This document shows positions 1 to 64,000 of a DNA stretch of 64,000 nucleotides, one piece after another (position 1 is the first letter of the stretch; each line of letters opens with the position of its first letter). A program made the translations under genes and the position numbers. The notes under the pieces are model-generated. The model saw nothing but the letters and a program-made list of their open reading frames with translations, did no database searches and was not told where the DNA came from. This DNA comes from an uncultured Ignavibacteria bacterium (lineage in GTDB: Bacteria > Zixibacteria > MSB-5A5 > CAIYYT01), in the NCBI GenBank assembly GCA_964592145.1, contig CAZQBX010000002.1, positions 33,634-97,633 on the forward strand. The letters are read 5' to 3'.

Positions 1-1
1 G

Positions 2-292
2 GTCGCACGACACTATGACGAGACCTTGATGTCGATACTGCCGGGTGCGCCGGAGTTTGATGCACGCTTCGAGACACCGACCAAAGCCGAACGCGCTGCG
101 CAACTGCGCGGATATGTGACACGCAATCGCGACAAGATCGTGGTGCGGATGTTGATCAATGTTCTCTGGGTAGGAGATCAGAGCGAGAAGTCTGCTGCAT
201 TGTCGGCTTTGTCACGTGAGACAGGGGTTCGGTTCAATACTGCAGCAGAGTGGTCGCAATGGTACCGGGATGGTAGGCCGGACGATTGGTAG
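2..292 (+). CDS. hypothetical protein, 5' partial (open from window edge)
   Basis: Reading frame open from position 2 with no upstream stop; the ORF-track ATG at 26 is internal. No recognisable motif. Confidence 0.3.
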   Translation, partial: VARHYDETLMSILPGAPEFDARFETPTKAERAAQLRGYVTRNRDKIVVRMLINVLWVGDQSEKSAALSALSRETGVRFNTAAEWSQWYRDGRPDDW

Positions 293-338
293 GGAGCAGC
301 AAAGATGTCGAAACCGCAGGGATTTGGCCTACTGATCG

Positions 339-1790
339 TCAGGGACACATGGCACACGGGTCTGGTCCGCCGAAGAAGATGTAGTTGATCAAATAGACGA
401 CATCGGAAATCGTGACCGAGCCGCTGCAATCAGCATCGGCGGATTCCAGTGGATTTGGCGCAGTTCCGCCGCTAAAAATGTAATTAATCAGAAAAACCAC
501 GTCGCTGATGTTCACCTGGGCATTTTTGTCGGCATCGCCACACAGAAAAGGCAGAACCGTGATTGTTCCGCTGACAAAAACCGGAAGAATGGCATTGTTG
601 TCCATTCCAGTGAGCATTGACTCGGCATTGCCGGGAGGCTCATAATTTACCATGCGGAATTTCGTTGTCCCCGGAGCAATAGGGTTGAAACGAATGGAGA
701 AAATAGGTCCAGAGCCTGGACTTATCAATATGTCAACCGTTGTCATCCAACTGCTAAATGCGAATTCACGGTCGTCAGGATTATAGCCGTAACCGTCATG
801 GAGCTGACCTGCAAGGAGGGGATTGATTCTTGGCCTAGCCATGTCATGTTGCGATGTAGAAGGGGGCTCAAGCATACTCGTATCTATCATTTCCCACGCC
901 AGGCTGAAGCTGCCAATTGCTTCGTCGTTGAAAAGGTTGAAATCGATGAATTGTGGAATACCGACGTATAGAGTATCGGACACGAAAGATACAGTGTCGC
1001 GCACGCCTGGATCATAGTAGAATGACGGATTATAGGTACCGCAGGAGCAGGGAGGAGGCCCGTTATGTACTCGGTAGGCGATAAGATGGTTGATGTCTCT
1101 AATGTCCAATTGGCGGTCGCAGTTTATATCCAATGATTGGTACGATCCATCGACCAACCAGTAGTGTCCAACTAAGCTCTTGTAGGCACGAAGCTGATCA
1201 GTGACAGTAAACCAACCGTCGCCATCTGCATCACCGATCATATAATCGCAGGCGACGTGAATCTCACCTGATTGAAATTGAGGCACAAAGCTGTTCGCCG
1301 AAACATCGGTCACAACCAGGCCCGAAGCACCCGAAGTATCCAACACAACGGTCCCGCCAAATCGAGGTCGAAACCACAATTTGCAAATCTGGCCGCTGCC
1401 GACAGGGAGGCTCGATCCAGAATTCACCTCGAATTGAATGAGTACCTTTTCGGTGACGAAGGAATCAGTCTCGACGATGACAGCCTGCCGGAAGTCAAGA
1501 ATTGCCGGATCTTCAAGACGACCTCCGGTGAACGAAACGGAGTCAAATGTTGCCCAACCAGAAGAGCAGTCAATCAGCAGCGGAATCTCGATAACAGTTA
1601 GTTCTTCATCGTTGAAGAGGTAAATGGGGATTGGGATGGACTGATAAGGCAATCCCCAGCTTGCACAGCTGCATGAGTCGCTTCCGATCGAGAGTGTGTC
1701 TGCAACTCCGGGGTCTTGCGCAAACAAACAACGAATCGATACAATCGTAATGACGACGATCAGTGCAGTGAGGGTTTTCAAGGACTCCAT
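339..1790 (-). CDS. secreted dockerin-repeat protein, tandem paralog 1
   Basis: Signal-peptide-like N-terminus MESLKTLTALIVVITIVSIRCLFAQDP at the internal ATG (1790), with GGAG about 7 nt upstream. The C-terminus carries two dockerin type-I-like repeats (DADKNAQVNISDVVFLINYIF / DADCSGSVTISDVVYLINYIF) and there are further Dx[DN]xDG-type calcium-loop-like repeats in the middle. The longer ORF-track start at 1865 is probably not used. Confidence 0.75.
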   Translation of the reverse strand: MESLKTLTALIVVITIVSIRCLFAQDPGVADTLSIGSDSCSCASWGLPYQSIPIPIYLFNDEELTVIEIPLLIDCSSGWATFDSVSFTGGRLEDPAILDFRQAVIVETDSFVTEKVLIQFEVNSGSSLPVGSGQICKLWFRPRFGGTVVLDTSGASGLVVTDVSANSFVPQFQSGEIHVACDYMIGDADGDGWFTVTDQLRAYKSLVGHYWLVDGSYQSLDINCDRQLDIRDINHLIAYRVHNGPPPCSCGTYNPSFYYDPGVRDTVSFVSDTLYVGIPQFIDFNLFNDEAIGSFSLAWEMIDTSMLEPPSTSQHDMARPRINPLLAGQLHDGYGYNPDDREFAFSSWMTTVDILISPGSGPIFSIRFNPIAPGTTKFRMVNYEPPGNAESMLTGMDNNAILPVFVSGTITVLPFLCGDADKNAQVNISDVVFLINYIFSGGTAPNPLESADADCSGSVTISDVVYLINYIFFGGPDPCAMCP

Positions 1791-1907
1791 CTTCTTGCTC
1801 CCGAAACTGCCGTGGCCGGCAGCTTGACATTTGGCGAAGATTATTTGTAGTACAATATAGAGCAACGATGTCGAAGCCGCCAGCGGTTTCGACCTACGAG
1901 CTGATTG

Positions 1908-3359
1908 CTATAGACACATGGCACACGGGTCTGGTCCGCCGAAGAAGATGTAGTTGATCAAATAGACGACATCGGAAATCGTGACCGAGCCGCTGCAATC
2001 AGCATCGGCGGATTCCAGTGGATTTGGCGCAGTTCCGCCGCTAAAAATGTAATTAATCAGAAAAACCACGTCGCTGATGTTCACCTGGGCATTTTTGTCG
2101 GCATCGCCACACAGAAAAGGCAGAACCGTGATTGTTCCGCTGACAAAAACCGGAAGAATGGCATTGTTGTCCAATCCAGTGAGCATTGATTCGGCATTGC
2201 CGGGAGGCTCATAATTGACCATGCGGAATTTCGTTGTCCCCGGAGCGAGAGGTTCGAATCGAATGGAAAATACATGCCCGGAGCCTGGACTTATTAATGT
2301 GTCAATCTCCCACCTCCAACTGCTCAAGCCGAATTGATTCGGATATGAGCCGTAACCTTCATAGTCGTTAAGCTCTGTTACATAAAGGGGATTGATTCTT
2401 GGCCCAGCCATATCATCGGCGAATCTCCAGGGTGTTCGAAGAATTGTAGTGTTCTCGACATTCCAGTTAAAGCTGAAGCTGCGAATCGCCTCGTCGTTGA
2501 AGAGGTTAAATTCGATGAACTCTGGAATGCCTACGTACATGGTATCGGACGCAAATGATACTGTGTCGCGCACGCCCGGATCAAAATAGTATGCCGGGTT
2601 ATAGGTACCACAGGAGCATGGGGGGTGACCATCATAGACTGAGTAGCTGATTAGGTAATTGATGTCCCTAAGGTCCAGATGACGATCGCAATTGATATCA
2701 AATGATTGGTAATATCCGGCGGAGACCCAAAAGTGTCCTACCAAGCACTTGTGGATGCGAAGCCAGTCGTTGGAATTTGCATGCCCGGAACCATCTGCGT
2801 CTCCAACAACATAATCGCAGGCGATTTGAATCTCACCTGATTGAAATTGCGGCACAAAGCTGGTTGCCGAAACATCAGTCAGAATCAGGCCCGAAGCACC
2901 CGAAGTATCCAATACAACGGTCCCGCCAAAGCGCACTCGAAACCACAACTTGCAGATCTGGCCGCTGCCAACGGCGAGGTTCAAACCGGAACTCACCCCG
3001 AATTGAATGCTTACCTTTTCGGTGACGAAGGAGTCAGTCTCGACGATGACAGCCTGCCGGAAGTCAAGAATTGCCGGATCGTCAAGACGACCGCCGGTAA
3101 AAGAAACCGAGTCAAAGGTCGCCCAACCAGAAGAGCAATCAATCAGCAGCGGAATCTCGATTGAAGTGAGTTCCTCATCGTTTGCCAGGAATACTGGAAT
3201 TGGTATCGACTGTGAAGGTACTCCAAAGTTGGCACAGGCGCATGAGTCGCTCCCAATTGAAAGCGTGTCCGCAACTCCGGGATCTTGCGCGAACAAACAG
3301 CGAATCGATACAATTGTAATGACGACGATCAGTACAGTGAGGTTTCTTAAGGATTCCAT
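1908..3359 (-). CDS. secreted dockerin-repeat protein, tandem paralog 2
   Basis: Same length as paralog 1 (483 aa) from the internal ATG at 3359 (MESLRNLTVLIVVITIVSIRCLFAQDP). The C-terminal roughly 140 aa and the signal peptide are nearly identical to paralog 1, while the middle has diverged. The ORF-track N-terminal extension to 3674 overlaps the pilT end and is unlikely to be real. Confidence 0.75.
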   Translation of the reverse strand: MESLRNLTVLIVVITIVSIRCLFAQDPGVADTLSIGSDSCACANFGVPSQSIPIPVFLANDEELTSIEIPLLIDCSSGWATFDSVSFTGGRLDDPAILDFRQAVIVETDSFVTEKVSIQFGVSSGLNLAVGSGQICKLWFRVRFGGTVVLDTSGASGLILTDVSATSFVPQFQSGEIQIACDYVVGDADGSGHANSNDWLRIHKCLVGHFWVSAGYYQSFDINCDRHLDLRDINYLISYSVYDGHPPCSCGTYNPAYYFDPGVRDTVSFASDTMYVGIPEFIEFNLFNDEAIRSFSFNWNVENTTILRTPWRFADDMAGPRINPLYVTELNDYEGYGSYPNQFGLSSWRWEIDTLISPGSGHVFSIRFEPLAPGTTKFRMVNYEPPGNAESMLTGLDNNAILPVFVSGTITVLPFLCGDADKNAQVNISDVVFLINYIFSGGTAPNPLESADADCSGSVTISDVVYLINYIFFGGPDPCAMCL

Positions 3360-3506
3360 CTTCTTGCTCCCGAAACTGCCGCGGCCGGCAGCTTGACATT
3401 TGGCGAAGATTATCTGTAGTACAATATAGAGTCTGATCGCCAGATTGGCAAGCCCAAAGGGCAGGAAGATGTCAAGCCCCAAGAGGGCTTGACCTACTAA
3501 ACTAAG

Positions 3507-3538
3507 TAAAAACGGTCCGAACCTTGCGGCTCGGACCG
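3507..3538 (-). terminator. rho-independent terminator downstream of pilT
   Basis: Stem cggtccga (3513-3520) pairs with tcggaccg (3531-3538). On the minus strand the stem is followed by TTTTTA (the plus-strand A-tract at 3507-3512). Confidence 0.55.
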
Positions 3539-3567
3539 TCGAAGTAACAAGCTGTTGGGGAAGGCTC

Positions 3568-4680
3568 TTAGTGTTGCCCTGCTGAAAACGCCGTCCAGGC
3601 GGTATCAGATGAACCGGTAATACCCTTGATGCGCAGATCGAAGTCGTCGGGGTTACTGGCGTTGCGCATGGCATCTTCGTAAGTGATGTGACCGGCGCGA
3701 TACAGTTTCATGATCGACTGGTCGAAGGACTGCATGCCGTACTGCACGTTGCCGCCTTCGATGAATTCGATGATCGATGAGGTCTTCATCGGATCAATGA
3801 TGGCGTCGCGAATGGCGCCGGTCGAAACGGCGACCTCGACTGCTGGAACTCGGCCCGGCATATCGGCGCGCGGCAAAAGACGCTGGCAGACGATCGCCTT
3901 GAGTGTGCCGGCAAGGAGCAGACGAATCTGCTGATGCTGGTGCGGCGGGAAGAACGAAATCACGCGCGTGATAGTTTCGACCACGTTCATCGTATGCAGG
4001 GTTGTCAGTACCAGATGCCCGGTGTCGGCGGCGGCGAGGGCGATGCCCATCGTTTCGGCATCGCGAATTTCGCCGATGAGAATGACATCGGGATCCTGAC
4101 GGAACGCGTGGCGCAAAGCGGCGGCGAAGTTTTCCGAATCGGCGCCGATCTCGCGCTGGCAAATGATTGATTTCTTGTCTTTGTAGATATATTCGATCGG
4201 GTCTTCGATGGTGACGATGTTCTCGGCGCGATTCGAATTGAGATGCTCGATGATCGCGGCGAGCGTGGTCGACTTACCGGAACCGGTGGTGCCGGTGACA
4301 ATCACGAGACCGCGGCGGGCATCGCACAGATCGGTGATGACCTCGGGCAGATTCAGATCTTCAAATGAAGGAACCAGCGTATTGACCGCACGAATGGCGA
4401 TACCGGGAGTGCCGCGCTGGCGATAAAGGTTGATACGGAAACGGCCGAGCTTGGTGACCGAAAGAGCCAAGTCCATTTCGTTGCGTGCGGCAAAGCGTTT
4501 CTGTTGCTCGGGGGAGAGAATCTGCGAGACGATCTCAGTCATCGCTTCTTTGGAAATCGGTTCGGTATTAATTGCAACCAGTTTGCCGTGCACGCGGAGT
4601 GTAGGTTTGATACCAACACGCAGGTGCAAGTCGGATGCAACGAGGTGCTGCATCTCTACCAGCATGTCACGCAGGTTCAT
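3568..4680 (-). CDS. pilT: type IV pilus twitching-motility ATPase PilT
   Basis: Walker A GTTGSGKSTT and the PilT/PilU-family motifs, with the overall PilT pattern (ED.NLP....L, His box TLHT). Confidence 0.93.
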   Translation of the reverse strand: MNLRDMLVEMQHLVASDLHLRVGIKPTLRVHGKLVAINTEPISKEAMTEIVSQILSPEQQKRFAARNEMDLALSVTKLGRFRINLYRQRGTPGIAIRAVNTLVPSFEDLNLPEVITDLCDARRGLVIVTGTTGSGKSTTLAAIIEHLNSNRAENIVTIEDPIEYIYKDKKSIICQREIGADSENFAAALRHAFRQDPDVILIGEIRDAETMGIALAAADTGHLVLTTLHTMNVVETITRVISFFPPHQHQQIRLLLAGTLKAIVCQRLLPRADMPGRVPAVEVAVSTGAIRDAIIDPMKTSSIIEFIEGGNVQYGMQSFDQSIMKLYRAGHITYEDAMRNASNPDDFDLRIKGITGSSDTAWTAFSAGQH

Positions 4681-4737
4681 CGGTCTCTCCTTGACGGTTG
4701 TTCCGGAAACCAGACCGATGAGTCAGTAGATCAGGAT

Positions 4738-5259
4738 TTAGGTCGGTTCGACGATGAACAGCGCCTGACCAAATTCCACCGGCTGGGAGTTTTCCACCAT
4801 GCGTTTGACGACTACGCCGTCAAATTCCGCTTCGATCTCATTCATCAGCTTCATCGCTTCGATGATGCAGATCGTCTGGCCCTTGGTGATGCGCGTGCCG
4901 ATGTCAACGAACGGCGGCGCACCCGGTTCGGGCGAGGTGTAAAACGTTCCAACCATCGGAGACTTGATCTCCTTACCCTTGGCGACCGCAGGTTGCGGTG
5001 CGACAGGTTGTGGTTGCGGCATTACCTGCATTGGCTGCGGAGCAGGAGCAGGGGCAGCCACCTCAATCGTCGGCAAAGTAGAAGTCACCTGTGATTTAGC
5101 AACAGTGATGTGACCATGCGAACCGCCGTTGGAACCGTTGCTCACTTCGGGGCTGCGCTTGATGATCATCACATTGCTGAACCAGTTTTTGACTGTCAGC
5201 GACTCAATGTCCGACGATTCCACCAACTTCACCAGTTTCCGGATAGTTTCTTCGTTCAT
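4738..5259 (-). CDS. accB: biotin carboxyl carrier protein of acetyl-CoA carboxylase
   Basis: Biotinylation motif [11 protein letters not shown] near the C-terminus and an Ala/Pro-rich linker (APAPAPQP...). Confidence 0.9.
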
Positions 5260-5319
5260 TACTTTCTATGACCGGGCTGAATCAACCCTACTCCTGATTA
5301 TCGAATGTTTTTCCAAAAA

Positions 5320-6405
5320 CTATAGTTCCAGCAACGACTTATCGGCTTTATTCATGACCCGACAGCCATTTCTGGTGATAACAACATCATCTTCAATGCG
5401 GACGCCGCCCCAGCCGTCAATATACACACCCGGCTCGACCGTAACAACCATGTTGGGCTGTAACACTGTGTCGGACAAGGGGCTAAGGCGTGGTTCTTCG
5501 TGAATCAACAATCCGATTCCGTGGCCCAAACCGTGTCCAAAATTCTTGCCATAGCCAGCTTTGGCGATGATATCGCGAACGTGCTTATCTACAGCAGAGC
5601 CCTTTAAACCCGCTTTGGCCTTGCGAGTTCCAGCAACTTGTGCCTTCAATACAAGATTATAGATTTTCTTTTGCTGGGCGGAGGCTTTGCCGACCACCAC
5701 CGTTCTGGTGATGTCGGAATGATACCCGGCGTAAATTGCGCCGAAATCCAAGGTTACAAAATCCCCCTTCTTGATGATTTTGTACGAGGCGCGTCCATGT
5801 GGCAACGCCGAGCGATAACCCGAGGCAATGATCGTCTCAAATGACGGATCTTCCGAGCCGAGCATTTTCATTTGATACTCCAACTCGGCCGCGACCTCAG
5901 ATTCGCGAATGCCCGGTTTGATGATCTGCAGAATACGCGCGAAAGCGACATCCGCAATGTCTACCGCCTTTTGAATGTTTTTGACTTCATCACTGTCTTT
6001 TACCGAAGCGAGAGTTTCGACAATGAAGGTTGTCGGTGCGAACAGCGCAGCCGGCAAGAGCGCCTTGAGCATATTGAGGTTCTTGACCGCCATATAAGCT
6101 TCAAGGTATCCCACACGGAGATTCTTCGCATTGAGCGGCTTGATCTTTGGCAATTCGGTATAGAGGTCGCGCTGGGCGATCATGATCTTCGCGCCCTTGA
6201 CTTCTTTGCTGACCTGGGCTTTGTAACGGAAGTCGGTAATGAAATGCGCCTCGTTGGCGAAAACGACCAATACCCCATTGGAACCGGTATACCCGCATAA
6301 ATAGCGCACTTGCGACAGCTCGGTTACCAACAGGCAGTCGAGGTTGAGTCCTTTGATGATTCCTTGCAGCTTCTTAATTCTAACTTGCATGTCGTCCTTA
6401 TCCAC
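5320..6405 (-). CDS. M24-family Xaa-Pro aminopeptidase (PepP-like)
   Basis: Creatinase/prolidase N-terminal domain followed by a pita-bread fold with metal ligands, for example HGLGHGIGLLIHEEP. Confidence 0.88.
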   Translation of the reverse strand: MDKDDMQVRIKKLQGIIKGLNLDCLLVTELSQVRYLCGYTGSNGVLVVFANEAHFITDFRYKAQVSKEVKGAKIMIAQRDLYTELPKIKPLNAKNLRVGYLEAYMAVKNLNMLKALLPAALFAPTTFIVETLASVKDSDEVKNIQKAVDIADVAFARILQIIKPGIRESEVAAELEYQMKMLGSEDPSFETIIASGYRSALPHGRASYKIIKKGDFVTLDFGAIYAGYHSDITRTVVVGKASAQQKKIYNLVLKAQVAGTRKAKAGLKGSAVDKHVRDIIAKAGYGKNFGHGLGHGIGLLIHEEPRLSPLSDTVLQPNMVVTVEPGVYIDGWGGVRIEDDVVITRNGCRVMNKADKSLLEL

Positions 6406-6985
6406 AAAGTTTGAGTTTGTCGTACAGGTGTTGATCGCCTGGCGATTCCTTGAGCAGGCGCCGGTAAATCAACTTCGCTTTTTCAAAATAACCCTGCATC
6501 CGAAACAAGTCCGCTGCAGTTTCAGTGACCAGGAAATCGTGTTCCAGTTCGGGTGTCTCGACTTCGAAGAAACCGATTTCTTTCATCCGCGCAGCAATGG
6601 TTTCGGAATCGGATTCCAGCGTCGCTGCCTGGAGATAGTACTTCCGGGCCTCGGGGAGGTTGCCTTCGGTCTTCAGTACATCGCCCAGTTTGAGTAAGGT
6701 CAGCGGATTGTCAGGCTCTCGCCTCAGCGCTTCGAAATAGGTGAAAGTCGCAGCGACAGGATTGCCGCGCAGGCAGTATAAGTCGCCCAACACCTGGAAG
6801 CCTGACGAGTATTCCGGAAATGCAGTTATTCCCGCCTGAAGCAGTTCCTGGGCTTCTTCGAGTTTCTCTGCTGCGATCAATTGCTCGGCCCGACGGGCGA
6901 AATCGTAACCCGGGGATGTTGTTTTCCCCGAATCAGCATCTTCCCCGGTAATGCGATTATTCGTCTGCTGGGCAGAATAATCCAT
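6398..6985 (-). CDS. TPR-repeat protein
   Basis: Several TPR-like 34-mers (AxxxYxxAL..P.N); its stop overlaps the pepP start by 8 nt. Confidence 0.7.
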   Translation of the reverse strand: MDYSAQQTNNRITGEDADSGKTTSPGYDFARRAEQLIAAEKLEEAQELLQAGITAFPEYSSGFQVLGDLYCLRGNPVAATFTYFEALRREPDNPLTLLKLGDVLKTEGNLPEARKYYLQAATLESDSETIAARMKEIGFFEVETPELEHDFLVTETAADLFRMQGYFEKAKLIYRRLLKESPGDQHLYDKLKLCG

Positions 6986-7270
6986 GACCCTCCCACGTAG
7001 TGTCGAAAAACGATAGGTGTGGGGGGGCTAAAGGTCAAGAAAAAACTGAAGGTCGAGCCGGGTTAACGGGATGTGAGCGTTAGACCGGCGACGGATCAAA
7101 TCAGATTATTTAAGTGACAGTTCTGGTTTTGCCTGAAGGTGCCGATAAATCCAGAGGCGGGGATGGCGGAACTATCCTTGACAATTCTCGGTTTCGCTGT
7201 ATATGTAATGGTTAGATTGGATCTCACCAAAGCATCAGCTGTTGTTCGAATTCCCTTTTGTACGAGGTAA

Positions 7271-8671
7271 TTGCGCTTGGCAGGAGTCCTTCACAAGTTA
7301 TATCTGAAGAGCCCTGGACCGGTTCAAGATCTGGCGGTTTCATTGTATGGAGCGAAATTGTACTTTCGCGAGTACGGAAGCGAGTTCAGGAAGCTACTGG
7401 GCGAATTTGAGGCACATGCCCAATATTCGGCAACGGAGCTTGAAGCCTACCAATCGGAGAGAATCCAAAAACTAATTCAGCATTGTTATGAACACGTGCC
7501 ATATTATCGGCGGGTCATGGAGGAGCGAAAGCTCGTTCCGAATGACTTCCGAAAGGCAGCCGATCTGGAGAAACTTCCGATTCTCACGCGACAGACAATG
7601 GCTGAGAATAGCGAAGACTTGATTGCACGGAATTACAAGAAGTCACAGTTAATTGTTGGTTATACCTCCGGCACCACGGCGAATCCCATTCGGATCGTTT
7701 GGGATAAACGGGTCTGTTTAATCAAGACAGTTGTCGACTGGAGGCAGAAGCGTCAAGGGGGGATTGAACCTTTTGATCGTATCGCCTATTTCATCGGTCG
7801 CCAAATTGTCCCAGCGACGGTTAAGCGTCCGCCGTATTGGCGTCATAACTGGGTCTTGAATCACCTCTTCTTCTCGGCATTTCATCTCGCGCACAAAAAT
7901 ATGGATTGTTATCTGGAAAAGTTGGCCAAGTTCAATCCGCGGGCGCTCGAGGGTTTTCCGTCGACGTTGTCGTTTCTTGCGACTTATCTCAATCGTAGTG
8001 GTCGGACTTTTCCGGTCAAGGCAGTGTTTACTTCTGCGGAGCCGTTGTTGCCGAGTCAACGCGAAGCGATTGAGAAAGCGTTTTGCTGCAAGGTATTCGA
8101 TTTTCTTGGGATGTCAGAGCGCGTGATCTTCGCCACCGAGTGCGCGCGGCACGAAGGCAAGCATCTCGACACAGATTTTGGTTATACCGAGATCATCGGA
8201 GACGAGGATGCCCCGCACAGCAAGGGTTTTGGTCGGATCGTGGCAACCGGTCTGCATAATTATGCCCAACCATTGATCCGCTATAAGACGAGCGATGTCT
8301 CTTCAATGTATGAGGAGCCGTGTTCCTGCTGCCGGCCGTTCCCGCGGATCCATGATGTCACCACGCGTGACGAAGACATCGTGACCACGCCGGATGGACG
8401 GTATCTTTCGCCCTCGGCGCTGGGTACGGCGACCAAGGATCTGGTTTCTGTTGAGCACCTACAGATTGTTCAGGAAGACTTGCACAATGTAGTTCTTCGT
8501 CTGGTCCCACGTCCTGATTTTCGCCCGGAGGAATTGATTTCGGTGCGTAAATCGCTTCAGAACATCCTTGGAGACCAGGTAAAAATACGAATCGAGACAG
8601 TCGACAACATTTCGCGCACTTCATCGGGCAAATTCCGCTGGGTGATTTCCAACGTTCCATTGAAGTTTTAA
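7271..8671 (+). CDS. phenylacetate-CoA ligase family adenylate-forming enzyme (PaaK/CapK/F390-synthetase-like)
   Basis: AMP-binding motif YTSGTTANP and C-terminal SSGKFRWV typical of this family. The TTG start is at 7271, with an alternative TTG at 7277 placed 8 nt after GAGGT. Confidence 0.8.
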   Translation: MRLAGVLHKLYLKSPGPVQDLAVSLYGAKLYFREYGSEFRKLLGEFEAHAQYSATELEAYQSERIQKLIQHCYEHVPYYRRVMEERKLVPNDFRKAADLEKLPILTRQTMAENSEDLIARNYKKSQLIVGYTSGTTANPIRIVWDKRVCLIKTVVDWRQKRQGGIEPFDRIAYFIGRQIVPATVKRPPYWRHNWVLNHLFFSAFHLAHKNMDCYLEKLAKFNPRALEGFPSTLSFLATYLNRSGRTFPVKAVFTSAEPLLPSQREAIEKAFCCKVFDFLGMSERVIFATECARHEGKHLDTDFGYTEIIGDEDAPHSKGFGRIVATGLHNYAQPLIRYKTSDVSSMYEEPCSCCRPFPRIHDVTTRDEDIVTTPDGRYLSPSALGTATKDLVSVEHLQIVQEDLHNVVLRLVPRPDFRPEELISVRKSLQNILGDQVKIRIETVDNISRTSSGKFRWVISNVPLKF

Positions 8672-8695
8672 AGCAAAACCTCAAAAAACAAAATA

Positions 8696-8717
8696 GGGAC
8701 ACAGCAAGCTGTGTCCC
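8696..8717 (-). terminator. rho-independent terminator downstream of the M32 carboxypeptidase
   Basis: gggacacag / ctgtgtccc 9-bp stem. On the minus strand it is followed by a T-rich tract (the plus-strand aaaaaacaaaata at 8683-8695). Confidence 0.6.
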
Positions 8718-8742
8718 CGTAATAGGCCATCGCGCTTCGCGG

Positions 8743-10254
8743 TTATTTCACGCCGTAAAGCGGTTTGAACTTCTTCTCGAGATATCCCATCAACGGTTTG
8801 TGGTCGAGCTTCTTACCAGTAACCACTTTGACTAGTTCCTCAGCATGGTACCGCTGACCCTGGCTGTGGATGTTCTTGCGCAGCCAATCGAGCAGCGCCG
8901 AATACTTGCCGGCGGCAAACTGCTCATCGAGGTCGGGGATGTCCTTCTTAGCTTTGGCAAAGAACTGCGCAGCGTAGAGATTGCCTAATGCATAGGTCGG
9001 GAAATATCCGAACAGGCCGGCTGCCCAATGGATATCCTGCAAGCAACCCTGCGAATCCGATTTCGGGGTGATGCCGAAGTACTTGGTAAACTTCTCGTTC
9101 CAGACGGCCGGAAGATCCTTCGGCTTGATTGAGCCGTCAAATATCCCCTGTTCAATCTCAAAGCGGAGAAGTATATGAAGATTGTACGTCACTTCGTCGG
9201 CTTCAACACGGATGAACGATGCCTGGACGTCATTGATGGCGAAATAGAAATCTTCAAACTTCACATCGCCCAGCGCTTCATAGAAGGTCTGTTGAGCCAG
9301 GGGGAAAAAGAATTTCCAGAACGGTTTGGAACGTCCGACCATGTTTTCCCACATCCGCGACTGTGACTCGTGAATTCCGAGACTAACGGCCTCACCCATC
9401 GGCGTGCCGAAGTGTTCCCGCGGTAAGCCGAGTTCATAGAGAGCGTGGCCGGCTTCGTGCATCGTACCGAAAAGTGCCTGTCCGAGATGCTTGGGATTAT
9501 AGCGGGTGGTGATGCGGCAATCGCCGGGGCCGATCCCCGAGCAAAACGGATGCGCTGTGACATCCAAACGACCTTCGCTAAACGGGAAGCCGATCGCGGC
9601 GGCTACTGTTTCACCGAAGATGCGTTGACGATCAATCGAGAATTCGCGTTCGACAATCGAGACATCCGGCTTCTTCGGAGCATTGCGGATCTTTGCCACA
9701 AAATCGACAAGCTCTTTACGAAATTCAGAGAACACTGCCGTAATCGACTTGGCGGTGGCGCCGGGCTCATAGTCATCGATCAAGGCATCGTACGCCACGT
9801 CCTTGTATCCGATCGCCTCGGCATATTGCCGTTTGAGTTCGATCATCTTCTCCAAGTGCGGGAAGAATGATTTGAAATCGTTGTCTCGGCGTGCATTTAC
9901 CCAGACGCTTTGACCAGTCGTTTCGGCGTGGGCAATGGCTTGCACGAGCTTGTTCGGTACTTTGGTTCTTTTGTCATATGCCCGGCGCAGCTCGCGGACA
10001 TTCACAGCTTCCGGCGCCAGCGGATCCTTCGTTACTGGACTGGCTTCTGCGGCTTTCAGTAAGTCACCAACCTTGGGCGCGGTGAACTTTTCGTGCAGAA
10101 GTCCCGCCATATAGGCAAGCTGATTCGCACGGTGCGCGGAGCCGTTGCGAGGCATGTTGACCCGCTCGTCCCAGCCCAGAAGTGCCGCCGTCGAACCGAT
10201 CAATGAAACCTCGTTCATGATCTGTTTAAGTTCAGTCATGGCTTGTTTCGACAT
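8743..10254 (-). CDS. M32 carboxypeptidase (Taq-type)
   Basis: HEXXH zinc site in HEAGHALYE and overall M32 layout (about 500 aa). Confidence 0.88.
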   Translation of the reverse strand: MSKQAMTELKQIMNEVSLIGSTAALLGWDERVNMPRNGSAHRANQLAYMAGLLHEKFTAPKVGDLLKAAEASPVTKDPLAPEAVNVRELRRAYDKRTKVPNKLVQAIAHAETTGQSVWVNARRDNDFKSFFPHLEKMIELKRQYAEAIGYKDVAYDALIDDYEPGATAKSITAVFSEFRKELVDFVAKIRNAPKKPDVSIVEREFSIDRQRIFGETVAAAIGFPFSEGRLDVTAHPFCSGIGPGDCRITTRYNPKHLGQALFGTMHEAGHALYELGLPREHFGTPMGEAVSLGIHESQSRMWENMVGRSKPFWKFFFPLAQQTFYEALGDVKFEDFYFAINDVQASFIRVEADEVTYNLHILLRFEIEQGIFDGSIKPKDLPAVWNEKFTKYFGITPKSDSQGCLQDIHWAAGLFGYFPTYALGNLYAAQFFAKAKKDIPDLDEQFAAGKYSALLDWLRKNIHSQGQRYHAEELVKVVTGKKLDHKPLMGYLEKKFKPLYGVK

Positions 10255-10384
10255 TGATGTATCTCCTCGTAAAACGCGTTAGATCTTATTGAGAATGTCT
10301 ATAATATTATAACATCCTATCCCGTGCGAATCAAGCCTGTCAATGCCGGCTCTGGAACGGGAATCTGGGCAGTTCCGATACAGA

Positions 10385-10720
10385 TTATCGAACCCGGATT
10401 GCATCGGGAAAGTCGCGATAAAGCGCCGACTTGAAGTCGGTAATCGCGGTGAATACATGCCGATGCAGGCGCTCGACTTCGCCATCGCGTGTCGCAACAT
10501 GCTGGAAGGCCTGCTCCAACTGCGCCATATTCTCGGTCACAATCGTGATATTGAATTCTCCGAGTTCGGGTGGTCCCCATCCCAGTTTGCGCCGGGTGAT
10601 TGTATAGCCTTTGAGTCGACCCTGGTCCTGAAGATAGCCGAGGTAGTTTTTCACGTGTTCGCAGAATTCAAGGTCTTTGTGCGATTCCTTGAGGTTGCAC
10701 CAAATCTGATAGTAGTCCAT
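10385..10720 (-). CDS. small conserved hypothetical protein (111 aa)
   Basis: Globular-looking sequence (MDYYQIWCNLKESHKDLEFCEHVKNYLGYLQ...). The overlapping plus-strand ORF 10343-10744 is lower in complexity and looks non-coding. No motif recognised. Confidence 0.5.
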   Translation of the reverse strand: MDYYQIWCNLKESHKDLEFCEHVKNYLGYLQDQGRLKGYTITRRKLGWGPPELGEFNITIVTENMAQLEQAFQHVATRDGEVERLHRHVFTAITDFKSALYRDFPDAIRVR

Positions 10721-10744
10721 AGGTTCTCCTGTGTAATACAGTGA

Positions 10745-11362
10745 CTACGATATCAGATGCCAAAGTGTTACACCGGCCAGGGAATTTGTGTCGACATTCG
10801 CAAAGTAATGACTAATGAGAATCTTGATACCGATCGCGATCAGAATTACCCCACCGACTAATTCCGCCTTTCGGCCAAGGTAGCCTCCCAGTCGTTTTCC
10901 GCAAATCATTCCAACAATCGTGAATGCCAATGCGACCAAGCCGATTACGATGATTGGCGCAATTATGTCGACTTTGAGAAACGCGATACTCAATCCGACG
11001 GCGAAGGCATCGATGCTTGTGGCAATGGAGAGCAGCATCAAGGACCATTTGCGGGTCGGGTCTTTCAACGCTACGTTCAGTTCTTCTTTATGCGAGAATG
11101 ATTCCTGAACCATTTTGACACCGATGACAAGCAGTAATCCGAAGGCAATCCAATGGTCGATGTTCACGATCAGGTACTCGACCTTGGTGCCGAGGTACCA
11201 GCCAATAAGCGGCATCAGCGCCTGAAAGAGACCGAAGTGAAATGACAGGCGGAAGTAATGGCGAAATGTCAGATTTGGTATACGGCAGCCAACTGCGATG
11301 GCGACGGCGAAGGCGTCCATCGCCAACGCTACGGCAATACCTATAACGGTGAGCAGATTCAA
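10745..11362 (-). CDS. mntP: manganese efflux pump MntP (DUF204 family)
   Basis: Duplicated LAMDAFAV.IA.G / SIDAFAVG.S half-motifs and about 6 TM segments. The likely start is the TTG at 11362 (LNLLTVIGIAVALAMDAFAV); the ORF-track start at 11455 adds a 31-aa non-MntP extension. Confidence 0.8.
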   Translation of the reverse strand: MNLLTVIGIAVALAMDAFAVAIAVGCRIPNLTFRHYFRLSFHFGLFQALMPLIGWYLGTKVEYLIVNIDHWIAFGLLLVIGVKMVQESFSHKEELNVALKDPTRKWSLMLLSIATSIDAFAVGLSIAFLKVDIIAPIIVIGLVALAFTIVGMICGKRLGGYLGRKAELVGGVILIAIGIKILISHYFANVDTNSLAGVTLWHLIS

Positions 11363-11598
11363 ATCGTGGTGTCCGTGGCGTCGCGGTTGATCATTGTCAT
11401 ACCCAGCGATTATAGCACAGCAACCGCGAAAATAATACCGGAATTCTATGTTCAACTCATCATGGTAAGAAGGTTGATTTTCCCTTTGAAAAATGCCTGA
11501 TTTTGTTATCTTCGCGGTTCAGCGGCTGCGTGAAATGCGCTGGATAGGACACGTTTTGTCCGCTGGAAACTAGTAGTCACTGATTGATAGGTTAGAGG

Positions 11599-13425
11599 AT
11601 GAAACCGTTTTCACAATTACGACGCACCCATACCTGCGGTGAACTCCGCAAAGGACACGCCGGCTCAAGCATCACACTCAATGGCTGGGTAAAAAAGTAC
11701 CGCAACCACGGCGGCATCTTGTTCGTCGATCTGCGCGACCGCTATGGCGTCACGCAAGTGGTGTTTCATCCCGACAACTTCTCCGCAGAGAAGATGGAAA
11801 TTGCTTCGCACCTCCGCGGGGAGTTTGTAATCAGTGTCACTGGAAATGTCGTTAAACGCCCGGAAGGCATGATCAATCCAAATCTCGCGACCGGCGACAT
11901 CGAGGTCGACGCCAAAGATTTCGAACTTTTGGCCGAGTCGGAGACTCCGCCGTTTGAGATCGAAGAGGACACCACTGCCAACGAAGACCTGAGACTGACC
12001 TATCGTTATCTTGATCTCCGGCGCCGCTTTCTCGCCGACAAGATCGAGATGCGCCACCGGTTTGCATTTGCAGTGCGGCAGTATTTGCATGAGCAGAAAT
12101 TCCTTGAGATTGAGACCCCGCTGTTGATGCGCTCGACACCGGAAGGAGCACGCGATTATGTTGTGCCTTCGCGCGTACATCCCGGCAAGTTCTATGCCCT
12201 GCCACAGTCGCCGCAATTGTTCAAGCAAATTCTGATGATATCCGGCTTTGACCGCTATTTTCAACTTGCGCGGTGCCTGCGCGATGAAGATTTGCGTGCC
12301 GACCGCCAGCCGGAGCATACACAGATCGATTTGGAGATGTCCTTCGTCACACAAGACGATATCTTCGCAATGGTCGAAGGGATGATGAAATACTCTTTCA
12401 AAGAGACCCTTGGTGTTGATATCGAAACACCATTTCCACGCTATCCCTATGATCAGATCATGAGCGAGTACGGTTCCGACAAACCGGATCGGCGATTTGA
12501 AATGAAGCTGATCGATTTCTCGGACGTATTTGTTGGATCGGAATTCAAGGTATTTGCCGAGGCTTTGGCCTCGGGAGGAGTGGTCAAAGGAGTGATCGCT
12601 CCGGGACAAGCCGGGCTATCTCGCAAACAACTTGAGGAGATCGAAGACGAGGCGAAGCTCGCCGGCGCGAAAGGTCTCGCCTGGATAGCGTTTGCAGAAG
12701 AAGTCAAGTCGCCGATCAAGAAGTTCCTGACTGATGAAGTCGTGAAGAAACTTCGCGAAATCGGACACATCAAGGATGGTGACCTGCTGATGTTAGGCGC
12801 CGGCAAAAAATTACCCACCGAGGGAATACTCGGGCGGGTTCGCAGTTACTGCGGTAAGAAATTCGGAATGATAGATAAGTCGAAGTACTCATTCCTCTGG
12901 GTAACGGAGTTTCCGTTGTTTGAGTATCATTCTGATCTTGGCAGGTTTGATGCCATGCATAACATTGTCACTTCGCCGCGCGAAGCGGATATGGGTCTTC
13001 TGGAAGAAGGATTCACAACTTCAACGCCATTGAGCGATCCTAATCATCCGTGGGCAAAAGTGCGAGCGAATCAGTATGATTTGGTCTGTAACGGGTTTGA
13101 GTTGGCGTCAGGCGGTATTCGCAACCACCGCTCCGATATGCAGAAGAAGATACTCAATATCCTCGGAATGGATGATGCTCGAGCTGACCGGATGTTCGGA
13201 TTCCTTCTGACGGCGCTCAAGTATGGCGCCCCGCCGCACGGAGGGATGGGACTGGGCCTTGATCGAATTGTCGGAATTATGACTGATTCCGATTCGTTGC
13301 GGGATGTCATCGCTTTCCCGAAAACGACAGCGGCGCAGTCACTTATGGATGGTTCGCCAACGGAGATCGAACCTGAGCAGCTGGCGGAACTGTCACTGGC
13401 AATTAGTATTGACAAGAAGAAGTAA
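11599..13425 (+). CDS. aspS: aspartate--tRNA ligase
   Basis: Class II aaRS motifs (FRDEDLRADRQPEHTQIDLEMSF, GGIRNHR) and N-terminal OB fold (GWVKKYRNHGGILFVDLRDRYG). Confidence 0.95.
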   Translation: MKPFSQLRRTHTCGELRKGHAGSSITLNGWVKKYRNHGGILFVDLRDRYGVTQVVFHPDNFSAEKMEIASHLRGEFVISVTGNVVKRPEGMINPNLATGDIEVDAKDFELLAESETPPFEIEEDTTANEDLRLTYRYLDLRRRFLADKIEMRHRFAFAVRQYLHEQKFLEIETPLLMRSTPEGARDYVVPSRVHPGKFYALPQSPQLFKQILMISGFDRYFQLARCLRDEDLRADRQPEHTQIDLEMSFVTQDDIFAMVEGMMKYSFKETLGVDIETPFPRYPYDQIMSEYGSDKPDRRFEMKLIDFSDVFVGSEFKVFAEALASGGVVKGVIAPGQAGLSRKQLEEIEDEAKLAGAKGLAWIAFAEEVKSPIKKFLTDEVVKKLREIGHIKDGDLLMLGAGKKLPTEGILGRVRSYCGKKFGMIDKSKYSFLWVTEFPLFEYHSDLGRFDAMHNIVTSPREADMGLLEEGFTTSTPLSDPNHPWAKVRANQYDLVCNGFELASGGIRNHRSDMQKKILNILGMDDARADRMFGFLLTALKYGAPPHGGMGLGLDRIVGIMTDSDSLRDVIAFPKTTAAQSLMDGSPTEIEPEQLAELSLAISIDKKK

Positions 13426-13554
13426 TCACGTACATTTTAGCGCCCTCAATTGACAAATTCGGATTGAGGAACGTATTCACGTTGGTCACGTTCGGATCGA
13501 ACGTGACAACGTATTTATGGCATAATTCTCGGATGTCGAGGTACTAAGAACCGT

Positions 13555-14514
13555 TTGAGTGAACCACTTGAAAAGAAGATCGAGCTGAAGAGTGTCGATC
13601 CCCGCACCCTGTTTACAGGCAATAATAATCTGCTCAAAACCATTGAAGCCAGCTTTGATGTTCAAATCGTTGCCCGTGGAGATGCAATTTCAATTACCGG
13701 GCCAGAAGCCGCGCAAGCCGAAACCCTGTTTTTTGATTTGTTCGAACGGCTTCAGCGTCAGGGCGAAATTTCGGAACAATATCTGCATTACGCAATTTCC
13801 CAAATCAAAGAATCGGGTCAAGGTCCGGCGACCGAGTTAGATATTTCTACCGCTCTTTCGAGCATTGTCAAAGCGGATATCCGGCCGAAGACAATCGGTC
13901 AGCGGGAATATATCGAGGCGATTGAGAAGCATGACATTGTATTCGGGATCGGTCCAGCCGGCACTGGAAAGACCTATCTCGCTGTGGCTGAAGCGGTTGC
14001 TGGACTCAAAGGTAAACTGTACAATCGAATTATTCTCGTCCGCCCTGCAGTTGAAGCTGGCGAGTCACTGGGATTCTTGCCCGGTGATATCCGCGCCAAA
14101 GTTGATCCGTATCTTCGACCGGTTTATGATGCTTTACATGACATGCTTCCTGCCGATAAGATAAAGAAGCTGATGGAATTAGGTGTAATTGAGATTGTAC
14201 CCTTAGCGTTCATGCGCGGACGTACCCTCAATACAGCGTTTGTCATCTTGGATGAGTCGCAAAACACCACCATTGCCCAGATGAAGATGTTCCTGACGCG
14301 CATTGGTGAAGGATCCAAGGCAGTCATTACCGGCGACGTCACGCAAATCGACCTCGACAGAAAGCGACTTTCAGGATTGGTTGCCATTCAGAAAATCCTC
14401 AAGGACATTCCCGAGATCAAGTTCTCCTACTTGACCGACAAGGACGTAGTGCGTCACCGCCTGGTGAAGCAGATCATTCGCGCTTTCGATCGCTACGAGA
14501 CCGGACAGAAATAG
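13555..14514 (+). CDS. phoH: PhoH-family ATPase (YbeZ-like)
   Basis: Walker A GPAGTGKTYLAVA, TTG start, first gene of the conserved phoH-HD-ybeY-corC operon. Confidence 0.9.
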   Translation: MSEPLEKKIELKSVDPRTLFTGNNNLLKTIEASFDVQIVARGDAISITGPEAAQAETLFFDLFERLQRQGEISEQYLHYAISQIKESGQGPATELDISTALSSIVKADIRPKTIGQREYIEAIEKHDIVFGIGPAGTGKTYLAVAEAVAGLKGKLYNRIILVRPAVEAGESLGFLPGDIRAKVDPYLRPVYDALHDMLPADKIKKLMELGVIEIVPLAFMRGRTLNTAFVILDESQNTTIAQMKMFLTRIGEGSKAVITGDVTQIDLDRKRLSGLVAIQKILKDIPEIKFSYLTDKDVVRHRLVKQIIRAFDRYETGQK

Positions 14515-14517
14515 TCT

Positions 14518-16740
14518 ATGTTTAATCTCCTCCGCATAGGGATGCGGAAGGTGCGCCGGCGTATCCGCAAGGAACGAGCGACGCACGGGCAGTCAGGCGC
14601 CAGTCGTTTCTGGTTGGTGCTGATTATCGCTTTCGCCATTGTATTCACATCATTCCTGTTTCCAATGGCTCATGTATTCTCCCCGCCGTCGACGCCGCAG
14701 GTAGGCGATATCGCGACCGAGGACATTCTTGCCCCATTTGAATTTCCGGTTTACAAGAGCGAAGCTGAACTGGAGTTTGAACGGCGTGAAGTGATTGGCT
14801 CATTGCCGGCTGTGATGATTTATGATGAGGCAAAGGTTGATTCAGCTTTTCGTGCCTTAGACCGGTTGTTCTTTCTCGCAGACAGCGTCAAGCAACGAAT
14901 CAAGAATATTGAAAGAGGCGCCGACCGGCTCCGGTTGTTTTATCCACGACTCAAGGAAAGCATCCTGCGCCGGATGGTTGCTGCCGACAGCCTGCAGCAA
15001 AAGAAACGGATTATCCGCAACGCTCTTGAAGATCGCTATCTCGTTGGTGTGGCGGTGGCCGACACAGCTGTACCCTCGAACTACCAGACGGCCCAGATCA
15101 ATCGGAATACGCGGAACTCTTTGTATGCCGCCGACCAAATTCGCGGTTTGGCGGAGAATCGCCGGGAACTTGAGGCCGATCTTAGCCTTCATGCGGAAGA
15201 GGCTCACATTCGCGCAACCTGGCTCTACGACATTGCGGTCGAATTCCTCGTACCGAATCTGACCTATTCGCCTGAAGAAACGACGCGGAAGCGCGAAGAA
15301 GCTCTGGCCGCAATTTCGCAGGAACGAATCTGGTTCAAGGCGGGGCAGCGCATCATAGCCAAGAATGAGCCGGTGACCAAGACACATCTCGATTGGCTCA
15401 ATGCGTTGGCGGAACATCGTTCGGTTACGGGAGCAAAAGCCGGATTACTTCAATACTTGCTGCCGATCATTGCCCGCTTCCTTTTTGTGTCGTTTGTGTT
15501 CTTGAGCTTTCTGTTCGCCTATTATGCGATGCGAGGCAAAGATGACTTTGTCCTGATCAGAGTCTTTCCGCTGCTGCTGGTGATATTAGTGACAGTGGTA
15601 GCCGGCTATTTGATCACTGAGCAGACCGGTCTCACCGAGTACCTCATTCCGGTTTCTGCCGGCATCATTCTCGTAGCAATTCTGTACGATTTTTCGACCG
15701 CCGTGTTGGTCACACTAACCGAGGCCGTTTTGTTCGGAATACTATACCAATTCAATTTTGAGATAAGTTTCATCATAGTCGTGTCTGGGCTGGTTTCGGC
15801 CTTTACAATGCAGAAGGTGAAGAAGCGGTCAGACTTCTATCGCGGAGCCCTTTACATTTCCATAGCGTTGGCGGCTACGGCTTACCTGCTGGAGTCGTTG
15901 AAATTTGCTGCCGGTGAGTTTGTACTTCAACAATGCGGTTATTCGCTGATCAATGCCGCCGCCTCGTCGTTTATTGCGATGGCGGTGTTGCCGCTGTTTG
16001 AATCGTTCTTTTCGTTTACGACAAACATCACCTTGCTGGAACTGTCTGATATGAATCACCCGCTCCTGAAGAGATTGGCGCTGGAATCGCCCGGTACCTA
16101 CCACCACTCGCTGGTGATTGGCAGTTTATGCGAAGCGGCGGCGGAGGCGATCGGAGCCAATTCGCTGTTGGCTCGAATCGGGGCGTATTATCACGACGTC
16201 GGCAAAATGGAAATTCCCGAGTACTTCGTTGAGAATCAGATGGGGTTGCGCAGTAAACACGAAGAGCTGTCACCGACGATGTCGGCGATTGTAATTAAGT
16301 CACATATTACGCGTGGACGCGAACTGGCCGAAGAAAACGACTTGCCTGACCGAATCATTGCCTTTATCGAGGAGCATCACGGGACGTCGCTGATGTCGTT
16401 CTTCTACAATAAAGCCAAGGAACTGCGACCGGATGAAGAGGTCTCCGATGCGGAATTCCGGTACCCGGGTCCGAAACCGCAATCGCGGGAAACTGCAATC
16501 TTGATGCTCGCTGACGTCGTGGAAGCGGCTTCTCGAACTCTGGATGACCCAAAACCGGCGCGAATCCGCAACTTGATCCGGCGCCTGATAACCGACAAAT
16601 TTCAATCGGGTCAGTTATCCGAATCGACACTGACTCTGAATGATTTGCAGGGAATCGAAGATGCCTTTGCGAAAGTCTTGATGGGCGCTTTCCACACCAG
16701 GGTCGATTATCCCACCCGTGAAGAAGAAAAGCCTGCTTGA
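14518..16740 (+). CDS. pgpH: 7TM receptor with intracellular HD hydrolase (PgpH/YqfF family)
   Basis: N-terminal extracellular region, 7 TM helices, C-terminal HD domain (HSLVIGSLCEAAAE...YYHDVGK...EHHG). Confidence 0.88.
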   Translation: MFNLLRIGMRKVRRRIRKERATHGQSGASRFWLVLIIAFAIVFTSFLFPMAHVFSPPSTPQVGDIATEDILAPFEFPVYKSEAELEFERREVIGSLPAVMIYDEAKVDSAFRALDRLFFLADSVKQRIKNIERGADRLRLFYPRLKESILRRMVAADSLQQKKRIIRNALEDRYLVGVAVADTAVPSNYQTAQINRNTRNSLYAADQIRGLAENRRELEADLSLHAEEAHIRATWLYDIAVEFLVPNLTYSPEETTRKREEALAAISQERIWFKAGQRIIAKNEPVTKTHLDWLNALAEHRSVTGAKAGLLQYLLPIIARFLFVSFVFLSFLFAYYAMRGKDDFVLIRVFPLLLVILVTVVAGYLITEQTGLTEYLIPVSAGIILVAILYDFSTAVLVTLTEAVLFGILYQFNFEISFIIVVSGLVSAFTMQKVKKRSDFYRGALYISIALAATAYLLESLKFAAGEFVLQQCGYSLINAAASSFIAMAVLPLFESFFSFTTNITLLELSDMNHPLLKRLALESPGTYHHSLVIGSLCEAAAEAIGANSLLARIGAYYHDVGKMEIPEYFVENQMGLRSKHEELSPTMSAIVIKSHITRGRELAEENDLPDRIIAFIEEHHGTSLMSFFYNKAKELRPDEEVSDAEFRYPGPKPQSRETAILMLADVVEAASRTLDDPKPARIRNLIRRLITDKFQSGQLSESTLTLNDLQGIEDAFAKVLMGAFHTRVDYPTREEEKPA

Positions 16741-17171
16741 TGCCGCTGATTACGATACATAACAGCGTCCCGAATACTCGCGTGGCCCGCAAGAGTTTGA
16801 CGCAGTTGGCGCAGATCGTGCTCAAGGGCGAACGCTGCCGCAAAAATGTGAACTTGATTTTTGTCGATGACAGTCGTATGTATGAACTCAACCGCGAGTT
16901 TCGCGGAAAGGAGAAAACAACCGACGTATTGTCATTTGCTATGGAAGACGACGACGATCCCCTATTAGGAGAGATATACATCTCGATTCCTGAAGCTCGC
17001 CGCAACGCCCGCGAGTACGGAATCACTCTCACACGTGAAATTCACAAGCTCTTCTGCCATGGATTATTGCATCTGCAGGGAATTCATCATCCCACGCCGC
17101 AGAAGCGGGCGATCATGGCCGCCAAGGAAGACAAGTATCTGGCGTTACTTGATACCGGAGGTCGGCGATGA
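16737..17171 (+). CDS. ybeY: rRNA maturation endoribonuclease YbeY
   Basis: HGLLHLQGIHH metal-binding motif; ATGA overlap with pgpH. Confidence 0.92.
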   Translation: MMPLITIHNSVPNTRVARKSLTQLAQIVLKGERCRKNVNLIFVDDSRMYELNREFRGKEKTTDVLSFAMEDDDDPLLGEIYISIPEARRNAREYGITLTREIHKLFCHGLLHLQGIHHPTPQKRAIMAAKEDKYLALLDTGGRR

Positions 17172-18445
17172 TTTATATTGCCGCCTTCTTCGCCATCTTG
17201 ATTCTGTACTACTTGTCTTATGTGTTTGCTGTCGCAGCCGGCGGGCTGTACTTATCCGACAACGACGAAAAACGGTTCCTCGAGTCACTTCCTGAAAAGA
17301 AAAAGCGAACGGTACAGGGTTTAATTGAAAACCTGAAACGCCTGGCGGTCACCGCCACGCTGATTCAGTCGGGTTCGTTGATTGTTTCGACAATCTTGTG
17401 GTTCTTGATTGGTTCAAGCTTCGAAGTGCCGAATCTTCAGAAGTATGCCATTGAAGTTGCGTTGATAATCATCGGCTGGTTTGTATACACAACGTTGGTA
17501 GCGGTAATCGCGCCGAACCTTAAGCAGGAACGTGAGCTTGATATCATTGCGTCGAAGGCCTGGCTGCTGCAGGGATTTGTGGCATTGGCTTCGCCGGCGG
17601 TGTCTTCCATCATCAAGTTCAAGAGCAGCCTGATTGACAAGCAGGATCTTGATGAACGTAAAGAAGAGATCGTCGAACGGGCGATTGAAGAACTGGCGGA
17701 TTCAGCGGGTATCGATGAGCCGATGATGGAGTCGAATGTTCGTGATATGATTGTCAATGTGTTCGATTTAGCCGACTCGGAAGTTCGCGAAGTCATGATC
17801 CCCCGAATTGAAATCAAGTTTCTTGAAGCCGGCGCCAGTTTCGCCGAAGTTCGCGAAATCGTAGCAGAAACCGGCTATTCACGCTTACCGGTGTGTAAGA
17901 ACGGAATCGATAACATTGTAGGAATTCTGCACGTGAAAGACTTGTTCAAACAGTCTCCGCTGCCCTCGGCAGACTGCGATGTCACCGGTATTGCACGGCC
18001 GGCACTGTTTGTTCCGGAAAGTAAGCAGTTATCGAAGTTGCTTGAAGAGTTCAAGGTCCAGAAGATCCATATGGCGATTGTGGTCGATGAGTATGGCGGC
18101 ACCGCCGGACTTGTGACTCTTGAGGACCTGCTGGAATTGATTGTCGGCGACATACAAGACGAGCACGACGCGGAGGAAGCCGACATTGTCAAGGTTTCAG
18201 ATACCGAGTATGTGGTATCTGCGAATCTTTCGATGTATGACTTGTCCGATCAACTAGACCTAAAATTGCAGGAAAGAGAATTCGAGACAGTTGGCGGCTA
18301 CATCTACGATCTTGTAGGTTCGCTGCCTGATATCGGCCAAAGAGTCGCCGCCGACGGCATCGAATTCGTCGTCGAGCGTGTCAATGGCCAACGCATCGAA
18401 AAAGTCCGTGTCATCCTACCCAAGCCGGAAGAACAGCAAGTCTGA
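17168..18445 (+). CDS. CorC/TlyC-family protein (DUF21 + tandem CBS + CorC_HlyC)
   Basis: N-terminal 4-TM DUF21, tandem CBS pair, C-terminal transporter-associated domain; ATGA overlap with ybeY. Confidence 0.88.
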   Translation: MIYIAAFFAILILYYLSYVFAVAAGGLYLSDNDEKRFLESLPEKKKRTVQGLIENLKRLAVTATLIQSGSLIVSTILWFLIGSSFEVPNLQKYAIEVALIIIGWFVYTTLVAVIAPNLKQERELDIIASKAWLLQGFVALASPAVSSIIKFKSSLIDKQDLDERKEEIVERAIEELADSAGIDEPMMESNVRDMIVNVFDLADSEVREVMIPRIEIKFLEAGASFAEVREIVAETGYSRLPVCKNGIDNIVGILHVKDLFKQSPLPSADCDVTGIARPALFVPESKQLSKLLEEFKVQKIHMAIVVDEYGGTAGLVTLEDLLELIVGDIQDEHDAEEADIVKVSDTEYVVSANLSMYDLSDQLDLKLQEREFETVGGYIYDLVGSLPDIGQRVAADGIEFVVERVNGQRIEKVRVILPKPEEQQV

Positions 18446-18621
18446 AGCAGAGATAGAAGCGGCGCACCAGACCTTTCTCTCTCCAAACTTTTGTGAGTTT
18501 TCGATTTCTATGTGGCAATAATGTGCTCGCATTCACTGAGGTAGATGAAGGACAAGCAGGCTCCAGCCGCTATTGGTATAATTGGTGGAGGATCTGCCCA
18601 GCCAATCAAGAATGGGGAGAA

Positions 18622-18828
18622 TTACGACCGGCCGGAGGTGCTATGCCGACGTATCATTTCCTGATAGGCTGGAAGATCCCACAGCGGCTTGAATTCCTCG
18701 TTCAACTTGAAGTCATTTGTCGTGAGACCTGATTCAATTGACAGGAGATAGTCGAGTCGTTCGATTGCCTCTTCGTACCGTCCACACATCACGTAAATGT
18801 TGGCCATGACCATGACCATTGAAGGTCC
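18622..18828 (-). pseudogene. in-frame continuation of the kinase-TPR gene beyond the TGA (possible nonsense-interrupted C-terminus)
   Basis: Same frame as the kinase. The 65 codons after the TGA read as TPR-like sequence with a family-typical tail: ANIYVMCGRYEEAIERLDYLLS...FKPLWDLPAYQEMIRRH. Confidence 0.5.
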
Positions 18829-21279
18829 TCACCAGTGGCATTTATCCACCGAGAGAAGGTCCATTGCTCGATGTCCCATTTCGACAGCACGGTCGCATTC
18901 CCCTAATACTGCGAGTACCCCTCCGAGAGGAGAAACAAGATGGGGGTCATCGGGCTGGTCATCAATGGCAATTTCAAGAAGTTGTCTCGCCGAATCGGCA
19001 TGTGCGAGAGACAACGTCGAATCACCGCGTAATCGGTACACAAAGCTCGCGTTCAGATGAAAATCCTGGGGCTTTGCTGTGTTTCGAAGTTCGCGTAAAT
19101 GGCGAACAAAGAGTGAATCAAGGGGTAGATCAGGGAGACGTCGAAAGAACAGCCAAGTATTCTCCGAAAACAGGCTCAATGTATCCACATGTTTAAGGGT
19201 CTGCCGCGCAAATTGCTCCATCTTGTCCAGGTCGCCATAGCGGGTCCCGTAGTAATAGATTTTTGCGGAATAATGGCCAGACCGGGATGGTTCAAGTGCA
19301 ATCGCGCGATTAATTGATGCTTCCATCTCGTCATAAGAGCGGGTCAAACCGAGGCAACTGGCCAATTCGCTATGCCGGCGCGCCTCAAGTGGATCAAGCT
19401 CGGCGGCACGTCGATAGTTGCTTTGAGATTCCGAGAACCTTCCTTGGCGCATTTGAACGAACGCGATGCCGGCTAAGAGCTCGGGATCATTGGGGAGTTC
19501 CGATTTGGCGATCTCAAATTCTGCCATCGCCTTATCGTAGTCAGTTTCAATTACGTTGTAGTAGGTCCCGAGTGCGCGGTGACCTTGAGGGAGCTTTGCA
19601 TTTAGCTGCAACGCTTTTTCGGCTGCCTGACGCGCCAACGCTTTCTTCTCCGGCGAGCTCAATTCATAGCCAAGCCAGCTATAGGCAATTGATCTTTCCG
19701 CGTGAGCAAGAGCAAACTCGGGGTCCAGCATCACAGCGCTGTCAAAGTAAGCTGCGTAGGTTAACCTTGCTTTAAAACCCTGGTCAGTTTGTCGGTAGCC
19801 GCTGATTCCTTTCAGATAGAATTCATATGCCTGCTCATTGCTCGTCGGTTTATCAGCGAGTTTTTCACGCTCTGGTTCAAGAAGCGTTAATCCAAGTTGG
19901 TCGACTATCTGTGAGGCGATTTCTGCCTGCACTGCGAAAACTTCCATCACCGCTCGCTCGTAGTTGTCAGCCCACATGTGACGATCGTCTGACACTCGAA
20001 TAAGTTGTGGCGTTATCCTGACCTTCGTCTGCCCCGCTGACTTTGCCCAGCGTACTGTTCCCTCAAGGACGTAATTGACTCCAAGCTCGCTGCCAATTTC
20101 ACTCAAGCTTTTCCCAGATTTCTTGTATTGCATGGCACTCGTGCGTGATATGACACCGAGACCCTTGATACCGGCAAGGCGGGAGGTGATTTCTTCAGTC
20201 ATGCCGTCGGCGAAATATTCGTCATCAGGATTTCCCAGATTTTCGAAAGGCAGGACCGCAATCATCGGCATGGCATTGGCAGTCTCGGATTGAGTCGATT
20301 CAGACCACGGGAGAAAGTAGATGACAAGAACTGCCGCAATGACGACTATCGCCGCCCCGACATACACTTTCAAGTGTGATTTGACCGGTTTGGACCGGGG
20401 CTGATTTCCGGTTTGCTGCGAGTCATAGACGAGCCGTTTGAGGTCGGCAATGATATCCTCTGCTGTCTGGTACCTCATCCCCCGGTCTTTCTCCAGCAGC
20501 TTGTCGATGATTTGCTGAAGCCTCTGCGGGATGCCCGATTTATAACGACTTAACGGCTCCGGCACATCCTGCATTATTGCCCGCAACGTTGCGCCTTCGC
20601 TGTCGCGCCGGAAGGGCGTGCGTCCAGCGAGCAGTTCATACAGAACGACTCCAAAGGAAAAGAGATCTGATCGTTGGTCGATGTCGCGTCCGGACACCTG
20701 TTCCGGCGACATATATGATACCGTCCCGAGAGTAGAGCCGGTTTTCGTTAGCTTGTCGTCTCCCGCAACAGCCGCGAGACCAAAATCGAGAAGTCGTGCC
20801 CGCCCCTTGGTATCAACAATGATGTTGGTGGCTTTGATATCCCGGTGAACCACGCCGGCGCGGTGTGCTTCGCCGATTCCCTGGCAGACTTGGACGGCGT
20901 AATCCACAACTGTGTCGATCGGCAACGGTCTTTCGTTGGCGAAGTGTTGAAGTAAGTGCCCCTCGACATGTTCCATCGCAAAGAATGGCCGGCCGTTGAA
21001 CTCGCTGACATCATAGATCGTGACAATGTTCGGGTGATTCAGTTTCGCGACCGCTTGTGCTTCGCGCAGAAACCTGGTCTTGATTTCTTCGTTTGATGCA
21101 AGATGCGAAGGCAGGAATTTCAAGGCGACTTTCCGCTTGAGTCTGGTGTCCTCCGCCAGAAAGACTTCACCCATTCCTCCGGCACCGATCTTTTCGATGA
21201 TCCGGTAGTGTGAGATCATCGTGCCGCCTGTTAGCGTCACGTGAGTTCTTGTCTTATCGTCTGAATCGTCTTTTGACAC
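18829..21279 (-). CDS. Ser/Thr protein kinase with TM segment and C-terminal TPR region, ending at an in-frame TGA
   Basis: Kinase subdomains GAGGMGEVF...ALK, HRDIKATNI, DFGLA, SPE; one TM helix (VGAAIVVIAAVLVIYF); TPR-like C-terminal region. Confidence 0.85.
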   Translation of the reverse strand: MSKDDSDDKTRTHVTLTGGTMISHYRIIEKIGAGGMGEVFLAEDTRLKRKVALKFLPSHLASNEEIKTRFLREAQAVAKLNHPNIVTIYDVSEFNGRPFFAMEHVEGHLLQHFANERPLPIDTVVDYAVQVCQGIGEAHRAGVVHRDIKATNIIVDTKGRARLLDFGLAAVAGDDKLTKTGSTLGTVSYMSPEQVSGRDIDQRSDLFSFGVVLYELLAGRTPFRRDSEGATLRAIMQDVPEPLSRYKSGIPQRLQQIIDKLLEKDRGMRYQTAEDIIADLKRLVYDSQQTGNQPRSKPVKSHLKVYVGAAIVVIAAVLVIYFLPWSESTQSETANAMPMIAVLPFENLGNPDDEYFADGMTEEITSRLAGIKGLGVISRTSAMQYKKSGKSLSEIGSELGVNYVLEGTVRWAKSAGQTKVRITPQLIRVSDDRHMWADNYERAVMEVFAVQAEIASQIVDQLGLTLLEPEREKLADKPTSNEQAYEFYLKGISGYRQTDQGFKARLTYAAYFDSAVMLDPEFALAHAERSIAYSWLGYELSSPEKKALARQAAEKALQLNAKLPQGHRALGTYYNVIETDYDKAMAEFEIAKSELPNDPELLAGIAFVQMRQGRFSESQSNYRRAAELDPLEARRHSELASCLGLTRSYDEMEASINRAIALEPSRSGHYSAKIYYYGTRYGDLDKMEQFARQTLKHVDTLSLFSENTWLFFRRLPDLPLDSLFVRHLRELRNTAKPQDFHLNASFVYRLRGDSTLSLAHADSARQLLEIAIDDQPDDPHLVSPLGGVLAVLGECDRAVEMGHRAMDLLSVDKCHW

Positions 21280-21481
21280 AGTTGACTAATTCCCGGTTCC
21301 GGTGGTGAATTGTGAGCCCAAGTCCTAAAGTCGACAAAGAAGATACACTGTTTCAACAATTAGGGCAACAAGTTACGGTGCCGGTGATGCTGCGTAGAAC
21401 CTCAAAGGAAATTCGACGAATCTTCCAGAATTTGGAGGAATGCGCGGTTAGAATCAGTTTGTTGGTCAACTAAATGGTTTG

Positions 21482-21508
21482 AAAAAACGGCGGGAGTTTC
21501 CTCCCGCC
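21482..21508 (-). terminator. rho-independent terminator downstream of icd
   Basis: ggcgggag / ctcccgcc 8-bp stem with a tttc loop. On the minus strand it is followed by TTTTTT (the plus-strand A-tract at 21482-21487). Confidence 0.75.
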
Positions 21509-21550
21509 GCCGTATCTAACTGCCTGTCCGATGGGGACTCGAAACCGAAT

Positions 21551-23017
21551 TTAGTCTTCGCCCTGGGCCTTTGTAAACCCATCTTTGCCATCGAAGATCT
21601 GCAGTTTCTCGATATGGCCCCAGCGGAACTTGCCGCTCATCTTTTGCATGATAGCGGCGAGAATCTCGTCGGTCATATCCTTGTCTGCGTCGCGCATCAG
21701 TATGCGACACGTAAAAGCATCAACGGTGTCAGTGATCGTGCCCATCGATGGGTACAACTTGGTACCGCGGCTGGAGACCATTTTGAGTTTGAGCGGAGTG
21801 CCCTCAAGAACGGCTTCCATACCTTTGCCAAGTTCGTCCACCGTCGAGGCCCACTCCACAAAGAGATCGAGCCCGACGACCTTGCGGGTCTTGGCGGCGA
21901 CAAAGTCCGGCCGGGCGGAGATATCCGGCATCTTGATCGGCTTGTGGTCGCGGACATGCACCTTCGAAGGCTTCTTGCCGTAGTTGGCAATAATGGCATC
22001 GGTATAGCCGGTAGTTGAGGCGGCTTTCTCATCGCCGACCACGTCACGCGGCATAACTTTGCCTTCTTCAAGAGTGAACAATACGGCGTTCTCGATTGTG
22101 GCCGCTTCCTTGAACATCCCTAAGTAGCGAAGCATCATTACCGCCGAGAATACGACCGCGGTCGGATTGATGACGTTTTTGCCGGCATACTTGGGGGCTG
22201 AACCGTGGACGGCTTCGAAGATGGCAATATCCGTGCCCAGGTTGGCTGAAGGCGCAAATCCCAGACCGCCTATCAGAGCCGAACTCAAGTCGCTGATGAT
22301 ATCGCCATTCATATTGGTCGTGATGATAACATCGAACTGCTCCGGCTTCTTGACGAGCTGGTGAGCGCAGTTGTCAATGATGATGTGGTATGATTCGATG
22401 TCCGGATATTCCGGGGCAATTGCTTCGAAGGCGCGCTTGAGGGTGCCTTCGGTGAATTTCATGATATTGGCTTTTGTTGCGCAATGGACAGTCTTGCGTC
22501 CTTCGGCGCGGGCGACTTCGAATCCAAGTCGTACGATCTTCTCGCAACCTTTACGCGAAATCAGTTTGAGACACTGGGCAACACCCGGCGTCTGCATATG
22601 TTCAATGCCGGCATAGAGATCCTCGACGTTTTCGCGAACGACGATCAGGTCGACCCCGCGTCCGGTGTACGGCGTCTTGACGCCGGGAATTTCGCGGGCC
22701 GGACGAATGTTACCGTAGGTTTCAAATAGCTTGCGCAACGTGACATTCGCGCTCTTCTCGCCATAACCTACCGGAGTACCAAGGGGCCCTTTCAGTACCA
22801 GACGAGTCTTCTTGATTGACTCGATCGTTTCGGGAGTTACGCCGGAAGGGATTCCCTGCTTGAAAACACTTTCGCCGGCTGCACGCTCTTCCCAGGCAAG
22901 CGGCGCGCCGGTGGCTTCGATCATCTTTTTTGCCGAGTTGACACACTCGGGGCCGATGCCGTCGCCGGGTATTAGAGTAACGAGGACTTTACCATCAGGT
23001 GTTTTGAACGGTGACAT
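21551..23017 (-). CDS. icd: isocitrate dehydrogenase (isocitrate/isopropylmalate dehydrogenase family) with roughly 140-aa C-terminal extension
   Basis: Family motifs (NLFGDI-like NMNGDIISDLSSALIGGLGFAPSANLG, GSAPKYAGK). The first roughly 345 aa form the core and are followed by an extra C-terminal domain. Confidence 0.85.
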   Translation of the reverse strand: MSPFKTPDGKVLVTLIPGDGIGPECVNSAKKMIEATGAPLAWEERAAGESVFKQGIPSGVTPETIESIKKTRLVLKGPLGTPVGYGEKSANVTLRKLFETYGNIRPAREIPGVKTPYTGRGVDLIVVRENVEDLYAGIEHMQTPGVAQCLKLISRKGCEKIVRLGFEVARAEGRKTVHCATKANIMKFTEGTLKRAFEAIAPEYPDIESYHIIIDNCAHQLVKKPEQFDVIITTNMNGDIISDLSSALIGGLGFAPSANLGTDIAIFEAVHGSAPKYAGKNVINPTAVVFSAVMMLRYLGMFKEAATIENAVLFTLEEGKVMPRDVVGDEKAASTTGYTDAIIANYGKKPSKVHVRDHKPIKMPDISARPDFVAAKTRKVVGLDLFVEWASTVDELGKGMEAVLEGTPLKLKMVSSRGTKLYPSMGTITDTVDAFTCRILMRDADKDMTDEILAAIMQKMSGKFRWGHIEKLQIFDGKDGFTKAQGED

Positions 23018-23189
23018 GTTAAACCAACCTTATCATTAGTGTCGAAGTCTCTGACTTCAATTGTTTCAGACGGTCGCTAACACTAAGCGCCGCAGGAACG
23101 AGGCAATTTACAAGAAAATTGCCGACGCCAAAAGGAAATCTTGTCGGTCGGGATTAAAATAATTGAGGATTTGTTCGATGATTGGGGCG

Positions 23190-24257
23190 CTACAGGGCAA
23201 GCATCTCGTTGATGATTTTGCGGTCTATCGCCGGAAGGGGGTAGCGGTCGAGTCTGGAATATGCTACCCAGTTGCCGTTCGAGGACTTAGGGAACCTGGA
23301 GCAATTCAGCCTTACAACAATCGGCCTCAACCTATCAATGTACTTGGTGTAGGTATGGACTCTCGGTCGTAGTTGCGCTGTAAACTCAATTTGTTGGATT
23401 TCCAATTCAGGCAAGAGCTGGGAGATGATACGAGCTTCTGGAAGTCTTGGTCTCGTCACTCTTGGTAGCGACCACATTCCCGCGAACAAGCCGGTTTCGT
23501 TCTTTTGAAGCAGCAGACTATCGCGGCAGCGAATCACTAAGACACAGGAGGTTTTGTCGACAGAGACTCTTGGCTTCGGTTCCGGGATTTCGGATTGGAT
23601 GCCGAGTGAACGCGCCGAGCACCGATTCTTAACAGGGCATTCATCGCACAAAGGATTCCGGACCCGACAAATGGTTTGACCCAACTCCATCATCGCCTCG
23701 TTGAATGCACCCGGATTTTTGGATGAAATCGCACAGTCAAGGAACTCCCGGATTTGCCGTGTGGACTTTGAGTCTTCGACCTTCATGGCAAGGAGCCTTC
23801 GAACAACCCGCCGGACATTCGCATCCAGAACCGGATACGGCTTTCGGAATGCAATACTAAGAATTGCCGAGGCGGTGTAGTCGCCGATTCCGGGCAAACG
23901 GATGAGACTTTCATAGCTATCTGGCAGATTCGCTCCGCCGTAGGTCACCAATAGTCGTGCTGACTTGTGGAGATTCCGAGCACGCGAGTAATAGCCGAGT
24001 CCTTCCCATTGGCGAAGGACCTCCTTTTCCGATGATGATGCAAGTGACTGGATGTCGGGGAAGCGCTTCATCCACGCCCTGTAATGCGGGATCACGGCTT
24101 GCACGACTGTCTGCTGAAGCATAACCTCTGCAATCCAGACAGAGTACGGTGTGGGATTGATTCTCCACGGGTCGTCGCGCTTGTTGTGTTCAAACCAGTT
24201 GAGCAGCGCAGTGCGGAAATTCCGGGGCTCGTTGTTCTGAACATTGTTGCGCGACAT
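23190..24257 (-). CDS. mutY: A/G-specific adenine DNA glycosylase MutY
   Basis: HhH-GPD (LPGIGDYTASAI), 4Fe-4S loop CxxxxxxCxxCxxxxxC (CRVRNPLCDECPVKNRC) and a NUDIX-like C-terminus. The likely start is the internal ATG at 24257 (MSRNNV...); the ORF-track start at 24380 would overlap the divergent zupT. Confidence 0.85.
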   Translation of the reverse strand: MSRNNVQNNEPRNFRTALLNWFEHNKRDDPWRINPTPYSVWIAEVMLQQTVVQAVIPHYRAWMKRFPDIQSLASSSEKEVLRQWEGLGYYSRARNLHKSARLLVTYGGANLPDSYESLIRLPGIGDYTASAILSIAFRKPYPVLDANVRRVVRRLLAMKVEDSKSTRQIREFLDCAISSKNPGAFNEAMMELGQTICRVRNPLCDECPVKNRCSARSLGIQSEIPEPKPRVSVDKTSCVLVIRCRDSLLLQKNETGLFAGMWSLPRVTRPRLPEARIISQLLPELEIQQIEFTAQLRPRVHTYTKYIDRLRPIVVRLNCSRFPKSSNGNWVAYSRLDRYPLPAIDRKIINEMLAL

Positions 24258-24368
24258 ATTGGAGATTCTACTCACGGTTAGTTCGATATGTTTGTGCTTG
24301 ACGCTTGGCGATAACTGGCGTACACTTGCCATGCTTCCGACAGACTGCAAGAGATAGACCATTCGCGT

Positions 24369-25154
24369 TTGCCGGAACATAACGAAATGGGAGAGCTTCT
24401 GGAAGTCTGGACATATACATTAGTTAGCGTGGCTGTGGTGAGTCTGATCTCTCTTGTTGGAGTTTTTACGATGTCGCTCTCCCGCGACCGACTTCAGCGG
24501 ATAACTCTCTATCTGGTGGCATTCGCAGTCGGTGGTTTGTTCGGCAATGCGTTTATCCACTTGTTGCCGGAGGCGTTCCATCACAGTGAATCCTCGATTA
24601 CGACATCACTTTTGATTGTCGTCGGCATCCTGATCTTCTTCGTATTGGAAAAGTTTCTGCGCTGGCGGCATTGCCACGTAACCTCGCACCAACACACCCA
24701 TCCGATGGCGACGCTGAACATCGTGAGTGACGCATTGCACAATCTGATTGACGGTGTGTTGATTGGTTCGACCTTTCTGGTAAGTATTCCGCTGGGAGTG
24801 ACAACCTCGGTAGCGATCGTTCTGCACGAGATACCGCAGGAAATCGGCGATTTCGGCATATTGGTACACAGCGGGATGACAGTAAGGCGGGCTCTGATAT
24901 TTAACTTCTTGTCGGCTTCGGTTGCCATGATCGGAGCAATTGTGGTATTGACATTTGGACCGAGCATCGGTCATTTGACCGAAGCGATGATTCCGGTGAC
25001 GGCGGGGGGGTTCCTGTACATTGCAGGTTCTGATTTGATTCCGGAACTACAGCACGACGTCAAGCTATCGAACTCGGTGGGACAATTTGTCTGTATTATT
25101 CTCGGAGTCGCCACCATGGCACTGTTGGTGAGCTTCAGCTCCCACGCGCATTGA
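24369..25154 (+). CDS. zupT: ZIP-family zinc/iron transporter (ZupT-like)
   Basis: HEIPQEIGDFGIL signature and a His-rich loop (HCHVTSHQHTHP); about 8 TM segments. Confidence 0.85.
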   Translation: MPEHNEMGELLEVWTYTLVSVAVVSLISLVGVFTMSLSRDRLQRITLYLVAFAVGGLFGNAFIHLLPEAFHHSESSITTSLLIVVGILIFFVLEKFLRWRHCHVTSHQHTHPMATLNIVSDALHNLIDGVLIGSTFLVSIPLGVTTSVAIVLHEIPQEIGDFGILVHSGMTVRRALIFNFLSASVAMIGAIVVLTFGPSIGHLTEAMIPVTAGGFLYIAGSDLIPELQHDVKLSNSVGQFVCIILGVATMALLVSFSSHAH

Positions 25155-25205
25155 TCGCGAACAATTTCTCTTGCCGATGCCTAAGCGACAGTTGTAGAAT
25201 ACCTT

Positions 25206-26561
25206 GTGTGGATTCTAACGCGTTACGTCCTCAGGGAGCATCTCGGTCCCTTCCTATTTGCCTTCTTCATCATCACCTTCGTTCTGATTATTGACTTCAT
25301 CCCGCGCATGCTGGAGTTAATCATCGGTAAGGACCTTTCGGCGTGGACCGTCGTCAAGTTTCTGGTTTTGAACCTCGCCTGGATGTTGGCATTGGCGGTC
25401 CCGATGGCGGTATTAGTCGGGACGCTGATGGCGTTTGGCCGCATGACCGGCGACAAGGAGATACTGGCAATTAAGTCGCTGGGGATAGATCTGTTTCGCT
25501 TGATGATTCCGGTCATCATTGCGGCAGCGTTGATTGGCGGCGGTCTGATCTGGTTTAACAATGATGTCCTGCCGGAAGCAAATCATATGGCTTCAAACCT
25601 GCGCAGCGATATTGGCCGTCTGCGGCCGGCTCTGCAGATACAGCCGGGGGTTTTCGTTGACGATATACCCGGCTACATCGTTCTGGTAGATGAAATTGAC
25701 CACAAGACGTCGAAGATCAAGAGTGCCGTGATCTATGACCGCACCAACCAGGATCTTAATCGGACAATTACCGCTGATAGTGGAACCGTTGAGTTTTCAC
25801 CGCGTGATGAGATGATTACCTTTCATCTTATGAGCGGTCAAGTGCACGAACAAGATCGGGACAATGCCCGCGACTATCGAATCTCCGCCTTCCGATCACA
25901 GACATTCAAAGTCGGAAACTTGGAGACGCGCTTAAAGGAGACTCAACAAGACTATCGTGGCGACCGGGAGATGTCGGCACCGCAGATGCTGGAAAAGGTC
26001 CGTGCGTGGGAGAAAGAGATAGACGAGTATCGAAACGCTGTAGTTCTGGACACCGACTCATCATTGTTCGACATATTAGCAGCGCCAGAGAAAGTCGTGG
26101 AAGGCGGAAATCGCGGGGAGCGCGAGTGGCTGGCATACGCGGTGGGACAATCTTACAATAAGATCGTCCAGCTGACCAGATTATTCAAGACCAGACGAAC
26201 GCAGATTGCGACCAATATCAAGTTGATTTCCAAGTATTCGGTGGAAATCCACAAGAAGTATTCTTTGCCAGCCGCGTGTCTTGCCTTTATTCTCATTGGA
26301 GCGCCATTGGGCGTTGTCAGCCGCGGCGGGGGCATGGCGTTGTCGGTCGGCATCTCGATTGGATTGTTCACTGTTTACTGGGCATTTCTAATCGGCGGCG
26401 AACAGCTGGCAGATCGCTTGATTATTCCGGCCTGGGTGGCAATGTGGGCGGCGAACATTCTGATGGTAGGTTTCGGATTGATTTTGATTTATTGGGTCCG
26501 AAGCGAGAAGAGCTTCTTGTCGGCTCTGCGAACCATCTTCTGGCGGAGTAACCGGAGTTGA
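25206..26561 (+). CDS. lptF: LPS export permease, LptF/LptG (YjgP/YjgQ) family, paralog 1
   Basis: N-terminus ILTRYVLREHLGPFLFAFF and a large periplasmic loop between TM3 and TM4. Which paralog is LptF and which is LptG is not resolved. Confidence 0.8.
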   Translation: MWILTRYVLREHLGPFLFAFFIITFVLIIDFIPRMLELIIGKDLSAWTVVKFLVLNLAWMLALAVPMAVLVGTLMAFGRMTGDKEILAIKSLGIDLFRLMIPVIIAAALIGGGLIWFNNDVLPEANHMASNLRSDIGRLRPALQIQPGVFVDDIPGYIVLVDEIDHKTSKIKSAVIYDRTNQDLNRTITADSGTVEFSPRDEMITFHLMSGQVHEQDRDNARDYRISAFRSQTFKVGNLETRLKETQQDYRGDREMSAPQMLEKVRAWEKEIDEYRNAVVLDTDSSLFDILAAPEKVVEGGNRGEREWLAYAVGQSYNKIVQLTRLFKTRRTQIATNIKLISKYSVEIHKKYSLPAACLAFILIGAPLGVVSRGGGMALSVGISIGLFTVYWAFLIGGEQLADRLIIPAWVAMWAANILMVGFGLILIYWVRSEKSFLSALRTIFWRSNRS

Positions 26562-27655
26562 GCATTCTTGCCCGCTACCTGCTTAAGCGTTTCTTCTTGA
26601 CGTTCTTCGTCTCGATTGCGTGCTTCATTCTAATTTTCGATCTCGTCAATCTTGTCGAGAACATCGGTAAGTATGTTGAGTCGGGAGCCAAAGCTTCGGA
26701 TGTCGCACTCTACTATCTGTACTTCACTCCGTTCATCGTTGTGTTAACTTGTCCGATAGCGACATTGCTGGCCGCGATATTCTCAATCGGGTTGCTCGCA
26801 AAGACGAATGAACTGACCGCGATGAAAGCTGCCGGCATTTCGATTTACCGGATCGCCGTTGTGTTGATGACGGGCGGCTTTGTGATTGCCGGAGGACTGT
26901 GGGTATTCGGTGAAATGGTGCTGCCGGAAGCCAATCATCAGAAGAACATTATCAAGACAGAAAGAATTGAACGACGGAAATCTGAAAGCGCGGGAGTTTA
27001 TCGCAATCAGTTATTCCAGGGATTGGACGGCCGCATCTTCCAATTCGGCAACTACGTCTCCAAATCGGCGACCGGAGAGGATGTATTGATTCAGACTTTT
27101 GAGGGTCGGGCACTGAGGCAAATCATCACAGCCAAGAAACTTGAGTGGCAAGATTCGATCTGGGTCGGTACCGGGGTTAGCCTCAAGGAAATAGGCGACC
27201 TGGACACAGCGAGCCAACCGATACTGTCAGTCACTCACGATTCGCTGGTCTTCTCGAATTTTCGCGAGCAGCCGGGGTTCTTTGAAGATTGGTTCACCCG
27301 GCAAGACGCTTACTCCATGGACTATTTCAAACTGAAACGGTTCATCGCCGTGAGTCGTGCACTGGGCAAGGACGTTACACCACAGACAGTCGATTTGTAC
27401 AATAAGACCTCATTCCCATTGATCAACGTCATCATCATTCTCATCGGTGTGGCGTTGGCGTCTAATCCCCGCCGTGCAGGATTAGGAATCAGCTTCGGGT
27501 TGTCGATGGGTATTTCGTTTGTGTTCTTCACGATGGTCAAGGTGGCAATTGAGATGGGACATAATGGTATCATTACACCGGTAATTGCAGCCTGGGGAAC
27601 CAATGCCATTTTCTTTGTCCTCGGGTTGATTCTTCTGCTTCGCGTACCAAAGTAG
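26558..27655 (+). CDS. lptG: LPS export permease, LptF/LptG family, paralog 2
   Basis: N-terminus ILARYLLKRFFLTFFV; ATGA-type overlap with paralog 1. Confidence 0.8.
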   Translation: MSILARYLLKRFFLTFFVSIACFILIFDLVNLVENIGKYVESGAKASDVALYYLYFTPFIVVLTCPIATLLAAIFSIGLLAKTNELTAMKAAGISIYRIAVVLMTGGFVIAGGLWVFGEMVLPEANHQKNIIKTERIERRKSESAGVYRNQLFQGLDGRIFQFGNYVSKSATGEDVLIQTFEGRALRQIITAKKLEWQDSIWVGTGVSLKEIGDLDTASQPILSVTHDSLVFSNFREQPGFFEDWFTRQDAYSMDYFKLKRFIAVSRALGKDVTPQTVDLYNKTSFPLINVIIILIGVALASNPRRAGLGISFGLSMGISFVFFTMVKVAIEMGHNGIITPVIAAWGTNAIFFVLGLILLLRVPK

Positions 27656-27889
27656 CTTCTTTCGAGTACCTTTATTCACGGCATTGCATACTCTGCGGGG
27701 GAAAGTGCAACGACGCGCACAGTATGCATTTTCGTTTCGTAGCCACGTTTTTCCGCGCCTGCGCGTAACTCCATAATCAACAAGAGAATCCTTGGCTCCC
27801 CGTCGAGCTTTCTGCCGGAGGCGTGCTCGGCACAGCTATTGCGTAAGAGTATTTCCGCGAACGATAGAGAGGGAAGGAGATACACTACA

Positions 27890-28510
27890 ATGGTAGCAGC
27901 AGACATGAAGAGAGGATTCGCCGCCAATCGCTTTGAAAAGAGCGTTGAACCGCGAGTGAAGAAAGATGACGGGGGTTACTTCATCTATACGCTTAGCGAA
28001 AACGTGAAGGTCTATTTCGAGGATTATTACGGATTCCTTGAGCAGGTCGAATCGCGCGCGTTGAACGACCTGAAAGATGTCAAAATGAAACTGTCCGAGG
28101 TTCAACCTCACCAGAACGAACTTAACGCCTATCTTTATGCCCGCAAGAAGGTGATTGAGGTCTTGCTGCAGACAGTTTACAACTTCTACAGCGAAGGCAA
28201 CAACTTTGGCGTCGTAATGACTCCGTGGTGCTTCGGAACCGTTGTGCTGGAGAAGGTTGAGGCGTATCGCGATAAGTTGAGCAAGGGTAACGCGAACGAC
28301 GAAGATCTGCCGGAATATACTTATGATGTAGTGCGCTATCTTGACGAGATCTACCGCAAAACGCTGCTGGATCTGTTCGATTTCCCGGAAAAGGCGTTTT
28401 CGATGCGCTGGCAGTATTCCGAGCTGTTGAAAAGATACTCAAAAGCCCTCACCAATATTACTACCTCGCTGCAGTCAGTCATGATGTTAGTCAAGAGCTA
28501 CGGCAGCTGA
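27890..28510 (+). CDS. hypothetical protein (206 aa)
   Basis: ATG at 27890 sits 9 nt after GGAAGGAGA. The ORF-track TTG start at 27839 is probably too far upstream. No motif recognised. Confidence 0.55.
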   Translation: MVAADMKRGFAANRFEKSVEPRVKKDDGGYFIYTLSENVKVYFEDYYGFLEQVESRALNDLKDVKMKLSEVQPHQNELNAYLYARKKVIEVLLQTVYNFYSEGNNFGVVMTPWCFGTVVLEKVEAYRDKLSKGNANDEDLPEYTYDVVRYLDEIYRKTLLDLFDFPEKAFSMRWQYSELLKRYSKALTNITTSLQSVMMLVKSYGS

Positions 28511-28558
28511 CAAATCCTCCTCTTTAGTGTAGCCTGTTGGCCCCTCCCTTTCTGTGAA

Positions 28559-28589
28559 CCGGTCCTGCATAAAGCAGGGCCGGTTTTTT
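28559..28589 (+). terminator. rho-independent terminator
   Basis: ccggtcctgc-ataaa-gcagggccgg 10-bp stem (one G-U pair) followed by tttttt. Confidence 0.85.
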
Positions 28590-28611
28590 AGTTTCAAGTA
28601 AGCCTAAGCCT

Positions 28612-29634
28612 TTGTCGATACTGTTCTTGATGCTCTCGCAATCGGAACATTTGCTGAAAAAGCGACAGGAGGCTGGACAACCGGCCTTTATCCCGATTCA
28701 TGTCGAGTCGCTGCGAATCGACAAGGTGTTGGGATTTGATATTTACATCTATGTCGGGCGGGAGCTGGTGCTTTATCGCTCCCAAACGCTCCCCTTCACC
28801 AACGAGAACCTCGAGCGTCTCCGGGAAAACAATGTTCAGCAGATCTATATCGCTCATGATTCGAAGGCGGCTTATCAACGATATATTGAAGAAAACTTGT
28901 CGGATATTCTCACCGATCCGAAAATCGAAGAGGTCAAGAAAGCCGAAATTCTTTACGACACTTCGAAGGCGTTGATCAAGGACGTACTCGCCAATCCAAC
29001 TTATTCAGAGAACATCAAGCGAAGCCAGGATTTGGTGGAGAACACGATCGACTACATTCTCAAGGGACGCGAGGCATTCTTGAGTCTGATGAAGATCACT
29101 TCATTCAACTACTACACTTATACGCACTCGGTGAATGTCGCCACTTTCTCGTTGGCGCTGGCGCGTCAGCTTGGTATCAATGACCGCGACCAACTTATGG
29201 TACTTGGCACCGGAGCTCTGTTGCATGATGTCGGCAAGAGCAAGGTGCCCGAGCGGATACTGACGAAGCGCACTTCGCTTAATCGCTCGGAATTTGAAAT
29301 CATGAAGAAGCACCCCGGCTGGGGCGGAGAAATTCTGCGGGAAACCGACATGATCCACGAGGAATCGTATTATCCGGTACTACATCATCACGAGCGCATG
29401 GACGGATCAGGTTACCCGCACGGCCTGGTGGAAGCGGATATGCATCCCTACAGCCGAATAGTGGCAATCGCCGATGTATTTGATGCACTGACGACGGAAC
29501 GAGTGTACCAATCGGCGATAGAGACGTTTTCAGCTTTGAAGTTGATGCATGGAATGAAAAATAACTTTGACCCGCAGTTGCTCCGCGAGTTCACAGTATT
29601 AATGGGACCGAACAGTCCCGGCGTGCGCTATTAA
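28612..29634 (+). CDS. HD-GYP domain phosphodiesterase (c-di-GMP-type)
   Basis: HSVNVA...LHDVGK...HHERMDGSGYPHGL (HD and GYP motifs); the N-terminal roughly 130 aa are an unassigned domain. Confidence 0.85.
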   Translation: MSILFLMLSQSEHLLKKRQEAGQPAFIPIHVESLRIDKVLGFDIYIYVGRELVLYRSQTLPFTNENLERLRENNVQQIYIAHDSKAAYQRYIEENLSDILTDPKIEEVKKAEILYDTSKALIKDVLANPTYSENIKRSQDLVENTIDYILKGREAFLSLMKITSFNYYTYTHSVNVATFSLALARQLGINDRDQLMVLGTGALLHDVGKSKVPERILTKRTSLNRSEFEIMKKHPGWGGEILRETDMIHEESYYPVLHHHERMDGSGYPHGLVEADMHPYSRIVAIADVFDALTTERVYQSAIETFSALKLMHGMKNNFDPQLLREFTVLMGPNSPGVRY

Positions 29635-29688
29635 TCTAACGCACTTACTATTTCGCAGTATTCACTCAATCGAAGATCGGTTGTTCCG

Positions 29689-32600
29689 CTAAAGCTCTTT
29701 GCCGCGCTTGAGGCGATATTCGGCCACAAGGCTGTGCATGACCGGAACCGTCAGAACTGTAATGAGCGCAATGGTCATGCCGCCAAACGACGGGATTGCC
29801 ATGGGGATCATGACGTCAGATCCTTTGCCGGATGAAGTGAGAACAGGAATCAACGCTAATAGCGTGGTGGCGACAGTCATCAGCGCGGGACGAATTCGAA
29901 TAGAGCCGGCTTGTATGATAGCTTCTTTGATTTCCACGGCGGTTGCCGGTTTCTTCTCGGTAAAGACTTGCTTGATGTACGTTGAAATCAATACACCATC
30001 GTCAGTCGCTACTCCGAACAGCGCCAGAAAGCCAACCCAGACGGCAACGGAGAGATTGTACATCTTAATATTGTAAAGCTCGCGGACATTTTCGCCAAAA
30101 AGGGAGAAGTTAAGAAACCAGTCCTGTCCGTAAAACCACATCATCAAGAACCCACCTGACCAAGCCACGAAGATGCCGGTGAAGACCAACATTGTTACCG
30201 GCACATCGCGGAACTGGAAGTAGATCAGCATAAAGATGATAAAGAGCGCAAGCGGGATGACGATTCTCAGCGTCTTCTCAGAGCGGATTTGATTTTCATA
30301 ACTGCCGGCAAAACTGTAACTCACACCGGCCGGTATGACAAACTCGCCGGACGCGATTTTTTCTTTCAGGAACTGATCGGCTTCCTCGACCACATCAACT
30401 TCGGCGCGACCCGGTTTCTTGTCAAAGATAACGTAGCCGGTAAGGAAAGTATCCTCGGATCGGATCATCATTGGTCCGCGAACGTAGTTGATTCGCGCCA
30501 GTTCGATCAGCGGAATTTGCTTGCCGTCCGAAGTTGGGACCAGGACGCGTGCTATATCTTCGATGGAATTGCGCAACTCCCGCTGATAACGCACGCGGAC
30601 CGGATATCGTTCACGGCCTTCGACAGTAGTGGTTATCGGCATGCCGCCGAGCGCGACTTCGATCACATCCTGTACATCGCGAATAGATAATCCATAGCGC
30701 GCAATGGCTTCGCGATCGATCTCAATCTCGAGATACGGATTGCCAACGATACGGTCAGCAACAACTGTTGCCGGTTCGACCGAGCCGACCTCCTTGAGCA
30801 GTCTTTCAACTTCCAGGCCCACGGCATCGACTGTTTCGAGATTCGGTCCTTTGATCTTCACGCCCATCGGCGCCCGCATTCCCGATTGCAGCATGACGAT
30901 TCGCGCCGCAATCGGCTGCAGCTTTGGCGCCGAAGTCACGCCAACAACCTTCCCGGCCTTGACGAGTTCTTCCCAAATATCATTGGCCGATCGAATATGA
31001 TCCCGCCATTGCCTGAACGGTTTGCCGTCCTCATCTGGAATCAGTCTGCCATTCTGATCGCGGACGAATGCGTTTGAGTCATCATCGAATCGGAACTTCA
31101 GGCGATTGCCGTCAGTATCGCTGATGTATTCGGATTTGTAGCTGATCACCGTCTCAATCATGGAGGTAGGCGCCGGGTCGAGTGACGACTCGACACGACC
31201 GAGCTTGCCGACGACAGATTCAATTTCGGGAACACTTTCGAAAGCTTTATCTTGAAGTTGGAGTATGCTTAAAGCCTCATCGATAGAAGCATGCGGCATC
31301 GTGGTCGGCATGTAGAGGAACGAGCCTTCATCGAGATCCGGCATGAATTCTTTGCCTGTACCGGGGAAAGCATGATTAAGCGCCACATACGGCGATGACG
31401 AGCGGATGAAGTTCGGCAGAAAACCAAAAATCGAATCAAAACCGAGCCACACCACGAAACCGATCGATACCAATCCCACCGGCATTGAGAGAAACAACAA
31501 TCGGTTATTCAGGCACCAGCGCAACACCGGCTGATAGACATGGATGAATAATTGAAATAGTGCCAGGATACCGCCGATGACAAACACGACGAAAATGAAA
31601 TTCAGCAATTCGCCCCTGCCAACACCCAATGGCATCCAGTGTTTAGTGAGAATTGAAGCGACAAATAAGGCGAGCGCGTAGTTGATGTAGCGCGGCATAT
31701 TCCGCTGAAGTGAATCGGAAAGCATCGGCTTGGCAATCATATAAGCAGCAATTGCCAAGAGCATGAGACCGGCCAGCCACAATGACCAGACAGCAATCAG
31801 GATGACGCCGGCGATGCCGAGGCCGACGGGTATTAGTCGTGAACTGCGTTTTTCCTTGCCTGGATTACTGAACATCATGTGTGCCAGAGCCGGGACGATC
31901 GTCAGTGCAACAATGACTGACGCAACCAGGGCAAAGGTTTTGGTATATGCCAGCGGCTTAAACATCTTGCCTTCGGCAGCTATCATGGTAAACACCGGCA
32001 AGAACGAAACTACTGTGGTGGCGATGGTAGTGAGTACCGCCGAGCCGACTTCCGAGGTGGCTGTAAAGATAATATCGCGGCGTGAGGTACCGGGCGGCGC
32101 TTTATCAAAGTGTCGCAGGATGTTCTCACAGATGACAATGCCCATATCCACAATGTCGCCGATGGCGATCGCAATTCCGGCGAGGGCCATGACATTGGCG
32201 TCGACGCCGAACATCTTCATCCCGATAAACGAGCCAAAGACTGCGACCGGGAGGAGCCCCGATATCAGCAATGAGCTGCGCAAGTGCATTACCATGACGA
32301 GGACGACGATGATCGTGACGATAATCTCATCGACAATTGCGGAGTTAAGTGTTCCGAGTGTCTCATAGATGAGGCCAGTACGATCATAGAACGGAACGAT
32401 GGTAACCTTCGAGACAGTGCCGTCGGCCAAGGTCTTCTGCGGCAGTCCGGCCGAGAGTTCAGCGATCTTGAGTTTGACATTCTTAATCGTCGCCAGCGGG
32501 TTCTGCCCGAATCGCGCCACAACCACGCCCCCGACGACTTCGGCACCGCCTTTGTCAAGCGCCCCACGCCGCATCGCCGGACCGAGCGTAACGGTGGCGA

Positions 32601-33477
32601 CATCTTTGAGCCGGACAGGCAGGTTGTTAGTTTGCTTGATTACCGAATTCTCGAGATCGGTGACGCTCTTTAGGAAACCAACGCCACGAATGGTGTATTC
32701 GACATTGTTGATCTCAATGGTGCCGGCACCGACATCAATGTTGGATTTGCGGACAGCCTCAAAGACGTCCTCAAGCATCACGTCGAAGGCGCGTAATGCG
32801 CTGGGGTTGACATCTACCTGATACTCTTTGACGAACCCGCCAATTGAAGCAACTTCGGCAACGCCTTCTGCAGATTGCAGAGAATAGCGAACTGTCCAAT
32901 CTTGAATCGACCTAAGCTCCTGCAAGTCCCAGCCGCCGGTCGCGTTGCCGGACGGGTCGCGTCCTTCCAGCGTATACCAGAAGACTTGTCCCAGCGCGGT
33001 CGCATCCGGACCGAGGGCGGGCTTTACACCTGGCGGGAGAACTTCCGCCGGAAGCGCATTCAGCTTCTCGAGAATTCGTGTCCGCGACCAGTAGAACTCG
33101 ACGTCATCGGTGAAGATTATGTAGATCGTGGAGAACCCGAGGTAGGAGTAGCTACGAATCGTCTTAACGCCGGGAAGCCCTAACAGCGCCGAGGTCAGTG
33201 GATAAGTAATCTGATTTTCGATATCCTGCGCCGAACGGCCGTCCCATTCGGTGAAGACGATTTGTTGATTTTCGCCGATATCGGGAATCGCGTCGACGCC
33301 GACCGGGTCGCGAGGAAGAAAGTCAATGTCCCAGTCAAACGGCGCAACCATCGTGCCCCAAACGAGTACCGCCAGGGTCATCAGCAAGACGACCAGTTTG
33401 TTGTCGAGACAGAACGCGATGATGCGGTCGATCATTGACATTCTTGATGGATCAGGGATTTGATATCGGTTACTCAT
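29689..33477 (-). CDS. cusA: HME-RND heavy-metal efflux pump, CusA/CzcA family (1262 aa)
   Basis: 12-TM RND layout, family motifs (AIGDIVDMGIV, GIAIAIGD-like), ATGA-adjacent to cusB. Confidence 0.9.
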   Translation of the reverse strand: MSNRYQIPDPSRMSMIDRIIAFCLDNKLVVLLMTLAVLVWGTMVAPFDWDIDFLPRDPVGVDAIPDIGENQQIVFTEWDGRSAQDIENQITYPLTSALLGLPGVKTIRSYSYLGFSTIYIIFTDDVEFYWSRTRILEKLNALPAEVLPPGVKPALGPDATALGQVFWYTLEGRDPSGNATGGWDLQELRSIQDWTVRYSLQSAEGVAEVASIGGFVKEYQVDVNPSALRAFDVMLEDVFEAVRKSNIDVGAGTIEINNVEYTIRGVGFLKSVTDLENSVIKQTNNLPVRLKDVATVTLGPAMRRGALDKGGAEVVGGVVVARFGQNPLATIKNVKLKIAELSAGLPQKTLADGTVSKVTIVPFYDRTGLIYETLGTLNSAIVDEIIVTIIVVLVMVMHLRSSLLISGLLPVAVFGSFIGMKMFGVDANVMALAGIAIAIGDIVDMGIVICENILRHFDKAPPGTSRRDIIFTATSEVGSAVLTTIATTVVSFLPVFTMIAAEGKMFKPLAYTKTFALVASVIVALTIVPALAHMMFSNPGKEKRSSRLIPVGLGIAGVILIAVWSLWLAGLMLLAIAAYMIAKPMLSDSLQRNMPRYINYALALFVASILTKHWMPLGVGRGELLNFIFVVFVIGGILALFQLFIHVYQPVLRWCLNNRLLFLSMPVGLVSIGFVVWLGFDSIFGFLPNFIRSSSPYVALNHAFPGTGKEFMPDLDEGSFLYMPTTMPHASIDEALSILQLQDKAFESVPEIESVVGKLGRVESSLDPAPTSMIETVISYKSEYISDTDGNRLKFRFDDDSNAFVRDQNGRLIPDEDGKPFRQWRDHIRSANDIWEELVKAGKVVGVTSAPKLQPIAARIVMLQSGMRAPMGVKIKGPNLETVDAVGLEVERLLKEVGSVEPATVVADRIVGNPYLEIEIDREAIARYGLSIRDVQDVIEVALGGMPITTTVEGRERYPVRVRYQRELRNSIEDIARVLVPTSDGKQIPLIELARINYVRGPMMIRSEDTFLTGYVIFDKKPGRAEVDVVEEADQFLKEKIASGEFVIPAGVSYSFAGSYENQIRSEKTLRIVIPLALFIIFMLIYFQFRDVPVTMLVFTGIFVAWSGGFLMMWFYGQDWFLNFSLFGENVRELYNIKMYNLSVAVWVGFLALFGVATDDGVLISTYIKQVFTEKKPATAVEIKEAIIQAGSIRIRPALMTVATTLLALIPVLTSSGKGSDVMIPMAIPSFGGMTIALITVLTVPVMHSLVAEYRLKRGKEL

Positions 33478-33480
33478 CGA

Positions 33481-35331
33481 TTAATTCACTGCCTCGAGCG
33501 TCTCTTTGATCTCGCCACAACGCAACATCATTGCGCCATAGAACGAATTGTAAACCGTGTCGACCGTTTGCAGCCAATAGGCGCCTTTGTTATCGCGCGC
33601 CATCGGACAGAACGTCAGGTAGTAATTCATGCCACTGCCGTGACCGAATGCACTCTCAAGCTCAATAATTGCTTTGGAGAGATGGAAGAAGGCGTCGCGC
33701 GCTCCTTCTAAGTCCGTGGCAACGGCGGCCTTCTCGGAATTCTTCTGCATCTGCTGTGCCAATTCCATCCAGCGACTATGTGCGGAGCCGGAGAAAAGGG
33801 ACATATCCACGTTACCAATAGTTTTGGCAAGTTGGGCGGCTGATTGTTGAGAGGCTATGACATCGTCCGCCGCCAACGCCATTTGGAACTTGAAATAATC
33901 ATTGTAGAGCGGAGTCAAGGCATCCCGAGCGGTCTCGGAAACCGCAAGTGTCTCGTTCGTTGATGAGGATCCTTTTGTTGCGGAACTGTGCTCATGCGAT
34001 GCCGGTGCGGCGCCGCCTTCGGGTGACATCATGCTTGGCTTCGCCTGAATCTGCAGTTCGCTGTCGATCTTGAAGGCACCGTTAGTGACGACCATGTCGC
34101 CCTCGACCAGTCCGTCAAGCACGACATAGTGATCGTCGATCCGGGAACCGAGCGTTATCTCGCGACCTTCAAACAAGGGACCGTCTTCGCTGGGAAGCTG
34201 CAGATAAACTACTGCCCGTTTGCCGGTGAAAAGGACAGCGGAGGCCGGCACGAGGAGTGAATTATCGGCTCCGCCGGCGCGTGTATCGACCGCAGACTTT
34301 GCCGTAGCCGTGACAAACATGTCGGGCTTTAGCCGCCCGCGGGCATTATCGACAACTGTACGCACTTGAACAGTGCGAGTCATCGGGTCGACTGTCGGGT
34401 TGATGAAACTAACCTTAGCAGCAAACTCCTCGCCTGGGATCGACTGTGAGTTAAACTTGATTTCATCGCCGATCTTGATGAGCGCCAGATCCGATTCGTA
34501 AGCTTCGAACACCGCCCATAGCTTCGAGAGGTCAGCAATTCGGAATAAGTCCATTCCGGTTTCGACGTACTGCCCTTCGACTACCATCTTCTCAACAACA
34601 GTCCCGCCATCGGGAGCGACCACCGAGATATGATCAGCGACGTCAGTCTGCGATTCAATACTTGCGATTTGTTCATCACTGAAACCAAGGAGTCGCAGTT
34701 TCTCAATGGCGGCGCGAACAGTTGCCTCGGAAGTGCTCTTCAGGATTTCGCTGTTTGATTCAGCCACACTCTGGAGTGACACCCTGGCTGCGATGAGCTC
34801 CTTCTGTGCGGACAGGAGTTCAGGCGAATAGAGTTCAAGCATTTTTTCGCCGCGCCTGACGGGCTGACCTGTTGTGTTGATGTATAGCCGGTCGATACGT
34901 CCACCGATCCGGGCGGTTATACGGGAGAGTTTTGTCTCATCGGCTGACAGTTTGCCGTAGAGTCGCAATTCGCTTTGTGCGGCACCTCGCGTAACCGGCG
35001 AAGTCGAGATTTGTGCAAGTTGTTTGGATGACTCGGACATCCGCAGTTGACGCGGACCGAGGTCTTCCGCGCCATCGGTCGTAAGTGGAATCAGATCCAT
35101 GAAGCAAATCGGACACTTGCCTTCTTTGGGTAGCTTGATCTGCGGATGCATCGAGCAAGTCCAGACCTGTGGCCCATTCGACGTTTCGCCTGACGCGCCA
35201 ATTTCTGGCGAAGTTGATTTTCCGCCGGAAAGGAGTGCACCGAGGGTGAAGGCGACAATCGTCACGGCGGCGATCGCTATCCAGAATGCCGGTTGTCTCA
35301 TCAGACCATTGCGATTGTTGAATTCATTCAT
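33481..35331 (-). CDS. cusB: RND efflux membrane-fusion protein (CusB-like) with N-terminal metal-binding motif and C-terminal DUF3347-like extension
   Basis: WTCSMHPQIKLPKEGKCPICFMDL (CusB/SilB N-terminal metal site), HlyD-like beta-barrel/lipoyl core, and a roughly 180-aa helical C-terminal tail. Confidence 0.85.
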   Translation of the reverse strand: MNEFNNRNGLMRQPAFWIAIAAVTIVAFTLGALLSGGKSTSPEIGASGETSNGPQVWTCSMHPQIKLPKEGKCPICFMDLIPLTTDGAEDLGPRQLRMSESSKQLAQISTSPVTRGAAQSELRLYGKLSADETKLSRITARIGGRIDRLYINTTGQPVRRGEKMLELYSPELLSAQKELIAARVSLQSVAESNSEILKSTSEATVRAAIEKLRLLGFSDEQIASIESQTDVADHISVVAPDGGTVVEKMVVEGQYVETGMDLFRIADLSKLWAVFEAYESDLALIKIGDEIKFNSQSIPGEEFAAKVSFINPTVDPMTRTVQVRTVVDNARGRLKPDMFVTATAKSAVDTRAGGADNSLLVPASAVLFTGKRAVVYLQLPSEDGPLFEGREITLGSRIDDHYVVLDGLVEGDMVVTNGAFKIDSELQIQAKPSMMSPEGGAAPASHEHSSATKGSSSTNETLAVSETARDALTPLYNDYFKFQMALAADDVIASQQSAAQLAKTIGNVDMSLFSGSAHSRWMELAQQMQKNSEKAAVATDLEGARDAFFHLSKAIIELESAFGHGSGMNYYLTFCPMARDNKGAYWLQTVDTVYNSFYGAMMLRCGEIKETLEAVN

Positions 35332-35416
35332 GACTCTCGGGCTCCTTGTGATTTACTTAGTCGTTTCGCGCTGCAGGCGGTATCGTGCTGTACCGCCCGT
35401 AGCGCAAGACTAACGA

Positions 35417-35917
35417 TTATCCGTGGTTGTGACCTTCGTGGCCGGTTGGTTCCTTCTTCTCCTCTTTCGGAGCCGGCTTCTGCTCGTCGAGTTTCTTTAA
35501 GTACTTCTGTGCATCCTTCGGAAACATGCTCTTGCACTTATTGCAGCAGAAGTAAACACGACGGCCTTCAAAATCACTGAAGACGGTTTTGTCTTCGAGT
35601 GTTTCACCCGAGACCGGGCAAGCAGTCTGAATATTCTGGAACAGCACACCTTCGGCTGCGGCTTTCCTGAAGTACTTATCCGGTTCGGCTTTCAACTTGG
35701 CGATGCACATCGGGCAACAGTGGTAGACACGTTGCCCCTGAATGTCGGTATAAACAGTCGAATCGATCTTGCCGCCCATTACCGGACAGTGGGTTTGATT
35801 CTTCAACTCCTTGGGAGCGTCTTTCTTTGCATCGCTCTTGGATTCCTGGCCGAATGCCGCCATCGCGGCGACAACAGTCAGCGCGATGATTGCGAACATG
35901 ATTTTGCGTAACTTCAT
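35417..35917 (-). CDS. periplasmic tandem YHS/TRASH-domain metal-binding protein with His-rich tail
   Basis: Signal peptide; two HCPVMGGKI...YHCCPMC / CPVSGE...YFCCNKC YHS-like units; C-terminal HEGHNHG. Confidence 0.75.
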   Translation of the reverse strand: MKLRKIMFAIIALTVVAAMAAFGQESKSDAKKDAPKELKNQTHCPVMGGKIDSTVYTDIQGQRVYHCCPMCIAKLKAEPDKYFRKAAAEGVLFQNIQTACPVSGETLEDKTVFSDFEGRRVYFCCNKCKSMFPKDAQKYLKKLDEQKPAPKEEKKEPTGHEGHNHG

Positions 35918-35933
35918 TTTGTTCCTCCGTAGA

Positions 35934-37283
35934 TTATTTATTGGTTGTTGGACTGCTTAGTAACGTTCCAGTGATCATTTCCAATTGTGCCAGACGGGCA
36001 GCGGCGTCTACCTTGGCGCGTTCTGCAGTGAGTTCGAAATCGAACAATTGTCGCTGGGCGTCGAGCAACATCAGGAAGTCAGTCTGTCCCGACTGGTAGG
36101 ATGTGAACGAGACGTTGAGCGATTCTTTCGCCTTAGGGATGAGTCCGTTGCGATATAGACGAAGTTTTCGCAGAGCGTCGGCATACTCGAAATTCGTCAT
36201 CGCAATCATTGAGGCGACGTCATTACGCTCTTCCTGATACATGTACTCGCTCATTCTGACTCGCGAACGCGCGGCATCGCGCATGGCACGGTTCTTGCCG
36301 AACCATATTGGCAAGGAAACCTGGACCGTCAACATGTACTCGTTCATGGTCTCCTTCTCAAGCGTCATATTATCAAGAAGTGTCGAGCGCTCGTATTCAA
36401 TACCAAACATCAATTCCGGCCAGGTCATCTTCTTGACCACCGAAACTTCCGCCCGCTGTGACTCGATTTGTTTAGATATGGATGCCAGATTAGGACTCGC
36501 GACTTCCGCAACTGCAACGAGTGAGTCGGTGGAGAGTGACAATTCCGGAACTGAAAAATCACTTGGCCATGGCAGGCTGGTTCCAGACGGCAGATTGAGC
36601 AGGGCCAATAAACGGGACTGGGCCGGCCGAAGCATCTGCTCCATGCTCCGTATCATCTCCTCCATTTGTCCCAACTCGATTTGTGCCTTGATGAGATCGG
36701 GATGCATTGCCACTCCGGCTTGATAACGGGTTCGAATGACATTTTCGAACTGGCGCATCAACTCGAAGCTCTCTTGCGTCAGGGCAAGCTGTCGTGCGGA
36801 GAGGTAGTAGTCATAGTAGGCGGACTTGACTTGATAGATGGTGCGGAGTTTTTCAGCGAGATAGGACTGATAGTCTGCATCCGAAGTTAAAGCCGCTGCG
36901 TTCTTCTTTGCACCCAAGGTGCCAAACCAAGGGAATGGCTGCATGAGTGCAAATTTCTGGCGGTCAGGCCCTACCGGATCGGAAAACTTCGTGTAACCAT
37001 AAGAGTAACTCAAAAGGGGATTGTCGAGCGCGCCGGCAGAACCCTTCATTGCAGTAGACTCTTGCCACTTCTCGAAGGCTGACTTGATCCCGCTACGATT
37101 ACTGAGTGCCAGATCAATGTAGGTCTGCAATGTGGCATTGGAGTCAATCGCGGTTAAATAGGAGCCAGAGGAAGAGCTGCCGACTGTCAATGGCTGTCCA
37201 TTCAGCAGTGCCGGTCTCGCAATAAATGCCAACAGAACTATGGCGATTAGTTTCTTCACAGGCTTCGTTACATCAAGTATCAT
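35934..37283 (-). CDS. cusC: TolC-family outer-membrane efflux protein (CusC-like)
   Basis: OEP-family tandem repeats, signal peptide, first gene of the efflux operon. Confidence 0.85.
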   Translation of the reverse strand: MILDVTKPVKKLIAIVLLAFIARPALLNGQPLTVGSSSSGSYLTAIDSNATLQTYIDLALSNRSGIKSAFEKWQESTAMKGSAGALDNPLLSYSYGYTKFSDPVGPDRQKFALMQPFPWFGTLGAKKNAAALTSDADYQSYLAEKLRTIYQVKSAYYDYYLSARQLALTQESFELMRQFENVIRTRYQAGVAMHPDLIKAQIELGQMEEMIRSMEQMLRPAQSRLLALLNLPSGTSLPWPSDFSVPELSLSTDSLVAVAEVASPNLASISKQIESQRAEVSVVKKMTWPELMFGIEYERSTLLDNMTLEKETMNEYMLTVQVSLPIWFGKNRAMRDAARSRVRMSEYMYQEERNDVASMIAMTNFEYADALRKLRLYRNGLIPKAKESLNVSFTSYQSGQTDFLMLLDAQRQLFDFELTAERAKVDAAARLAQLEMITGTLLSSPTTNK

Positions 37284-37315
37284 GCCATCGCTCGTAACTT
37301 ATTGTTTATCATTGT

Positions 37316-37321
37316 ATTATA
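37316..37321 (-). promoter_or_regulatory. candidate -10 box (TATAAT on the minus strand) for the cusC operon
   Basis: The minus strand reads ctgTATAATacaatg about 35 nt upstream of the cusC ATG. No good -35 lies at 17 bp; the palindrome below covers that position. Confidence 0.35.
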
Positions 37322-37353
37322 CAGAATAGTACGCGCTGTGATTGTTTCAAGAT

Positions 37354-37387
37354 GGAGAATATTCTACATTGTTGTAGAATATTCTCC
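37354..37387. promoter_or_regulatory. perfect 15-bp inverted repeat (operator or enhancer-binding-protein site) in the divergent cusC / two-component intergenic region
   Basis: GGAGAATATTCTACA-ttgt-TGTAGAATATTCTCC; each arm contains the self-palindromic 10-mer AGAATATTCT. Confidence 0.7.
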
Positions 37388-37487
37388 AATCGAGAGTGTT
37401 AGAGATCGTACAATGAGGGTGGCTGTTTTGGCCGTTGTCCATATGCAACTTGACCTTGGGAGTGTTGTTGCACAAGGCATTCGCCAG

Positions 37488-37503
37488 TGGCATCGGGATT
37501 GCT
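37488..37503 (+). promoter_or_regulatory. sigma-54 (-24/-12) promoter motif upstream of the histidine kinase / sigma-54 activator operon
   Basis: TGGCAT-cggga-TTGCT: GG at 37489-90 and GC at 37501-02 with exactly 10 nt between them, flanked by consensus T residues. It lies about 120 bp downstream of the palindrome. Confidence 0.55.
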
Positions 37504-37513
37504 GTATAGATTG

Positions 37514-38593
37514 ATGAACCTGGAAAGGAAGCGATTGATCAGTATTGACGACAAGCGGTATAAGATTGCCACGATTGCCGCGATAACGCTGTTAACAACA
37601 GCAATTCACTACGGCTTCGTGCTTGAACCGATCTTTGGTGACGCACACTGGATTCACGCTGTTCACAGCCGATTCTGCTACATCCCAATTGTAATTGCCG
37701 CTGCCTGGTTTGGCTTACGCGGCGGATTGTGGACCGCGACCGCGATCACAATAACGGTTTTACCGTACGTTTTTGGCTCACAATCAAGTGAGCACAATTT
37801 TGCGGGAGAGCTGGTTGAGATCGTCTTCTATTTTGCGTTGGCGCTGTTAATCGGCGCATTGGTCGACCGAGAATGGCGGGCGCGCCGGCGGCAGCAAGAG
37901 ACGCAACTTCAACTCGAACGCTCACAGAAGCTCTCATTAGTCGGACAGGTGGCAGCAGGCGTTGCCCACGAACTGAAAAATCCGTTGGCTTCCATCAAAG
38001 GCGCGGTTGAGATCATCAGCGACGAAAACACCACGGAGAATGAAAGAAGTGAGTTCAGCGAGATTCTGTTTCGTGAAATCAAAAGGATGGATGGTACAGT
38101 TACGGAGTTTCTGGAATTTGCCCGTCCTAAACCGACTCGAATGGAGCGGCTTGACCTTTCGCAATTAGTGCAATCAAGTCTTCGTCAGTTGGAGGCACAG
38201 GCAGCCAAAGAGTCGATCACGATCGCGGAGGAGCTTGAGTCGGGCGAAGTAATTGAAGGGGACCGCGAAAAACTCCATCAGCTGATTCTGAACATTGTTT
38301 TGAATGGAATCCAAGCTTCAAGAGCCGGTGGCACCATAAAAGTAGCGCTTCGCGGTCATGCTCACGATGTTGAACTTACGTTCCATGACAACGGCCAAGG
38401 CATAAGCGCCGCAGATCTTGATCGGATTTTTGAGCCCTTTTATACTACGAGAGCCTCGGGCAGCGGGCTGGGGCTGGCAATCGTGAAATCGATCATCGAT
38501 GCGCACGGCGGAACAATCGCCATTAAGAGTGAGGTCGATGCCGGAACGACGGTCCTGGTCCAATTACCGCGCCAAGTCGGGGTCCGGTCATGA
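37514..38593 (+). CDS. sensor histidine kinase (membrane N-terminus, HisKA, HATPase_c)
   Basis: H-box VAHELKNPLASIKGAVEII, N/G1/G2 boxes (LNIVLNGIQAS, HDNGQGI, GSGLGLAIV). The start is ambiguous: ATG at 37514, or TTG at 37535 after GGAAAGGAAG. The ORF-track GTG at 37487 overlaps the sigma-54 motif. Confidence 0.85.
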   Translation: MNLERKRLISIDDKRYKIATIAAITLLTTAIHYGFVLEPIFGDAHWIHAVHSRFCYIPIVIAAAWFGLRGGLWTATAITITVLPYVFGSQSSEHNFAGELVEIVFYFALALLIGALVDREWRARRRQQETQLQLERSQKLSLVGQVAAGVAHELKNPLASIKGAVEIISDENTTENERSEFSEILFREIKRMDGTVTEFLEFARPKPTRMERLDLSQLVQSSLRQLEAQAAKESITIAEELESGEVIEGDREKLHQLILNIVLNGIQASRAGGTIKVALRGHAHDVELTFHDNGQGISAADLDRIFEPFYTTRASGSGLGLAIVKSIIDAHGGTIAIKSEVDAGTTVLVQLPRQVGVRS

Positions 38594-39927
38594 TGCGAAT
38601 ACTCCTTGCCGATGACGATACTGCCTTGCGCCGGGTTCTGGAGTTCAAATTAAAAAAGAACGGATTTGACGTTGCGGCGGTTGCTGACGGTGAAGAAGCG
38701 CTCGCACGTGTGAAGGCCGGCTCCTTTGATCTGTTGCTCGCCGATATTCGGATGCCGAGACTGACCGGTATTGAACTCCTCGAGAAAGTCCGGACGCTGG
38801 AACCTTCACTCAAAGTGATTCTCATGACCGCCTACGCAACTGTGCCACAGGCAGTCGAAGCTGTCAAAATGGGCGCATTTGACTACTTGACCAAACCATT
38901 TGAAGACGAGCAGTTGTTGGTGACGATTGATCAAGCGCTGAAATTCAAGCGGCTTGAAGATGAGAATCAGCGACTGAAGGCGGAACTAAACTTGCGTTCC
39001 GGGCTGCACGAGATCATCGGCGATTCGGAACCCGTTCGAGAGCTGAAGGAGATAATCACGCAAGTCGCGCCAACAGATGCGACGGTGTTGATCACTGGCG
39101 AATCGGGAAGCGGAAAGGAACTTGTGGCGCGGGCAATTCATGCTTTGAGTTCGCGATTTGGAGCCCAGATGGTGGCGGTCAATTGTGCAGCATTGCCGCG
39201 CGACCTTCTGGAATCGGAGTTGTTTGGCCATGTGAAGGGTGCGTTCACCGGTGCAGCGAAGGATAAACGGGGAAAGTTCGAGATCGCCGGCGGTGGAACT
39301 TTGATGCTCGATGAAATCAGCGAGTTGGCATTTGACTTGCAGGCAAAACTCCTGCGAGTAATTCAAGAGCGAACAGTATCGCCGGTGGGAAGCGAGTCGA
39401 ATCGCGAAGTGGACGTCCGCATCATTGCCGCTACTAATGTCAACCTGAAGAAACGGGTCGCCGAGGGTAAATTCCGCGAGGACCTGTTCTACCGTCTGAA
39501 CGTCATCCCGATTCATGTGCCAAGCCTTCGCAAGCGATCTTCCGACATTCCGCTTCTGGTGAGCCATTTCCTCGGACGGCTTGCGCCACGGACCGAGGTC
39601 AGGCTGGACGCGGAGTTGATGGCAATTCTGATACGACACCGTTGGCCCGGCAATGTCCGCGAATTGGAGAACCTGATCGAGCGAATGGTGGTCCTGCGCC
39701 ACGGCGATACATTGACGAAAGCAGATTTACCGCACGACTTCTCCATCGAGTGGGAGAAGCCGGAGGTTCAGCAGGCGGTAACGTTCCATGAAGCGGAGAA
39801 GAGCCTGATTCTGAGCGCGCTTGAAAAAAGCAACGGAAACCGCACCAAAGCCGCGGAATTGCTGGCGATTCCGCGACATGTATTGCTGTATCGACTGAAG
39901 AAGTATGGTATTGTCACCGACGATTGA
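38590..39927 (+). CDS. sigma-54-dependent response regulator (NtrC/ZraR family)
   Basis: REC domain (DDD...K), AAA+ sigma-54 activation domain with GESGSGKE and GAFTGA, C-terminal Fis-type HTH; ATGA overlap with the kinase. Confidence 0.92.
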   Translation: MMRILLADDDTALRRVLEFKLKKNGFDVAAVADGEEALARVKAGSFDLLLADIRMPRLTGIELLEKVRTLEPSLKVILMTAYATVPQAVEAVKMGAFDYLTKPFEDEQLLVTIDQALKFKRLEDENQRLKAELNLRSGLHEIIGDSEPVRELKEIITQVAPTDATVLITGESGSGKELVARAIHALSSRFGAQMVAVNCAALPRDLLESELFGHVKGAFTGAAKDKRGKFEIAGGGTLMLDEISELAFDLQAKLLRVIQERTVSPVGSESNREVDVRIIAATNVNLKKRVAEGKFREDLFYRLNVIPIHVPSLRKRSSDIPLLVSHFLGRLAPRTEVRLDAELMAILIRHRWPGNVRELENLIERMVVLRHGDTLTKADLPHDFSIEWEKPEVQQAVTFHEAEKSLILSALEKSNGNRTKAAELLAIPRHVLLYRLKKYGIVTDD

Positions 39928-39993
39928 GGCGGCAGTCTGAATCCACAAGAATCGCTTTGCCTCCAGGCCACAAACCTGTAATCTTGCATTAAT

Positions 39994-42318
39994 ATGAACT
40001 GGAAACGTTTTTTCGTCATACTGGGCCTCTCCGTTGTCATCCTCGTTAGTGCGGGTTTGATCGCGGTGAAGATTCTCGTTTCTCCAGACACAATAACACG
40101 GGCAATTGTGCCGAAACTTTCGGCGATGCTTGATCGCGAGGTGTCAATCGGAAAGGCGGAACTGGGTCTGTTCCCAATCGGCGTTCGTATTGCCGACGTG
40201 ACGATTGCAAATAAGGGTCAGTTCGCAGACCGGCCATTGGCAAAAATCGATCACATTGATGCAAACCTCCAGTATTTGCCGTTGCTGCTGGGCAGAATCA
40301 AGGTCAAGGAAGTAGCCATCCATGGATGGGAAATGCTGCTCTTCAAGGACTCGTTGGGTTCAACCAATTACGATTTCTTTTCGGCGCGCGCCATGTTGCC
40401 GAATGAACAACAGCAATTTGAAGAACCGCTTTGCCGTAAGTTTCGTCTGGACAGCGGTCGGCTGCTGATGCGCGATGATTCAACCGGATTTCGCTTTGTG
40501 CTTGGCAATGTCCGACTAAGTTATGACTTGCTCGGGGAGCGACAGTCGGAAATTCTGGGCAAGTTGGAAGTTGATTCGCTGTTCGTGTGGGCCGGAACGG
40601 GAACCTTCCTCATACAGCCGAACGCACTGGCCACCGACTGGCGAGGATTCTACTCGCTTGGCAGAGACTCGCTGTCATTGCGGCGTTGTGAATGGCGGCT
40701 TGACAAGTTCTCCGGCCGACTGGAAGGTTCGGTCGGGAGAATAACGTCGTCGCCTTCGATAAATCTCCGGCTGCTTTCCGAACGCACCGACTTGTCGACC
40801 TGCAGAGAATCCCGCATACTGGCGGCAGTTCCCTTGCTTCGCGATCTTGACCTCGGCGGACAGATTCGTGTTGATATCGCCTATTCAGGCAGGGCCGGTG
40901 TACCGACAAGCCGCAGCCTGCGCGGCAAAGTATCGGTAACGGATTTCACAGGTGTTCTTGCGGAGAAGAGTATTGATCTGCGAATGAAGCTGCTGGAGGC
41001 AAACTTCAACGAGCAGACCTTGTCGTTATTTACCGAAAACGGTTTCATTGGTTCATCGCCGGCGTCATTTCGGCTAACCGTGGACAACTACAGCGATCCA
41101 ACCTATTCCGGCGAAGTGAATCTGACTAGTGATGCAATGACTTTGGCCCGGATCCTTGGTGCGAAAGCGACATCAACTTTTGGCGGCCTGGTTGAAGCCA
41201 ATCTCTCCGGATTCGTCCGACCCTCTGCTCCGGAACAAGGCCGCGTTTTTGGATCGCTGGTCGTCTCAGGGTTATCGGCAAGAGATTCATCGGCCGGTTG
41301 GTCGCTGGATACATTGAATGCAGAAATACATTGCAGCGGCAACTATGCACAAATACCGCAGTTTGACTTGAGCATCGGTGGAAATCGCCTCCAGGCGTTC
41401 GGCAACGTTACAGATTTTCCATTACTACTCTCCGAAGGCATGAAGGTTCGCAAGCGTCCCCGGCTGGAATTCAGCATTACCAGTGATTACTTCAACTTCG
41501 ATACTCTGACGACCATTGGCGGAAACGACCAGGCAGCCGCAGACACTAACGCCTTCACGGCCATTGTTGACCGGTTGATTGACTTCGACGCTATAGGCCA
41601 AGTTCGGGTGAAGGCTGGTCGCGCCGCCGGGGTTGACTTCGAGACACTGGATTCTCGCCTGTCGGTGACGAATCGAATAATCTACAGCGACACATTATCA
41701 ATCGGTGTTTTCGGCGGATCGGTAAGCGGTGAAGTTATCTATGATTTCAATGAACTCCTGAAACCCGACTTTGAACTGGATATTCGCGGGAAAGAAGTCT
41801 CGGTGGACCAATTTCTAAATCGCTGCACCGGATTTGGTGAGACGTTATCCGGAGAAATTGACCTGCAGCTCGTCGCGCGGGGACGCGGGCTGACCGCGAT
41901 AGAATATCGGCCGACGCTGAACATCAAGGGTCGCGCGATCATTGAGGACGGCAGAATTGAGTCGTTTGACTTGAGTCGGCGCTTCGAGGGTTTCGCCGGT
42001 ATTAAAGCGTTCGATAACCGGCGTGTTGATGATCTTGTCGCAAACTTTATCTATGCCGACCAGACATTGCGTTTCAACCAACTGGTATTTGACTCTGACG
42101 ACATTGAGTATTCGATTGAAGGGACGGTTACTCAGGACGGATTGGCAGACCTGTTGATCAACCGGAAGCTCTCCAAGGATGACTCGCAAGTGCTCGAGTC
42201 AAGGCCGGAGTTTCGTGATCTGAGCGGCGGCAGGCAGGCAAAGTGGGCGACGTTTCGGGCTTCCGGACCTGTTGGGAATCCTTCATTTCGCATAGTGTCA
42301 GTGCGACAGAAAGATTGA
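39994..42318 (+). CDS. AsmA-family protein
   Basis: N-terminal membrane anchor ([20 protein letters not shown]) followed by a long beta-rich AsmA-like domain. Confidence 0.75.
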
Positions 42319-42355
42319 CTACACTTTTGTCGCCAACCAGCGTAAAATTCTGACT

Positions 42356-42907
42356 ATGGCATTCGAGGACATCAAAGCAATCTATCGCAACGACCCGGCG
42401 GCGCGGGGAATTGAGCCAATTCTCTATTCGGGACTGCATGCAATACTATTCCACCGGGTTTCCCATCGCCTCTATCGCTGGGGACTCCGCTTCCTGGCCC
42501 GAGTTGTCTCACAGACAGCGCGGTTTCTGACGGGTATCGAGATTCATCCAGGCGCTTCGATCGGGAAAGGTCTGTTCATTGATCACGGCATGGCCTTGGT
42601 CGTCGGCGAAACCGCAGAGATCGGCAAAGACTGCGTGCTTTTCCACAATGTGACACTGGGCGGTACCGGAAAACACAAGGGCAAGCGCCATCCAACCTTG
42701 GGCGACGAGGTCTTCATAGGAACCGGCGCAGTTATTCTGGGGCCGGTGAAGATTGGCAACCGCGTGAGAATTGGCGCCAATTCATTCATTTACATGTGTG
42801 ATGTGCCGGATGATGCGACAGTTGTTGGCAGTCCGGGTCGAATCGTGCGGCTGCGCGGCGAGCCGGTGGATCTGCCATTGCCGAAGACAGTTCATATCGA
42901 AGAGTGA
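42356..42907 (+). CDS. cysE: serine O-acetyltransferase
   Basis: SATase N-terminal helical region ([25 protein letters not shown]) and left-handed beta-helix hexapeptide repeats ([26 protein letters not shown]). Confidence 0.88.
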
Positions 42908-43006
42908 GATCGTCTTCCTGCGTAGATACTCAAGAGCGGGAATTGGGAGCATTTCTGCAAATGATCGATTGAATGCTGGAGCTGCAACCTGCGGGGCAGG
43001 CTGCCA

Positions 43007-43414
43007 TCAGAGTCCTTCGGTACCGTTGTCGAAGTAGTCAAAATGCGCAAGCTGATTGATTGCCGAGTTGATATTCTCGACTGATTCACCCAAAGCGACG
43101 GCAAGTTTGGCTATTTCTTCTTTCGTTTCCGGGAATGTGGTAATCAGGTCGACAACTTCGAGAAGTATCTGTGAATCATCTTCGACTGGATTTCCGACGA
43201 TGAAGTTGTTCATGATGTTGGCGGCAAAGCAGGCGGCGAAGATTCCGATACGGGGATCAGCGGAGTCGACAAAGAGATCAAAACGACCTTCCGGTTTCGT
43301 CCAGCTGCTATCGACGTTTGAACCACCTGCTGTCTGACCAGAGGTGACCGGATCAACAGACATCAGGTGCTCAAGCAGATGCGGAAAGTCCGCGAGTTCT
43401 CCGATTCGTTTCAT
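43007..43414 (-). CDS. hypothetical protein (135 aa)
   Basis: ATG preceded by AGGAAA 10 nt upstream; no recognisable motif. Confidence 0.5.
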   Translation of the reverse strand: MKRIGELADFPHLLEHLMSVDPVTSGQTAGGSNVDSSWTKPEGRFDLFVDSADPRIGIFAACFAANIMNNFIVGNPVEDDSQILLEVVDLITTFPETKEEIAKLAVALGESVENINSAINQLAHFDYFDNGTEGL

Positions 43415-43681
43415 TTCTGTCGGTTTCCTACTAGAGGCATAAGACGATGCCGATTTTCGCCTTTGGTTCTGCGTGAAGCAATAGCACTTTCACCCCAATT
43501 ATCGGACTTAGCAGGGCCGACTTTAGTGTTCGGGAGCTTCGATTCGCGGACCGAAGTGATCGCCGGGGTTGAAATGGCAACGATAATCCGAGCTTTATCC
43601 GATGGAAATCACGCAGGGAGTAATTGCACCGAATGACGCTTGACGATATATTGGTTATCTTCGCGCTGTTAAGTTCTGTTA

Positions 43682-45052
43682 ATGAAGAGGAAATGGTTAG
43701 TGAGCGACCTGTTTGGAGACGATGTTCCACTGAAAAGAAAGCCCAATGCTCCCTTAGCCGAGCGAATGCGCCCGGAGCGTCTTGATGAATTTGTCGGTCA
43801 ACACGATATCATGGACGAAGGCAAACCACTGCGGGCGCTGCTCGACAAAGGCAAGATTCACTCGGCAATCTTTTGGGGGCCACCCGGCTCGGGCAAAACA
43901 ACGCTGGCGTACTTGATCTCCAAGACTCTGCAATTGAAGTTCATATTCTTTTCGGCGGTGACTTCGGGAATCAAAGAGATCAAAGAGGTCATGGCCGAAG
44001 CGGAGAAGACGGAAGCGCTTTACGGACAGCGAACAGTCTTGTTCGTCGATGAAATACATCGATTTAATAAAGGGCAACAGGATGCCTTCCTGCCATATGT
44101 TGAATCGGGCAAAATTGTTCTGCTGGGAGCGACGACGGAGAATCCGTCATTCGAGGTGGTAGGCGCACTCTTATCGCGTCTCAAGGTATACTTGCTTAAG
44201 CCGCTTGATTCGGAAGATCTCGACAGGATTATTTCACGCGCCCTCGCGGACAAGGATAAAGGGCTGGGTGGGAAGAATGTGAGATTGAGCGAGGATGCAA
44301 GATCCTACATCATACAGGTAAGCGGCGGTGATGCGAGGCGGGCTCTGACTTTGTTGGATTTGGCTTGCGAGGCGGATCCCGGATGGGAGACGGGCTCGGC
44401 GGACATAACATTGGAGCGAATCACTGAAGTCCAGCAGAAGAAAGTCCTGCTCTATGACAAATCGGGCGAAGAGCATTTCAATTTAATCTCGGCGCTGCAT
44501 AAATCGATGCGCGATTCCGACCCTGACGCGTCTTTGTACTGGCTGGCAAGAATGCTTGCCGGCGGTGAAGATCCGTTATACATCGCAAGACGGGTTGTGC
44601 GTTTTGCCGTTGAGGATGTCGGCCTGGCGGATCCGGCGGCAACGACAGTCGCTGTGAACGCCAAAGAGATCTACCACTTTCTTGGGACACCGGAAGGCGA
44701 ATTGGCGATCGCCGAAGCCGTTGTCTATTTGGCAGCAGCTCCCAAGTCGAATCGGATCTACAAAGCGTATCAGAAAGTGATGAAGACCGTGGAGGAAGAA
44801 CCGGCTTATGAAGTACCATACCACATCCGCAATGCCGTGACCGGGATGATGAAGGGATTCGGTTATGGCAAAGGCTATCAGTATGCGCACGACGTTGAAA
44901 ATGCCATCACCGGCCAGTCTGATCTCCCCGATCAGTTGAAGACGCGGGAGTTTTATGAGCCATCGGAATACGGGATTGAGAAGAAGATCAAGGAACGGCT
45001 CGAATACTGGGAGGAGATCAGGAAACAGGCGCGTGAACTGGGCAAGAAATAA
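43682..45052 (+). CDS. rarA: replication-associated recombination protein A (AAA+ ATPase)
   Basis: GPPGSGKTTLA Walker A, VLFVDEIHRFNKGQQD Walker B/sensor, MgsA C-terminal domain. Confidence 0.92.
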   Translation: MKRKWLVSDLFGDDVPLKRKPNAPLAERMRPERLDEFVGQHDIMDEGKPLRALLDKGKIHSAIFWGPPGSGKTTLAYLISKTLQLKFIFFSAVTSGIKEIKEVMAEAEKTEALYGQRTVLFVDEIHRFNKGQQDAFLPYVESGKIVLLGATTENPSFEVVGALLSRLKVYLLKPLDSEDLDRIISRALADKDKGLGGKNVRLSEDARSYIIQVSGGDARRALTLLDLACEADPGWETGSADITLERITEVQQKKVLLYDKSGEEHFNLISALHKSMRDSDPDASLYWLARMLAGGEDPLYIARRVVRFAVEDVGLADPAATTVAVNAKEIYHFLGTPEGELAIAEAVVYLAAAPKSNRIYKAYQKVMKTVEEEPAYEVPYHIRNAVTGMMKGFGYGKGYQYAHDVENAITGQSDLPDQLKTREFYEPSEYGIEKKIKERLEYWEEIRKQARELGKK

Positions 45053-45116
45053 TATTTTCTGTCAGTTTAGGCGGCTTGATCACTGTCCGGTATAATCAAG
45101 AAGTAAACTACTATCA

Positions 45117-46397
45117 ATGGACGTTATGAAGACAACTCGATTTCTCATATTATCGCTAATTGGTTTGACACTGTTTTCTTCGCAGACATTTGCCAATAAG
45201 ATCCTGATCTATATGGACCGAGAGCAGACCAATCACCTCAAGGCCTACGGAGTGGCCTTTTGGACACTCAAGCAGAATCGCCCGGTCGAATGGCTGCTCA
45301 ACTATCGCGGTGGTTCATTCTTAATGGACGAGTTTGAAGGCATCAAGAATTTGTGTGCGCTTCGCGGTGTTGCAGCAACCACAATCGACGCCGGCGACGA
45401 AGCGCTGATTCGTGCGACCATCGAAGAGAACAACATGGAATCAGTGCTGTTGGAGAAGGCACCTGCGGTGGCGATTTATAGCCCGCCGAACAACGAGCCC
45501 TGGGACGATGCAGTGACACTTGCGCTGCAATACGCCGAAATCGAGTACAAGACTCTTTGGGATCCCGAAGTGTTGGATGGCAAACTTGAAGAATACGACT
45601 GGCTGCATCTGCATCACGAAGATTTCACCGGCCAGTATGGACGATTCTATAATTCATTCCGCAATACACTCTGGTACCAGCAAGAGGTCGCGGCGAATGA
45701 GCAGACCGCCAGAACGCTGGGCTACCGCAAAGTCTCCGAGATGAAACGCGACGTTGCACTCGCGGTTGAAGATTTCGTTGCCCGCGGCGGTTTCATGTTC
45801 TCGATGTGCTCCGCGCCGGAGACATTCGATATCATGCTGGCCGCGCAGAACACGGATATCGTCCCGAAGGAATTCGACGGCGATGCGATCGATCCGAATT
45901 TTGCCGCCAAACTGGACTTCAGCAGATGTATGGCGTTCGAAAACTTCACATTGTCCGTCAATCCACTTGAGTACAAGCACTCCGACATCGACACCTATCC
46001 CGATCGGCAGCAATTTGCGCCGGTGCCGGATTTGGATTACTTCCAGCTGTTTGATTTTTCCGCCAAACTCGACCCGGTACCGACGATGCTGGTGCAGAAT
46101 CATGTCGGCATGGTGAAAGGTTTTATGGGGCAGTCGACTGCCTTCCGTAAATCGCTGATCAAGAAATTCGTGACTATTCTGGCGGAAGTTGACGGTCAGG
46201 ATGAAGCGCGCTACATTCACGGTAACTATGGCAAGGGCACATTTACGTTTTTGGGCGGTCACGACCCCGAAGATTATCAGCACATGGTGGGAGACCCGCC
46301 GACACAGTTGGAGCTTTACAAGGACTCGCCCGGCTACCGCTTGATTCTCAACAACATCCTCTTCCCGGCGGCGAAGAAGAAAGAACGCAAGACTTAA
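45117..46397 (+). CDS. secreted protein with class-I glutamine-amidotransferase-like (ThuA/DJ-1-type) features
   Basis: Signal peptide MKTTRFLILSLIGLTLFSSQTFA; a possible Cys nucleophile elbow (FMFSMCSAPE) and an HPE-like GGHDPEDY. Fold assignment is tentative. Confidence 0.55.
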   Translation: MDVMKTTRFLILSLIGLTLFSSQTFANKILIYMDREQTNHLKAYGVAFWTLKQNRPVEWLLNYRGGSFLMDEFEGIKNLCALRGVAATTIDAGDEALIRATIEENNMESVLLEKAPAVAIYSPPNNEPWDDAVTLALQYAEIEYKTLWDPEVLDGKLEEYDWLHLHHEDFTGQYGRFYNSFRNTLWYQQEVAANEQTARTLGYRKVSEMKRDVALAVEDFVARGGFMFSMCSAPETFDIMLAAQNTDIVPKEFDGDAIDPNFAAKLDFSRCMAFENFTLSVNPLEYKHSDIDTYPDRQQFAPVPDLDYFQLFDFSAKLDPVPTMLVQNHVGMVKGFMGQSTAFRKSLIKKFVTILAEVDGQDEARYIHGNYGKGTFTFLGGHDPEDYQHMVGDPPTQLELYKDSPGYRLILNNILFPAAKKKERKT

Positions 46398-46630
46398 GTC
46401 GCTGTCGGTGTCAAAGATAGTGATCGTGAATAATTTCTCTTGATTTTCGTAACTGCTTTCATTAGATATCAGTACCTTCACTGATCTGAACAGGTCGGAT
46501 AGACGGCTAAATACCCTTCATCGTTTAGAATGTCGTCAATGCGCTAATGCAGATTTGCCCGAGAATCTGGTAGTTCGCCTGTTGATCAAGATAGAAGAAA
46601 CAAAAACATTGCAGCAACTTGGAGGAATAC

Positions 46631-47347
46631 GTGTCCGGTGCGAGCGATATATTAATCGCCAATATTAAGGAAAAAGGTTCGGAGGTTACCGCCTTCCTGG
46701 AAAAGGAAGGAATCAACATCCGCTATACGGCATTGCGTTTGATCGACTACTTGATTGCCGGCAGAATCGCCGTCATTCGCCGGACAGTACCGGCGTTCAT
46801 GGAAGATTTATCGAATAAGCTGGTGTATCGTACAGCGCCGGAATTCAAGCGTACTTTTCCGGATCCGCTGTACATCGTCGAAGGCGATCGTCCGGCTTCA
46901 ACAATTTCCTCGACGACTCACGGACGTTCAGGAGTCACCTATTTGACTTTTGTGAATCGAATTCCAATTATCTTTTCGAGCACGCCCGAAGAGACTGGAA
47001 AATACATAGCACTCATGATGAAACAGGTGGAGTTTGCCTCGACGGCGGAGACAATGTCGAATGACAATGAAGAGACATCGGATGATTCGACAGTCGAAAT
47101 CGATGCCGAAGTTCAGATGCAGGTGCTCTCGGCAATTCCCGGCGTGAAAGAGGATAATGCCAAGGCGCTGATTGCCAAATTCGGCTCTTTGCGTGCTATC
47201 GCTGAAGCTGACGAAGCAGAGATCGCCAAGGTCAAGGGTCTTGGCAGCAAGAAAGCCAAAGCCATAGTACAGGCATTTAATGCGTCGCTGCTGGACAGCC
47301 AACCGCGCGTTGAGCCAAAGTCCTCCAAGTCATCCATTGCCCGATAG
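46631..47347 (+). CDS. helix-hairpin-helix DNA-binding protein with acidic linker
   Basis: The C-terminal tandem HhH (LSAIPGVKEDNAKALIAKFGSLRAIAEADEAEIAKVKGLGSKKAKAIV) is ComEA/UvrC-C-terminus-like. The likely GTG start at 46631 sits just after GGAGGAA; the ORF-track start at 46619 would translate the ribosome-binding site. Confidence 0.7.
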   Translation: MSGASDILIANIKEKGSEVTAFLEKEGINIRYTALRLIDYLIAGRIAVIRRTVPAFMEDLSNKLVYRTAPEFKRTFPDPLYIVEGDRPASTISSTTHGRSGVTYLTFVNRIPIIFSSTPEETGKYIALMMKQVEFASTAETMSNDNEETSDDSTVEIDAEVQMQVLSAIPGVKEDNAKALIAKFGSLRAIAEADEAEIAKVKGLGSKKAKAIVQAFNASLLDSQPRVEPKSSKSSIAR

Positions 47348-47413
47348 ACTATCCGACCATTTCGAATCAAGTCTCGTCCTTTCCTATTTTAAGATTGCAC
47401 GTATATTGGCATC

Positions 47414-49564
47414 GTGACCAATAGACCGCAGATCAATAGAGTCCTCGCAACGTTGGCCGGTGTGCTGCCGTTCTGTCTTTATCTCCTCACGCTGTGTCGA
47501 GGAATTCCGGTAGGCGACGCACCGGAGCTGGCATTGGCCGCGGCAAAGCTCCAGATTGCACATCCACCCGGCTATCCACTATTGACGATCGTTGGCCGCA
47601 TTTGGAGCGAGGTATTGTTCTTTATGCGCCCGATTGTCGCACTCAATTTGCTGAGCGCCGTGTTTGCGGCGGCCGCCTGCGGAGCTTTTTATTTTCTCGC
47701 GTCTCGACTTGCCGTCGTGCAGGGAGTGACCGGACACGTTTTCATGCTGGCCAGCGCAGTCTCCTTTGCTGCCAGCCGGACGCTTTGGGCGACAGCGACG
47801 AATTTTGAGGTATATTCACTGGCGGCGCTGTTCGCAGTGCTGACTCTTCTGTTCATCATTCGATTGACACAAACGGGGGATCGGCGCTACTTCCTTCTGG
47901 CGGCATATCTGCTGGGGTTGTCCTTCGGCAATCATCTTTCTACGCTTGCTTTGCTGCCCGCTCTGATCATCGCGGCAGTTAGCTTGCGGGCAATCTTGGG
48001 TTGGCGATGCCTACTGGCCGGAATTTTGCTGGCGGCGACTCCGGGAACACTATACGCGTACCTGGTGATTCGTTCGCGGTCTGATCTGGTAATGAGTTGG
48101 TACAATCCGCAGCGTTGGACCGGCTTCAAACAGCAGGTATTTGCGGAGACCTACCAGCGATTTGTTGCCACACCGAATCTTGCCGACGTTCTGCCATACC
48201 TCTATCGGCTTTGGGACTTGTTCAGCAACGAATTAGTGCTGCCGTTTACTGCGTTGGCACTGGCAGGTTTGATTTTCCAATGGCGCAGGAATCCGAGAGT
48301 CGCTTTGCTGTGCGGTTCCGTCGTTGTTACTAACTGTCTACTCAATTTCAATTACACGATTAGCGATATCACACCCTACTTTTTGCCGACAATCATTGTG
48401 CAATTGGTCTGGACATTCGAGTTACTGAATTGGATGGTCAGCAAATCTCGAGCGACCGCAGGAATTGCAGTAACGATAGCGGTCGCTATCGCAGGGATTT
48501 CGATGGTCGGCAATTACAGCAGGTCTGATCTTTCTACTCGAACAAAGTCTGAATCGTATGCGAAGGATCTATTCCGAAGTGTTCCGGAGGGAGGTATGCT
48601 CTTCTGCGGAAGCGATAACTCGATGTTTCCGTCGTTGTACCTTCGCTATGTGGAGGGTTATCGCAACGACTGCGGCGTGTACGGCCACTTGCCGACTATC
48701 AGCCACCTGCAACGGGAGTTGGGTTATCAGTTCGAAGGAGACTGGACGGATTTCTCGGATTTGCTCAAGTATGCCATCAAGTCAGGTTCGCGACCCGTCG
48801 TGATGGCACGCGAACTGATGAATTACGACAATGATTTCCCGCGTATCGTGGATGAACTGATTGTCCGAGACTTGGTATACGTTGCCGATTCAGCAATTCA
48901 ATTGCCTTTGCAGGACTATCGCGCACAACTCGAAGATATTCCGGACTTGTATGATCCCAAGGAAGCGCTCATGTATGTCGTCTATCATCTGGCTGCTGCG
49001 GAATCGAATTCGGATCAAAGCAACGGCGAAGGCGAGCGCTATTACAGCCGTGCAATCAGAATTGTCAATGCGATGAAGGAACCGTCACTGTCGAGCGCAC
49101 TGGCTGCCTACTTTGTGGATTGCAGCCAACTTCGCCACGCAATTTCGGTAATCGAACCTGCTTTGGCTTTGTCGACTCTGCGACTGAAAGAACGACTGCA
49201 ATTACTTGGCGGGCTTGGTACCGCGAAAATGCGGCTCCAAGACACAGCAGGCGCCAGAGCCGTATTCGAGAAGATGCTGACTTTGGAGGCCGACAATACT
49301 GAAGCGCAGTTTCAAATCATGACGCTGGATGCTTCTGAAGCGCTAAACAGAGGCAATCTAGCGGCCGCAATCGCGGTCTACGAGCGGATGGCGTCCTTGG
49401 CGCCGGACCAACATCAAGTCACGCTGCAATTGGCTCGGTTATACATAAGAACTAACGACTTGCGGTCCGCCCGGTTGGCGCTACAGCGTTGTATCGAAGC
49501 CGATTATCGTCGCGACGAGGCAAGTAGTTTGCTTGGCCAATTGGATTCGACAAACAGCAAGTAG
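47414..49564 (+). CDS. DUF2723-family polytopic membrane protein with C-terminal TPR repeats (glycosyltransferase-like)
   Basis: N-terminal motif GIPVGDAPEL and about 11 TM helices typical of DUF2723; roughly 200-aa TPR tail. Confidence 0.7.
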   Translation: MTNRPQINRVLATLAGVLPFCLYLLTLCRGIPVGDAPELALAAAKLQIAHPPGYPLLTIVGRIWSEVLFFMRPIVALNLLSAVFAAAACGAFYFLASRLAVVQGVTGHVFMLASAVSFAASRTLWATATNFEVYSLAALFAVLTLLFIIRLTQTGDRRYFLLAAYLLGLSFGNHLSTLALLPALIIAAVSLRAILGWRCLLAGILLAATPGTLYAYLVIRSRSDLVMSWYNPQRWTGFKQQVFAETYQRFVATPNLADVLPYLYRLWDLFSNELVLPFTALALAGLIFQWRRNPRVALLCGSVVVTNCLLNFNYTISDITPYFLPTIIVQLVWTFELLNWMVSKSRATAGIAVTIAVAIAGISMVGNYSRSDLSTRTKSESYAKDLFRSVPEGGMLFCGSDNSMFPSLYLRYVEGYRNDCGVYGHLPTISHLQRELGYQFEGDWTDFSDLLKYAIKSGSRPVVMARELMNYDNDFPRIVDELIVRDLVYVADSAIQLPLQDYRAQLEDIPDLYDPKEALMYVVYHLAAAESNSDQSNGEGERYYSRAIRIVNAMKEPSLSSALAAYFVDCSQLRHAISVIEPALALSTLRLKERLQLLGGLGTAKMRLQDTAGARAVFEKMLTLEADNTEAQFQIMTLDASEALNRGNLAAAIAVYERMASLAPDQHQVTLQLARLYIRTNDLRSARLALQRCIEADYRRDEASSLLGQLDSTNSK

Positions 49565-49577
49565 ACTGCTGTTCTTG

Positions 49578-50888
49578 CTACGCGACGGAGAGCGCTTCGC
49601 TCGTTGTGGGGATTGCGATCAGACGATCATCTTCGATGCCAGTAAGATTTACGCCCAGTATCTGATTTTGCAGCTGTATCTCAGATTTGCAGTGGACACG
49701 CATGTAGTTTTCCGTATACCCGGTCCAAAAGCCATCTTCCTGTGTCTCAAACAGCACATTGACAGTCGTGCCGAGATGCGCAGCGTAAAATGCGCGGCGC
49801 TTACGCTCGGAGAGTTCAATCAGGTTGCGTGTACGTGTCTTCTTGACTTGATGGGGGACTTTAGGTTTGAGATTCCATGACGGCGTGCCCGGACGGTCAG
49901 AATAAGTGAAGACGTGAAAATAGAAAAAGGGCAGATCAGTCAGAACATCGCGTGTATTCTGGAACTCAATTTCACCCTCGGTGGGATACCCGACCATGAT
50001 ATCGGTACCCAGTCCAATGTCAGGGATCAACTTGGCGGACCACTCGATGAACTTGGCAAACGGCTTGATGGTGTGTTTGCGCGACATTGAAGAGAGAATC
50101 TTATCATCGCCACTTTGCAGCGGCACATGTAAGTAGCGACACAATTTCGCGGACGATGCCATGTAGCGTACCAACTCGGTACCGATGGTAGTCGGCTCGA
50201 TTGAACTGATGCGGATGCGCGACAGTCCCTCTATCTGTTCAAGACGCTCGATGACCTTGAGCAGGCTCTTTCCGTCATTCTTGTAGGTGCCGATATTAAC
50301 ACCGGTCAGAACGAGCTCGCGGTGGCCGGCGGTAACCAGCGCTTCGGCTTCGCGAATAATGTCGTTGAAATTTCGGCTCCGGGCGCGGCCCCGGACTGTT
50401 GGGATAATGCAGAAAGAACAGAAGTAGTTACAGCCATCCTGGATCTTCAGGTTAGCGCGAGTGTTGAACGTGTACAGACCGCTGGTATCAATGGTGAACT
50501 CTTTCTCCGGGAGTTTTAGCGAGTGGACTACTTGTGGCGCGGAATTCTTATTGAGACCATTGAGAAATTCGCCCACACGCAATTTGTGCTCATTACCGAT
50601 GATCAGGTCGACGCCCTGAATGCCACTGATCGTATCGATACTGTTTTGCGCGTAGCAACCGACGACGGCAACAAATGTCGTTGGATTGACTCGCAACGCT
50701 GCACGTACCGCCTGTCGGCATTTCGAATCGGCTTGTTCGGTAACGGTGCAAGTATTGATCACGGTGACATCCGCCGGTTCACCGAACTCGACGATATCGA
50801 ACCCGCGTGCTGCCAAGCTATTGGCGATGATTGCAGTCTCGGCCTGATTAAGCCGGCAACCGAGTGTATGCAGCGATGCTTTGGGCAA
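49578..50888 (-). CDS. mtaB: radical-SAM methylthiotransferase, MtaB-like (MiaB/RimO family)
   Basis: N-terminal UPF0004 Cys triad (GCRLNQAE...NTCTV...C), radical-SAM CNYFCSFC; no obvious TRAM extension. Confidence 0.8.
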   Translation of the reverse strand: MPKASLHTLGCRLNQAETAIIANSLAARGFDIVEFGEPADVTVINTCTVTEQADSKCRQAVRAALRVNPTTFVAVVGCYAQNSIDTISGIQGVDLIIGNEHKLRVGEFLNGLNKNSAPQVVHSLKLPEKEFTIDTSGLYTFNTRANLKIQDGCNYFCSFCIIPTVRGRARSRNFNDIIREAEALVTAGHRELVLTGVNIGTYKNDGKSLLKVIERLEQIEGLSRIRISSIEPTTIGTELVRYMASSAKLCRYLHVPLQSGDDKILSSMSRKHTIKPFAKFIEWSAKLIPDIGLGTDIMVGYPTEGEIEFQNTRDVLTDLPFFYFHVFTYSDRPGTPSWNLKPKVPHQVKKTRTRNLIELSERKRRAFYAAHLGTTVNVLFETQEDGFWTGYTENYMRVHCKSEIQLQNQILGVNLTGIEDDRLIAIPTTSEALSVA

Positions 50889-50995
50889 TGACCTGCTCCA
50901 GAAACAGTCCGTTTAGACGCCGAGTTTCCGGCGCCGTTGACAGCCCGCAGAATATAGACTTGGGCGGGGAATGTCAAGCGGGAGACAGGCTGAAC

Positions 50996-51301
50996 TTATG
51001 TCCTGTGCGGTTTGAAGGCAAACTCTCGGATGCTCATCGACTCGGGTACCGGATATACGCCGGCGCCAGCGCAAAGTGGGCAAGGGCTCTTGTCAGACTG
51101 GCGAATCTCGATCATGCCGGATCCTCTACAAGCGTAACAGTCCTTGCCGGAAGTATCCTGTCCCTTGCCAAAGCAGTACATGCAGACGTGGGCGTGGTTC
51201 GGCGTTAGGCAGCGGTTGTCGACCCAGCCGCGCCCGAGGCATTCCGGGCAGGTTTTTGGCGGCCCTTCACCGGATCGCGGCCGATGCTTCTCGGTTGACA
51301 T
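50996..51301 (-). CDS. small DnaJ-type zinc-finger protein (4x CxxCxGxG)
   Basis: CPECLGRG, CMYCFGKG, CYACRGSG, CPLCAGAG; the last gene of the hydrogenase operon. The start is uncertain (ATG at 51301 or the ORF-track 51328). Confidence 0.6.
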   Translation of the reverse strand: MSTEKHRPRSGEGPPKTCPECLGRGWVDNRCLTPNHAHVCMYCFGKGQDTSGKDCYACRGSGMIEIRQSDKSPCPLCAGAGVYPVPESMSIREFAFKPHRT

Positions 51302-51782
51302 AGATTTTCTCTCCTGTATGCAATGCAAGCCATTGATCGATGCTCGCCAACGCCGGTTCGATAGCAGCCATTACCTTGGCGGTCATGGTCTCGCTCAGCG
51401 TAGTCACATCAGCGACCTCAACGGCAAGCACATCAATATGCTTCGGCATTTGGTATCCAAGCTGACTCCCCAACTTTAACGCCGTCGGGAGACTCATCTG
51501 GTGGCTGGAGGTGAGATTTCGCGATGGTGTCAGTGTCCCCATTGGGAAGAAGTGTAGGGTTCCAGGCGGAACGCCGCCGGTCACGATACTGTCAATGAGT
51601 AGGACTTTGCTTCTTCTGTTGAGCAAATCCAGCAGGCCGAATCCGGCAACCGGAGCGAATATTACCTCGACCCGGTCACACTCGTGCCGTCTTGTGTGCA
51701 GTATCCCGGCAATTGTCGGTCCGAACGAATCGTCTGACAGAACTTCGTTTCCAAGACAAAGAATCAAGAATGGCTTCAACAT
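51267..51782 (-). CDS. [NiFe]-hydrogenase maturation endopeptidase (HyaD/HycI/FrhD family)
   Basis: LGNEVLSDDSFGP and the DxxH region; overlaps the mvhA stop. Confidence 0.85.
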   Translation of the reverse strand: MLKPFLILCLGNEVLSDDSFGPTIAGILHTRRHECDRVEVIFAPVAGFGLLDLLNRRSKVLLIDSIVTGGVPPGTLHFFPMGTLTPSRNLTSSHQMSLPTALKLGSQLGYQMPKHIDVLAVEVADVTTLSETMTAKVMAAIEPALASIDQWLALHTGEKIYVNREASAAIR

Positions 51783-53260
51783 TGCCTTTTGACGACCTCG
51801 ATTACTTCGCCACTCTCCGCAGAATGAACAACAATCTCCAGAGGCATCTCACCCGGAAGCGAGTGCGTCGCGCAACCAAAACATGGATCGTAAGCGCGAA
51901 AAGCCATCTCAATCCGATTGAGTACGCCGTCGGTAATGGTCGTACCCTTCTTGATCAACCCCTCGGCGGCGCGCTTGATTGACATCGTAATCGGCGCATT
52001 GTTGTTGGTCGTACCGACAATGAGATTTGCTTCGGTGACGATTCCATTCTGATCGGTCTTGTAGTGGTGCGTCAAGGTACCGCGCGGCGCTTCGACGGTG
52101 CCGACGCCCTCGCCAACGATGCCTGTCGGAGGTTCGAGGATGTGATCGGAAGTTATCTCGTCATCCTTGGCTTGCTCCAAAGTGGCTTCGCAGGCAAACA
52201 TCAACTCGACTACGCGCGCCCAGTGTGTTGCCAACGTAGAGTTGACCGGTATCTTCCCAGTGCGATCTCCAGTCAACGTTTCAAAGTAGCGTTCGTACTC
52301 GGCGTGTGCGAGCGGTGTCGCCATACCATCGGCGACATTGAGTCGAGCCAGCGGCGTTGCTTTGTAAACACCAGAGTCCATTCCATCGACGAACCCCTTC
52401 CAACCGACTTTCTTCAAGTAAGGGTACTTGAGATAAGAATAGGGCTCGACGCGCTCTTCAACATACTGGAGATAGTCCTTCGGCTCGTATTTGGCATGTT
52501 CCGATCCGTCGGGTGCTGTTACACGTACTTTGCCGTCATAGAAGGTGACGTGATTGTTGTCATCAACCAGTCCCATATTGTAGGTTTGGTGCGCATAGGA
52601 ATCAGAAAGAATCATTTCGAGATAAGTCTTGTTCGCAAGAACGATATCATTCAAAACCTGAATCGTGAACTTGGCGAACTCGACCATTTCTTCACCGATC
52701 TTGATGATTTCCTGTTGCTCTTCTTTGGTGACGCGTTTGCTCATTCCGCCTGGTAAGGCGGTGACCGGGTGCACTTTCTTACCGCCGATGATCTCGATCA
52801 CACGCTGACCGCGGGCCCGCTGGGCAATGACCTTCTTGCCGACATCCAGACCTACCTTGGCGATTACACCGAGGATATTGCGCTCAGCTTTCGGTGCGTC
52901 GGGACCACAGACGAAGTCCGGCCCGCCCAGAGCATAAAAGTGAGTTGTGTGATCACCTGCATAAAACGCGTTGTAGACTAATTCGCGCAATTTGCGCGCC
53001 GCCGACGGAATAGTAACGCCGTATACGGCATCAGCGGCCTTTGCCGACGCCATGTGATGTGCGTCAGGGCAGACACCGCAGATTCGGGTGGTAATGCGCG
53101 CCAATTCTTCGACCGGCCGCCCCTGACAGAACTTCTCGAAACCGCGAAGTTCCGGAACCTGGAAGTAACAGTTGGCCAACTCACCATCGTCGTTGATGAA
53201 CAGGTGAATCTTGCCGTGCCCCTCAAGGCGCGTGATCGGATCGATGACAATGCTCTTCAT
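51776..53260 (-). CDS. mvhA: [NiFe]-hydrogenase large subunit, Mvh/group-3 type
   Basis: N-terminal RICGVC and C-terminal DPCFGCATH Ni-Fe ligands with a short post-His tail for protease cleavage. Confidence 0.93.
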   Translation of the reverse strand: MKSIVIDPITRLEGHGKIHLFINDDGELANCYFQVPELRGFEKFCQGRPVEELARITTRICGVCPDAHHMASAKAADAVYGVTIPSAARKLRELVYNAFYAGDHTTHFYALGGPDFVCGPDAPKAERNILGVIAKVGLDVGKKVIAQRARGQRVIEIIGGKKVHPVTALPGGMSKRVTKEEQQEIIKIGEEMVEFAKFTIQVLNDIVLANKTYLEMILSDSYAHQTYNMGLVDDNNHVTFYDGKVRVTAPDGSEHAKYEPKDYLQYVEERVEPYSYLKYPYLKKVGWKGFVDGMDSGVYKATPLARLNVADGMATPLAHAEYERYFETLTGDRTGKIPVNSTLATHWARVVELMFACEATLEQAKDDEITSDHILEPPTGIVGEGVGTVEAPRGTLTHHYKTDQNGIVTEANLIVGTTNNNAPITMSIKRAAEGLIKKGTTITDGVLNRIEMAFRAYDPCFGCATHSLPGEMPLEIVVHSAESGEVIEVVKRQC

Positions 53261-54228
53261 ACTTGCACCCTCCGCAGTAGCGACCCGGCCATGCTGAAGC
53301 GATAGAATGTTCCCAGCGGATCGGGAATGGTGTTGATGATCTGTTCGATCTCTTCCGGATCAGTAGAATCGATCACGCTGGCCAGAGCCGAGACCATCTT
53401 GGCACCCTGGTCATTGATGTTTGACGGGAGCCCATAGCAGCCGCGACACGGCATTCCCGCTTTGACGCATTTGGCTCCACAGCCGGAACGAGTTGCCGGT
53501 CCAAGACAGACGATGCCTTGCTCCATCAGACATAGATTCGGATCAGTGACCTTGGCAAACGGGCGTGTGAAGGATTTGATCTTCTTGATATTGCGTTCGC
53601 GCGGGCACTCGTCACAACAGCTTTTGTCGGTTGCGCCGAGAACTGTCCCCTTGGGAGGCAGTGGCTTGTTGTTCTGGAGAATGTCGATTACCGCCATGAC
53701 CGCGTTGACTATTTGATCGGACTGGGGCGGACAGCCGGGAATGTAGTAGTCAACCTCAACTACCTGATCGAGTGATCGAACTGTATTCCAGAACTTCGGA
53801 ATGGTAATGGTCCCTTCGGAAACCTGAACTTCCGGCTGCGGTTCGACCTTGCCACCATTGGCGAGCGAAGGTGATTTGTGATAGACGTAATCGAGGATTA
53901 TCTCTTTGTTGAAGAAGTTCGCCAACGCCGGAATGCACCCTTCGCCGGCACAACTGCCGAAGGCCACCAGGACCACCGATTTTTGGCGCAGCAGTTCGGC
54001 GAGTTCGTAGTTTTCACTAGTCCGAATTGCGCCGTTGAAGAGCGTTAGCGTGATTGACTTGTCTTCCATTGCGCGGACATCGTCGTACTTGGTATCCATC
54101 GCGCAGGGCCAGAAAACGACATCAAAGAAATTCGCCACATCGAGGATCTTCTCTTCGATATCGAGAATGGATATGTCGCAGCCGCCGCATGAGGAGGCCC
54201 AGTATATGGCAAGTTTAGGTTTAGACAT
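53257..54228 (-). CDS. mvhG: [NiFe]-hydrogenase small subunit, MvhG type
   Basis: [23 protein letters not shown] proximal cluster motif. The start ATG at 54228 sits 7 nt after GGAGGTG; the ORF-track start at 54249 is not needed. Confidence 0.9.
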
Positions 54229-54670
54229 GTTGATGCACCTCCTCGGCATTGGGGTCGAAGTTGTAGTCGTGCAATTTCAATGGTCCCAAGGCGCGAATCT
54301 GTTCCGTGAACTCGGTGATGACCTCCTGGAACCGGCCGCCTTCCGAAGCGGAAACCCATTCGAGACGCATCCGGTTGCGAGCGATGCCTAATTCCTGAAG
54401 TAACAGCTGCGTCAGGGGCATTCGACGCATGCACTTGTAGTTTCCTTCGATGTAGTGACAATCGCCGGGATGACAGCCGCAAATCAACACACCGTCGGCG
54501 CCGCGGCGGAAGGCATCGAGGATAAATGCCGGATCGACGCGGCCGGAGCACATCACGCGAATGCTGGTCACATTGGGCGGATAGTGCATGCGTGCAGTGC
54601 CGGCGAGATCGGCGCCGGTATAGCTGCACCAGTTGCAGAGAAAGCCGACAATTTTCGGTTCAAAGCTCAT
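54221..54670 (-). CDS. mvhD: methyl-viologen-reducing hydrogenase delta subunit MvhD (FlpD domain)
   Basis: CNWCSY...CSGRV...[10 protein letters not shown] cysteine pattern of MvhD. Confidence 0.9.
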
Positions 54671-56427
54671 GACAATATCCCCTCAATCTGCGCATAGATT
54701 TGTTCATCGGTGAAGTGGCGTCCCTTGATCGCTCCTGAAGGACAAGCCGCGACACAGGTACCGCAGGCCTTGCACAGCGCGGAGTTGACGTGGCTGATCT
54801 TCTTTTCGAGATCAAAATCGATCGCGTGATATGGACACATATCATTACAGATTTTGCAGCCGGAACAAAGCTCGTCCTGGACCTCCGCGTATGTGGCGTC
54901 CATCAGGACTTCGCCCTGGCACAATAGCCTCATGACCTGTGCGGCAGCTGCCGAGCCTTGCGCCACAGAGTCGGGAATATCCTTTGCACCCTGGCAGACA
55001 CCGGCGAGGAAGATTCCCTCGGTTGAAGTTGATACCGGCGCCAGCTTGGGATGGGATTCAATAAACCAGCCATCGGCCCCGACCGAGATGTTGAAACGCC
55101 GGGCAATGTCCTTGGCATCGGCCCGTGCCTCAAGGGCGGTACACAGTACGATCATGTCAACTGGAACTTCGCGGTGCTTGCCGATCATCGTGTCTTCGCA
55201 GCGAACGATAAGTGCGCCTTCGGCTTTCTGTGATTGGCTGGCCGGGACAACTTCGGCACCTTTGCCGCGGATGACATTGCCGCCTTCATCGAGAATTCTC
55301 TGGTAGAATTCCTCGTAACCTTTTCCGAATGAGCGCATGTCGATATAGAACTGATAAACATCAGCCTTGGTCTTCTCCATGATCAAGTGCGAGAACTTGA
55401 GGGCATACATGCAGCAAACGCGGCTGCAGTACTTGTGGTGATTTTCGTCGCGACTGCCGATGCAGTGGATGATTGCTATCCGGCGCGGTTCTTCCCCATT
55501 TTCCAGACAGATCTTTCCACCGGTCGGACCGGCGGCATTGTTCATCTTCTCAAACTCAATGGAGGATACGACGTTGGGATAACGGCCATAACCGTACTGC
55601 TTCATCGGCGTTGGGTCGAAATCGTCAAAGCCGGTTGCCAGGACGACCGCGCCAACTTCGACTTCCTCGAAATCTGCGCGATCACCGTAGTCGATGCAGT
55701 CCTTGGGGCATACCTTCTCGCAGATCATACACCCGCCGGTCTTGTAGTGGATGCAGTTTTCGCGTACGATATAAGGTACGTTCGGGACTGCTTGTCGAAA
55801 TGGCAGTGTGATAGCGGCGTTGGGACCCAGGTTGAGTTCGCGGTGATTGATGACCCGCTCCTCAATGTCCTGCATCTTGATATGCCCGGTCGGGCAGTAT
55901 TTGGCACAGGCACCGCAGAGGATGCAAGCCTCGGAGTCCAGATCGAACGGCGTCGATACATCTCGATCCTGGCCACGATTGATAAAGGTCAGCGCGTGAG
56001 CACCGACAACTTCATCGCAGATGCGAACGCAGAGTCCGCAGAGAATGCAGGTGTAGGTTCCATGTCCCCAGCGTGGTTCCTTGACCCCGAACTTCGCCGC
56101 ATAGTGCTCCAGCAACGGAACCGGCGCGCAGTTGGCCATCAACATTTCCAGATTTGTGCGACGCGCATTAACTACGCGCGGCGTTTCGGTGAAGATTTCC
56201 AGACCGTCCCAGGCGGGATAATTGCAGGCCGTTACGATCTTGCTCCAACCTTTGTTGTTGCGAGCCTCCACGACACAGATTCGGCAGGCAGCATACGGAC
56301 TCATGAACGGGTAGTAGCAAAGAGTCGGAATCTCGATTCCCAACGACTGTGCGGCTCCCAGAATGTATGAGCCTTCTTCAACCTCGATTGCCTGGCCATC
56401 GATCTTAATCTTAACTGTTGCCATCAT
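54667..56427 (-). CDS. fusion: HoxU/NuoG-N-terminal-like [2Fe-2S]/[4Fe-4S] ferredoxin module + C-terminal half of HdrA
   Basis: Residues 1 to about 230 carry 2Fe-2S ([15 protein letters not shown]), a His-type 4Fe-4S ([16 protein letters not shown]) and two 4Fe-4S motifs ([21 protein letters not shown]). The rest matches the HdrA TrxR-like second half ([32 protein letters not shown]) plus the C-terminal 2x[4Fe-4S] ([24 protein letters not shown]). Confidence 0.8.
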
Positions 56428-56433
56428 TGTCTC

Positions 56434-58449
56434 CTAGGCCACACTCGCCGGCTGTTTTGCGGTTTCCTTGGGCTGCCAAAGTTCGCGCGCCCGCTGTTGG
56501 ATCTTGTCACCTTCGCCGCGCTTGACACGCTTGATTGAGTTGTAACGACAAATCTGGTAACAGGCGCCACATTGGATGCACTTGTCCTGAATTATCATAT
56601 GCAGGCGTTTGGGTTCGCCGACGATAGCGTTGGTCGGACAGGGTTTGACGCAGGCATGGCAACCTGTGCAGGTATTGTCGATGGCGTGCGCCACCAGTTC
56701 CTTGCAGACACCGGCCGGACAGCGTTTATCGCGAACGTGTGCGATGTATTCCTGGCGGAAATAACGGATTGTGGACAGCACCGGATTCGGTGCTGAACCA
56801 CCGAGTTGGCATAAACTGGTGTCGATGATGACCTGCGACAGTTCCTCGAGGTGTTCGATGTCCTCCATCGTGCCGTTGCCTTCGCAGATCTTGTTGAGAA
56901 TGTTCAGCATCACGACAATGCCTTCACGGCATGGCACGCATTTGCCGCACGATTCCTCCTGCAGGAACTTCAGAAAGTACCGTGCGACATCGACCATGCA
57001 GGAATCTTCATCCATTACGATCATGCCGCCTGAGCCCATCATCGAACCGGCTTTAGTGAGTTCATCGAAGTCGACCGGTAAGTCGAGCAGGCTGATCGGT
57101 TCATCCTCCTCGCGAATGTCGCCGTGCGCAACCATACTGGCGTGTACGGACGATTCGGAAGTTTCGACAATGAGAGTACCGCCTGATGGACCACCGGTTT
57201 GCACAGCTTTGAATCGTTTCTTATTAGGGACGCCGCCGCCGATGTCGTAAAGAATCTCGCGCAGGGTAATTCCCATTGGAACCTCGACCAGACCGGTGTT
57301 GTTGATCTTGCCCGTTAATGCAAATACCTTGGTGCCTTTGGAATTGGGGGTTCCGATCGAGGCGAAATATTCGGCGCCCTTCTCAATGATGACCGGGACG
57401 TTCGCCCAAGTTTCGACATTATTCAGATTTGAGGGTTTCTCCCAGAGTCCGGCTTCCACTGTGTGAATATACTTCGCCCGCGGTTCACCGACTTTCCCTT
57501 CAAGCGATGCCATTAAGGCGGTCGATTCACCGCAGACAAATGCGCCACCACCCCGGGATATTTCGATCTCGAAGTTGAACCCGGTCCCAAGAATATTCTG
57601 CCCGATCAGACCGTACTCACGCGCCTGATTCATCGCAATGGTCAGATTCTTAACCGCCAGGGGATATTCGTTGCGGACATAGACGAATCCGTCGTTACTA
57701 CCGATCGCAAACGCGCCGATGACCATCCCCTCAATGACCATGTGGGGATTGCCTTCAAGCAGGGAGCGATCCATGAATGCTCCGGGGTCGCCTTCGTCGG
57801 CATTGCAGATAACGTATTTGGGTTGGCCTTTGGCATTGCGGCAGGACTCCCACTTCCGGCCGGCTGGATACCCGCCGCCGCCACGACCACGCAATCCGGA
57901 TTTTTTGACTTCATCTATGATCTGCGTCGGAGCCATTTGGGTTAGCGCCTTCACCATTGCCTGGTATCCACCAAGGAGAATGTAGTCGTTGATCGAGGTC
58001 GGATCCATGTATCCGTTCCTGCCAAATATCAAACGCATCTGCTTCTTATAGAATGGTATGTCCTTTTCAAGTTTGATGACTTGCTGCGATTGTGGATCGC
58101 GATAGAGCAGTTTATTCACCAGATGGCCGCCCTTGATAGTCTGTTCCCAGATCAGCTTGGCATCCGCGGGGCGGACTTTCTGATAGAAGATGCCCTGTGG
58201 TTGGACGACAACCAACGGTCCGCGTTCGCAGAATCCGTGACAACCTGTTGTCTTGATCTCAACCTCGTTCTCCAGATGGTCATTGACGATTTCTTCTCGG
58301 AAAACCTTTGTGACGGCTTCACAACCACACGCCAGGCATCCAGTGCCGGCGCAGATGGTCAGGACCGTTTTGTTCGCATTGCGGTTGCTCTTGATCTTTT
58401 CGCGCAACTTTGTCAAGTCGCCAGGCGATTGAAGCTTTACGTCTTGCAT
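56434..58449 (-). CDS. NuoF-like NADH-binding FMN flavoprotein with N-terminal [2Fe-2S] and C-terminal 2x[4Fe-4S] (HydB/HndC/HoxF type)
   Basis: GRGGGGYPAGRKWE FMN/NADH site, SLBB domain, N-terminal thioredoxin-like Cys cluster (CAGTGCLACGCE), C-terminal CTGCHACVKPCP / CIQCGACYQICR. Confidence 0.92.
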   Translation of the reverse strand: MQDVKLQSPGDLTKLREKIKSNRNANKTVLTICAGTGCLACGCEAVTKVFREEIVNDHLENEVEIKTTGCHGFCERGPLVVVQPQGIFYQKVRPADAKLIWEQTIKGGHLVNKLLYRDPQSQQVIKLEKDIPFYKKQMRLIFGRNGYMDPTSINDYILLGGYQAMVKALTQMAPTQIIDEVKKSGLRGRGGGGYPAGRKWESCRNAKGQPKYVICNADEGDPGAFMDRSLLEGNPHMVIEGMVIGAFAIGSNDGFVYVRNEYPLAVKNLTIAMNQAREYGLIGQNILGTGFNFEIEISRGGGAFVCGESTALMASLEGKVGEPRAKYIHTVEAGLWEKPSNLNNVETWANVPVIIEKGAEYFASIGTPNSKGTKVFALTGKINNTGLVEVPMGITLREILYDIGGGVPNKKRFKAVQTGGPSGGTLIVETSESSVHASMVAHGDIREEDEPISLLDLPVDFDELTKAGSMMGSGGMIVMDEDSCMVDVARYFLKFLQEESCGKCVPCREGIVVMLNILNKICEGNGTMEDIEHLEELSQVIIDTSLCQLGGSAPNPVLSTIRYFRQEYIAHVRDKRCPAGVCKELVAHAIDNTCTGCHACVKPCPTNAIVGEPKRLHMIIQDKCIQCGACYQICRYNSIKRVKRGEGDKIQQRARELWQPKETAKQPASVA

Positions 58450-58970
58450 TACTTGGCCTCCCCTGACTTATGAACTCGTCCGGCGCGAACGTCGTTGAGC
58501 ATCGTTTCGGTCTTCGAGACGGTCATGTTACCAAAGTAAACTTCGTTGGCGGTCACGAGTGGTCCGAGGGCGCAGGCACCGAGACAGTTCACGGTCTCAA
58601 GGCTGATTTCGCCGTCGGGAGTGGTTTCTCCCGATTTGATCTTCAGGTCACGTTCCAGCTTGTCAACGATTACGGTCGCTTGCCGAACATGACAGGCGGT
58701 GCCGGTACAAACACAGATGTGGTTTTTACCTTTTGGCTTGAGGCTGAAGGTGCGATAGAAGGTTGCAACCCCATAAATCTGTGCAAGCGGCAATTTCATC
58801 GTTTTCGAGACAGCGCGCATCGCTGACTCCGGCAGATAACGATAGTGCTTTTGAATGTCCTGAAGGATCATGATGAGTGCCGACGCCTTGGCGCCATACT
58901 CGGCCACAATTTGATCGATCGCTTCCTGGACGTCATACTCTTCTTGCGGAGCCGCAGGTAATGTGGTCAT
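58449..58970 (-). CDS. NuoE-like thioredoxin-fold [2Fe-2S] subunit (HydC/HoxE/HndA type)
   Basis: CVCTGTACHV...CLGACALGP motif. ATG at 58970 follows GGAGGTGA by 8 nt; the ORF-track start at 59063 is a spurious extension. Confidence 0.88.
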   Translation of the reverse strand: MTTLPAAPQEEYDVQEAIDQIVAEYGAKASALIMILQDIQKHYRYLPESAMRAVSKTMKLPLAQIYGVATFYRTFSLKPKGKNHICVCTGTACHVRQATVIVDKLERDLKIKSGETTPDGEISLETVNCLGACALGPLVTANEVYFGNMTVSKTETMLNDVRAGRVHKSGEAK

Positions 58971-59932
58971 GATTGCTTCACCTCCGCAGGCAGTAGGTCT
59001 TTTTCGGGCATTGGTTGAGCCCCTGTGAGAACCGTCAAGTCGTGCTTTGGCCCCATTCGCCATTTGTCTTGAACGTCGAGTAGGCGCCCTTCACGATAGA
59101 CCCGGTCGCCCAGGATCATGCGGCGACGAGTTGGTGTCGGCACGCTGGGGCAGGCTTCGAAGCAGGCACCGCAGCTGTTGCATTTTGTGGTGTCCACATA
59201 CCGGGGTTTCTTCTTAAGTTTGACCGTAAAATTCCCCAAATACCCGGTCACCCCTTCGACTTCAGTCCAAGTCATTAGGCGAATGTTCGGGTGTTTTCCG
59301 ACTGCAACCATTTTCGGAGTCAGAATACAAGCGGCGCAGTCGAGCGTTGGAAACGTCTTATCAAACTGCGCCATATGACCGCCGATCGTGGTTTCCTTTT
59401 CGACGAGGATAACTTTGAAGCCGGCATCCGCAATTTGTAGGGCTGCTTCAATCCCGGCTATTCCGCCGCCGACGATGAGTACCTGCTGTTTGATCGGGAC
59501 GCGGCGCATGTCGAGCGGTTCATGAAGCCTGACTCTGGCAACCGCCGCCCGCACCAGTGAGATCGCCTTGGCCGTGGCAGCTTTAGGATCGAGAGTTACC
59601 CAGCTTACCTGTTCGCGAATGTTCGCCATTTCAAAGAGGTAGCGATTGAGTTGAGCGCGTTCGCAGGCGTTACGAAATGTCGGTTCATGCATCAGCGGAC
59701 TGCAGGCCGCGACCACGACGCGATTGAGTTTGAGTTCGCGGATGTCTTTCTGAATCAGTTCTTGTCCCGGTTCCGAGCACATGAACTTGTATTGCCTGGC
59801 GACAACCACGTTGGGAAGCGTGCTGGCGATCTCGGCGACCTTACCCACATCAACCATTTTGGCGATGTTGTTTCCGCAGTGGCAGACATAGACGCCGACG
59901 CGGATTTCCGAGCCGTTTTGCGACTGGTTCAT
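58967..59932 (-). CDS. N-terminal half of heterodisulfide reductase subunit A (HdrA): Cys-cluster domain + first part of FAD domain + one ferredoxin motif
   Basis: IRVGVYVCHCGNNIA...CSEPGQ...VVVAACSP, FAD dinucleotide fold VLIVGGGIAGIEAAL...LDCAACILTP, then CNSCGACFEACP. It ends without the second half of the TrxR-like fold. Confidence 0.8.
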   Translation of the reverse strand: MNQSQNGSEIRVGVYVCHCGNNIAKMVDVGKVAEIASTLPNVVVARQYKFMCSEPGQELIQKDIRELKLNRVVVAACSPLMHEPTFRNACERAQLNRYLFEMANIREQVSWVTLDPKAATAKAISLVRAAVARVRLHEPLDMRRVPIKQQVLIVGGGIAGIEAALQIADAGFKVILVEKETTIGGHMAQFDKTFPTLDCAACILTPKMVAVGKHPNIRLMTWTEVEGVTGYLGNFTVKLKKKPRYVDTTKCNSCGACFEACPSVPTPTRRRMILGDRVYREGRLLDVQDKWRMGPKHDLTVLTGAQPMPEKDLLPAEVKQS

Positions 59933-60813
59933 ACGGCCACCACTCCTTTCAACGCTATTAGCTTGCTTGGTTCGATAAGCAACTTATCGAGTCCGAGTTC
60001 CGCAGGCGAAAGTCCCAGTGCGATTCCGACCAAGTGCGTGAAGTATATGACCGGTATGTTGAAATCCGTCCTATACTGCGCGTTGACTTTGCCCTGAAAG
60101 CCCTCAAGATTCACGTGGCAGAGGGGGCAGGCAGTGGCGATGACGTCACCGCCGTTCTCCGCGGCTGCTTGCAGAAGTTCATGACAGAGTTTCAGGGCAA
60201 TCTGCTCGTCGGTGGTCATTAGCATTCCACCGCAGCAGCGTACTTTGGGCGGGTAGTGTACCGACTCGGCGCCGAGGGCACGGATCAGGGTGTCCATTGT
60301 CTGGGGATCATCTTTGTCGTCGAAGTAACCGACCGGCCGAACGATCTGACAACCGTAGTATGGGGCGACTTTAAGGCCGGTGAGCGGCCGCGTGACTTTT
60401 GTCTTGAGCACTTCAATTCCAACGTCATTGACGATGATATCAAGCGGATGTCGCACGTTGACTGGTTTGGTATAGGACATCCCCGCCGCAGCGAGAGCCT
60501 CGTTGATCTTCTTGCCTTCCTTGGGATCCCAGGCAATGTGTCGATTGGTTTTGCGAAGTATCGTGTAGCAGCTACTGCAGGGTGCGCAGATTTCGAGACC
60601 CATTTCCTGCGCCAGCGCCAGATTACGCGCACTGATCGAATAGCCGACGATTTTCTTGGCGGACATGTACATTGTCGCGCCACAGCAGTTCCAGTCCTCG
60701 ATTTCGCGAAGCCCAATTCCAAGCGATTTGAAGACAGCTCGCGTCGACTTGTCATATGGGCTGGCCGTATGCTCGAGACTACAACCAGGGTAGTAAGCAT
60801 ATTCTTGCATCAC
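59929..60813 (-). CDS. hdrB: heterodisulfide reductase subunit B (two CCG domains)
   Basis: YYPGCS / WNCCG and PYYGCQ / RCCGG motifs. Confidence 0.92.
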   Translation of the reverse strand: MMQEYAYYPGCSLEHTASPYDKSTRAVFKSLGIGLREIEDWNCCGATMYMSAKKIVGYSISARNLALAQEMGLEICAPCSSCYTILRKTNRHIAWDPKEGKKINEALAAAGMSYTKPVNVRHPLDIIVNDVGIEVLKTKVTRPLTGLKVAPYYGCQIVRPVGYFDDKDDPQTMDTLIRALGAESVHYPPKVRCCGGMLMTTDEQIALKLCHELLQAAAENGGDVIATACPLCHVNLEGFQGKVNAQYRTDFNIPVIYFTHLVGIALGLSPAELGLDKLLIEPSKLIALKGVVAV

Positions 60814-61397
60814 TGTTCTCCAAACTCGTTAGCTTTTTTGATGATTGCCTGGATTTGATTGACGCGCCTGATGCGTTTCGGAAGCAGCCCCATTCTGCCG
60901 CGTCGAATCATTGCAATCCCATAACCTGATGTCGTGAATAGTTTCACAATGTGTGAGCGCATAAAGTACTTGATGCCGAGGCCGAGTTCATAATTGCGTC
61001 CGTACTTATAGACGTTGTTCATAAATGTCGAGGAGAGGCTATGAACTGGGAAGTTGGCGGGATAGATCTTACGATGCATCGCGATTCGCTTCAGTGCATA
61101 CATTGTGTCTGTGACCTTGATTCCGGAAGGACATCTGACGGTACAAGCATAGCATGATGCGCAAATCCAGATCGCCTTGCTGCGCAGGATGTCCTCCAAG
61201 CGGCCGGCTCTGAACATTGCGATGGTTTGGCGTGGCGTGATGTCCATAAACTGCGATACCGGGCAGGTTCCCGTGCAGGTTCCGCACTGAAGACACTTCT
61301 TGATCTTGTGTCCGTCAGGAAATGAGTCGATTTGTTCCCAAAAAGCGGCGTGCAGTTCAGCCTCTGTGGGCGAAGTGGTCTTGATTGCTTCAGTCAT
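60810..61397 (-). CDS. hdrC: heterodisulfide reductase subunit C (2x[4Fe-4S])
   Basis: CLQCGTCTGTCP and CASCYACTVRCP. Confidence 0.9.
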   Translation of the reverse strand: MTEAIKTTSPTEAELHAAFWEQIDSFPDGHKIKKCLQCGTCTGTCPVSQFMDITPRQTIAMFRAGRLEDILRSKAIWICASCYACTVRCPSGIKVTDTMYALKRIAMHRKIYPANFPVHSLSSTFMNNVYKYGRNYELGLGIKYFMRSHIVKLFTTSGYGIAMIRRGRMGLLPKRIRRVNQIQAIIKKANEFGEQ

Positions 61398-61653
61398 AAG
61401 ACCTCAATAGATTGAAAGTACTCGAATTCGGAAGAGAGCACCGGATTGGGTTACTCACCGTGTCAACAAGATAGCATCGTGACACGCACCCAATTATCGA
61501 TGTTGATATCTATGATGGAATTAATCAGCTTTTCAGTTAGGTGTCAAGAGAAATATTTCACAAAGTAATAGTATAATATAAAACAAAGAATAGCTTCATT
61601 GTGGTGAAATACGCCCTCCTTTGAACTGATCAAGCCCGGTCGATTGGGTGGTG

Positions 61654-62208
61654 TTATCGACCGATCAGATGCAGGAATTCCGCTCTGGTAGCGGGGTCTT
61701 CGTGCAGTTCACCCAACATTGCGGATGTGACCATCACAGAGTTCTGCTTCTCCACACCACGCATCATCATGCAAAGATGCTGGGCTTCTATGACAACTCC
61801 AACTCCGATAGCTCCGGTGTGGATTTGAATCGTATTAGCGATCTGACGTGTTAAGTTCTCCTGAATCTGAAGCCGGCGGCCAAAGACATCAACCACACGT
61901 GCCACTTTTGAAAGCCCAAGCACTTTTCCATCGGGAATGTATCCGACGTGACACTTGCCAAAGAATGGCAAGAGATGGTGCTCGCACATAGAATAGAGCT
62001 CGATGTTTTTCACGACCACAAGTTCCTTTGTGTCCGATTCGAAGAGTGCATCGTTGATAATCGCACCGATGTCTTCGCTGTAGCCTTTCATCAAGAACTC
62101 AAATGCTTTGGCAGCGCGAGCCGGAGTTCTTTGTAAGCCCTCACGGTTGGGATCCTCGCCAATGTGAGTTAAGAGATTGCGATAGAGTTCTTCAAGCCGC
62201 GTAGTCAT
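61654..62208 (-). CDS. folE: GTP cyclohydrolase I
   Basis: CEHHLLPF and HLCM..RG motifs. ATG at 62208 follows GGAGAG; the ORF-track start at 62244 is 12 aa longer. Confidence 0.92.
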
Positions 62209-62352
62209 TTTGTGCTCTCCTGAAAGTCGTGCGCCAATGTTCAATCGCCATCAGGCAGGTTTGACGGCTAATCCGCCCTTCGCAATATACATGTATCATT
62301 AATCAAGTGTTGGAATTATCTGCGTGGGCAGAATAATGAGATAATAAACGTG

Positions 62353-62928
62353 TCAGTTTTCCGGTTGGGCGATTGGTAGAGCCGGATTTGCTTCGGCGGA
62401 GATGATCATACGGAGTGGCGCCCCGGGCGATTCGGCGGAGCTGACCATGATCGTTGTTGAGCGACGCACTCGCATCCATTGCGACTGTGGTATTGTCGGA
62501 GCCAGTGTGGCCTCAAATTGATAGAGCGAGAAGTTGATGTCAAACAACGTTCTGACATTAAAACCAAACAATATATGCGGAGGCTTCTTGATGATGTGAG
62601 GCAAGTGATCCTTGTTGTCGTACTCGGAGAAGTTGAGTAATAGAGCTCGTCTAGAACTATTGTGTCCCAACAAGTCGCCAGGGATCTCGAAGCAGGCAAT
62701 GAATTTAGTCTGCGAGTGCGGTAGCGCAATTGTCGAGAAAGTCGCCAATTGCTGAATCGTTTCGACGTCTTCCAGACGAGTGACCGAGCCAATGATACCG
62801 TTGACAGTGTGAATGACCTCGAGGAATTCTGGCGTGGAATTAACCATATATCGAATGGGTTTCAACACGCCGAATGGAGTGATCGCAGCCTGGCTTAAGA
62901 CCTGAGTCATGCTAAACGCCTTGGCCAC
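62353..62928 (-). CDS. hypothetical protein (191 aa)
   Basis: Long ORF with globular-looking sequence and no recognisable motif. Confidence 0.45.
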   Translation of the reverse strand: MAKAFSMTQVLSQAAITPFGVLKPIRYMVNSTPEFLEVIHTVNGIIGSVTRLEDVETIQQLATFSTIALPHSQTKFIACFEIPGDLLGHNSSRRALLLNFSEYDNKDHLPHIIKKPPHILFGFNVRTLFDINFSLYQFEATLAPTIPQSQWMRVRRSTTIMVSSAESPGAPLRMIISAEANPALPIAQPEN

Positions 62929-63047
62929 ACGCCTAATAATTGATGCATGGTACGATTATCGACAATGATTGAGGATTCGTTAGTCGTTGTCGAGCCGGGG
63001 ATTGCCCAAATTCTCGCCCCTAAGCCGCTAATAGTTAAGCGATTACG

Positions 63048-64000
63048 TTACTCCGCCGCCATCACAGAAATTCCCCAATATTGAGGATTCCTTGGTTTTG
63101 CGGCATTCCAGTTTCCGAACGAATGGGAGCCGTCTGACACATAGTAAAGCCGATACGTTCCAGCGTCAAGGTAGATATGAGTGTCTGCGACCCGGTTCTT
63201 TTCCGCACCGCCTGCAGCTGAGGTTTTGCGATAGGTCATTTCCCAAACGATATCCTTGGTCTGGACATTTTCGATCCAGCCGTAGTCGTACATTTCGTTA
63301 TCTGACCCTTCGCCCATCGCAATGATATGAACGCGGGTAGGCTGGCTAATTGTAAACGAAGTCGACTCCTCAGCATCATCGCCAACTCGAACGATTCTGG
63401 CGAGCACATCCTTTGATTCTGTCTCCTCTTGCAGTTCAGCGATAAGGGAGCGGTCAAATGAGTTGTTTACAGCGAAAAGTGTCACACCGTAGTTTTTCTG
63501 ATCATATGGTGCTCCGGCATTCCATTCACCATAGGCGTGCGAGTCATCAGTAACATAGCCGAGAACATAGTCACCCTTCGGAAGCATAACGACCTCATCA
63601 GCCAAGCGATTCTTCTTGGCGCCACCGGCTGATTCGGTATTGCGTTCCTGCATCAGCCAGAACGGCCGTGAGTCGCCAAGCCGCTCGATCCAGGCATAGT
63701 CGGCGAAATCACCTGTACCAGTGCTGTACTCGCCGAGAGCGTAGACACGTACTTCGCAATCCTGCTTGACGCGGAATGGTTTTACTTCCATGAAGTCATC
63801 GCCGGCTCTGACAATCGAAAGTAGTGCCAATTGAGACGAACTTTCGCGGTAGGTGGACACAGAGGCCAAATCGCTTTTTGATAACGCAGAAACTCGAACG
63901 CCGTAGGCTTCGGGATTGTACGGCGGCGGGCAATTCCAATCATCATAGCTGTGAGAATCATCGGTGACGTAATAGAGCAGGTAGTTGCCTTTGTCGAGTC
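63048..64000 (-). CDS. tandem-repeat protein, 5' partial (N-terminus beyond window end)
   Basis: Frame stays open to position 64000; the ORF-track start at 63869 is an internal TTG. At least three roughly 125-aa repeats (DY[AG]WIE...AGGA[KE]KNR[LV]AD...Y.L.YV[TS]D[DG]SH[AS][YF]G[EN]WNA..P.[DN][QP].[NY][WY]G[VI]). Confidence 0.7.
   Translation of the reverse strand, partial: LDKGNYLLYYVTDDSHSYDDWNCPPPYNPEAYGVRVSALSKSDLASVSTYRESSSQLALLSIVRAGDDFMEVKPFRVKQDCEVRVYALGEYSTGTGDFADYAWIERLGDSRPFWLMQERNTESAGGAKKNRLADEVVMLPKGDYVLGYVTDDSHAYGEWNAGAPYDQKNYGVTLFAVNNSFDRSLIAELQEETESKDVLARIVRVGDDAEESTSFTISQPTRVHIIAMGEGSDNEMYDYGWIENVQTKDIVWEMTYRKTSAAGGAEKNRVADTHIYLDAGTYRLYYVSDGSHSFGNWNAAKPRNPQYWGISVMAAE

What the first reader, a model, noticed from the sequence alone, without database searches (positions are those of the whole stretch)
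37284..37513. Perfect 34-bp palindrome between the divergent cus efflux operon and a ZraSR-like sigma-54 two-component system
GGAGAATATTCTACA-ttgt-TGTAGAATATTCTCC (37354-37387) is a perfect 15-bp inverted repeat. Its arms each contain the self-palindromic AGAATATTCT, so there are two dimer sites 19 bp apart. It lies about 35 bp upstream of a TATAAT on the cusC side and about 120 bp upstream of a sigma-54 motif on the kinase/regulator side. That geometry matches the E. coli zraP-zraSR arrangement, where the EBP binds palindromic UAS elements between divergent promoters. This is a strong candidate binding site for the adjacent NtrC-family regulator, which would then control both metal efflux and its own operon.
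Basis: partly seen in the sequence, partly recalled or inferred. Interest (0 to 1): 0.65.

Follow-up and report, generated by a model that had tools for sequence, protein, structure and literature searches.

The report
Enhancer site for copper-efflux sigma-54 regulator
The palindrome is two copies of a conserved 16-bp binding box, most likely for the neighbouring sigma-54 activator, placed between two divergent sigma-54 promoters that drive a CusCBA-like copper/silver efflux operon and the regulator's own operon; this is an ordinary kind of switch, but a previously undescribed motif from an uncultured phylum.

Summary
The inverted repeat is real and slightly larger than reported: perfect 16-nt arms at 37353-37368 and 37373-37388, with a 4-nt spacer. 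It is the only perfect long inverted repeat in the window.

The conserved unit is not the hairpin but a dyad box, TGnAGAATATTCTnCA, present in 2-3 copies. In 39 orthologous kinase-regulator loci from Zixibacteria and related MAGs:
- AGAATATT is the most enriched 8-mer upstream of the kinase (31/39 loci, 0.7 expected).
- Box density there is 83-fold above the rest of the loci.

Instead, 29/39 loci carry an outward -24/-12 element 76-109 bp from the proximal box. In the window it is TGGCATgatacTTGAT, 37287-37272, minus strand. So the window has two divergent sigma-54 promoters.

A metagenome scan with the DNA boxes alone recovered sigma-54 promoters next to 13/16 well-flanked box pairs (6/104 controls). 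It also recovered regulators that share the recognition helix IPRHVLxYR. Box-less paralogues have other helices.

Verdict: this is the upstream activating sequence of the adjacent NtrC-family regulator. It resembles zraP-zraSR in geometry only, not in orthology. It is a new member of a known kind and moderately interesting. Binding has not been shown.

The parts
37353..37368 (.). Box 1 (proximal to the efflux operon): TGGAGAATATTCTACA, a 16-bp dyad site. Its centre at 37360.5 is about -99.5 from the predicted efflux TSS and -153.5 from the predicted kinase TSS.
   Evidence: logo T-G-n-AGAATATTCT-n-C-A from 84 boxes in 39 loci
37373..37388 (.). Box 2 (proximal to the kinase): TGTAGAATATTCTCCA, the exact reverse complement of box 1. 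Its centre at 37380.5 is 20 bp from the centre of box 1.
37272..37287 (-). Sigma-54-type -24/-12 promoter of the efflux operon, TGGCATgatacTTGAT. The -12 element has A instead of the consensus C. Predicted TSS is about 37261, 2 nt before the GTG start.
   Evidence: an outward -24/-12 element 76-109 bp from the proximal box in 29/39 loci; 0.012 expected per locus
37488..37503 (+). Sigma-54-type -24/-12 promoter of the kinase-regulator operon, TGGCATcgggaTTGCT. Predicted TSS is about 37514, the A of the ATG.
   Evidence: conserved in L001, L002, L005, L077 and about 10 more distant loci
35934..37259 (-). Outer-membrane factor (OEP/TolC family). Start revised to GTG 37259, giving MKKLIAIVLL..., a signal peptide.
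35417..35917 (-). Secreted protein with two YHS/TRASH metal-binding motifs and a His-rich tail. It occupies the position that CusF holds in cusCFBA.
   Evidence: in 9 loci it is the first gene after the sigma-54 promoter
33481..35331 (-). Membrane-fusion protein, CusB-like, with HMBD and DUF3347 domains.
29689..33477 (-). Heavy-metal RND pump, CusA-like (1262 aa). The CusA Met triad M573/M623/M672 is conserved. There is an insertion of about 170 aa relative to CusA.
37514..38593 (+). Histidine kinase: a DUF4118-type 4-TM sensor with the conserved motif HYG...W.H..H.R.CY.P, followed by HisKA and HATPase_c. It has no periplasmic domain.
38590..39927 (+). NtrC-family response regulator and enhancer-binding protein: REC domain (D52), AAA+ domain with GAFTGA, and a Fis-type HTH with recognition helix IPRHVLLYRLKKYG.
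37409..37414 (+). TACAAT, a possible -10 of a basal sigma-70-type promoter for the kinase operon, 23 bp after box 2. Support is weak.
   Evidence: a TAYAAT-like hexamer at offset 21-23 in 10/39 loci
37316..37321 (-). It is not conserved and has no -35 partner, so it is probably not the efflux promoter.

Best explanation
The repeat is a tandem pair of 16-bp dyad-symmetric boxes (consensus TGnAGAATATTCTnCA, centres 20 bp apart). They form the upstream activating sequence (enhancer) for the response regulator encoded 1.2 kb away at 38590-39927.

Inferred mechanism:
1. The membrane kinase (37514-38593) senses Cu(I)/Ag(I) or a related metal through His/Cys residues in its 4-TM module and phosphorylates the regulator.
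2. Regulator dimers occupy the two boxes through their Fis-type HTH (helix IPRHVLLYR) and assemble into the active AAA+ oligomer.
3. By DNA looping, the oligomer remodels sigma-54 holoenzyme bound at two divergent -24/-12 promoters. One (37287-37272, minus strand) drives the OEP-YHS-CusB-CusA-like efflux operon. The other (37488-37503, plus strand) drives the kinase-regulator operon, giving positive autoregulation.

Shown here by computation: the boxes, both promoter-like elements, their conserved spacing, their co-occurrence with this regulator subfamily, and their link to metal genes.

Inferred: binding, activation, the metal signal and the transcription start sites.
For: 1. Unbiased 8-mer enrichment in 39 kinase-upstream regions puts AGAATATT first (31/39 loci, 0.70 expected).
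2. Boxes with at most 1 mismatch number 49 in 11.7 kb upstream of the kinase against 25 in 496 kb elsewhere in the same loci, an 83-fold difference. Loci of 43-49%-identical paralogues show only background density.
3. The synteny is conserved: kinase-regulator divergent from OEP-YHS-MFP-RND in about 20 loci, and from the YHS gene alone in about 9.
4. An outward -24/-12 element lies 76-109 bp from the proximal box in 29/39 loci, against 0.012 expected per locus. The distances cluster at 76-80, 85-89, 99 and 108-109, in steps of about one helical turn. Kinase-side promoters lie 101-152 bp from the box, again in steps of about 10 bp.
5. The regulator has a REC domain with D52, a Sigma54_activat domain with GAFTGA, and an HTH_8 domain.
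6. The recognition helix IPRH[VI]LxYR is present in all box-bearing orthologues and in 115/120 top database homologues. Regulators only 44-63% identical that were found purely through the DNA-box scan of metagenomes (L083, L092, L093, L114, L148, L171) carry the same helix. Box-less paralogues carry other helices.
7. In that scan, 13/16 box pairs with TG..CA flanks have a sigma-54 promoter-like site within 260 bp (55-134 bp in the sites found), pointing outward, against 6/104 other hits. Downstream genes include outer-membrane factors and HMA-domain proteins.
8. L009 and L011 have an extra box plus a canonical TGGCACcgggcTTGCT in front of a second efflux operon.
9. The pump is CusA-like and keeps the Met triad.
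10. The E. coli zraP-zraS region read here has the same layout.
Against: - There is no binding, footprint or expression data.
- No rpoN gene lies in the window, so sigma-54 is inferred from the GAFTGA regulator and the promoters.
- The efflux-side -12 element lacks the consensus C (TTGAT), here and in all 29 loci, so it is a non-canonical sigma-54 promoter.
- The predicted start sites would give almost leaderless mRNAs and are unverified.
- About 23 of 39 loci have no sigma-54 promoter on the kinase side, so autoregulation is not universal.
- In L003 the boxes persist although the efflux operon is absent and both promoters have decayed.
- The metal specificity of the kinase is inferred only from conserved His/Cys residues and from the identity of the target genes.
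Confidence: 0.85

Rival explanations
1. One reading: the boxes act on a sigma-70 promoter (TATAAT 37321-37316) of the efflux operon, as a class-I-type activator site or as an operator. Only the kinase operon would be sigma-54-dependent.
For: A TATAAT is present 32 bp from box 1. The box-pair centre would be about -61 from a start site downstream of it.
Against: The sigma-70 scan finds no -35 partner for it. The hexamer is not conserved, not even in the closest relatives L001 and L002, and the efflux side shows no positional clustering of -10-like hexamers. By contrast, a -24/-12 element is conserved at a fixed distance in 29/39 loci. GAFTGA-type activators are known to work with sigma-54 (established knowledge; Bush & Dixon 2012, as cited in PMC9045368).
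Confidence: 0.06
2. Besides, or instead of, acting as an enhancer, the kinase-proximal box overlaps the -35 region of a basal sigma-70-type promoter (TACAAT 37409-37414). It would then serve as an autoregulatory operator of the kinase-regulator operon.
For: A TAYAAT-like hexamer lies 21-23 bp after the kinase-proximal box in 10/39 loci. In about 14 loci the boxes lie only 20-90 bp before the kinase start, with no sigma-54 promoter on that side. Those operons need some other promoter there.
Against: Hexamers this weak are common in AT-rich spacers: 16/39 loci have one on either side. Several of the 10 loci are close relatives. Promoter consensus in this phylum is unknown. This role would not replace the enhancer role for the efflux promoter.
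Confidence: 0.25
3. The repeat works as a nucleic-acid hairpin or cruciform, for example a bidirectional terminator or an RNA element, rather than as a protein-binding site.
For: As single-stranded DNA it folds at -15.4 kcal/mol, z = -8 against shuffles.
Against: There is no T-run and no terminator call at the site, and no Rfam family reaches threshold. The repeat lies upstream of both predicted start sites. Complementarity between the two arms is perfect or near-perfect (15-16/16) only in the window and L001-L003 and falls to 8-14/16 in other loci, while each box keeps its own dyad. Box spacing also varies (20, 23, 30 bp) and some loci have three boxes.
Confidence: 0.02
4. It is a member of a dispersed repeat or mobile-element family, or a chance palindrome, with no link to the neighbouring genes.
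For: The bare 10-mer AGAATATTCT is common. Most of the 120 metagenome hits to two copies 10-20 bp apart are unrelated, including one tandem satellite, L120.
Against: The window holds only this pair plus one coding-region copy. Enrichment at the orthologous position is 83-fold. Among metagenome hits, those with the TG..CA flanks are tied to sigma-54 promoters and metal genes.
Confidence: 0.01

Closest known systems
E. coli zraP-zraSR (ZraR enhancer between divergent sigma-54 promoters)
   Same: The layout matches, as read directly from NC_000913. A hyphenated inverted repeat built from two dyad boxes (GAGTAAAAATGACTC, two copies) lies between a sigma-54 promoter for a periplasmic metal-stress gene (TGGCACggaagATGCA) and one for the kinase-regulator operon (TGGCATgatttCTGCT). 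The regulator architecture REC-AAA+-HTH_8 is the same. ZraR binds upstream of zraP and zraSR in ChIP-exo (PMC7657598).
   Different: The box sequence is unrelated. Boxes are 30 bp apart centre to centre, against 20 bp here. The regulator scores 416 bits against a ZraR equivalog cut-off of 760, and the kinase 208 against 479 for ZraS. ZraS is known to have a periplasmic sensor domain, whereas this kinase has a DUF4118 4-TM module. The target here is a CusCBA-like pump plus a YHS protein, not the chaperone ZraP.
Myxococcus xanthus CorSR (copper-responsive sigma-54 two-component system controlling the curA cluster)
   Same: [quoted passage not shown]
   Different: CorS has a periplasmic sensor domain and a HAMP domain. 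Its targets are a multicopper oxidase and a P1B-ATPase rather than an RND pump. No CorR binding motif is given in the text I searched. Orthology was not tested here.
E. coli cusRS-cusCFBA
   Same: A divergent arrangement of a two-component system and a Cu/Ag tripartite RND pump. The pump here is closest to CusA (606 bits, against 379 for ZneA) and keeps the M573/M623/M672 triad. The adaptor is CusB-like.
   Different: CusR is an OmpR-family regulator acting at a sigma-70 promoter (established knowledge). Here the regulator is an NtrC-family AAA+ activator with sigma-54 promoters. CusF is replaced by a double YHS/TRASH protein. The pump carries an insertion of about 170 aa.
Comparative-genomics regulons of enhancer-binding proteins (e.g. 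Desulfovibrio vulgaris, PMC4641369)
   Same: The same logic and the same kind of object: regulator genes transcribed divergently from sigma-54 promoters, with conserved palindromic sites in the shared upstream region.
   Different: That study lists no efflux or heavy-metal regulon (0 occurrences of either term). Full-text searches found no paper using AGAATATTCT as a bacterial regulator site and no paper mentioning both Zixibacteria and sigma-54.

Membership tests
Upstream activating sequence of a bacterial enhancer-binding protein | Two or more dyad-symmetric sites of about 16-18 bp | tested here: met
   Two 16-bp boxes with 14/16 internal symmetry each. Relatives have 2-3 boxes.
Upstream activating sequence of a bacterial enhancer-binding protein | Located roughly 80-150 bp upstream of a -24/-12 (GG-N10-GC) promoter | tested here: met
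   Kinase side: canonical TGGCAT-N5-TTGCT, with box centres at about -133 and -153. Efflux side: TGGCAT-N5-TTGAT, with box centres at about -99 and -119. Both are conserved across loci. The efflux -12 element lacks the consensus C.
Upstream activating sequence of a bacterial enhancer-binding protein | A cognate activator with a sigma-54-interaction AAA+ domain (GAFTGA) and a DNA-binding HTH encoded nearby | tested here: met
   Pfam hits to Response_reg, Sigma54_activat and HTH_8. GAFTGA and D52 are present.
Upstream activating sequence of a bacterial enhancer-binding protein | The site co-varies with the regulator's DNA-binding specificity across genomes | tested here: met
   The helix IPRH[VI]LxYR is found with boxes in 39 loci and in 6 regulators found via DNA alone. 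Other helices go with no boxes.
Upstream activating sequence of a bacterial enhancer-binding protein | Direct binding by the regulator, and activator- and sigma-54-dependent transcription | not testable with these tools
   Needs EMSA or footprinting, in vitro transcription or reporter assays.
ZraSR/zraP system | The regulator is a ZraR orthologue | tested here: not met
   NCBIfam NF007689 scores 416 bits against a cut-off of 760. AtoC and NtrC models score as well or better, and all are below their cut-offs.
ZraSR/zraP system | The kinase is a ZraS orthologue with a periplasmic sensor domain | tested here: not met
   NF007688 scores 208 against a cut-off of 479, and matches only the cytoplasmic part (residues 102-355). 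The N-terminus is a DUF4118 4-TM module with very short loops.
ZraSR/zraP system | The divergent target is zraP | tested here: not met
   The divergent operon encodes OEP, a YHS protein, a CusB-like adaptor and a CusA-like pump.
ZraSR/zraP system | Paired dyad boxes between divergent sigma-54 promoters, one of them autoregulatory | tested here: met
   Window. E. coli.
CusCFBA-type Cu(I)/Ag(I) efflux system | An HME-RND pump with the CusA three-methionine site | tested here: met
   TIGR00914 scores 749 against a cut-off of 701. CusA is the best PDB match. Met aligns with chain residues 580, 630 and 679, which are native M573, M623 and M672. The residue numbering is from my own knowledge.
CusCFBA-type Cu(I)/Ag(I) efflux system | Control by an OmpR-family CusR with the kinase CusS | tested here: not met
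   The adjacent regulator is NtrC-family. The heavy-metal kinase model TIGR01386 scores 98 against a cut-off of 293.
Intrinsic terminator / structured RNA | A GC-rich stem followed by a T-run, or a match to an RNA family | tested here: not met
   No terminator call at the site. The only Rfam match in the region scores 15.5 against a gathering score of 59 and lies elsewhere.

The most novel reading that the evidence does not exclude
The locus may typify an undescribed, widespread class of Cu/Ag-responsive sigma-54 regulons in Zixibacteria, Latescibacterota, Krumholzibacteria and other uncultured lineages. Four features would define the class:
1. An intramembrane DUF4118-type kinase that senses metal through a conserved HYG...WxHxxHxRxCYxP motif rather than a periplasmic domain.
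2. A regulator subfamily with the helix IPRHVLxYR that reads TGnAGAATATTCTnCA.
3. Efflux promoters that systematically lack the near-invariant C at -12 (0 of 29 loci).
4. Start codons placed about 12-20 nt after the -12 element in several loci (2 nt after the predicted start site in the window), so the sigma-54 transcripts would be essentially leaderless.
Probability: 0.45. Interest if true: 0.5.

Novelty: new member of a known kind. Interest (0 to 1): 0.4.

Why it matters
The result gives a concrete, testable cis-element and regulon for a two-component system in phyla that have no cultured model. It links sigma-54, rather than the usual OmpR- or MerR-type control, to a CusCBA-like copper/silver pump.

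It also supplies a simple DNA and protein signature for finding the same circuit in metagenomes: the 16-bp box, an outward -24/-12 promoter, and the IPRHVLxYR helix.

Two further points follow. The kinase's His/Cys-rich membrane module is a candidate new metal-sensing input. The conserved non-consensus -12 element offers a natural set of variant sigma-54 promoters. None of this overturns current understanding of how enhancer-binding proteins work.

Tried and rejected
- **Third motif copy.** The AGAATATTCT at 57590 is single and inside a coding region, so I rejected it as a regulon site.
- **Short protein query.** A search with only the 77-aa C-terminus of the regulator returned a single fragment and was uninformative.
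- **Literature.** Searches for the motif, and for Zixibacteria together with sigma-54, found nothing relevant. A search for sigma-54 control of heavy-metal RND pumps gave only generic hits. The Cupriavidus paper assigns zni/zne to RpoD control.
- **Metagenome scan.** The scan for two bare 10-mers was mostly noise. Only the 16 loci with TG..CA flanks were informative. L120 is an unrelated tandem satellite.
- **Sigma-70 scan.** The -10-like hexamer survey showed no efflux-side conservation and only a modest kinase-side cluster.
- **Other sigma-54 promoter.** By eye I found no GG-N10-GC element on the efflux strand between 37289 and 37352.
- **Rfam.** Nothing reached threshold.
- **rpoN.** I looked for it in the window by Pfam and did not find it.
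- **NifA resemblance.** Perfect boxes such as TGTAGAATATTCTACA fit TGT-N10-ACA. I kept this only as a remembered resemblance; it was not tested.

Full report
**Observation**

The sequence reads TGGAGAATATTCTACA-ttgt-TGTAGAATATTCTCCA at 37353-37388. The arms are 16 nt, perfectly complementary, and separated by a 4-nt spacer that is not self-complementary. It is the only perfect long inverted repeat in the window. AGAATATTCT occurs at 37356-65 and 37376-85, so the two sub-palindromes are 20 bp apart centre to centre. A third exact copy at 57590 is single and lies inside a Nuo51-like ORF. I treat it as chance.

**Gene context**

The minus strand carries four genes:
- an outer-membrane factor;
- a secreted double YHS/TRASH protein with a His-rich tail;
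- a CusB-like adaptor with HMBD and DUF3347 domains;
- a 1262-aa heavy-metal RND pump.

The pump is much closer to CusA (606 bits) than to ZneA (379 bits). Methionines align with the three CusA metal-site residues. 'cus-like' is therefore justified for the pump, although there is no CusF.

The plus strand carries two genes:
- a 359-aa kinase whose N-terminus is a DUF4118-type four-helix membrane module, with no periplasmic domain;
- an NtrC-family response regulator with D52, Walker A, GAFTGA and a Fis-type HTH.

The organism belongs to Zixibacteria. The best genome match to the regulator is 94% identical, in a Zixibacteria MAG.

**Comparative test of the boxes**

One genome scan with the regulator returned 80 loci. 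Forty-one have 56-94% identity and the kinase-then-regulator gene order, and 39 of these include the region upstream of the kinase. The results in those 39 regions were:
- An unbiased 8-mer count puts AGAATATT first: 31 of 39 loci against 0.70 expected.
- Boxes with at most one mismatch number 49 in 11.7 kb there and 25 in the remaining 496 kb, an 83-fold difference.
- Thirty-nine loci of 43-49%-identical paralogues show only background density.
- The logo from 84 boxes is T-G-n-A-G-A-A-T-A-T-T-C-T-n-C-A, a 16-bp dyad.
- Most loci have two boxes 20 bp apart. Some have three, or spacings of 23 or 30 bp.

Complementarity between the two arms is perfect or near-perfect only in the window and its closest relatives L001-L003. 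It falls to 8-14 of 16 elsewhere, while each box keeps its own symmetry. The large palindrome is therefore a by-product of two symmetric protein sites, not a conserved hairpin.

**Promoters**

It is conserved in L001, L002, L005, L077 and about ten more distant loci.

The efflux side was misread. The TATAAT at 37321-37316 has no -35 partner and is not conserved. What the alignment shows instead is an outward-facing -24/-12 element. In the window it is TGGCATgatacTTGAT at 37287-37272 on the minus strand. An equivalent element is present in 29 of 39 loci, 76-109 bp from the proximal box, against 0.012 chance hits expected per locus.

The box-to-promoter distances fall at 76-80, 85-89, 99 and 108-109 bp. 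These are steps of about one helical turn, as expected for face-of-helix-dependent looping. The kinase-side distances (101, 109-112, 121, 130-131, 140, 152) behave similarly.

The mechanical ATG at 37283 lies inside the -24 element. The conserved start of the outer-membrane gene is GTG 37259, followed by a signal peptide.

With canonical spacing, the start sites would be near 37261 and 37514. That places the box centres at about -99 and -119 for the efflux promoter and -133 and -153 for the kinase promoter.

**Independent test from DNA alone**

I scanned metagenome contigs for two AGAATATTCT copies 10-20 bp apart. This gave 120 loci, most of them unrelated. Sixteen loci also had the TG..CA flanks. 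Their properties were:
- 13 of the 16 carry a sigma-54 promoter-like site within 260 bp (55-134 bp in the sites found), pointing outward. Only 6 of the 104 other loci do.
- Genes behind those promoters include outer-membrane factors, HMA-domain proteins with CxxC motifs, and small His-rich membrane proteins.
- Where the contig reaches a regulator, it is only 44-63% identical to the window's. Yet it carries the same recognition helix, IPRHVL(I/L)YR(L/M)(E/K)K(F/Y)G.

All box-bearing orthologues and 115 of the 120 best database homologues have this helix. The box-less paralogues have ITRSALIYRMQK, LNRTTLIEKIKK, ISRKSLQLKMKE and others.

This match between a DNA motif and a recognition helix is the strongest argument that the adjacent regulator, and not some other protein, reads the boxes. 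L009 and L011 add a further case: an extra box and a canonical TGGCACcgggcTTGCT in front of a second efflux operon downstream of the regulator.

**Mechanism**

The best-supported reading is a classical enhancer. The kinase senses metal. The His/Cys motif HYG...W.H..H.R.CY.P at the outer face of its membrane module is at least 90% conserved across the aligned loci. The kinase phosphorylates the regulator, dimers occupy the boxes, and the AAA+ oligomer activates sigma-54 holoenzyme at both divergent promoters. This induces the pump and, in this lineage, the regulator's own operon.

Activation of the efflux or YHS promoter is the conserved core. Sigma-54 autoregulation is found in only about 16 of 39 loci. 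In the other loci the boxes sit 20-90 bp before the kinase gene. There, a TAYAAT-like hexamer 21-23 bp after the box in 10 loci hints at a basal sigma-70-type promoter that the box would overlap. That part is weak.

**Comparison with known systems**

The E. coli zraP-zraS region, read here, has the same layout. Two dyad boxes form a 20-nt-arm inverted repeat between TGGCACggaagATGCA and TGGCATgatttCTGCT. ZraR binding there is documented (PMC7657598).

Membership, however, fails:
- The regulator and kinase score far below the ZraR and ZraS equivalog cut-offs.
- The sensor module is different.
- The target is a pump, not zraP.

M. xanthus CorSR is a functional precedent for sigma-54 control of copper genes (PMC3707914). 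The DNA-binding domain is closest to the Aquifex NtrC-family proteins, ZraR and Fis, but with a different recognition helix. No paper in the searchable library describes this motif or this regulon. All close homologues carry only generic names.

**Caveats**

- Nothing here shows binding or activation.
- rpoN is not in the window.
- Start sites are inferred.
- The efflux -12 element is non-canonical.
- The metal signal is inferred from the target genes and from conserved residues.

**Verdict**

This is a new member of a known kind and is moderately interesting.

Noticed in passing
window 37272-37287 (minus strand), and the equivalent sites in 28 related loci: The efflux-side -24/-12 promoters never have the consensus C at -12 (TTGAT, TTGAC, TTGTA, TTGTT, TTGAA, TTGAG; 0 of 29 loci). 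All but one of the kinase-side promoters in the same loci do have it (TTGCT, TTGCG, TTGCC; L025 has TTGAT). This is a conserved deviation of unknown meaning.
   Followed up: partly
window 37257-37261 and 37514-37516: With canonical sigma-54 spacing, both predicted start sites fall 0-2 nt before the start codons (GTG 37259, ATG 37514), so both mRNAs would be nearly leaderless. Several relatives show the same geometry (L001, L002, L004, L005, L077), while others have longer leaders with Shine-Dalgarno-like sequences.
   Followed up: partly
L003 1-6004: In this 87%-identical relative, the gene order LptF-LptG-223 aa-HD protein runs straight into the kinase, so the whole efflux operon is absent. 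The two boxes are kept with one mismatch, but both sigma-54 promoters are degraded (kinase side AGGCTTcgggaCTGCC). This may be a natural deletion or insertion variant.
   Followed up: partly
window 29689-33477 (minus strand): The CusA-like pump is 1262 aa. It has an insertion of about 170 aa between the positions aligned to CusA residues 510 and 564, and a further insertion of about 36 aa. Their function is unknown.
   Followed up: no
window 37514-37930 (kinase N-terminus): This is a four-helix DUF4118-type sensor with the conserved motif HYG...FG...W.H..H.R.CY.PI...FG.RGG and no periplasmic domain. It is a candidate intramembrane metal-binding site.
   Followed up: partly
window 36284-36299 (+): A near-consensus sigma-54 site, TGGCACGGTTCTTGCC, lies antisense inside the outer-membrane-factor gene. 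It is also present in L001 and L002. It may be an intragenic sigma-54 site, or simply conserved coding sequence.
   Followed up: no
L009 3636-3762; L011 around 7372: A further box (CTGTAGACTATTCTTCAC) directly after the regulator's stop codon is followed about 110 bp later by a canonical TGGCACcgggcTTGCT and a second OEP-MFP-RND operon.
   Followed up: yes
window 37409-37414 (+), and equivalents: A TAYAAT-like hexamer lies 21-23 bp after the kinase-proximal box in 10 of 39 loci. It may be a basal sigma-70-type promoter overlapping the box.
   Followed up: partly
L120 276-730: A termite-gut metagenome contig carries a tandem array (periods 27/37/64 bp, about 13 copies) built on the perfect palindrome TTGAAGAATATTCTTCAA. 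There is no sigma-54 promoter nearby. It is unrelated to the regulon and unexplained.
   Followed up: partly
L128 and L139 (genes just downstream of box-linked sigma-54 promoters): Small membrane proteins (117-128 aa) with a shared ...FP(Y/F)GLLWW... segment have no Pfam match. The L139 protein also has a His-rich stretch and a CC pair. They may be further members of the regulon.
   Followed up: no
window 24369-25154, 10745-11455, 51776-60813: Other metal-related or notable genes in the window are a ZIP-family transporter, an MntP-type manganese exporter, and a NiFe-hydrogenase/Nuo51-type cluster with heterodisulfide-reductase-like CCG protein. None has a box nearby.
   Followed up: no

Follow-up and report, generated by a model that had tools for sequence, protein, structure and literature searches.

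The stretch of DNA analyzed here (the window, 64 kb) comes from an uncultured Zixibacteria-type bacterium and contains two sets of genes that diverge from a short intergenic region (Table 1). On the plus strand, a histidine kinase gene is followed by the gene for an NtrC-family sigma-54 activator, whose first 4 nt (ATGA) are shared with the end of the kinase gene, and further on by an AsmA-like gene. On the minus strand lies a heavy-metal efflux operon, in which the gene for an outer-membrane efflux protein (OEP) comes first and is followed by genes for a YHS-domain protein, a CusB-like fusion protein, and a CusA-like pump. The membrane domain of the kinase is compact and rich in invariant His and Cys residues. 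The activator carries a GAFTGA motif that is identical in 8/8 of the loci compared below, and its HTH region is nearly identical across all eight orthologs. One sigma-54 activator was seen in the 64 kb examined.

Table 1. Genes and predicted regulatory elements of the kinase/activator and efflux locus (positions refer to the window).
Feature	Position	Strand	Basis
CusA-like (CusA/AcrB-type pump) gene	29689-33477	-	Pfam
CusB-like fusion protein gene	33481-35331	-	Pfam
YHS-domain protein gene	35417-35917	-	Pfam
Outer-membrane efflux protein (OEP) gene; longest ORF 35934-37283, start revised to the probable GTG 37259	35934-37259	-	Pfam
Predicted sigma-54-type promoter, A-TGGCAT-GATAC-TTGAT, ATGGCATGATACTTGAT	37272-37288	-	Matrix scan, conservation
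Candidate enhancer (UAS), two AGAATATTCT units, GGAGAATATTCTACA-ttgt-TGTAGAATATTCTCC	37354-37387	.	Conserved repeat; activator binding predicted
Third conserved box, CGTACAAT, consensus CGTAnAAT	37407-37414	+	Present in all 8 loci
Probable sigma-54 (-24/-12) promoter of the kinase/activator operon, G-TGGCAT-CGGGA-TTGCT	37487-37503	+	Consensus, matrix score, ortholog conservation
Predicted transcription start (+/- 2 nt)	37514	+	E. coli rule; 11 nt after the 17-mer
Ribosome-binding site, GGAAAGGAAG, in the predicted 21-nt leader	37522-37531	+	Sequence and orthologs
Histidine kinase gene (352 aa): DUF4118-like membrane N terminus, HisKA, HATPase_c	37535-38593	+	Pfam
NtrC-family sigma-54 activator gene: REC, Sigma54_activat (AAA+), HTH_8	38590-39927	+	Pfam
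AsmA-like gene	39994-42318	+	Pfam

Close homologs of the locus were found in Zixibacteria metagenome-assembled genomes, and eight loci were compared: that of the window and L081, L082, L084, L088, L085, L086, and L087, whose kinases are 92%, 87%, 85%, 82%, 80%, 75%, and 74% identical, respectively, to the kinase in the window. A scan of genome contigs with the kinase yielded mostly generic histidine-kinase matches, the only members of the family among them being L001 and L002.

The longest open reading frame (ORF) of the kinase starts with GTG 37487 and reads through a motif resembling a sigma-54 promoter. The initial annotation described this motif as overlapping the start of the gene and placed the actual start of translation at one of two in-frame codons, ATG 37514 or TTG 37535. 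TTG 37535 and the purine-rich ribosome-binding site in front of it are invariant in the closest orthologs, and a purine-rich GGA/GAGG block is retained at this site in all orthologs. ATG 37514, on the other hand, is ACG in L081, TCG in L082, and deleted in L084, and the frame between the motif and the TTG codon is broken by a 1-nt insertion in L081 and L082 and by a 5-nt deletion in L084. The N termini of 27 aligned homologs converge on M-I-S-I-D-D, or on a point one residue later, and this alignment revealed no protein conservation upstream of LISIDD. One homolog alone, P0006 (84% identical), was called from a long ORF, and its extension bears no relation to VASGLLYRLMNLERK. In the protein deposited at NCBI, P0001 (352 aa, 100% identical), the start is already TTG 37535.

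Because the ribosome-binding site and TTG are conserved, the ATG is lost, and indels break the frame further upstream, the start of the kinase, as judged from these alignments, is TTG 37535 and neither GTG 37487 nor ATG 37514. The homolog N termini, the indels, and the loss of the ATG likewise indicate that positions 37487-37534 are non-coding. The overlap between promoter and gene is, on the same comparative grounds, an artifact of the longest-ORF rule: the longest ORF does include the motif, but the real coding sequence appears to begin downstream of it. With the start at TTG 37535, the motif is intergenic and sense-oriented.

In E. coli, transcription from sigma-54 promoters starts 19 bp from the center of the motif (PMC4591121). 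When applied to the kinase-side motif, this rule places the start of transcription at about 37514 and predicts a leader of 21 nt up to TTG 37535; this predicted distance equals that of E. coli zraS (21 nt), and E. coli sites have start-to-gene distances from 18 nt up (PMC4591121). The predicted start coincides with the A of ATG 37514, which brings up the idea that the promoter is real and that translation begins at this ATG on a leaderless mRNA, yielding a kinase of 359 aa. P0121, the public call for a near-identical strain, is indeed a 359-aa protein that uses the ATG and starts with MNLERKRLISIDD. We consider this start improbable, since the ATG has been lost from three orthologs while the ribosome-binding site and TTG are invariant, the 1-nt insertion in L081 and L082 puts the position of the ATG out of frame with the kinase, and the seven extra residues that it would add are conserved in no homolog. 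Of the two codons proposed initially, it is TTG 37535 that stands.

The motif consists of TGGCAT (37488-37493) on the plus strand, the spacer CGGGA, and TTGCT (37499-37503). Its GG (37489-37490) and GC (37501-37502) doublets have 10 nt between them, and positions 37488-37503 fit the TGGCAC-N5-TTGCW pattern (as TGGCAY) at 11/11 specified positions. Both the motif and its GG/GC spacing can be read directly from the window, as reported in the initial annotation. Exact matches to TGGCAY-N5-TTGCW occur twice in the 64-kb window (at 37488 and 39326), compared with 0.21 expected from shuffled sequences, and matches with one mismatch occur 10 times, compared with 4.5 expected.

For scoring, we used a matrix derived from 42 “intergenic sense” E. 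coli ChIP-seq sites (Bonocora et al. 2015, PMC4591121, Table 1). With this matrix, which is built from E. coli sites and is applied here to an uncultured Zixibacteria-type host, the site at 37487-37503 scores 11.45 bits, compared with 8.6-21.6 bits (median 15.9) for bound E. coli sites. The window contains 12 hits of at least 11.45 bits, whereas 6.0 +/- 2.4 were expected from Markov-1 random sequences. The matrix check that had been proposed for this site thus gave a divided answer: the score lies inside the E. coli range, but the site ranks only 12th in the window, at a level where about six hits are expected by chance. Because of these numbers, the motif sequence alone is weak evidence, and what lifts the site above chance is its position and conservation.

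Some other candidates in the window were rejected. The second exact match (39326-39341) lies inside the activator gene, in the codons for ELAFDLQ, and is regarded as coding-driven chance because its synonymous positions vary and its GG is lost in L084 and L088. The top matrix hit (36283-36299) runs antisense in the OEP gene, and its GG lacks conservation among the four orthologs checked (L084, L086, L087, and L088). In the spacer between the activator and AsmA-like genes, which was also considered as a sigma-54 promoter, the GG-to-GC distance is 3 nt too long, and the GG is present in 2/8 loci.

At the kinase-side site, GG-N10-GC occurs in the same place in 7/8 loci (the window counted), and in 7/8 loci the predicted transcription start falls 17-29 nt upstream of the start codon of the kinase. 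The site reads TGGCAT-CGGGA-TTGCT in the window, CGGCAT-CGGGA-TTGCT in L081, CGGCAT-CGGTG-TTGCT in L084 and L088, TGGCAC-AGAAG-TTGCT in L085, CGGCAC-CGCAT-TTGCT in L086, and, in a degenerate form, AGGCTT-CGGGA-CTGCC in L082, while L087 retains GGCAT without a canonical -12 element. All eight loci thus share GG and the C of GGC, and 7/8 have TGC, with spacers that differ among loci (CGGGA, CGGTG, AGAAG, and CGCAT). Per position, the core carries 1.51 bits of information, the spacer 0.94, and the flanks 0.39. The element is found even in L085 and L086, whose sequences around the site do not align with the window, and that of L085 is an ideal TGGCAC-N5-TTGCT with a score of 16.2 bits on the E. 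coli matrix. Most orthologs have CGGCA and not TGGCA and score 5-8 bits on this matrix.

Retention of the important positions amid drift of the others served Bonocora et al. (PMC4591121) as the criterion for functional sigma-54 sites, and the kinase-side site fits this criterion because its core is kept while its spacer and flanks diverge. This comparison of orthologs suggests that 37487-37503 is most likely a real sigma-54 promoter located just upstream of the kinase/activator operon, in agreement with the initial proposal that such a promoter drives this operon. An alternative is that the motif is a chance consensus match in coding sequence, devoid of promoter function, and that the kinase is translated from GTG 37487. 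The inclusion of the motif in the longest ORF would fit this view, as would the roughly six matrix hits of such strength that 64 kb should contain by chance and the fact that the other exact match, at 39326, is demonstrably coding-driven. A chance match would, however, have to be reconciled with the lack of amino acid conservation upstream of LISIDD in the aligned homologs, with frame-breaking indels in orthologs, and with a core that is kept at a fixed distance from the start even where the flanks are unalignable; we regard it as highly improbable. As this case illustrates, a match to the consensus or to a matrix seems insufficient to call a sigma-54 promoter, whereas comparison with relatives seems sufficient.

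The six-frame translations of the window and of the fetched Zixibacteria loci contained no RpoN box, and a search of the accessible literature returned no paper linking Zixibacteria with sigma-54 or rpoN. The conserved GAFTGA loop of the activator argues indirectly that sigma-54 is present in the host.

The intergenic region also contains a perfect 15-nt inverted repeat, found once in the window, each arm of which holds the self-complementary unit AGAATATTCT. The center of the repeat (37370.5) lies approximately 144 bp upstream of the predicted plus-strand start and approximately 110 bp upstream of a predicted minus-strand start described below, distances that are within the ~80-150 bp expected for sigma-54 enhancers. 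The window, L081, and L082 have these units in inverted orientation; L084 and L088 have them in direct orientation. Because both orientations occur, two dimer sites 20 bp apart fit better than an RNA hairpin. An Rfam search of positions 37200-37600 returned noise only, namely mir-3047 (E = 0.6) and a c-di-GMP riboswitch (E = 0.44), both far under their gathering scores.

The repeat is present in 8/8 loci, including L082 and L085, which lack the efflux operon and have an HD-domain gene in its place; in these two, the repeat stays with the kinase/activator operon although the upstream neighbor has changed. We infer that the encoded activator binds the repeat at 37354-37387. Autoregulation of the operon, which the initial annotation had taken as the simplest reading, is supported at the level of sequence because the repeat travels with the operon, the GAFTGA motif and HTH region of the activator are conserved, and the enhancer-like repeat is suitably placed some 144 bp upstream of the predicted start. 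The promoter could also be sigma-54-dependent and not autoregulated, with the repeats or the promoter being served by a regulator encoded elsewhere. In genomes with sigma-54, it is common to find several activators, and the present analysis covers 64 kb. Such an arrangement nevertheless has little likelihood in our view, given that the repeats, the promoter, and the activator gene remain linked despite a change of upstream neighbor, that the almost identical HTH of the orthologs matches a conserved site, and that the repeat is found nowhere else in the window. A metagenome scan for the enhancer pattern yielded only two contigs of the L084 species and the unrelated L089, whose site has no canonically spaced -24/-12 element, and revealed no further members of the regulon.

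In each of the four loci in which the distance was counted by hand (the window, L084, L085, and L086), 34 nt separate the third conserved box, CGTACAAT, from the start of the right enhancer unit. This box could be a third GTAGAAT activator half-site, or it could be the -10 element of a basal sigma-70-type promoter. The second option leads to another reading of the region, in which a sigma-70-type promoter with TACAAT (37409-37414) as its -10 element would account for most transcription of the operon, while the sigma-54 site would be weak, poised, or vestigial within a leader of approximately 110 nt. The presence of CGTAnAAT in 8/8 loci, at a fixed distance from the repeats in the four counted, is in line with this reading, and so is the need of an autoregulated activator for basal expression. 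Furthermore, the sigma-54 sites of most orthologs score low with the E. coli matrix, and a canonical site is missing from L087. There is precedent for sigma-70 and sigma-54 promoters in tandem, such as glnAp1/p2. PexR-ahpC provides another example (PMC12754779).

There are several points on the opposite side. The TACAAT box has no recognizable -35 hexamer (CCAATC is found at 17 nt from it), and a sigma-70 scan gave no convincing promoter for the kinase and did not report the box, whose sequence is also compatible with a third GTAGAAT half-site in the enhancer. In addition, transcription mainly from a sigma-70-type promoter leaves unexplained why GG and GC are conserved at exact spacing amid drifting surroundings. 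We therefore hold a predominant sigma-70-type promoter to be rather unlikely. The two kinds of promoter could also coexist, in which case the main explanation, a functional and autoregulated sigma-54 promoter, would still stand.

The scan with the E. coli matrix brought up a further site, on the minus strand at 37272-37288, which scores 14.46 bits (rank 5 in the window) and hence outscores the kinase-side site; it is absent from the initial annotation. In 6/6 of the loci with the efflux operon, the element occupies the same place, 259-272 nt upstream of the kinase start, and it scores 14.5-17.1 bits in five of them and 4.1 bits in L088. It is absent from L082. The more distant homolog L001 (53%) has it as well, together with a plus-strand site at -34. 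Information amounts to 1.61 bits in the core of the element versus 0.86 in the flanks. In 6/6 loci, its -12 element reads TTGAT or TTGTT and not TTGC; in E. coli, about 10% of the sites have a -12 element without this C, for example those of pspA, pspG, and ygeW (PMC4591121).

The longest ORF of the OEP gene starts with ATG 37283, inside the minus-strand motif. In 6/6 loci, a GTG or ATG codon that opens a typical signal peptide is found 11-14 nt after the promoter 17-mer; from this codon in the window, GTG 37259, the protein begins with MKKLIAIVLLAF. These observations indicate that ATG 37283 is probably wrong and that GTG 37259 is the start.

Based on these comparisons, we consider it likely that a functional sigma-54 promoter lies in the non-coding spacer before the kinase/activator operon, that this operon is positively autoregulated, and that its enhancer is shared with the divergent efflux promoter. 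In the proposed circuit, sigma-54 RNA polymerase would sit on 37487-37503 as a closed complex. The kinase would sense a signal, probably a metal, and phosphorylate the activator, which would then assemble on the AGAATATTCT repeats and possibly also on the third box, loop to the promoter some 120-145 bp away, hydrolyze ATP, and open the complex. Transcription from near 37514 would yield the short leader with its ribosome-binding site. Since the activator would act on the promoter of its own operon, the operon would be positively autoregulated. The same enhancer would serve the second sigma-54-type promoter (37272-37288, minus strand), which would drive the OEP/YHS/CusB/CusA operon, likely the main output of the circuit.

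A circuit of this type is ordinary and well known, and the proposed arrangement follows a textbook pattern. NtrC, a response-regulator activator, acts from upstream dimer sites on a -24/-12 promoter, and its own operon is also under its control (glnAp1/glnAp2 and glnL (ntrBC)). The locus described here resembles that system in having a response-regulator activator, upstream sites, and control of its own operon as predicted, and maybe also in having an upstream sigma-70-type promoter. It differs in its signal, which is nitrogen for NtrC and presumably a metal here, and in its regulon, and NtrC-type TGCACC-N5-GGTGCA sites are not present here.

A closer parallel is the zraP-zraSR (hydHG) system of E. 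coli and Salmonella, where ZraR controls the divergent sigma-54 promoters of zraSR and zraP (PMC4987338). Both are two-component systems with an NtrC-family activator, which is encoded after the kinase in the present locus, and in both cases two divergent sigma-54 promoters, here predicted, occupy one intergenic region, one of them driving the system's own operon in a context of metal and envelope stress. Unlike zraP-zraSR, where the divergent target is the periplasmic chaperone gene zraP, the present locus has an RND heavy-metal efflux operon (OEP, YHS, CusB-like, and CusA-like) as its target, the host is an uncultured Zixibacteria-type bacterium, and the -12 element on the efflux side lacks the C. 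The kinase, with 352 aa and a DUF4118-like membrane domain, also differs from ZraS in that no ZraS-type periplasmic sensor domain was detected with Pfam. By analogy, the locus would work like ZraSR, but it is not an ortholog of that system.

NorR depends on three enhancer sites (PMC2831303), and NorR-norVW and PexR-ahpC (PMC12754779) resemble the present locus in that several close activator sites precede a sigma-54 promoter within a short region between divergent genes. The three sites of NorR and PexR would compare with two full units here plus the third conserved box, a candidate activator site. In contrast to NorR and PexR, single-component sensors whose regulatory domains are of the GAF or ATP-binding type, the activator here is a response regulator, and the enhancer sequences are unrelated to the NorR and PexR sites.

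We know of no cultured, genetically tractable members of this phylum. The value of the present analysis lies chiefly in annotation and in the planning of experiments in an uncultured lineage. It offers corrected starts for two genes (TTG 37535 for the kinase and, probably, GTG 37259 instead of ATG 37283 for the outer-membrane efflux protein) and a testable wiring for a metal-efflux locus, with one enhancer, two sigma-54 promoters, and positive feedback as its predicted elements.

More tentatively, the locus might represent a lineage-specific form of divergent sigma-54 switch, a possibility to which we give less than even weight. Such a switch would combine a -12 element without the C, a leaderless efflux mRNA, and an intramembrane sensor in the kinase, in which a His/Cys cluster (H41, H54, H57, H60, and C64) would replace the periplasmic sensor domain. 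According to the E. coli rule, the efflux mRNA is predicted to have a leader of 1-4 nt and would thus be essentially leaderless, which is unusual. In L001, the gap between the minus-strand promoter and the start codon, read by hand, is 28 nt and includes an AGGAAAA ribosome-binding site.

The metal-efflux operon is preceded on the minus strand by a predicted sigma-54-type promoter, listed in the table with the other features discussed here. The −12 part of this conserved element reads TTGAT or TTGTT, without the C. In six of six loci, a start codon lies just 11 to 14 nt downstream of the element, which would give a leader of 1 to 4 nt. The start of the longest ORF for the outer-membrane efflux protein (OEP), an ATG at 37283, falls within the promoter motif itself; the true start of this gene is likely the GTG at 37259 (37257–37259).

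Coordinates, strand, and setting of promoter-like features in the window
Feature	Position	Strand	Setting
Predicted sigma-54-type promoter	37272–37288	−	Ahead of the metal-efflux operon; conserved
TGTATAAT box	37316–37323	−	Efflux side, between the candidate enhancer and the minus-strand promoter
Second exact TGGCAY-N5-TTGCW match	39326–39341	+	Inside the activator gene, AAA+ domain codons ELAFDLQ
Matrix match in the CusB-like gene	33746–33762	−	Sense; 265 nt upstream of the CusA-like start
Matrix match in the OEP gene	36283–36299	+	Antisense

Several orthologs carry the TGTATAAT box as YGTAnAAT, at a distance from the left enhancer unit that varies between 44 and 47 nt. It might serve as a −10 element of the sigma-70 type, or as a further half-site for the activator.

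At L085, an orthologous locus without the efflux operon, a weaker sigma-54-like site, GTGGCAAGATGGTTGAT, is found on the minus strand (2783–2799 of that locus; 9.7 bits), and the sole ORF that follows it has 17 codons. A divergent operon may once have stood there and been lost, leaving this site behind.

Matches to sigma-54 motifs also occur within genes. The exact match in the activator gene is probably due to chance, because its synonymous positions are not conserved in the orthologs. When the window was scored with a matrix built from E. coli sigma-54 sites, the top two matches (15.2 bits each) were both intragenic, one in the CusB-like gene and one in the OEP gene; the latter does not keep its GG across the four orthologs that were compared. 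Five matches of at least 14.4 bits were found in the window versus approximately one expected, which represents an enrichment.

Public gene calls for the kinase conflict, with 352 residues at NCBI (TTG at 37535) versus 359 in Logan (ATG at 37514), the latter call being from a near-identical strain; the longest ORF (37487) encodes 368 residues. In an alignment of 27 homologs, H41, H54, H57, H60, and C64 (HYG...FGDAHWIHAVHSRFCYIP; 368-residue numbering, region within 37535–37900) are invariant in the membrane domain. These residues form a candidate intramembrane metal-binding sensor. The kinase carrying them is encoded beside the metal-efflux operon.

The order kinase, activator, AsmA-like gene is kept in all orthologs. 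The spacer between the latter two genes (39928–39993) contains a conserved TTGCnT-N17-nATCTT arrangement as well as an inverted repeat, TTTGC...GCAAA. This spacer may act as an operator or as an independent promoter of the sigma-70 type. The ATG of the AsmA-like gene follows approximately 12 nt further on, without a ribosome-binding site.

Follow-up and report, generated by a model that had tools for sequence, protein, structure and literature searches.

A split HdrA flavoprotein joined to a BfuABC-type module in a predicted [NiFe]-hydrogenase:disulfide reductase of uncultured bacteria

Organization of the gene cluster

The window, i.e. the whole 64,000-nucleotide stretch of DNA analyzed, contained 11 co-oriented ORFs on its minus strand (50996-61397), most of them overlapping; all features mentioned below lie on that strand. 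ORF coordinates and profile matches to Pfam and NCBIfam, on which the family assignments are based, bore out the identities and order of the eleven-gene operon described in an earlier note on this DNA, namely HdrC, HdrB, HdrA-N, NuoE, NuoF, a HoxU-like::HdrA-C fusion, MvhD, MvhG, MvhA, a protease, and a zinc-finger protein. Seven of the nine gene junctions examined overlapped by 1-8 nt, in the forms ATGA, TAATG, and GTGATG, which suggests translational coupling of the genes. Two small corrections of gene starts were made. The NuoE gene most likely starts at the ATG at 58970 rather than at 59063, overlapping the HdrA-N stop codon in an ATGA, and the MvhG gene at the ATG at 54228, so that it overlaps the stop codon of MvhD. 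The operon, which probably belongs to a Zixibacteria genome, is flanked by unrelated genes, a radical-SAM MiaB-like gene and a GTP cyclohydrolase I gene.

Upstream of the operon, comparison of the window with six related loci revealed a conserved block, ACTTTGTGAAATATTTCTCTTGACA (61542..61566), in which only four central positions vary, the surrounding intergenic DNA having diverged. A generic sigma-70 scan made no call at this block. It resembles a TTGACA -35 box with a TGTGA-N6-TCTCT half-palindrome directly adjoining it and is therefore the probable regulated promoter of the operon.

The genes at both ends of the operon code for the components of a hydrogenase-linked Hdr enzyme. HdrC (60810-61397) carries two CX2CX2CX3C [4Fe-4S] motifs (C35/38/41/45 and C79/82/85/89). 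HdrB (59929-60813) matches Pfam CCG in two stretches (E 2.4e-27), with the cysteines C11, C43-C44, and C76/C79, and C155, C193-C194, and C229/C232, and matches TIGR03288 with an E-value of 1.8e-63, which is under the cut-off of that model; its CCG domains form the putative disulfide-reducing site. The [2Fe-2S] adaptor MvhD (54221-54670) was identified by Pfam FlpD (E 8.2e-56) and corresponds to positions 647-774 of the HdrA2 model. It is followed by the [NiFe]-hydrogenase small subunit MvhG (53257-54228), which was recognized by Pfam and NCBIfam and whose homologues are 323 aa long, and by the group 3c-type large subunit MvhA (51776-53260; VhuA model, E 2.8e-120), whose sequence contains RICGVCPDAHH and DPCFGCATH and has at its C-terminus an extension for proteolytic maturation. 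A hydrogenase maturation endopeptidase (51267-51782; TIGR00072, E 1.4e-27; Pfam HycI) comes next. The last gene (50996-51328; Pfam DnaJ_CXXCXGXG, E 4.2e-9) codes for a small DnaJ-type CXXCXGXG zinc-finger protein, possibly an assembly factor, the start of which is uncertain (an ATG at 51301 would give 101 aa). This gene is kept downstream of the protease gene in Zixibacteria, KSB1, and Thermoanaerobaculaceae loci.

The split HdrA and the inserted Bfu module

The genes bfuC, bfuB, and bfuA are located inside hdrA, with BfuA in frame with the C-terminal two-thirds of HdrA. HdrA-N (58967-59932; 321 aa) matches positions 1-256 of the 777 positions of the HdrA2 model with its residues 11-264 (E 4.5e-115). 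It comprises the N-terminal domain of HdrA and the beginning of the FAD/TrxR domain (GGGIAG; CxxC C199/C202); of the cysteine motifs in the inserted ferredoxin domain, it holds the first, CX2CX2CX3CP (C251-C261). It ends in a 57-aa tail that is conserved in homologues, which measured 314-329 aa in all of the best 120 clusters. The fusion protein (54667-56427; 586 aa), delimited by Pfam and NCBIfam domains and solved-structure matches, consists of a HoxU/NuoG-type Fer2_4 domain (aa 4-99), a 2x[4Fe-4S] region (aa 126-181), and a part equivalent to HdrA2 positions 259-640 (aa 194-584; E 9.5e-130), so that the HoxU-like::HdrA-C fusion noted earlier was recovered as such. The HdrA2 ranges 1-256 and 259-640 are complementary, as expected for an HdrA split around the NADH module, and the solved HdrA chain 8rvu_a agrees, its residues 10-266 being covered by HdrA-N and 245-653 by the fusion, with an overlap that is due only to the repeated ferredoxin motif. 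Indeed, the best-scoring solved structures for both halves were HdrA chains (E ~1e-100). Judged by this profile and structure coverage, the two HdrA-like ORFs are complementary pieces of one HdrA; the possibility of two unrelated, complete proteins is excluded.

HdrA is interrupted after the first and before the second CX2CX2CX3C motif of its inserted ferredoxin domain, and all 16 cysteines of the four adjacent motifs were invariant in 13 sequences with four phylum-level labels. One motif of HdrA-N and one of the fusion would together restore the inserted ferredoxin domain, and the two HdrA pieces, judged by their sequences, should come together as an ordinary HdrA fold; a single-sequence structure prediction was uninformative (pLDDT 34.7). 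Residues 5-199 of the fusion match a complete type-2 BfuA (WorA, 9mqx_A). The motif for a His-ligated cluster was absent from the BfuA part of the fusion. This BfuA lacks cluster A3 and is therefore type-2-like.

The NuoE-like BfuC (58449-58970; 173 aa from the ATG at 58970; 2Fe-2S_thioredx, E 1.8e-50) has invariant [2Fe-2S] ligands (C88/93/129/133) and 7t2r_C as its top solved-structure match (E 1.8e-39). The NuoF-like BfuB (56434-58449; 671 aa; Complex1_51K, SLBB, and NADH_4Fe-4S) is composed of an N-terminal Trx-like [2Fe-2S] domain, an FMN/NADH domain, a B1 cluster, and a C-terminal 2x[4Fe-4S] domain. The ligands of cluster B2, as defined by Schut 2022, are present and conserved (C484/C522/H571/C577/C582), including the His that is missing from non-bifurcating homologues (Schut 2022). 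The top solved-structure match of BfuB was 7t2r_B, the HydB of the Acetomicrobium mobile NiFe enzyme (E 2e-231), and its best solved matches were all bifurcating enzymes (7t2r_B, 9mqx_B, 8a6t_B, 7q4v_B, and 9n5u_B). By these cofactor signatures, the inserted genes code for true BfuC, BfuB, and BfuA proteins, members of the HydABC-type bifurcating family.

Distribution and comparison with known systems

All sequence data on this gene cluster are metagenome-assembled genomes (MAGs), obtained as assemblies from different studies. The same gene order recurred in MAGs labelled Zixibacteria, KSB1, Eisenbacteria, and Thermoanaerobaculaceae, at more than 20 independent loci (among them L001-L014, L017, L023, and L026-L028), indicating that uncultured bacteria widely share this way of connecting two known modules. 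The earlier note had named a common and already characterized gene order as evidence against its proposal; the order is indeed common, but a literature search on Hdr-Bfu, split HdrA, and HdrA-NuoE yielded neither a description nor a characterization of it. For Zixibacteria RBG-1, an 'MvhADG/HdrABC' complex has been mentioned, by name only (Castelle 2013). The nearest unsplit relatives are the deltaproteobacterial hdrCBA-mvhDGA loci L015 and L016, and a sister locus (L031) has a GltD/NfnB-like gene directly upstream of the fusion gene. Related cassettes adjoin ETF/acyl-CoA dehydrogenase or lactate dehydrogenase-like (LdhH-like) genes in place of the hydrogenase genes. The ETF-linked relatives lack a hydrogenase, and one of them (L029) also lacks MvhD, which implies that the cassette can work without H2 input and that the port assignments may differ. 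In addition, the cassette is fused at both ends in relatives, as HdrA-N::NuoE and BfuA::HdrA-C(::MvhD), which is hard to explain unless all parts form one complex.

The closest known system, and the sole characterized enzyme found to combine an HdrA-type flavoprotein with a Bfu module, is the class II benzoyl-CoA reductase (BCRII) of Geobacter metallireducens, Bam[(BC)2DEFGHI]2 (Bam-Bfu in Schut 2022; cryo-EM preprint 10.64898/2026.04.10.717634). It likewise unites an HdrA-type flavoprotein, an MvhD-like adaptor, an HdrBC/D-like subunit, and NuoEFG-like BfuCBA, and provides the proof that two bifurcation modules can be joined in series (10.64898/2026.04.10.717634; Schut 2022). The earlier note had held that HydABC-type modules are normally attached directly to a hydrogenase catalytic subunit and not to HdrA; this view is to be qualified, since Schut 2022 lists many partner modules and BamBCDEFGHI has an HdrA-type module as a partner of Bfu. 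Because BCRII already couples Bfu with an HdrA-type module, the novelty is limited to the wiring and the partners and does not lie in combining the two modules as such. In Bam, the mid-potential input comes from BamI by way of the C-terminal ferredoxin domain and BamF, and the tungsten enzyme BamBC is reached through the inserted ferredoxin domain. In the present operon, by contrast, a [NiFe]-hydrogenase occupies the input port, and the inserted ferredoxin domain is the site at which BfuA is fused. Furthermore, the present operon lacks a tungsten AOR subunit, its HdrB retains both full CCG motifs, and its HdrA is split into two polypeptides, while the HdrA of Bam is a fused pseudo-dimer.

All six subunit types of the group 3c MvhAGD-HdrABC/Vhu-Hdr complexes of methanogens are present, with all cluster and NiFe ligands, but HdrA is split in its inserted ferredoxin domain, BfuC, BfuB, and BfuA are added there, and the immediate low-potential partner is no longer free ferredoxin or polyferredoxin. 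In the Hdr complexes of methanogens, low-potential electrons exit through the inserted ferredoxin domain, which is wired directly to a polyferredoxin (PMC13518236; PMC9012536). In Hdr-Vhu-Fwd and Fdh-Hdr-Fmd, a non-covalently bound polyferredoxin leads to formylmethanofuran dehydrogenase, whereas the partner here, BfuA, is fused and connects to an NAD(H)/ferredoxin flavoprotein. The full cofactor set of the BfuABC family, as in NiFe-HydABCSL (NiFe-Bfu) of A. mobile, was retrieved, B2 ligands included. In that type 3 enzyme, however, the hydrogenase subunits dock directly on BfuA via the A3 cluster, whereas the present BfuA lacks A3 and is fused to HdrA, with the Mvh (3c) hydrogenase attached through MvhD. 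In ANME-1 HdrA paralogues, an NfnB-like domain interrupts the inserted ferredoxin domain (Chadwick 2022, PMC9012536), but as a single domain within one polypeptide rather than as a three-subunit Bfu in a physically split HdrA.

Proposed electron flow and alternatives

The operon product is very probably one integrated complex, joining an HdrABC-MvhAGD-type [NiFe]-hydrogenase:disulfide reductase with a BfuABC (HydABC-type) NAD(H)/ferredoxin module, and attachment of Bfu at the low-potential port of HdrA is somewhat more likely than not. We infer that the complex functions in bifurcation or confurcation with NAD(H), H2, and a disulfide. Given the in-frame fusion of BfuA and the rebuilt inserted ferredoxin domain, an unbroken Fe-S chain would run from the HdrA FAD through the inserted ferredoxin clusters, the BfuA clusters, and the BfuB cluster B1 to FMN. 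The best overall explanation, to which about an even chance is given, is a soluble complex in which H2 is bifurcated at HdrA to a disulfide and to Bfu. MvhAG would oxidize H2 and bifurcation would occur at the HdrA FAD, from which the high-potential electron would pass via HdrC to HdrB, reducing the putative disulfide, and the low-potential electron would pass to BfuA, not to free ferredoxin. The BfuBC core would then share the low-potential electrons between NAD+ and ferredoxin, with a net reaction of about 4 H2 + 2 RSSR' + NAD+ + 2 Fd(ox) -> 4 thiols + NADH + 2 Fd(red). This direction and net reaction are put forward tentatively. A Bfu core normally takes up electrons at ~-400 mV; supplying it with electrons of about -500 mV or below would appear wasteful except where H2 is very scarce. 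In BCRII, moreover, the Bfu module is a confurcating input of NADH and reduced ferredoxin rather than an output. Zixibacteria RBG-1 lacks CoM and CoB biosynthesis (Castelle 2013), and CoM-S-S-CoB is an unlikely substrate.

The same complex could, alternatively, operate with a BCRII-like flow, Bfu confurcating NADH and reduced ferredoxin into the HdrA flavin, so that these donors, replacing or joining H2, would drive disulfide reduction; or it could mainly be an H2-evolving sink for NADH and ferredoxin, working during fermentation with HdrA as a hub. Such a flow, considered rather unlikely here, is what experiments on BCRII show for its Bfu module, and Bfu enzymes run reversibly (Schut 2022). 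Moreover, Zixibacteria RBG-1 possesses neither Rnf nor another H2-evolving hydrogenase to re-oxidize ferredoxin (Castelle 2013), and the ETF-linked and LdhH-like relatives have no hydrogenase, Bfu therefore being their sole pyridine-nucleotide port. However, Bfu enters BCRII via the C-terminal ferredoxin domain and an MvhD-like subunit, whereas here the C-terminal ferredoxin port adjoins MvhD-MvhG-MvhA and BfuA is fused at the inserted domain. In addition, according to our own thermodynamic estimate, electrons of ~-390 mV together with those of a thiol at ~-140 mV make H2 only at very low partial pressure.

It is improbable that the complex lacks a bifurcating flavin and is a plain Fe-S wire, that is, a Hox-like NAD+-reducing [NiFe]-hydrogenase with HdrBC as a side branch or relic. 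HoxE and HoxU models do give good scores with NuoE and with the N-terminal part of the fusion, and some NuoF- and HdrABC-containing complexes outside methanogens are probably non-bifurcating (Buckel and Thauer). Yet BfuB retains all bifurcation-diagnostic features (the N-terminal [2Fe-2S], the C-terminal 2x[4Fe-4S] ferredoxin-binding domain, and the B2 His and Cys), the cluster ligands of HdrB, HdrC, and HdrA and the FAD-adjacent CxxC are invariant across four phylum-level labels, and the large subunit is VhuA-like, not HoxH-like. Mere adjacency of two independent enzymes (Mvh-Hdr and NuoEF/HoxU), or a split HdrA arising as an assembly or frameshift artefact, is favoured by nothing beyond the MAG origin of all data and is effectively refuted. 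A single reading frame encodes both BfuA and HdrA-C, more than 20 independent assemblies produced by different studies show the same split and gene order, the best 120 homologue clusters for each half share the truncated or fused lengths, and the other junction is also fused in relatives. If the proposed bifurcation of H2 to a disulfide and Bfu is correct, trace H2 could refill both the NADH and ferredoxin pools of these bacteria, at the expense of a disulfide.

Operon organization and upstream region

Pfam and NCBIfam scans revealed 11 co-oriented ORFs on the minus strand of the window (50996-61397), in the order of eleven genes that had been listed earlier from the sequence, encoding HdrC (60810-61397), HdrB (59929-60813), an N-terminal piece of HdrA of 321 amino acids (HdrA-N; 58967-59932), a NuoE-like protein (BfuC; 58449-58970), a NuoF-like protein (BfuB; 56434-58449), a HoxU-like::HdrA-C fusion protein of 586 amino acids (54667-56427), MvhD (54221-54670), MvhG (53257-54228), MvhA (51776-53260), a maturation protease (51267-51782), and a DnaJ-type CXXCXGXG protein (50996-51328). 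Of nine junctions inspected, seven displayed ATGA, TAATG or GTGATG overlaps, consistent with one operon whose genes are translationally coupled. The most probable start of the NuoE-like gene is the ATG at 58970, giving an ATGA overlap with the stop codon of HdrA-N, and that of mvhG is the ATG at 54228. The operon is flanked by unrelated housekeeping genes, namely a radical-SAM MiaB-like gene and a GTP cyclohydrolase I gene; neither tRNA genes nor Rfam matches were found in the window. The DnaJ-type zinc-finger protein, encoded directly after the hydrogenase protease, contains five CxxC pairs, is kept at the same place in Zixibacteria, KSB1 and Thermoanaerobaculaceae loci, and might serve in assembly or maturation. 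Downstream of the operon in the KSB1 locus (L026) lie hypF, hypC and hypD.

The 256-bp region upstream of hdrC contains a block, ACTTTGTGAAAnnnnTTCTCTTGACA (61542-61566, minus strand), that is invariant except for four central positions among the window and six related loci, the neighbouring intergenic DNA having diverged. This block resembles a -35 box to which a CRP/FNR-like half-site directly adjoins. A further TTGACAC occurs near 61463, and a generic scan for sigma-70 promoters and terminators returned no sites above shuffled controls. Immediately upstream of the operon, the Eisenbacteria locus (L027:1-434) carries a gene for a sigma-54-dependent response regulator, and the Thermoanaerobaculaceae locus (L028:346-2766) carries genes for such a regulator and a histidine kinase.

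The inserted Bfu module

The NuoF-like protein matched nearly over its full length the B subunit of the A. mobile NiFe-HydABCSL enzyme (7t2r_B; E 2e-231) as best solved structure. Further top matches were WorABCSL (9mqx_B), three HydABC hydrogenases, and NfnABC, all B subunits of bifurcating enzymes, whereas complex I NuoF proteins scored much lower. The Pfam domain order was that of BfuB: an N-terminal thioredoxin-like [2Fe-2S] domain, then the FMN/NADH domain, the B1 cluster and, C-terminally, a 2x[4Fe-4S] domain. The cysteines of these cluster domains were invariant in 13 aligned orthologues with four phylum-level labels, to which the invariant residues named below also refer. Cluster B2 of the A. 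mobile protein is ligated by C438, C476, H525, C531 and C536, the histidine being missing from non-bifurcating homologues (Schut 2022). The equivalent residues in the window are C484, C522, H571, C577 and C582, of which all but position 522 (Cys, Ser or Thr) were invariant; a threonine at this position occurs in about two-thirds of BfuB sequences (Schut 2022). A 26-residue insertion relative to the A. mobile BfuB, ETSESSVHASMVAHGDIREEDEPISL (residues 429-454; window 57088-57165), is kept in all 13 orthologues and may be a family-specific contact surface.

Similarly, the NuoE-like protein contained a 2Fe-2S_thioredx domain (E 1.8e-50) with invariant C88/93/129/133, its best solved match being 7t2r_C. 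Residues 5-199 of the fusion protein aligned end to end with residues 5-200 of WorA (9mqx_A), a type-2 BfuA. BfuA carries an A1 [2Fe-2S] cluster and A2/A4 [4Fe-4S] clusters, type 2 being without A3 and A5 (Schut 2022). Indeed, the A1 site (C37/48/51/68) and two CX2CX2CX3C motifs (C127-137 and C168-178) were invariant in the fusion protein, and the alignment revealed no His-ligated HxxxCxxCxxxxxC motif in its residues 83-125. Judged by their sequences, the inserted genes constitute a complete Bfu module, which differs from the BfuABC family (Schut 2022) in that BfuA is a fused domain and not a free subunit.

Division of HdrA over two polypeptides

That HdrA is physically split around the NADH module, as the earlier note had claimed, was borne out by complementary alignment ranges. 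On the NCBIfam HdrA2 model (777 positions), HdrA-N covered positions 1-256, the fusion protein 259-640, and MvhD 647-774. Among solved HdrA structures, residues 8-263 of HdrA-N aligned with residues 10-266 of 8rvu_a (E 7e-103), and the fusion protein with residues 245-653 (E 1e-110); the two ranges overlap solely through the likeness of the final ferredoxin motif in the HoxU-like part to motif 1 of the inserted ferredoxin domain. The HoxU-like::HdrA-C fusion claimed in the same note likewise held, its N-terminal part matching WorA and its C-terminal part the HdrA2 range.

These two-piece alignments place the cut in HdrA within the inserted ferredoxin domain, where it separates the two CX2CX2CX3C motifs: motif 1 (C251-C261) lies at the end of HdrA-N, and motif 2 (C225/233/236/240) in the fusion protein, after the two BfuA motifs. 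The cysteines of both motifs were invariant, as were those of the N-terminal domain of HdrA-N (C17/19/52/77), the CxxC beside FAD (C199/C202 of HdrA-N), the TrxR-domain cluster of the fusion protein (C322/334/338/339), and the ferredoxin domain at the C-terminus. After motif 1, HdrA-N ends in a conserved tail of 57 amino acids (residues 265-321; window 58970-59140), without counterpart in canonical HdrA, in whose place relatives with HdrA-N fused to NuoE have a short linker. An AlphaFold2 model of the concatenated HdrA-N and fusion protein, built without an alignment, reached a pLDDT of 34.7 and a pTM of 0.28, too low to use.

Distribution and related cassettes

Full-length homologues of the fusion protein, at 66-97% identity, made up at least 120 clusters at the 90% level, and each of the best 120 homologue clusters of HdrA-N was of the truncated form (314-329 amino acids). 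A scan of one genome per species retrieved 16 loci with the order HdrC-HdrB-HdrA-N-NuoE-NuoF-fusion-MvhD-MvhG-MvhA-protease, two of them breaking off at a contig end, all in MAGs labelled Zixibacteria, GN15 or 'uncultured Ignavibacteria'. L001 and L005 were 97-98% identical to the window, which makes a Zixibacteria genome its most probable source. The same operon was also present in contigs of KSB1 (L026), Eisenbacteria (L027) and Thermoanaerobaculaceae (L028). The nearest unsplit relatives were deltaproteobacterial hdrCBA-mvhDGA loci (L015 and L016; 57-63% identity). Loci 85-98% identical to the window (L001-L005, L012, L013 and L023) were labelled 'uncultured Ignavibacteria', 'candidate division Zixibacteria' or 'uncultured bacterium', indicating that the taxonomic labels of these MAGs are inconsistent.

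An exhaustive search (50%-identity representatives) added about a dozen clusters that share the BfuA-like::HdrA-C architecture. One locus (L029) encodes an acyl-CoA dehydrogenase, EtfB, EtfA, an HdrA-N::NuoE fusion, NuoF, the BfuA-like::HdrA-C fusion and an HdrD-like protein; another (L032) encodes EtfA, HdrC, HdrB, HdrA-N::NuoE, NuoF, BfuA::HdrA-C::MvhD and a CCG protein; and a third (L033) an LdhH/GlcD-like CCG flavoprotein, HdrA-N::NuoE, NuoF and the fusion. Both ends of the cassette are thus covalently joined to HdrA halves in these relatives, which is the strongest argument for one complex and for a reusable cassette core. From the ETF-linked relatives, this core is predicted to work without a hydrogenase too. 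In L033 (3149-7866), the domains are permuted: the BfuA::HdrA-C protein bears the HdrA N-terminal domain (corresponding to residues 7-112 of HdrA-N in the window) at its C-terminus, and NuoE is fused to the FAD-binding start of HdrA. The closest sister cluster (L031:96-6409; 51% identity) encodes a GltD/NfnB-like protein, the fusion, MvhD, MvhG and MvhA; the gene upstream of the fusion combines a NuoF-type NADH_4Fe-4S segment and the GltD/NfnB-like flavoprotein in one protein, and the contig does not reach beyond to whatever precedes it.

Comparison with known enzyme families

The hydrogenase subunits, MvhD, HdrC and HdrB bear the sequence features of the group 3c MvhAGD-HdrABC complex, an enzyme that uses H2 to reduce CoM-S-S-CoB and ferredoxin in a coupled reaction. 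MvhA contains both [NiFe] large-subunit motifs, RICGVCPDAHH (RxCGxCxxxH) and DPCFGCATH (DPCxxCxxH); the large and small subunits matched the VhuA (E 2.8e-120) and VhuG (E 1.4e-61) models, both under the equivalog cut-offs; MvhD matched FlpD (E 8.2e-56); HdrC contained Fer4_8 with two [4Fe-4S] motifs; and HdrB contained two CCG stretches (E 2.4e-27). The difference lies in HdrA, all segments of which are present, but on two polypeptides with three genes between. A Hox-type (3d) HoxEFUYH enzyme was rejected, as VhuA was the best large-subunit model (401.7 bits) and the NuoF-like protein bears Bfu-specific N- and C-terminal cluster domains; no HoxH model was among the NCBIfam matches listed. FlxABCD-HdrABC complexes contain the NAD(P)H-binding flavoprotein FlxA, together with FlxBCD. 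Such a complex was rejected too, the only NAD(H) module of the operon being of the NuoE/NuoF type. Two adjacent, independent enzymes would leave unexplained that BfuA and HdrA-C share one frame and that the other junction is fused in relatives, and an assembly artefact was dismissed because the split and the gene order recur in more than 20 independent assemblies. One integrated complex is very probable.

Proposed mechanism

The order of genes and domains, known from sequence alone, assigns BfuA a place at the inserted ferredoxin domain and puts MvhD beside MvhG and MvhA. The two HdrA pieces would reassemble, rebuilding the inserted ferredoxin domain from motif 1 of HdrA-N and motif 2 of the fusion protein, and the adjacent BfuA clusters would prolong the Fe-S chain to cluster B1 and FMN of BfuB. 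As MvhD-MvhG-MvhA come after the C-terminal ferredoxin domain, the hydrogenase should hold the mid-potential input port. HdrC and HdrB would occupy the high-potential port and Bfu the low-potential port, the latter placement being favoured with some reserve. The inserted ferredoxin domain forms the low-potential exit in super-assemblies of methanogens, where it is wired directly to a polyferredoxin (PMC13518236).

The direction and net reaction are proposed tentatively, with the chances leaning slightly against the tandem bifurcation that is the most economical reading: the HdrA FAD would split H2 electrons between a disulfide and BfuA, and the BfuBC core would share the low-potential electrons out to NAD+ and ferredoxin. 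In the main rival reading, Bfu would feed electrons in by confurcation, as it does in the class II benzoyl-CoA reductase (Bam) of Geobacter metallireducens, or the enzyme would evolve H2. In Bam, the Bfu-type BamGHI confurcates NADH and reduced ferredoxin; electrons leave BamI from cluster I3, enter the HdrA-type BamE at E1/E2 of its C-terminal ferredoxin-like domain and reach the bifurcating FAD by way of the MvhD-like BamF; cluster E4 connects through the HdrBC-like BamD to ETF; and E5/E6, in the inserted ferredoxin domain, form the low-potential exit towards BamBC (10.64898/2026.04.10.717634). Unlike Bam, the operon and its flanks contain no AOR-family gene, the tungsten AOR-type BamB/BamC thus being absent, and the order proposed here is the reverse of confurcation followed by bifurcation. 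By our own estimate, H2 at ~10 Pa (E' ~-300 mV) and a disulfide at ~-140 mV would lift the second electron to ~-450 mV, enough for a Bfu input of ~-390 mV; with H2 at that level, this direction would be closed to a plain NiFe-Bfu hydrogenase.

Extending tandem bifurcation to the whole family is less likely right than wrong. The split-HdrA/BfuCBA cassette could be an unrecognised general-purpose 'double bifurcation' core, in which the low-potential output of an HdrA-type flavin would feed a Bfu flavin/Fe-S site, opposite to benzoyl-CoA reductase. It would be plugged into varied partners: Mvh hydrogenase and HdrBC in the window; in L029 and L032, ETF/acyl-CoA dehydrogenase and HdrBC/D; and in L033, a lactate-dehydrogenase-like CCG protein.

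Relation to published work

For Zixibacteria RBG-1, which has a cluster named 'MvhADG/HdrABC', H2 consumption was proposed to send electrons via ferredoxin to an 11-subunit complex I, CoM and CoB biosynthesis being absent; NuoEF or a split HdrA were not mentioned (Castelle 2013). The survey of the Bfu family describes many partner modules and names Bam-Bfu as the member with an HdrA module, no Hdr/Mvh type being listed (Schut 2022). Operons of the type nuoEFG-mvhD-hdrA were noted in Desulfotignum genome papers. Full-text literature searches returned no description of Hdr-Bfu or Mvh-Bfu coupling under such names, nor of a split HdrA. The suggestion of a novel complex linking NAD(H), H2 and a disulfide is supported as a hypothesis, with a narrower claim to novelty. 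There are four features for which no published description was found, namely the split-HdrA architecture, Bfu attached at the inserted ferredoxin domain, HdrA-Bfu partnered with a [NiFe]-hydrogenase and HdrBC, and the wider split-HdrA/BfuCBA cassette family; the combination of HdrA and Bfu as such is already known from benzoyl-CoA reductase.

Biological significance

Flavin-based electron bifurcation lets strict anaerobes live at the thermodynamic limit. To our knowledge, only four families of bifurcating modules exist. Benzoyl-CoA reductase is as yet the sole enzyme shown to couple two of them, in a 2026 preprint (10.64898/2026.04.10.717634). The present operon, found in MAGs of mostly uncultured bacteria from sediment and soil with at least four phylum-level labels, would add another HdrA-Bfu coupling with a different wiring, attached to a hydrogenase. 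If the proposed wiring is true, 'Mvh/Hdr' annotations in MAG studies conceal a distinct enzyme, the natural fusion variants would be good cryo-EM targets and a test of how bifurcating modules stack, and the view of how H2, NADH, ferredoxin and thiol pools connect in these organisms would change. If the double-bifurcation core is true, its form in the window would provide Zixibacteria-like organisms with NADH and reduced ferredoxin from trace H2, at the cost of a disulfide.

Follow-up and report, generated by a model that had tools for sequence, protein, structure and literature searches.

The maturation of [NiFe] hydrogenases is thought to be well catalogued, with HypA–F, a specific endopeptidase and a few extras for O2-tolerant enzymes. 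In a 64,000-nucleotide stretch of DNA from an uncultured Ignavibacteria bacterium (GCA_964592145.1, CAZQBX010000002.1:33634-97633; the window hereafter, with positions counted from its first letter), a short open reading frame rich in CxxCxGxG motifs lies directly behind a hydrogenase endopeptidase gene. Is this reading frame a gene at all, what kind of protein does it specify, and why should a DnaJ-type zinc finger be encoded at this particular place?

Gene model and coding evidence

The open reading frame is listed as 50996..51328 on the minus strand, with a TTG start and 110 codons. The initial annotation had taken this interval at face value, as an open reading frame overlapping the 3' end of the protease gene. 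The frame and its overlap are real, but the start has to be moved. In the alignment, the N-termini of 31 homologues line up with the Met at 51301, and a Shine-Dalgarno-like AGGAG (51311..51315, minus strand, sequence ACAGGAGAGAAAATCTATG) lies within the protease gene, 9 nt 5' of this ATG. On these two grounds we set the TTG at 51328 aside and take 50996..51301 (minus strand, 101 aa, stop codon 50996-50998) as the zinc-finger gene, whose true start is most likely the ATG at 51301. Measured from this ATG, the gene shares 35 nt with the protease gene (51267..51301, minus strand); measured from the TTG, the overlap would be 62 nt.

Comparison with the three nearest loci revealed 29–43 synonymous and 5–13 non-synonymous differences, corresponding to a dN/dS of 0.03–0.05. 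The gene is real and under strong purifying selection. The initial annotation had also considered a chance reading frame in the operon's 3' untranslated region. The only points that we found in favor of this are that the gene is small and that it overlaps the protease gene, and the idea is ruled out for practical purposes by about 100 conserved homologue clusters, the low dN/dS, the invariant cysteines and the Shine-Dalgarno sequence.

The hydrogenase operon

The gene immediately upstream (51267..51782, minus strand) encodes a hydrogenase maturation endopeptidase of the HycI/HybD superfamily, which scores above the cut-offs of both PF01750 (40.7 bits) and TIGR00072 (96.5 bits). Before it lies the gene for a [NiFe]-hydrogenase large subunit of the MvhA/Vhu type (51776..53260, minus strand), in which DPCFGCATH is followed by a 28-aa C-terminal extension, the substrate of the protease. 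Its best structural matches are MvhA of the Hdr-Mvh complex (5ODC, 7e-117) and the large subunit of 7T2R (1.5e-109), which we take to be the electron-bifurcating hydrogenase NiFe-HydABCSL. The hydrogenase small subunit (53257-54249), an MvhD-like subunit (54221-54670) and a set of electron-transfer genes (54667..61397) complete the operon, all on the minus strand, and the electron-transfer genes recur in the same order in related loci. Read along the minus strand, the order is HdrC, HdrB, the N-terminal part of HdrA, NuoE-like, NuoF-like, a HoxU-like domain joined to the C-terminal part of HdrA, MvhD, small subunit, large subunit, protease and zinc finger. The operon resembles a cross between Hdr-Mvh and an NAD-linked module of the NuoEF/HydABC type.

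HdrA appears to be split and interrupted in this operon. A 321-aa reading frame (58967-59932) corresponds to HdrA2 positions 1-256 and is followed by the NuoE-like and NuoF-like genes; a 586-aa reading frame (54667-56427) joins a HoxU/NuoG-like N-terminus to HdrA2 positions 259-640; and MvhD (54221-54670) matches HdrA2 profile positions 647-774. The same split order (54221-59932 in the window, minus strand) is repeated in about 30 related loci among those of L001-L045 that have upstream flank. The longest reading frames of the N-terminal HdrA part and of the NuoE-like gene overlap by 97 nt (58967-59063). Because the gene calls of relatives are shorter (165-184 aa), the start of NuoE in the window is probably further downstream.

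On its other side, the zinc-finger gene is followed by an MtaB/MiaB-like radical-SAM gene. Just 3' of the zinc-finger stop and 5' of this next gene lies a promoter-like site, TTGACA-17-TATTCT (50949..50977, minus strand), a consensus match only, with which an end of the operon at the zinc-finger gene is consistent. No intrinsic terminator was found on the minus strand 3' of the gene. As the initial annotation had it, the zinc-finger gene closes a hydrogenase operon, which is of the [NiFe], hdr/mvh type. A tblastn search with the six Hyp proteins of a related locus (L050) found no homologue of hypA–F in the 64 kb window, so the hyp genes must be elsewhere in the genome, unlike in about 19 related loci.

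Motifs, domain type and predicted fold

The zinc-finger protein is built from four motifs, identified by motif scan and by homologue alignment and numbered here from the ATG start. Motif 1 is C18-P-E-C-L-G-R-G (51227..51250), with cysteines that are invariant or nearly so in alignments; motif 2 is C40-M-Y-C-F-G-K-G (51161..51184); motif 3 is C55-Y-A-C-R-G-S-G (51116..51139); and motif 4 is C74-P-L-C-A-G-A-G (51059..51082), followed by a conserved VYPVP. A ninth cysteine, Cys31 (codon 51209..51211; all these features are on the minus strand), stands outside any CxxC in the context WVDNRC. Across six frames of the 64 kb window there are exactly four matches to CxxCxGxG, and all of them fall in this reading frame. 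The eight CxxC cysteines and Cys31 do not vary at all in the first 32 sequences; across 105 sequences each is either invariant or conserved to at least 90%. The N-terminus varies among the aligned homologues.

Profile searches relate these motifs to the cysteine-rich (CR) domain of DnaJ. For the window copy, PF00684 (DnaJ_CXXCXGXG) gives 32.0 bits (E 1.5e-7), slightly less than its gathering score of 32.7; two homologues lie above this value (P0183, 39.5; P0034, 34.7) and one below it (P0040, 26.7). Each of the 105 family members matches PF00684 with an E-value of 1e-3 or less, the lowest being 2e-12. In a sequence search of solved structures the top match was the CR domain of E. coli DnaJ (1EXK, 4e-8). 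The PDB profile search also returned TAL-effector matches, which we discarded as repeat artefacts without a significant domain.

Neither the J-domain (PF00226, by Pfam) nor any other domain (Pfam, NCBIfam) was found in the protein, and no NCBIfam family was matched above its own cut-off. TIGR02349 (DnaJ_bact) gives 26.4 bits where 377 would be needed, and the match is limited to profile positions 160-216, the CR segment. The protein is therefore not a type I DnaJ/Hsp40, which is defined by an HPD-containing J-domain and DnaJ_C domains: of this architecture the 101 residues match the CR region alone. Nor do the profiles place it in a smaller family. Pfam gave no match to BSD2_CRD (PF25436), the Anti-TRAP scores remain under their cut-offs (PF15777, 28.6 bits versus 32; NCBIfam RtpA NF058604, 28.7 versus 65), HypA is matched neither by PF01155 nor in NCBIfam, and no rubredoxin family, as would be expected of a HupI/HoxR-type protein, is among the Pfam matches at E<=0.01. 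The initial annotation had recognized a stand-alone DnaJ-type zinc finger with four CxxCxGxG repeats that is not a standard Hyp accessory protein, and these searches, with no Hyp family matched in Pfam or NCBIfam, bear it out on both counts.

The motifs are out of register with those of DnaJ. In the Pfam and PDB alignments, motifs 1–3 fall on motifs 2–4 of DnaJ, and motif 4 falls weakly on motif 1 of DnaJ; motifs 3 and 4 also align to Anti-TRAP, a single-Zn module. In the DnaJ CR domain, the Zn sites are formed by motifs 1 and 4 and by motifs 2 and 3. Given the shift in register relative to DnaJ, we infer pairing of neighboring motifs: the Zn sites are probably formed by motifs 1 and 2 and by motifs 3 and 4, as two tandem knuckles that are not nested. 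The AlphaFold2 (AF2) model of the protein has moderate confidence (pLDDT 71, pTM 0.41), and fold comparison with this model gave no significant match. This metal-free model superposes poorly on 1EXK (full-length TM about 0.25) and on 2CTT. We conclude that the protein consists almost wholly of four zinc-knuckle motifs of the DnaJ CR type, that it appears to be cytoplasmic, and that its motifs would be expected to bind two Zn.

Homologues and conserved gene context

Among 5.8 billion proteins we found 31 homologue clusters with 61-87% identity, all of 94-108 aa, and a profile of distant members brought the number of homologue clusters to 97. To describe the gene context we used one genome per GTDB species, which yielded 42 true zinc-finger loci (L004-L045). 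One of these (L014) is cut upstream by a contig end and was left out, although hypA and hypB lie downstream of its zinc finger. Among the 41 informative loci, 40 have the protease and the large subunit immediately upstream of the zinc-finger gene. Distant versions of 76-78 aa, 41-47% identical to the window protein, are also found directly behind the protease of a hydrogenase of the same kind (L049-L051). The conservation beside hydrogenase operons on which the initial annotation had made its reading depend is thus present, and adjacency maintained across such diverged genomes, with further cases in L049-L051, L052, L055 and L056, links the zinc finger functionally to the hydrogenase.

The constant neighbors are MvhD, MvhG, MvhA and HycI. 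NuoEF is absent in three loci (L028, L030, L032), and Hdr genes were not seen upstream in three others (L011, L038, L040). The gene downstream of the zinc finger varies by lineage; in about 19 loci (including L050), hypA/B or hypF-C-D-E-(A)-B follows directly 3'. An extra 269-aa reading frame with a hydrophobic N-terminus separates the large-subunit and protease genes in some loci (for example L013:8600-9409), and similar gaps of 0.8-1.1 kb between the same two genes occur in L055 and L056.

The junction between the protease and zinc-finger genes is tight but not fixed. Ten distinct loci, with L001 and its duplicate L008 counted once, share an overlap of 35 nt, and eight have one of 4 nt; most of the other junctions are overlaps of 8-41 nt (8, 11, 20, 29-41), four loci have 86-110 nt, and in six loci there is a gap of 2-118 nt. 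The initial annotation had asked whether the size of the overlap is conserved. Although 35 nt is the commonest length, only the tight juxtaposition is conserved. We reject both a conserved 35-nt overlap and a programmed frameshift by which the protease would be fused to the zinc finger, given that lengths and relative frames vary and gaps occur. Such a tight but variable junction fits translational coupling rather than a conserved frameshift and suggests that the two proteins are made by coupled translation.

The zinc finger is the more conserved of the two, with a mean p-distance of 0.35 versus 0.47 for the protease; in L018, identity to the window is 64% for the zinc finger, 55% for MvhA and 28% for HycI. 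Mirror-tree and partial correlations across 18 operons were weak and uninformative (r 0.15-0.41), the highest being those with the N-terminal part of HdrA, HycI and MvhD. For the zinc-finger and protease distance matrices, r was 0.31 and the partial correlation 0.19.

Distribution and exceptions

The family is narrow. A library of 1.84 billion proteins, represented by clusters at 50% identity, contains just 18 matches below 1e-10, and the 344 weaker matches in this library include generic multi-CxxCxGxG proteins only, with no informative domain fusion. A metagenome scan with the large subunit recovered 80 loci. Loci whose large subunit reaches about 79% identity or more carry the zinc-finger gene (L052, L055, L056), with one exception. 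The gene is absent from all loci, about 60 in number, with a large subunit at 61-69% identity; most of these have the protease, and five have a NuoF match in their flank (L058, L062, L064, L065, L081). The exception, L054 (2012-3075), has a large subunit with 83% and a protease with 59% identity, followed by about 550 nt without a sizeable reading frame and then an unrelated gene. Because these ~60 related loci and L054 do without it, the zinc-finger protein is a lineage-restricted addition that is dispensable or replaced for closely related enzymes.

No difference in the C-terminal extension of the large subunit distinguishes loci with and without the zinc-finger gene. The extension after DPCxxCxxH (51776-51862 in the window) is 25-30 aa long, carries LPGxMPLEV.I.D..G... 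and is conserved in both groups; it often ends in, or just before, a cysteine.

Two copies of the zinc finger stand alone, with no hydrogenase gene within 10 kb (L039:10022-10690 and L002:10001-10309, the latter from an NCBI assembly outside the L004-L045 species set). In L039 the reading frame continues beyond the point where it normally stops, to 222 aa, and into an overlap with an opposite-strand gene; this copy may have lost its stop codon or be decaying. In lineages whose Mvh-type operon is without the zinc finger, the slot behind the protease is often occupied by a conserved protein of about 150 aa (L070:6161-6625, L099:2081-2539 and about 14 other loci among L061-L130). This protein has a stand-alone cyclic-nucleotide-binding domain and begins MISPELLRRYPFF. 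Judged by gene content, different lineages seem to put different small proteins behind the protease.

Most of the host metagenome-assembled genomes (MAGs), which seem to come from uncultured bacteria of sediments, carry the labels Zixibacteria, Ignavibacteria, Calditrichota or KSB1. Some of the labels are inconsistent: a locus 95% identical to the window is labeled Ignavibacteria and one 90% identical Zixibacteria, and several loci with the same operon are labeled Alphaproteobacteria or Puniceispirillum (label set L004, L005, L023, L026, L029, L040). Mislabeling or mis-binning of these MAGs is likely.

Proposed function and alternatives

Gene position alone could be the same for a maturation factor, a loosely bound subunit and a regulator. 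The context as a whole nevertheless favors a role in maturation or assembly, and we propose, with a probability of about one half, that the zinc-finger protein serves hydrogenase maturation in its particular lineage. It would be co-produced with the protease via coupled translation and would act, without ATP, as a holdase or assembly factor while the hydrogenase matures. A possible client is the large subunit before processing, or else a partly assembled form of the multi-subunit, Fe-S-rich complex, either of which might be kept by the zinc finger until the large subunit has been processed and the small subunit has docked, in parallel to the service of BSD2 and ZnJ2 to Rubisco. We favor this proposal because BSD2 and ZnJ2 are the closest functional analogues. 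These J-domain-less proteins with four CxxCxGxG motifs are target-specific holding chaperones in chloroplasts (PMC5818400). A more detailed version can be put forward by the same analogy: a dedicated, BSD2-like [NiFe]-hydrogenase maturation factor, with knuckles permuted relative to the DnaJ CR domain, could join the endopeptidase in acting on the precursor of the large subunit or on a late intermediate of the Hdr/NuoEF-coupled, Mvh-type enzyme. In this detail the proposal is tentative and somewhat against the odds.

If the protein instead stays with the finished enzyme, it would count as a further, small subunit of the mature hydrogenase complex, with a structural or electron-transfer task, or, in a variant of this idea, would hold Fe in rubredoxin-like fashion rather than Zn. 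In 40 of 41 loci its gene accompanies those of the structural subunits, its conservation exceeds that of the protease, and Fe could in principle be held by paired CxxC motifs. Other hydrogenase operons contain rubredoxin-type accessory genes such as HupI and HoxR. The zinc-finger gene, however, comes after the protease and not among the structural genes, and it is missing from related enzymes that have the same set of subunits. What the profile and fold comparisons retrieve is in every case a Zn-binding module of the DnaJ type, the Pfam search at E<=0.01 includes no rubredoxin, and we know of no such zinc-finger subunit in the solved Hdr-Mvh and NiFe-HydABCSL complexes. We consider a subunit role rather unlikely.

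A regulatory role can be imagined in which the zinc finger binds the endopeptidase, much as Anti-TRAP binds TRAP, and delays or targets C-terminal cleavage until Ni has been inserted. Against this modulation stand the Anti-TRAP scores under the Pfam (32) and RtpA (65) cut-offs, the weak correlation between zinc-finger and protease distances noted above, and the proteases of related operons, which work without a zinc finger; we regard it, too, as improbable.

The four CxxC motifs and the conserved ninth cysteine could point to redox chemistry, in which the protein would be a thiol-disulfide oxidoreductase or redox-repair factor that protects or repairs the many cysteine ligands of Fe-S, CCG and NiFe sites, an activity like that reported for the DnaJ CR domain and ZnJ6. 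DnaJ-like zinc-finger proteins with oxidoreductase activity have indeed been described (PMC4428491, PMC7865324). ZnJ2, by contrast, retained its holding activity when its cysteines were absent and formed no disulfides itself (PMC5818400). The fixed slot between protease and hyp genes moreover suggests biogenesis over general redox repair, and the protein appears cytoplasmic and its hosts appear to be sediment organisms. We hold this role to be distinctly unlikely.

The zinc finger might finally serve as a Ni or Zn metal chaperone that replaces or assists HypA. HypA has a structural Zn site formed by two CxxC pairs, and the zinc-finger gene adjoins hypA and hypB in several loci. Yet HypA itself is matched in neither Pfam nor NCBIfam, the variable N-terminus has no conserved Ni site of the Met-His-Glu type, and in many loci a bona fide hypA lies right beside the gene, so that we hold a metal-chaperone role to be very unlikely. 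Because hypA or the full hyp set adjoins the gene in so many loci, the zinc finger would be an additional factor rather than a replacement for HypA.

Comparison with known systems

The holdase or assembly factor proposed here would differ from BSD2 and ZnJ2 (6EKB, 6EKC, 8ILB) in several respects. Those are chloroplast proteins with Rubisco as client, whereas the window protein is bacterial with a presumed hydrogenase client; its motif spacing is different, it has the extra conserved Cys31 and a conserved WVDNRC hairpin, and it does not match PF25436. With the DnaJ CR domain (PF00684, 1EXK), its best sequence match, it has the CxxCxGxG signature in common, but unlike type I DnaJ/Hsp40 it lacks the J-domain, the G/F region and the C-terminal substrate-binding domain, and its register is shifted. 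Anti-TRAP (RtpA of Bacillus; PF15777; 2BX9, 3LD0) resembles motifs 3-4, with 35 residues of the AF2 model superposing at 2.2 Å. Both proteins are small and bind Zn (as predicted for the window protein), and both would act by protein–protein binding; Anti-TRAP, however, has 53 aa, a single Zn site and two motifs rather than four, and belongs to tryptophan regulation. Like the known hydrogenase accessory proteins HypA-F, HycI/HybD and HupI/HoxR, the window protein is encoded with the protease and near hyp genes, and it is cysteine-rich and predicted to bind metal, as are the Zn domain of HypA and the zinc fingers of HypF. It differs from all of them in that no profile of theirs matches it, that it co-occurs with a full hyp set and that it is confined to one lineage.

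In the literature that we searched, no paper ties a DnaJ-like zinc-finger or CXXCXGXG protein to hydrogenases, and no curated family in Pfam or NCBIfam names the protein. The source annotations of its homologues are generic ('RecJ-like exonuclease', 'DnaJ-class molecular chaperone', 'hypothetical'). A stand-alone DnaJ-like zinc finger tied to a bacterial [NiFe] hydrogenase, as a candidate accessory factor, would be new.

Implications for hydrogenase maturation

The surprise is a moderate one, in that the zinc finger is lineage-restricted and related enzymes manage without it. If our detailed proposal is true, this would be the first client-specific DnaJ-like zinc-finger chaperone from bacteria and an addition to the maturation set of Hyp proteins and protease. 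Enzyme-dedicated, J-domain-less zinc fingers of the DnaJ type are known mainly from chloroplasts, and a chaperone role for this protein would extend them to a bacterial metalloenzyme. Heterologous expression of Hdr/NuoEF-linked, probably electron-bifurcating hydrogenases may need the zinc finger as well.
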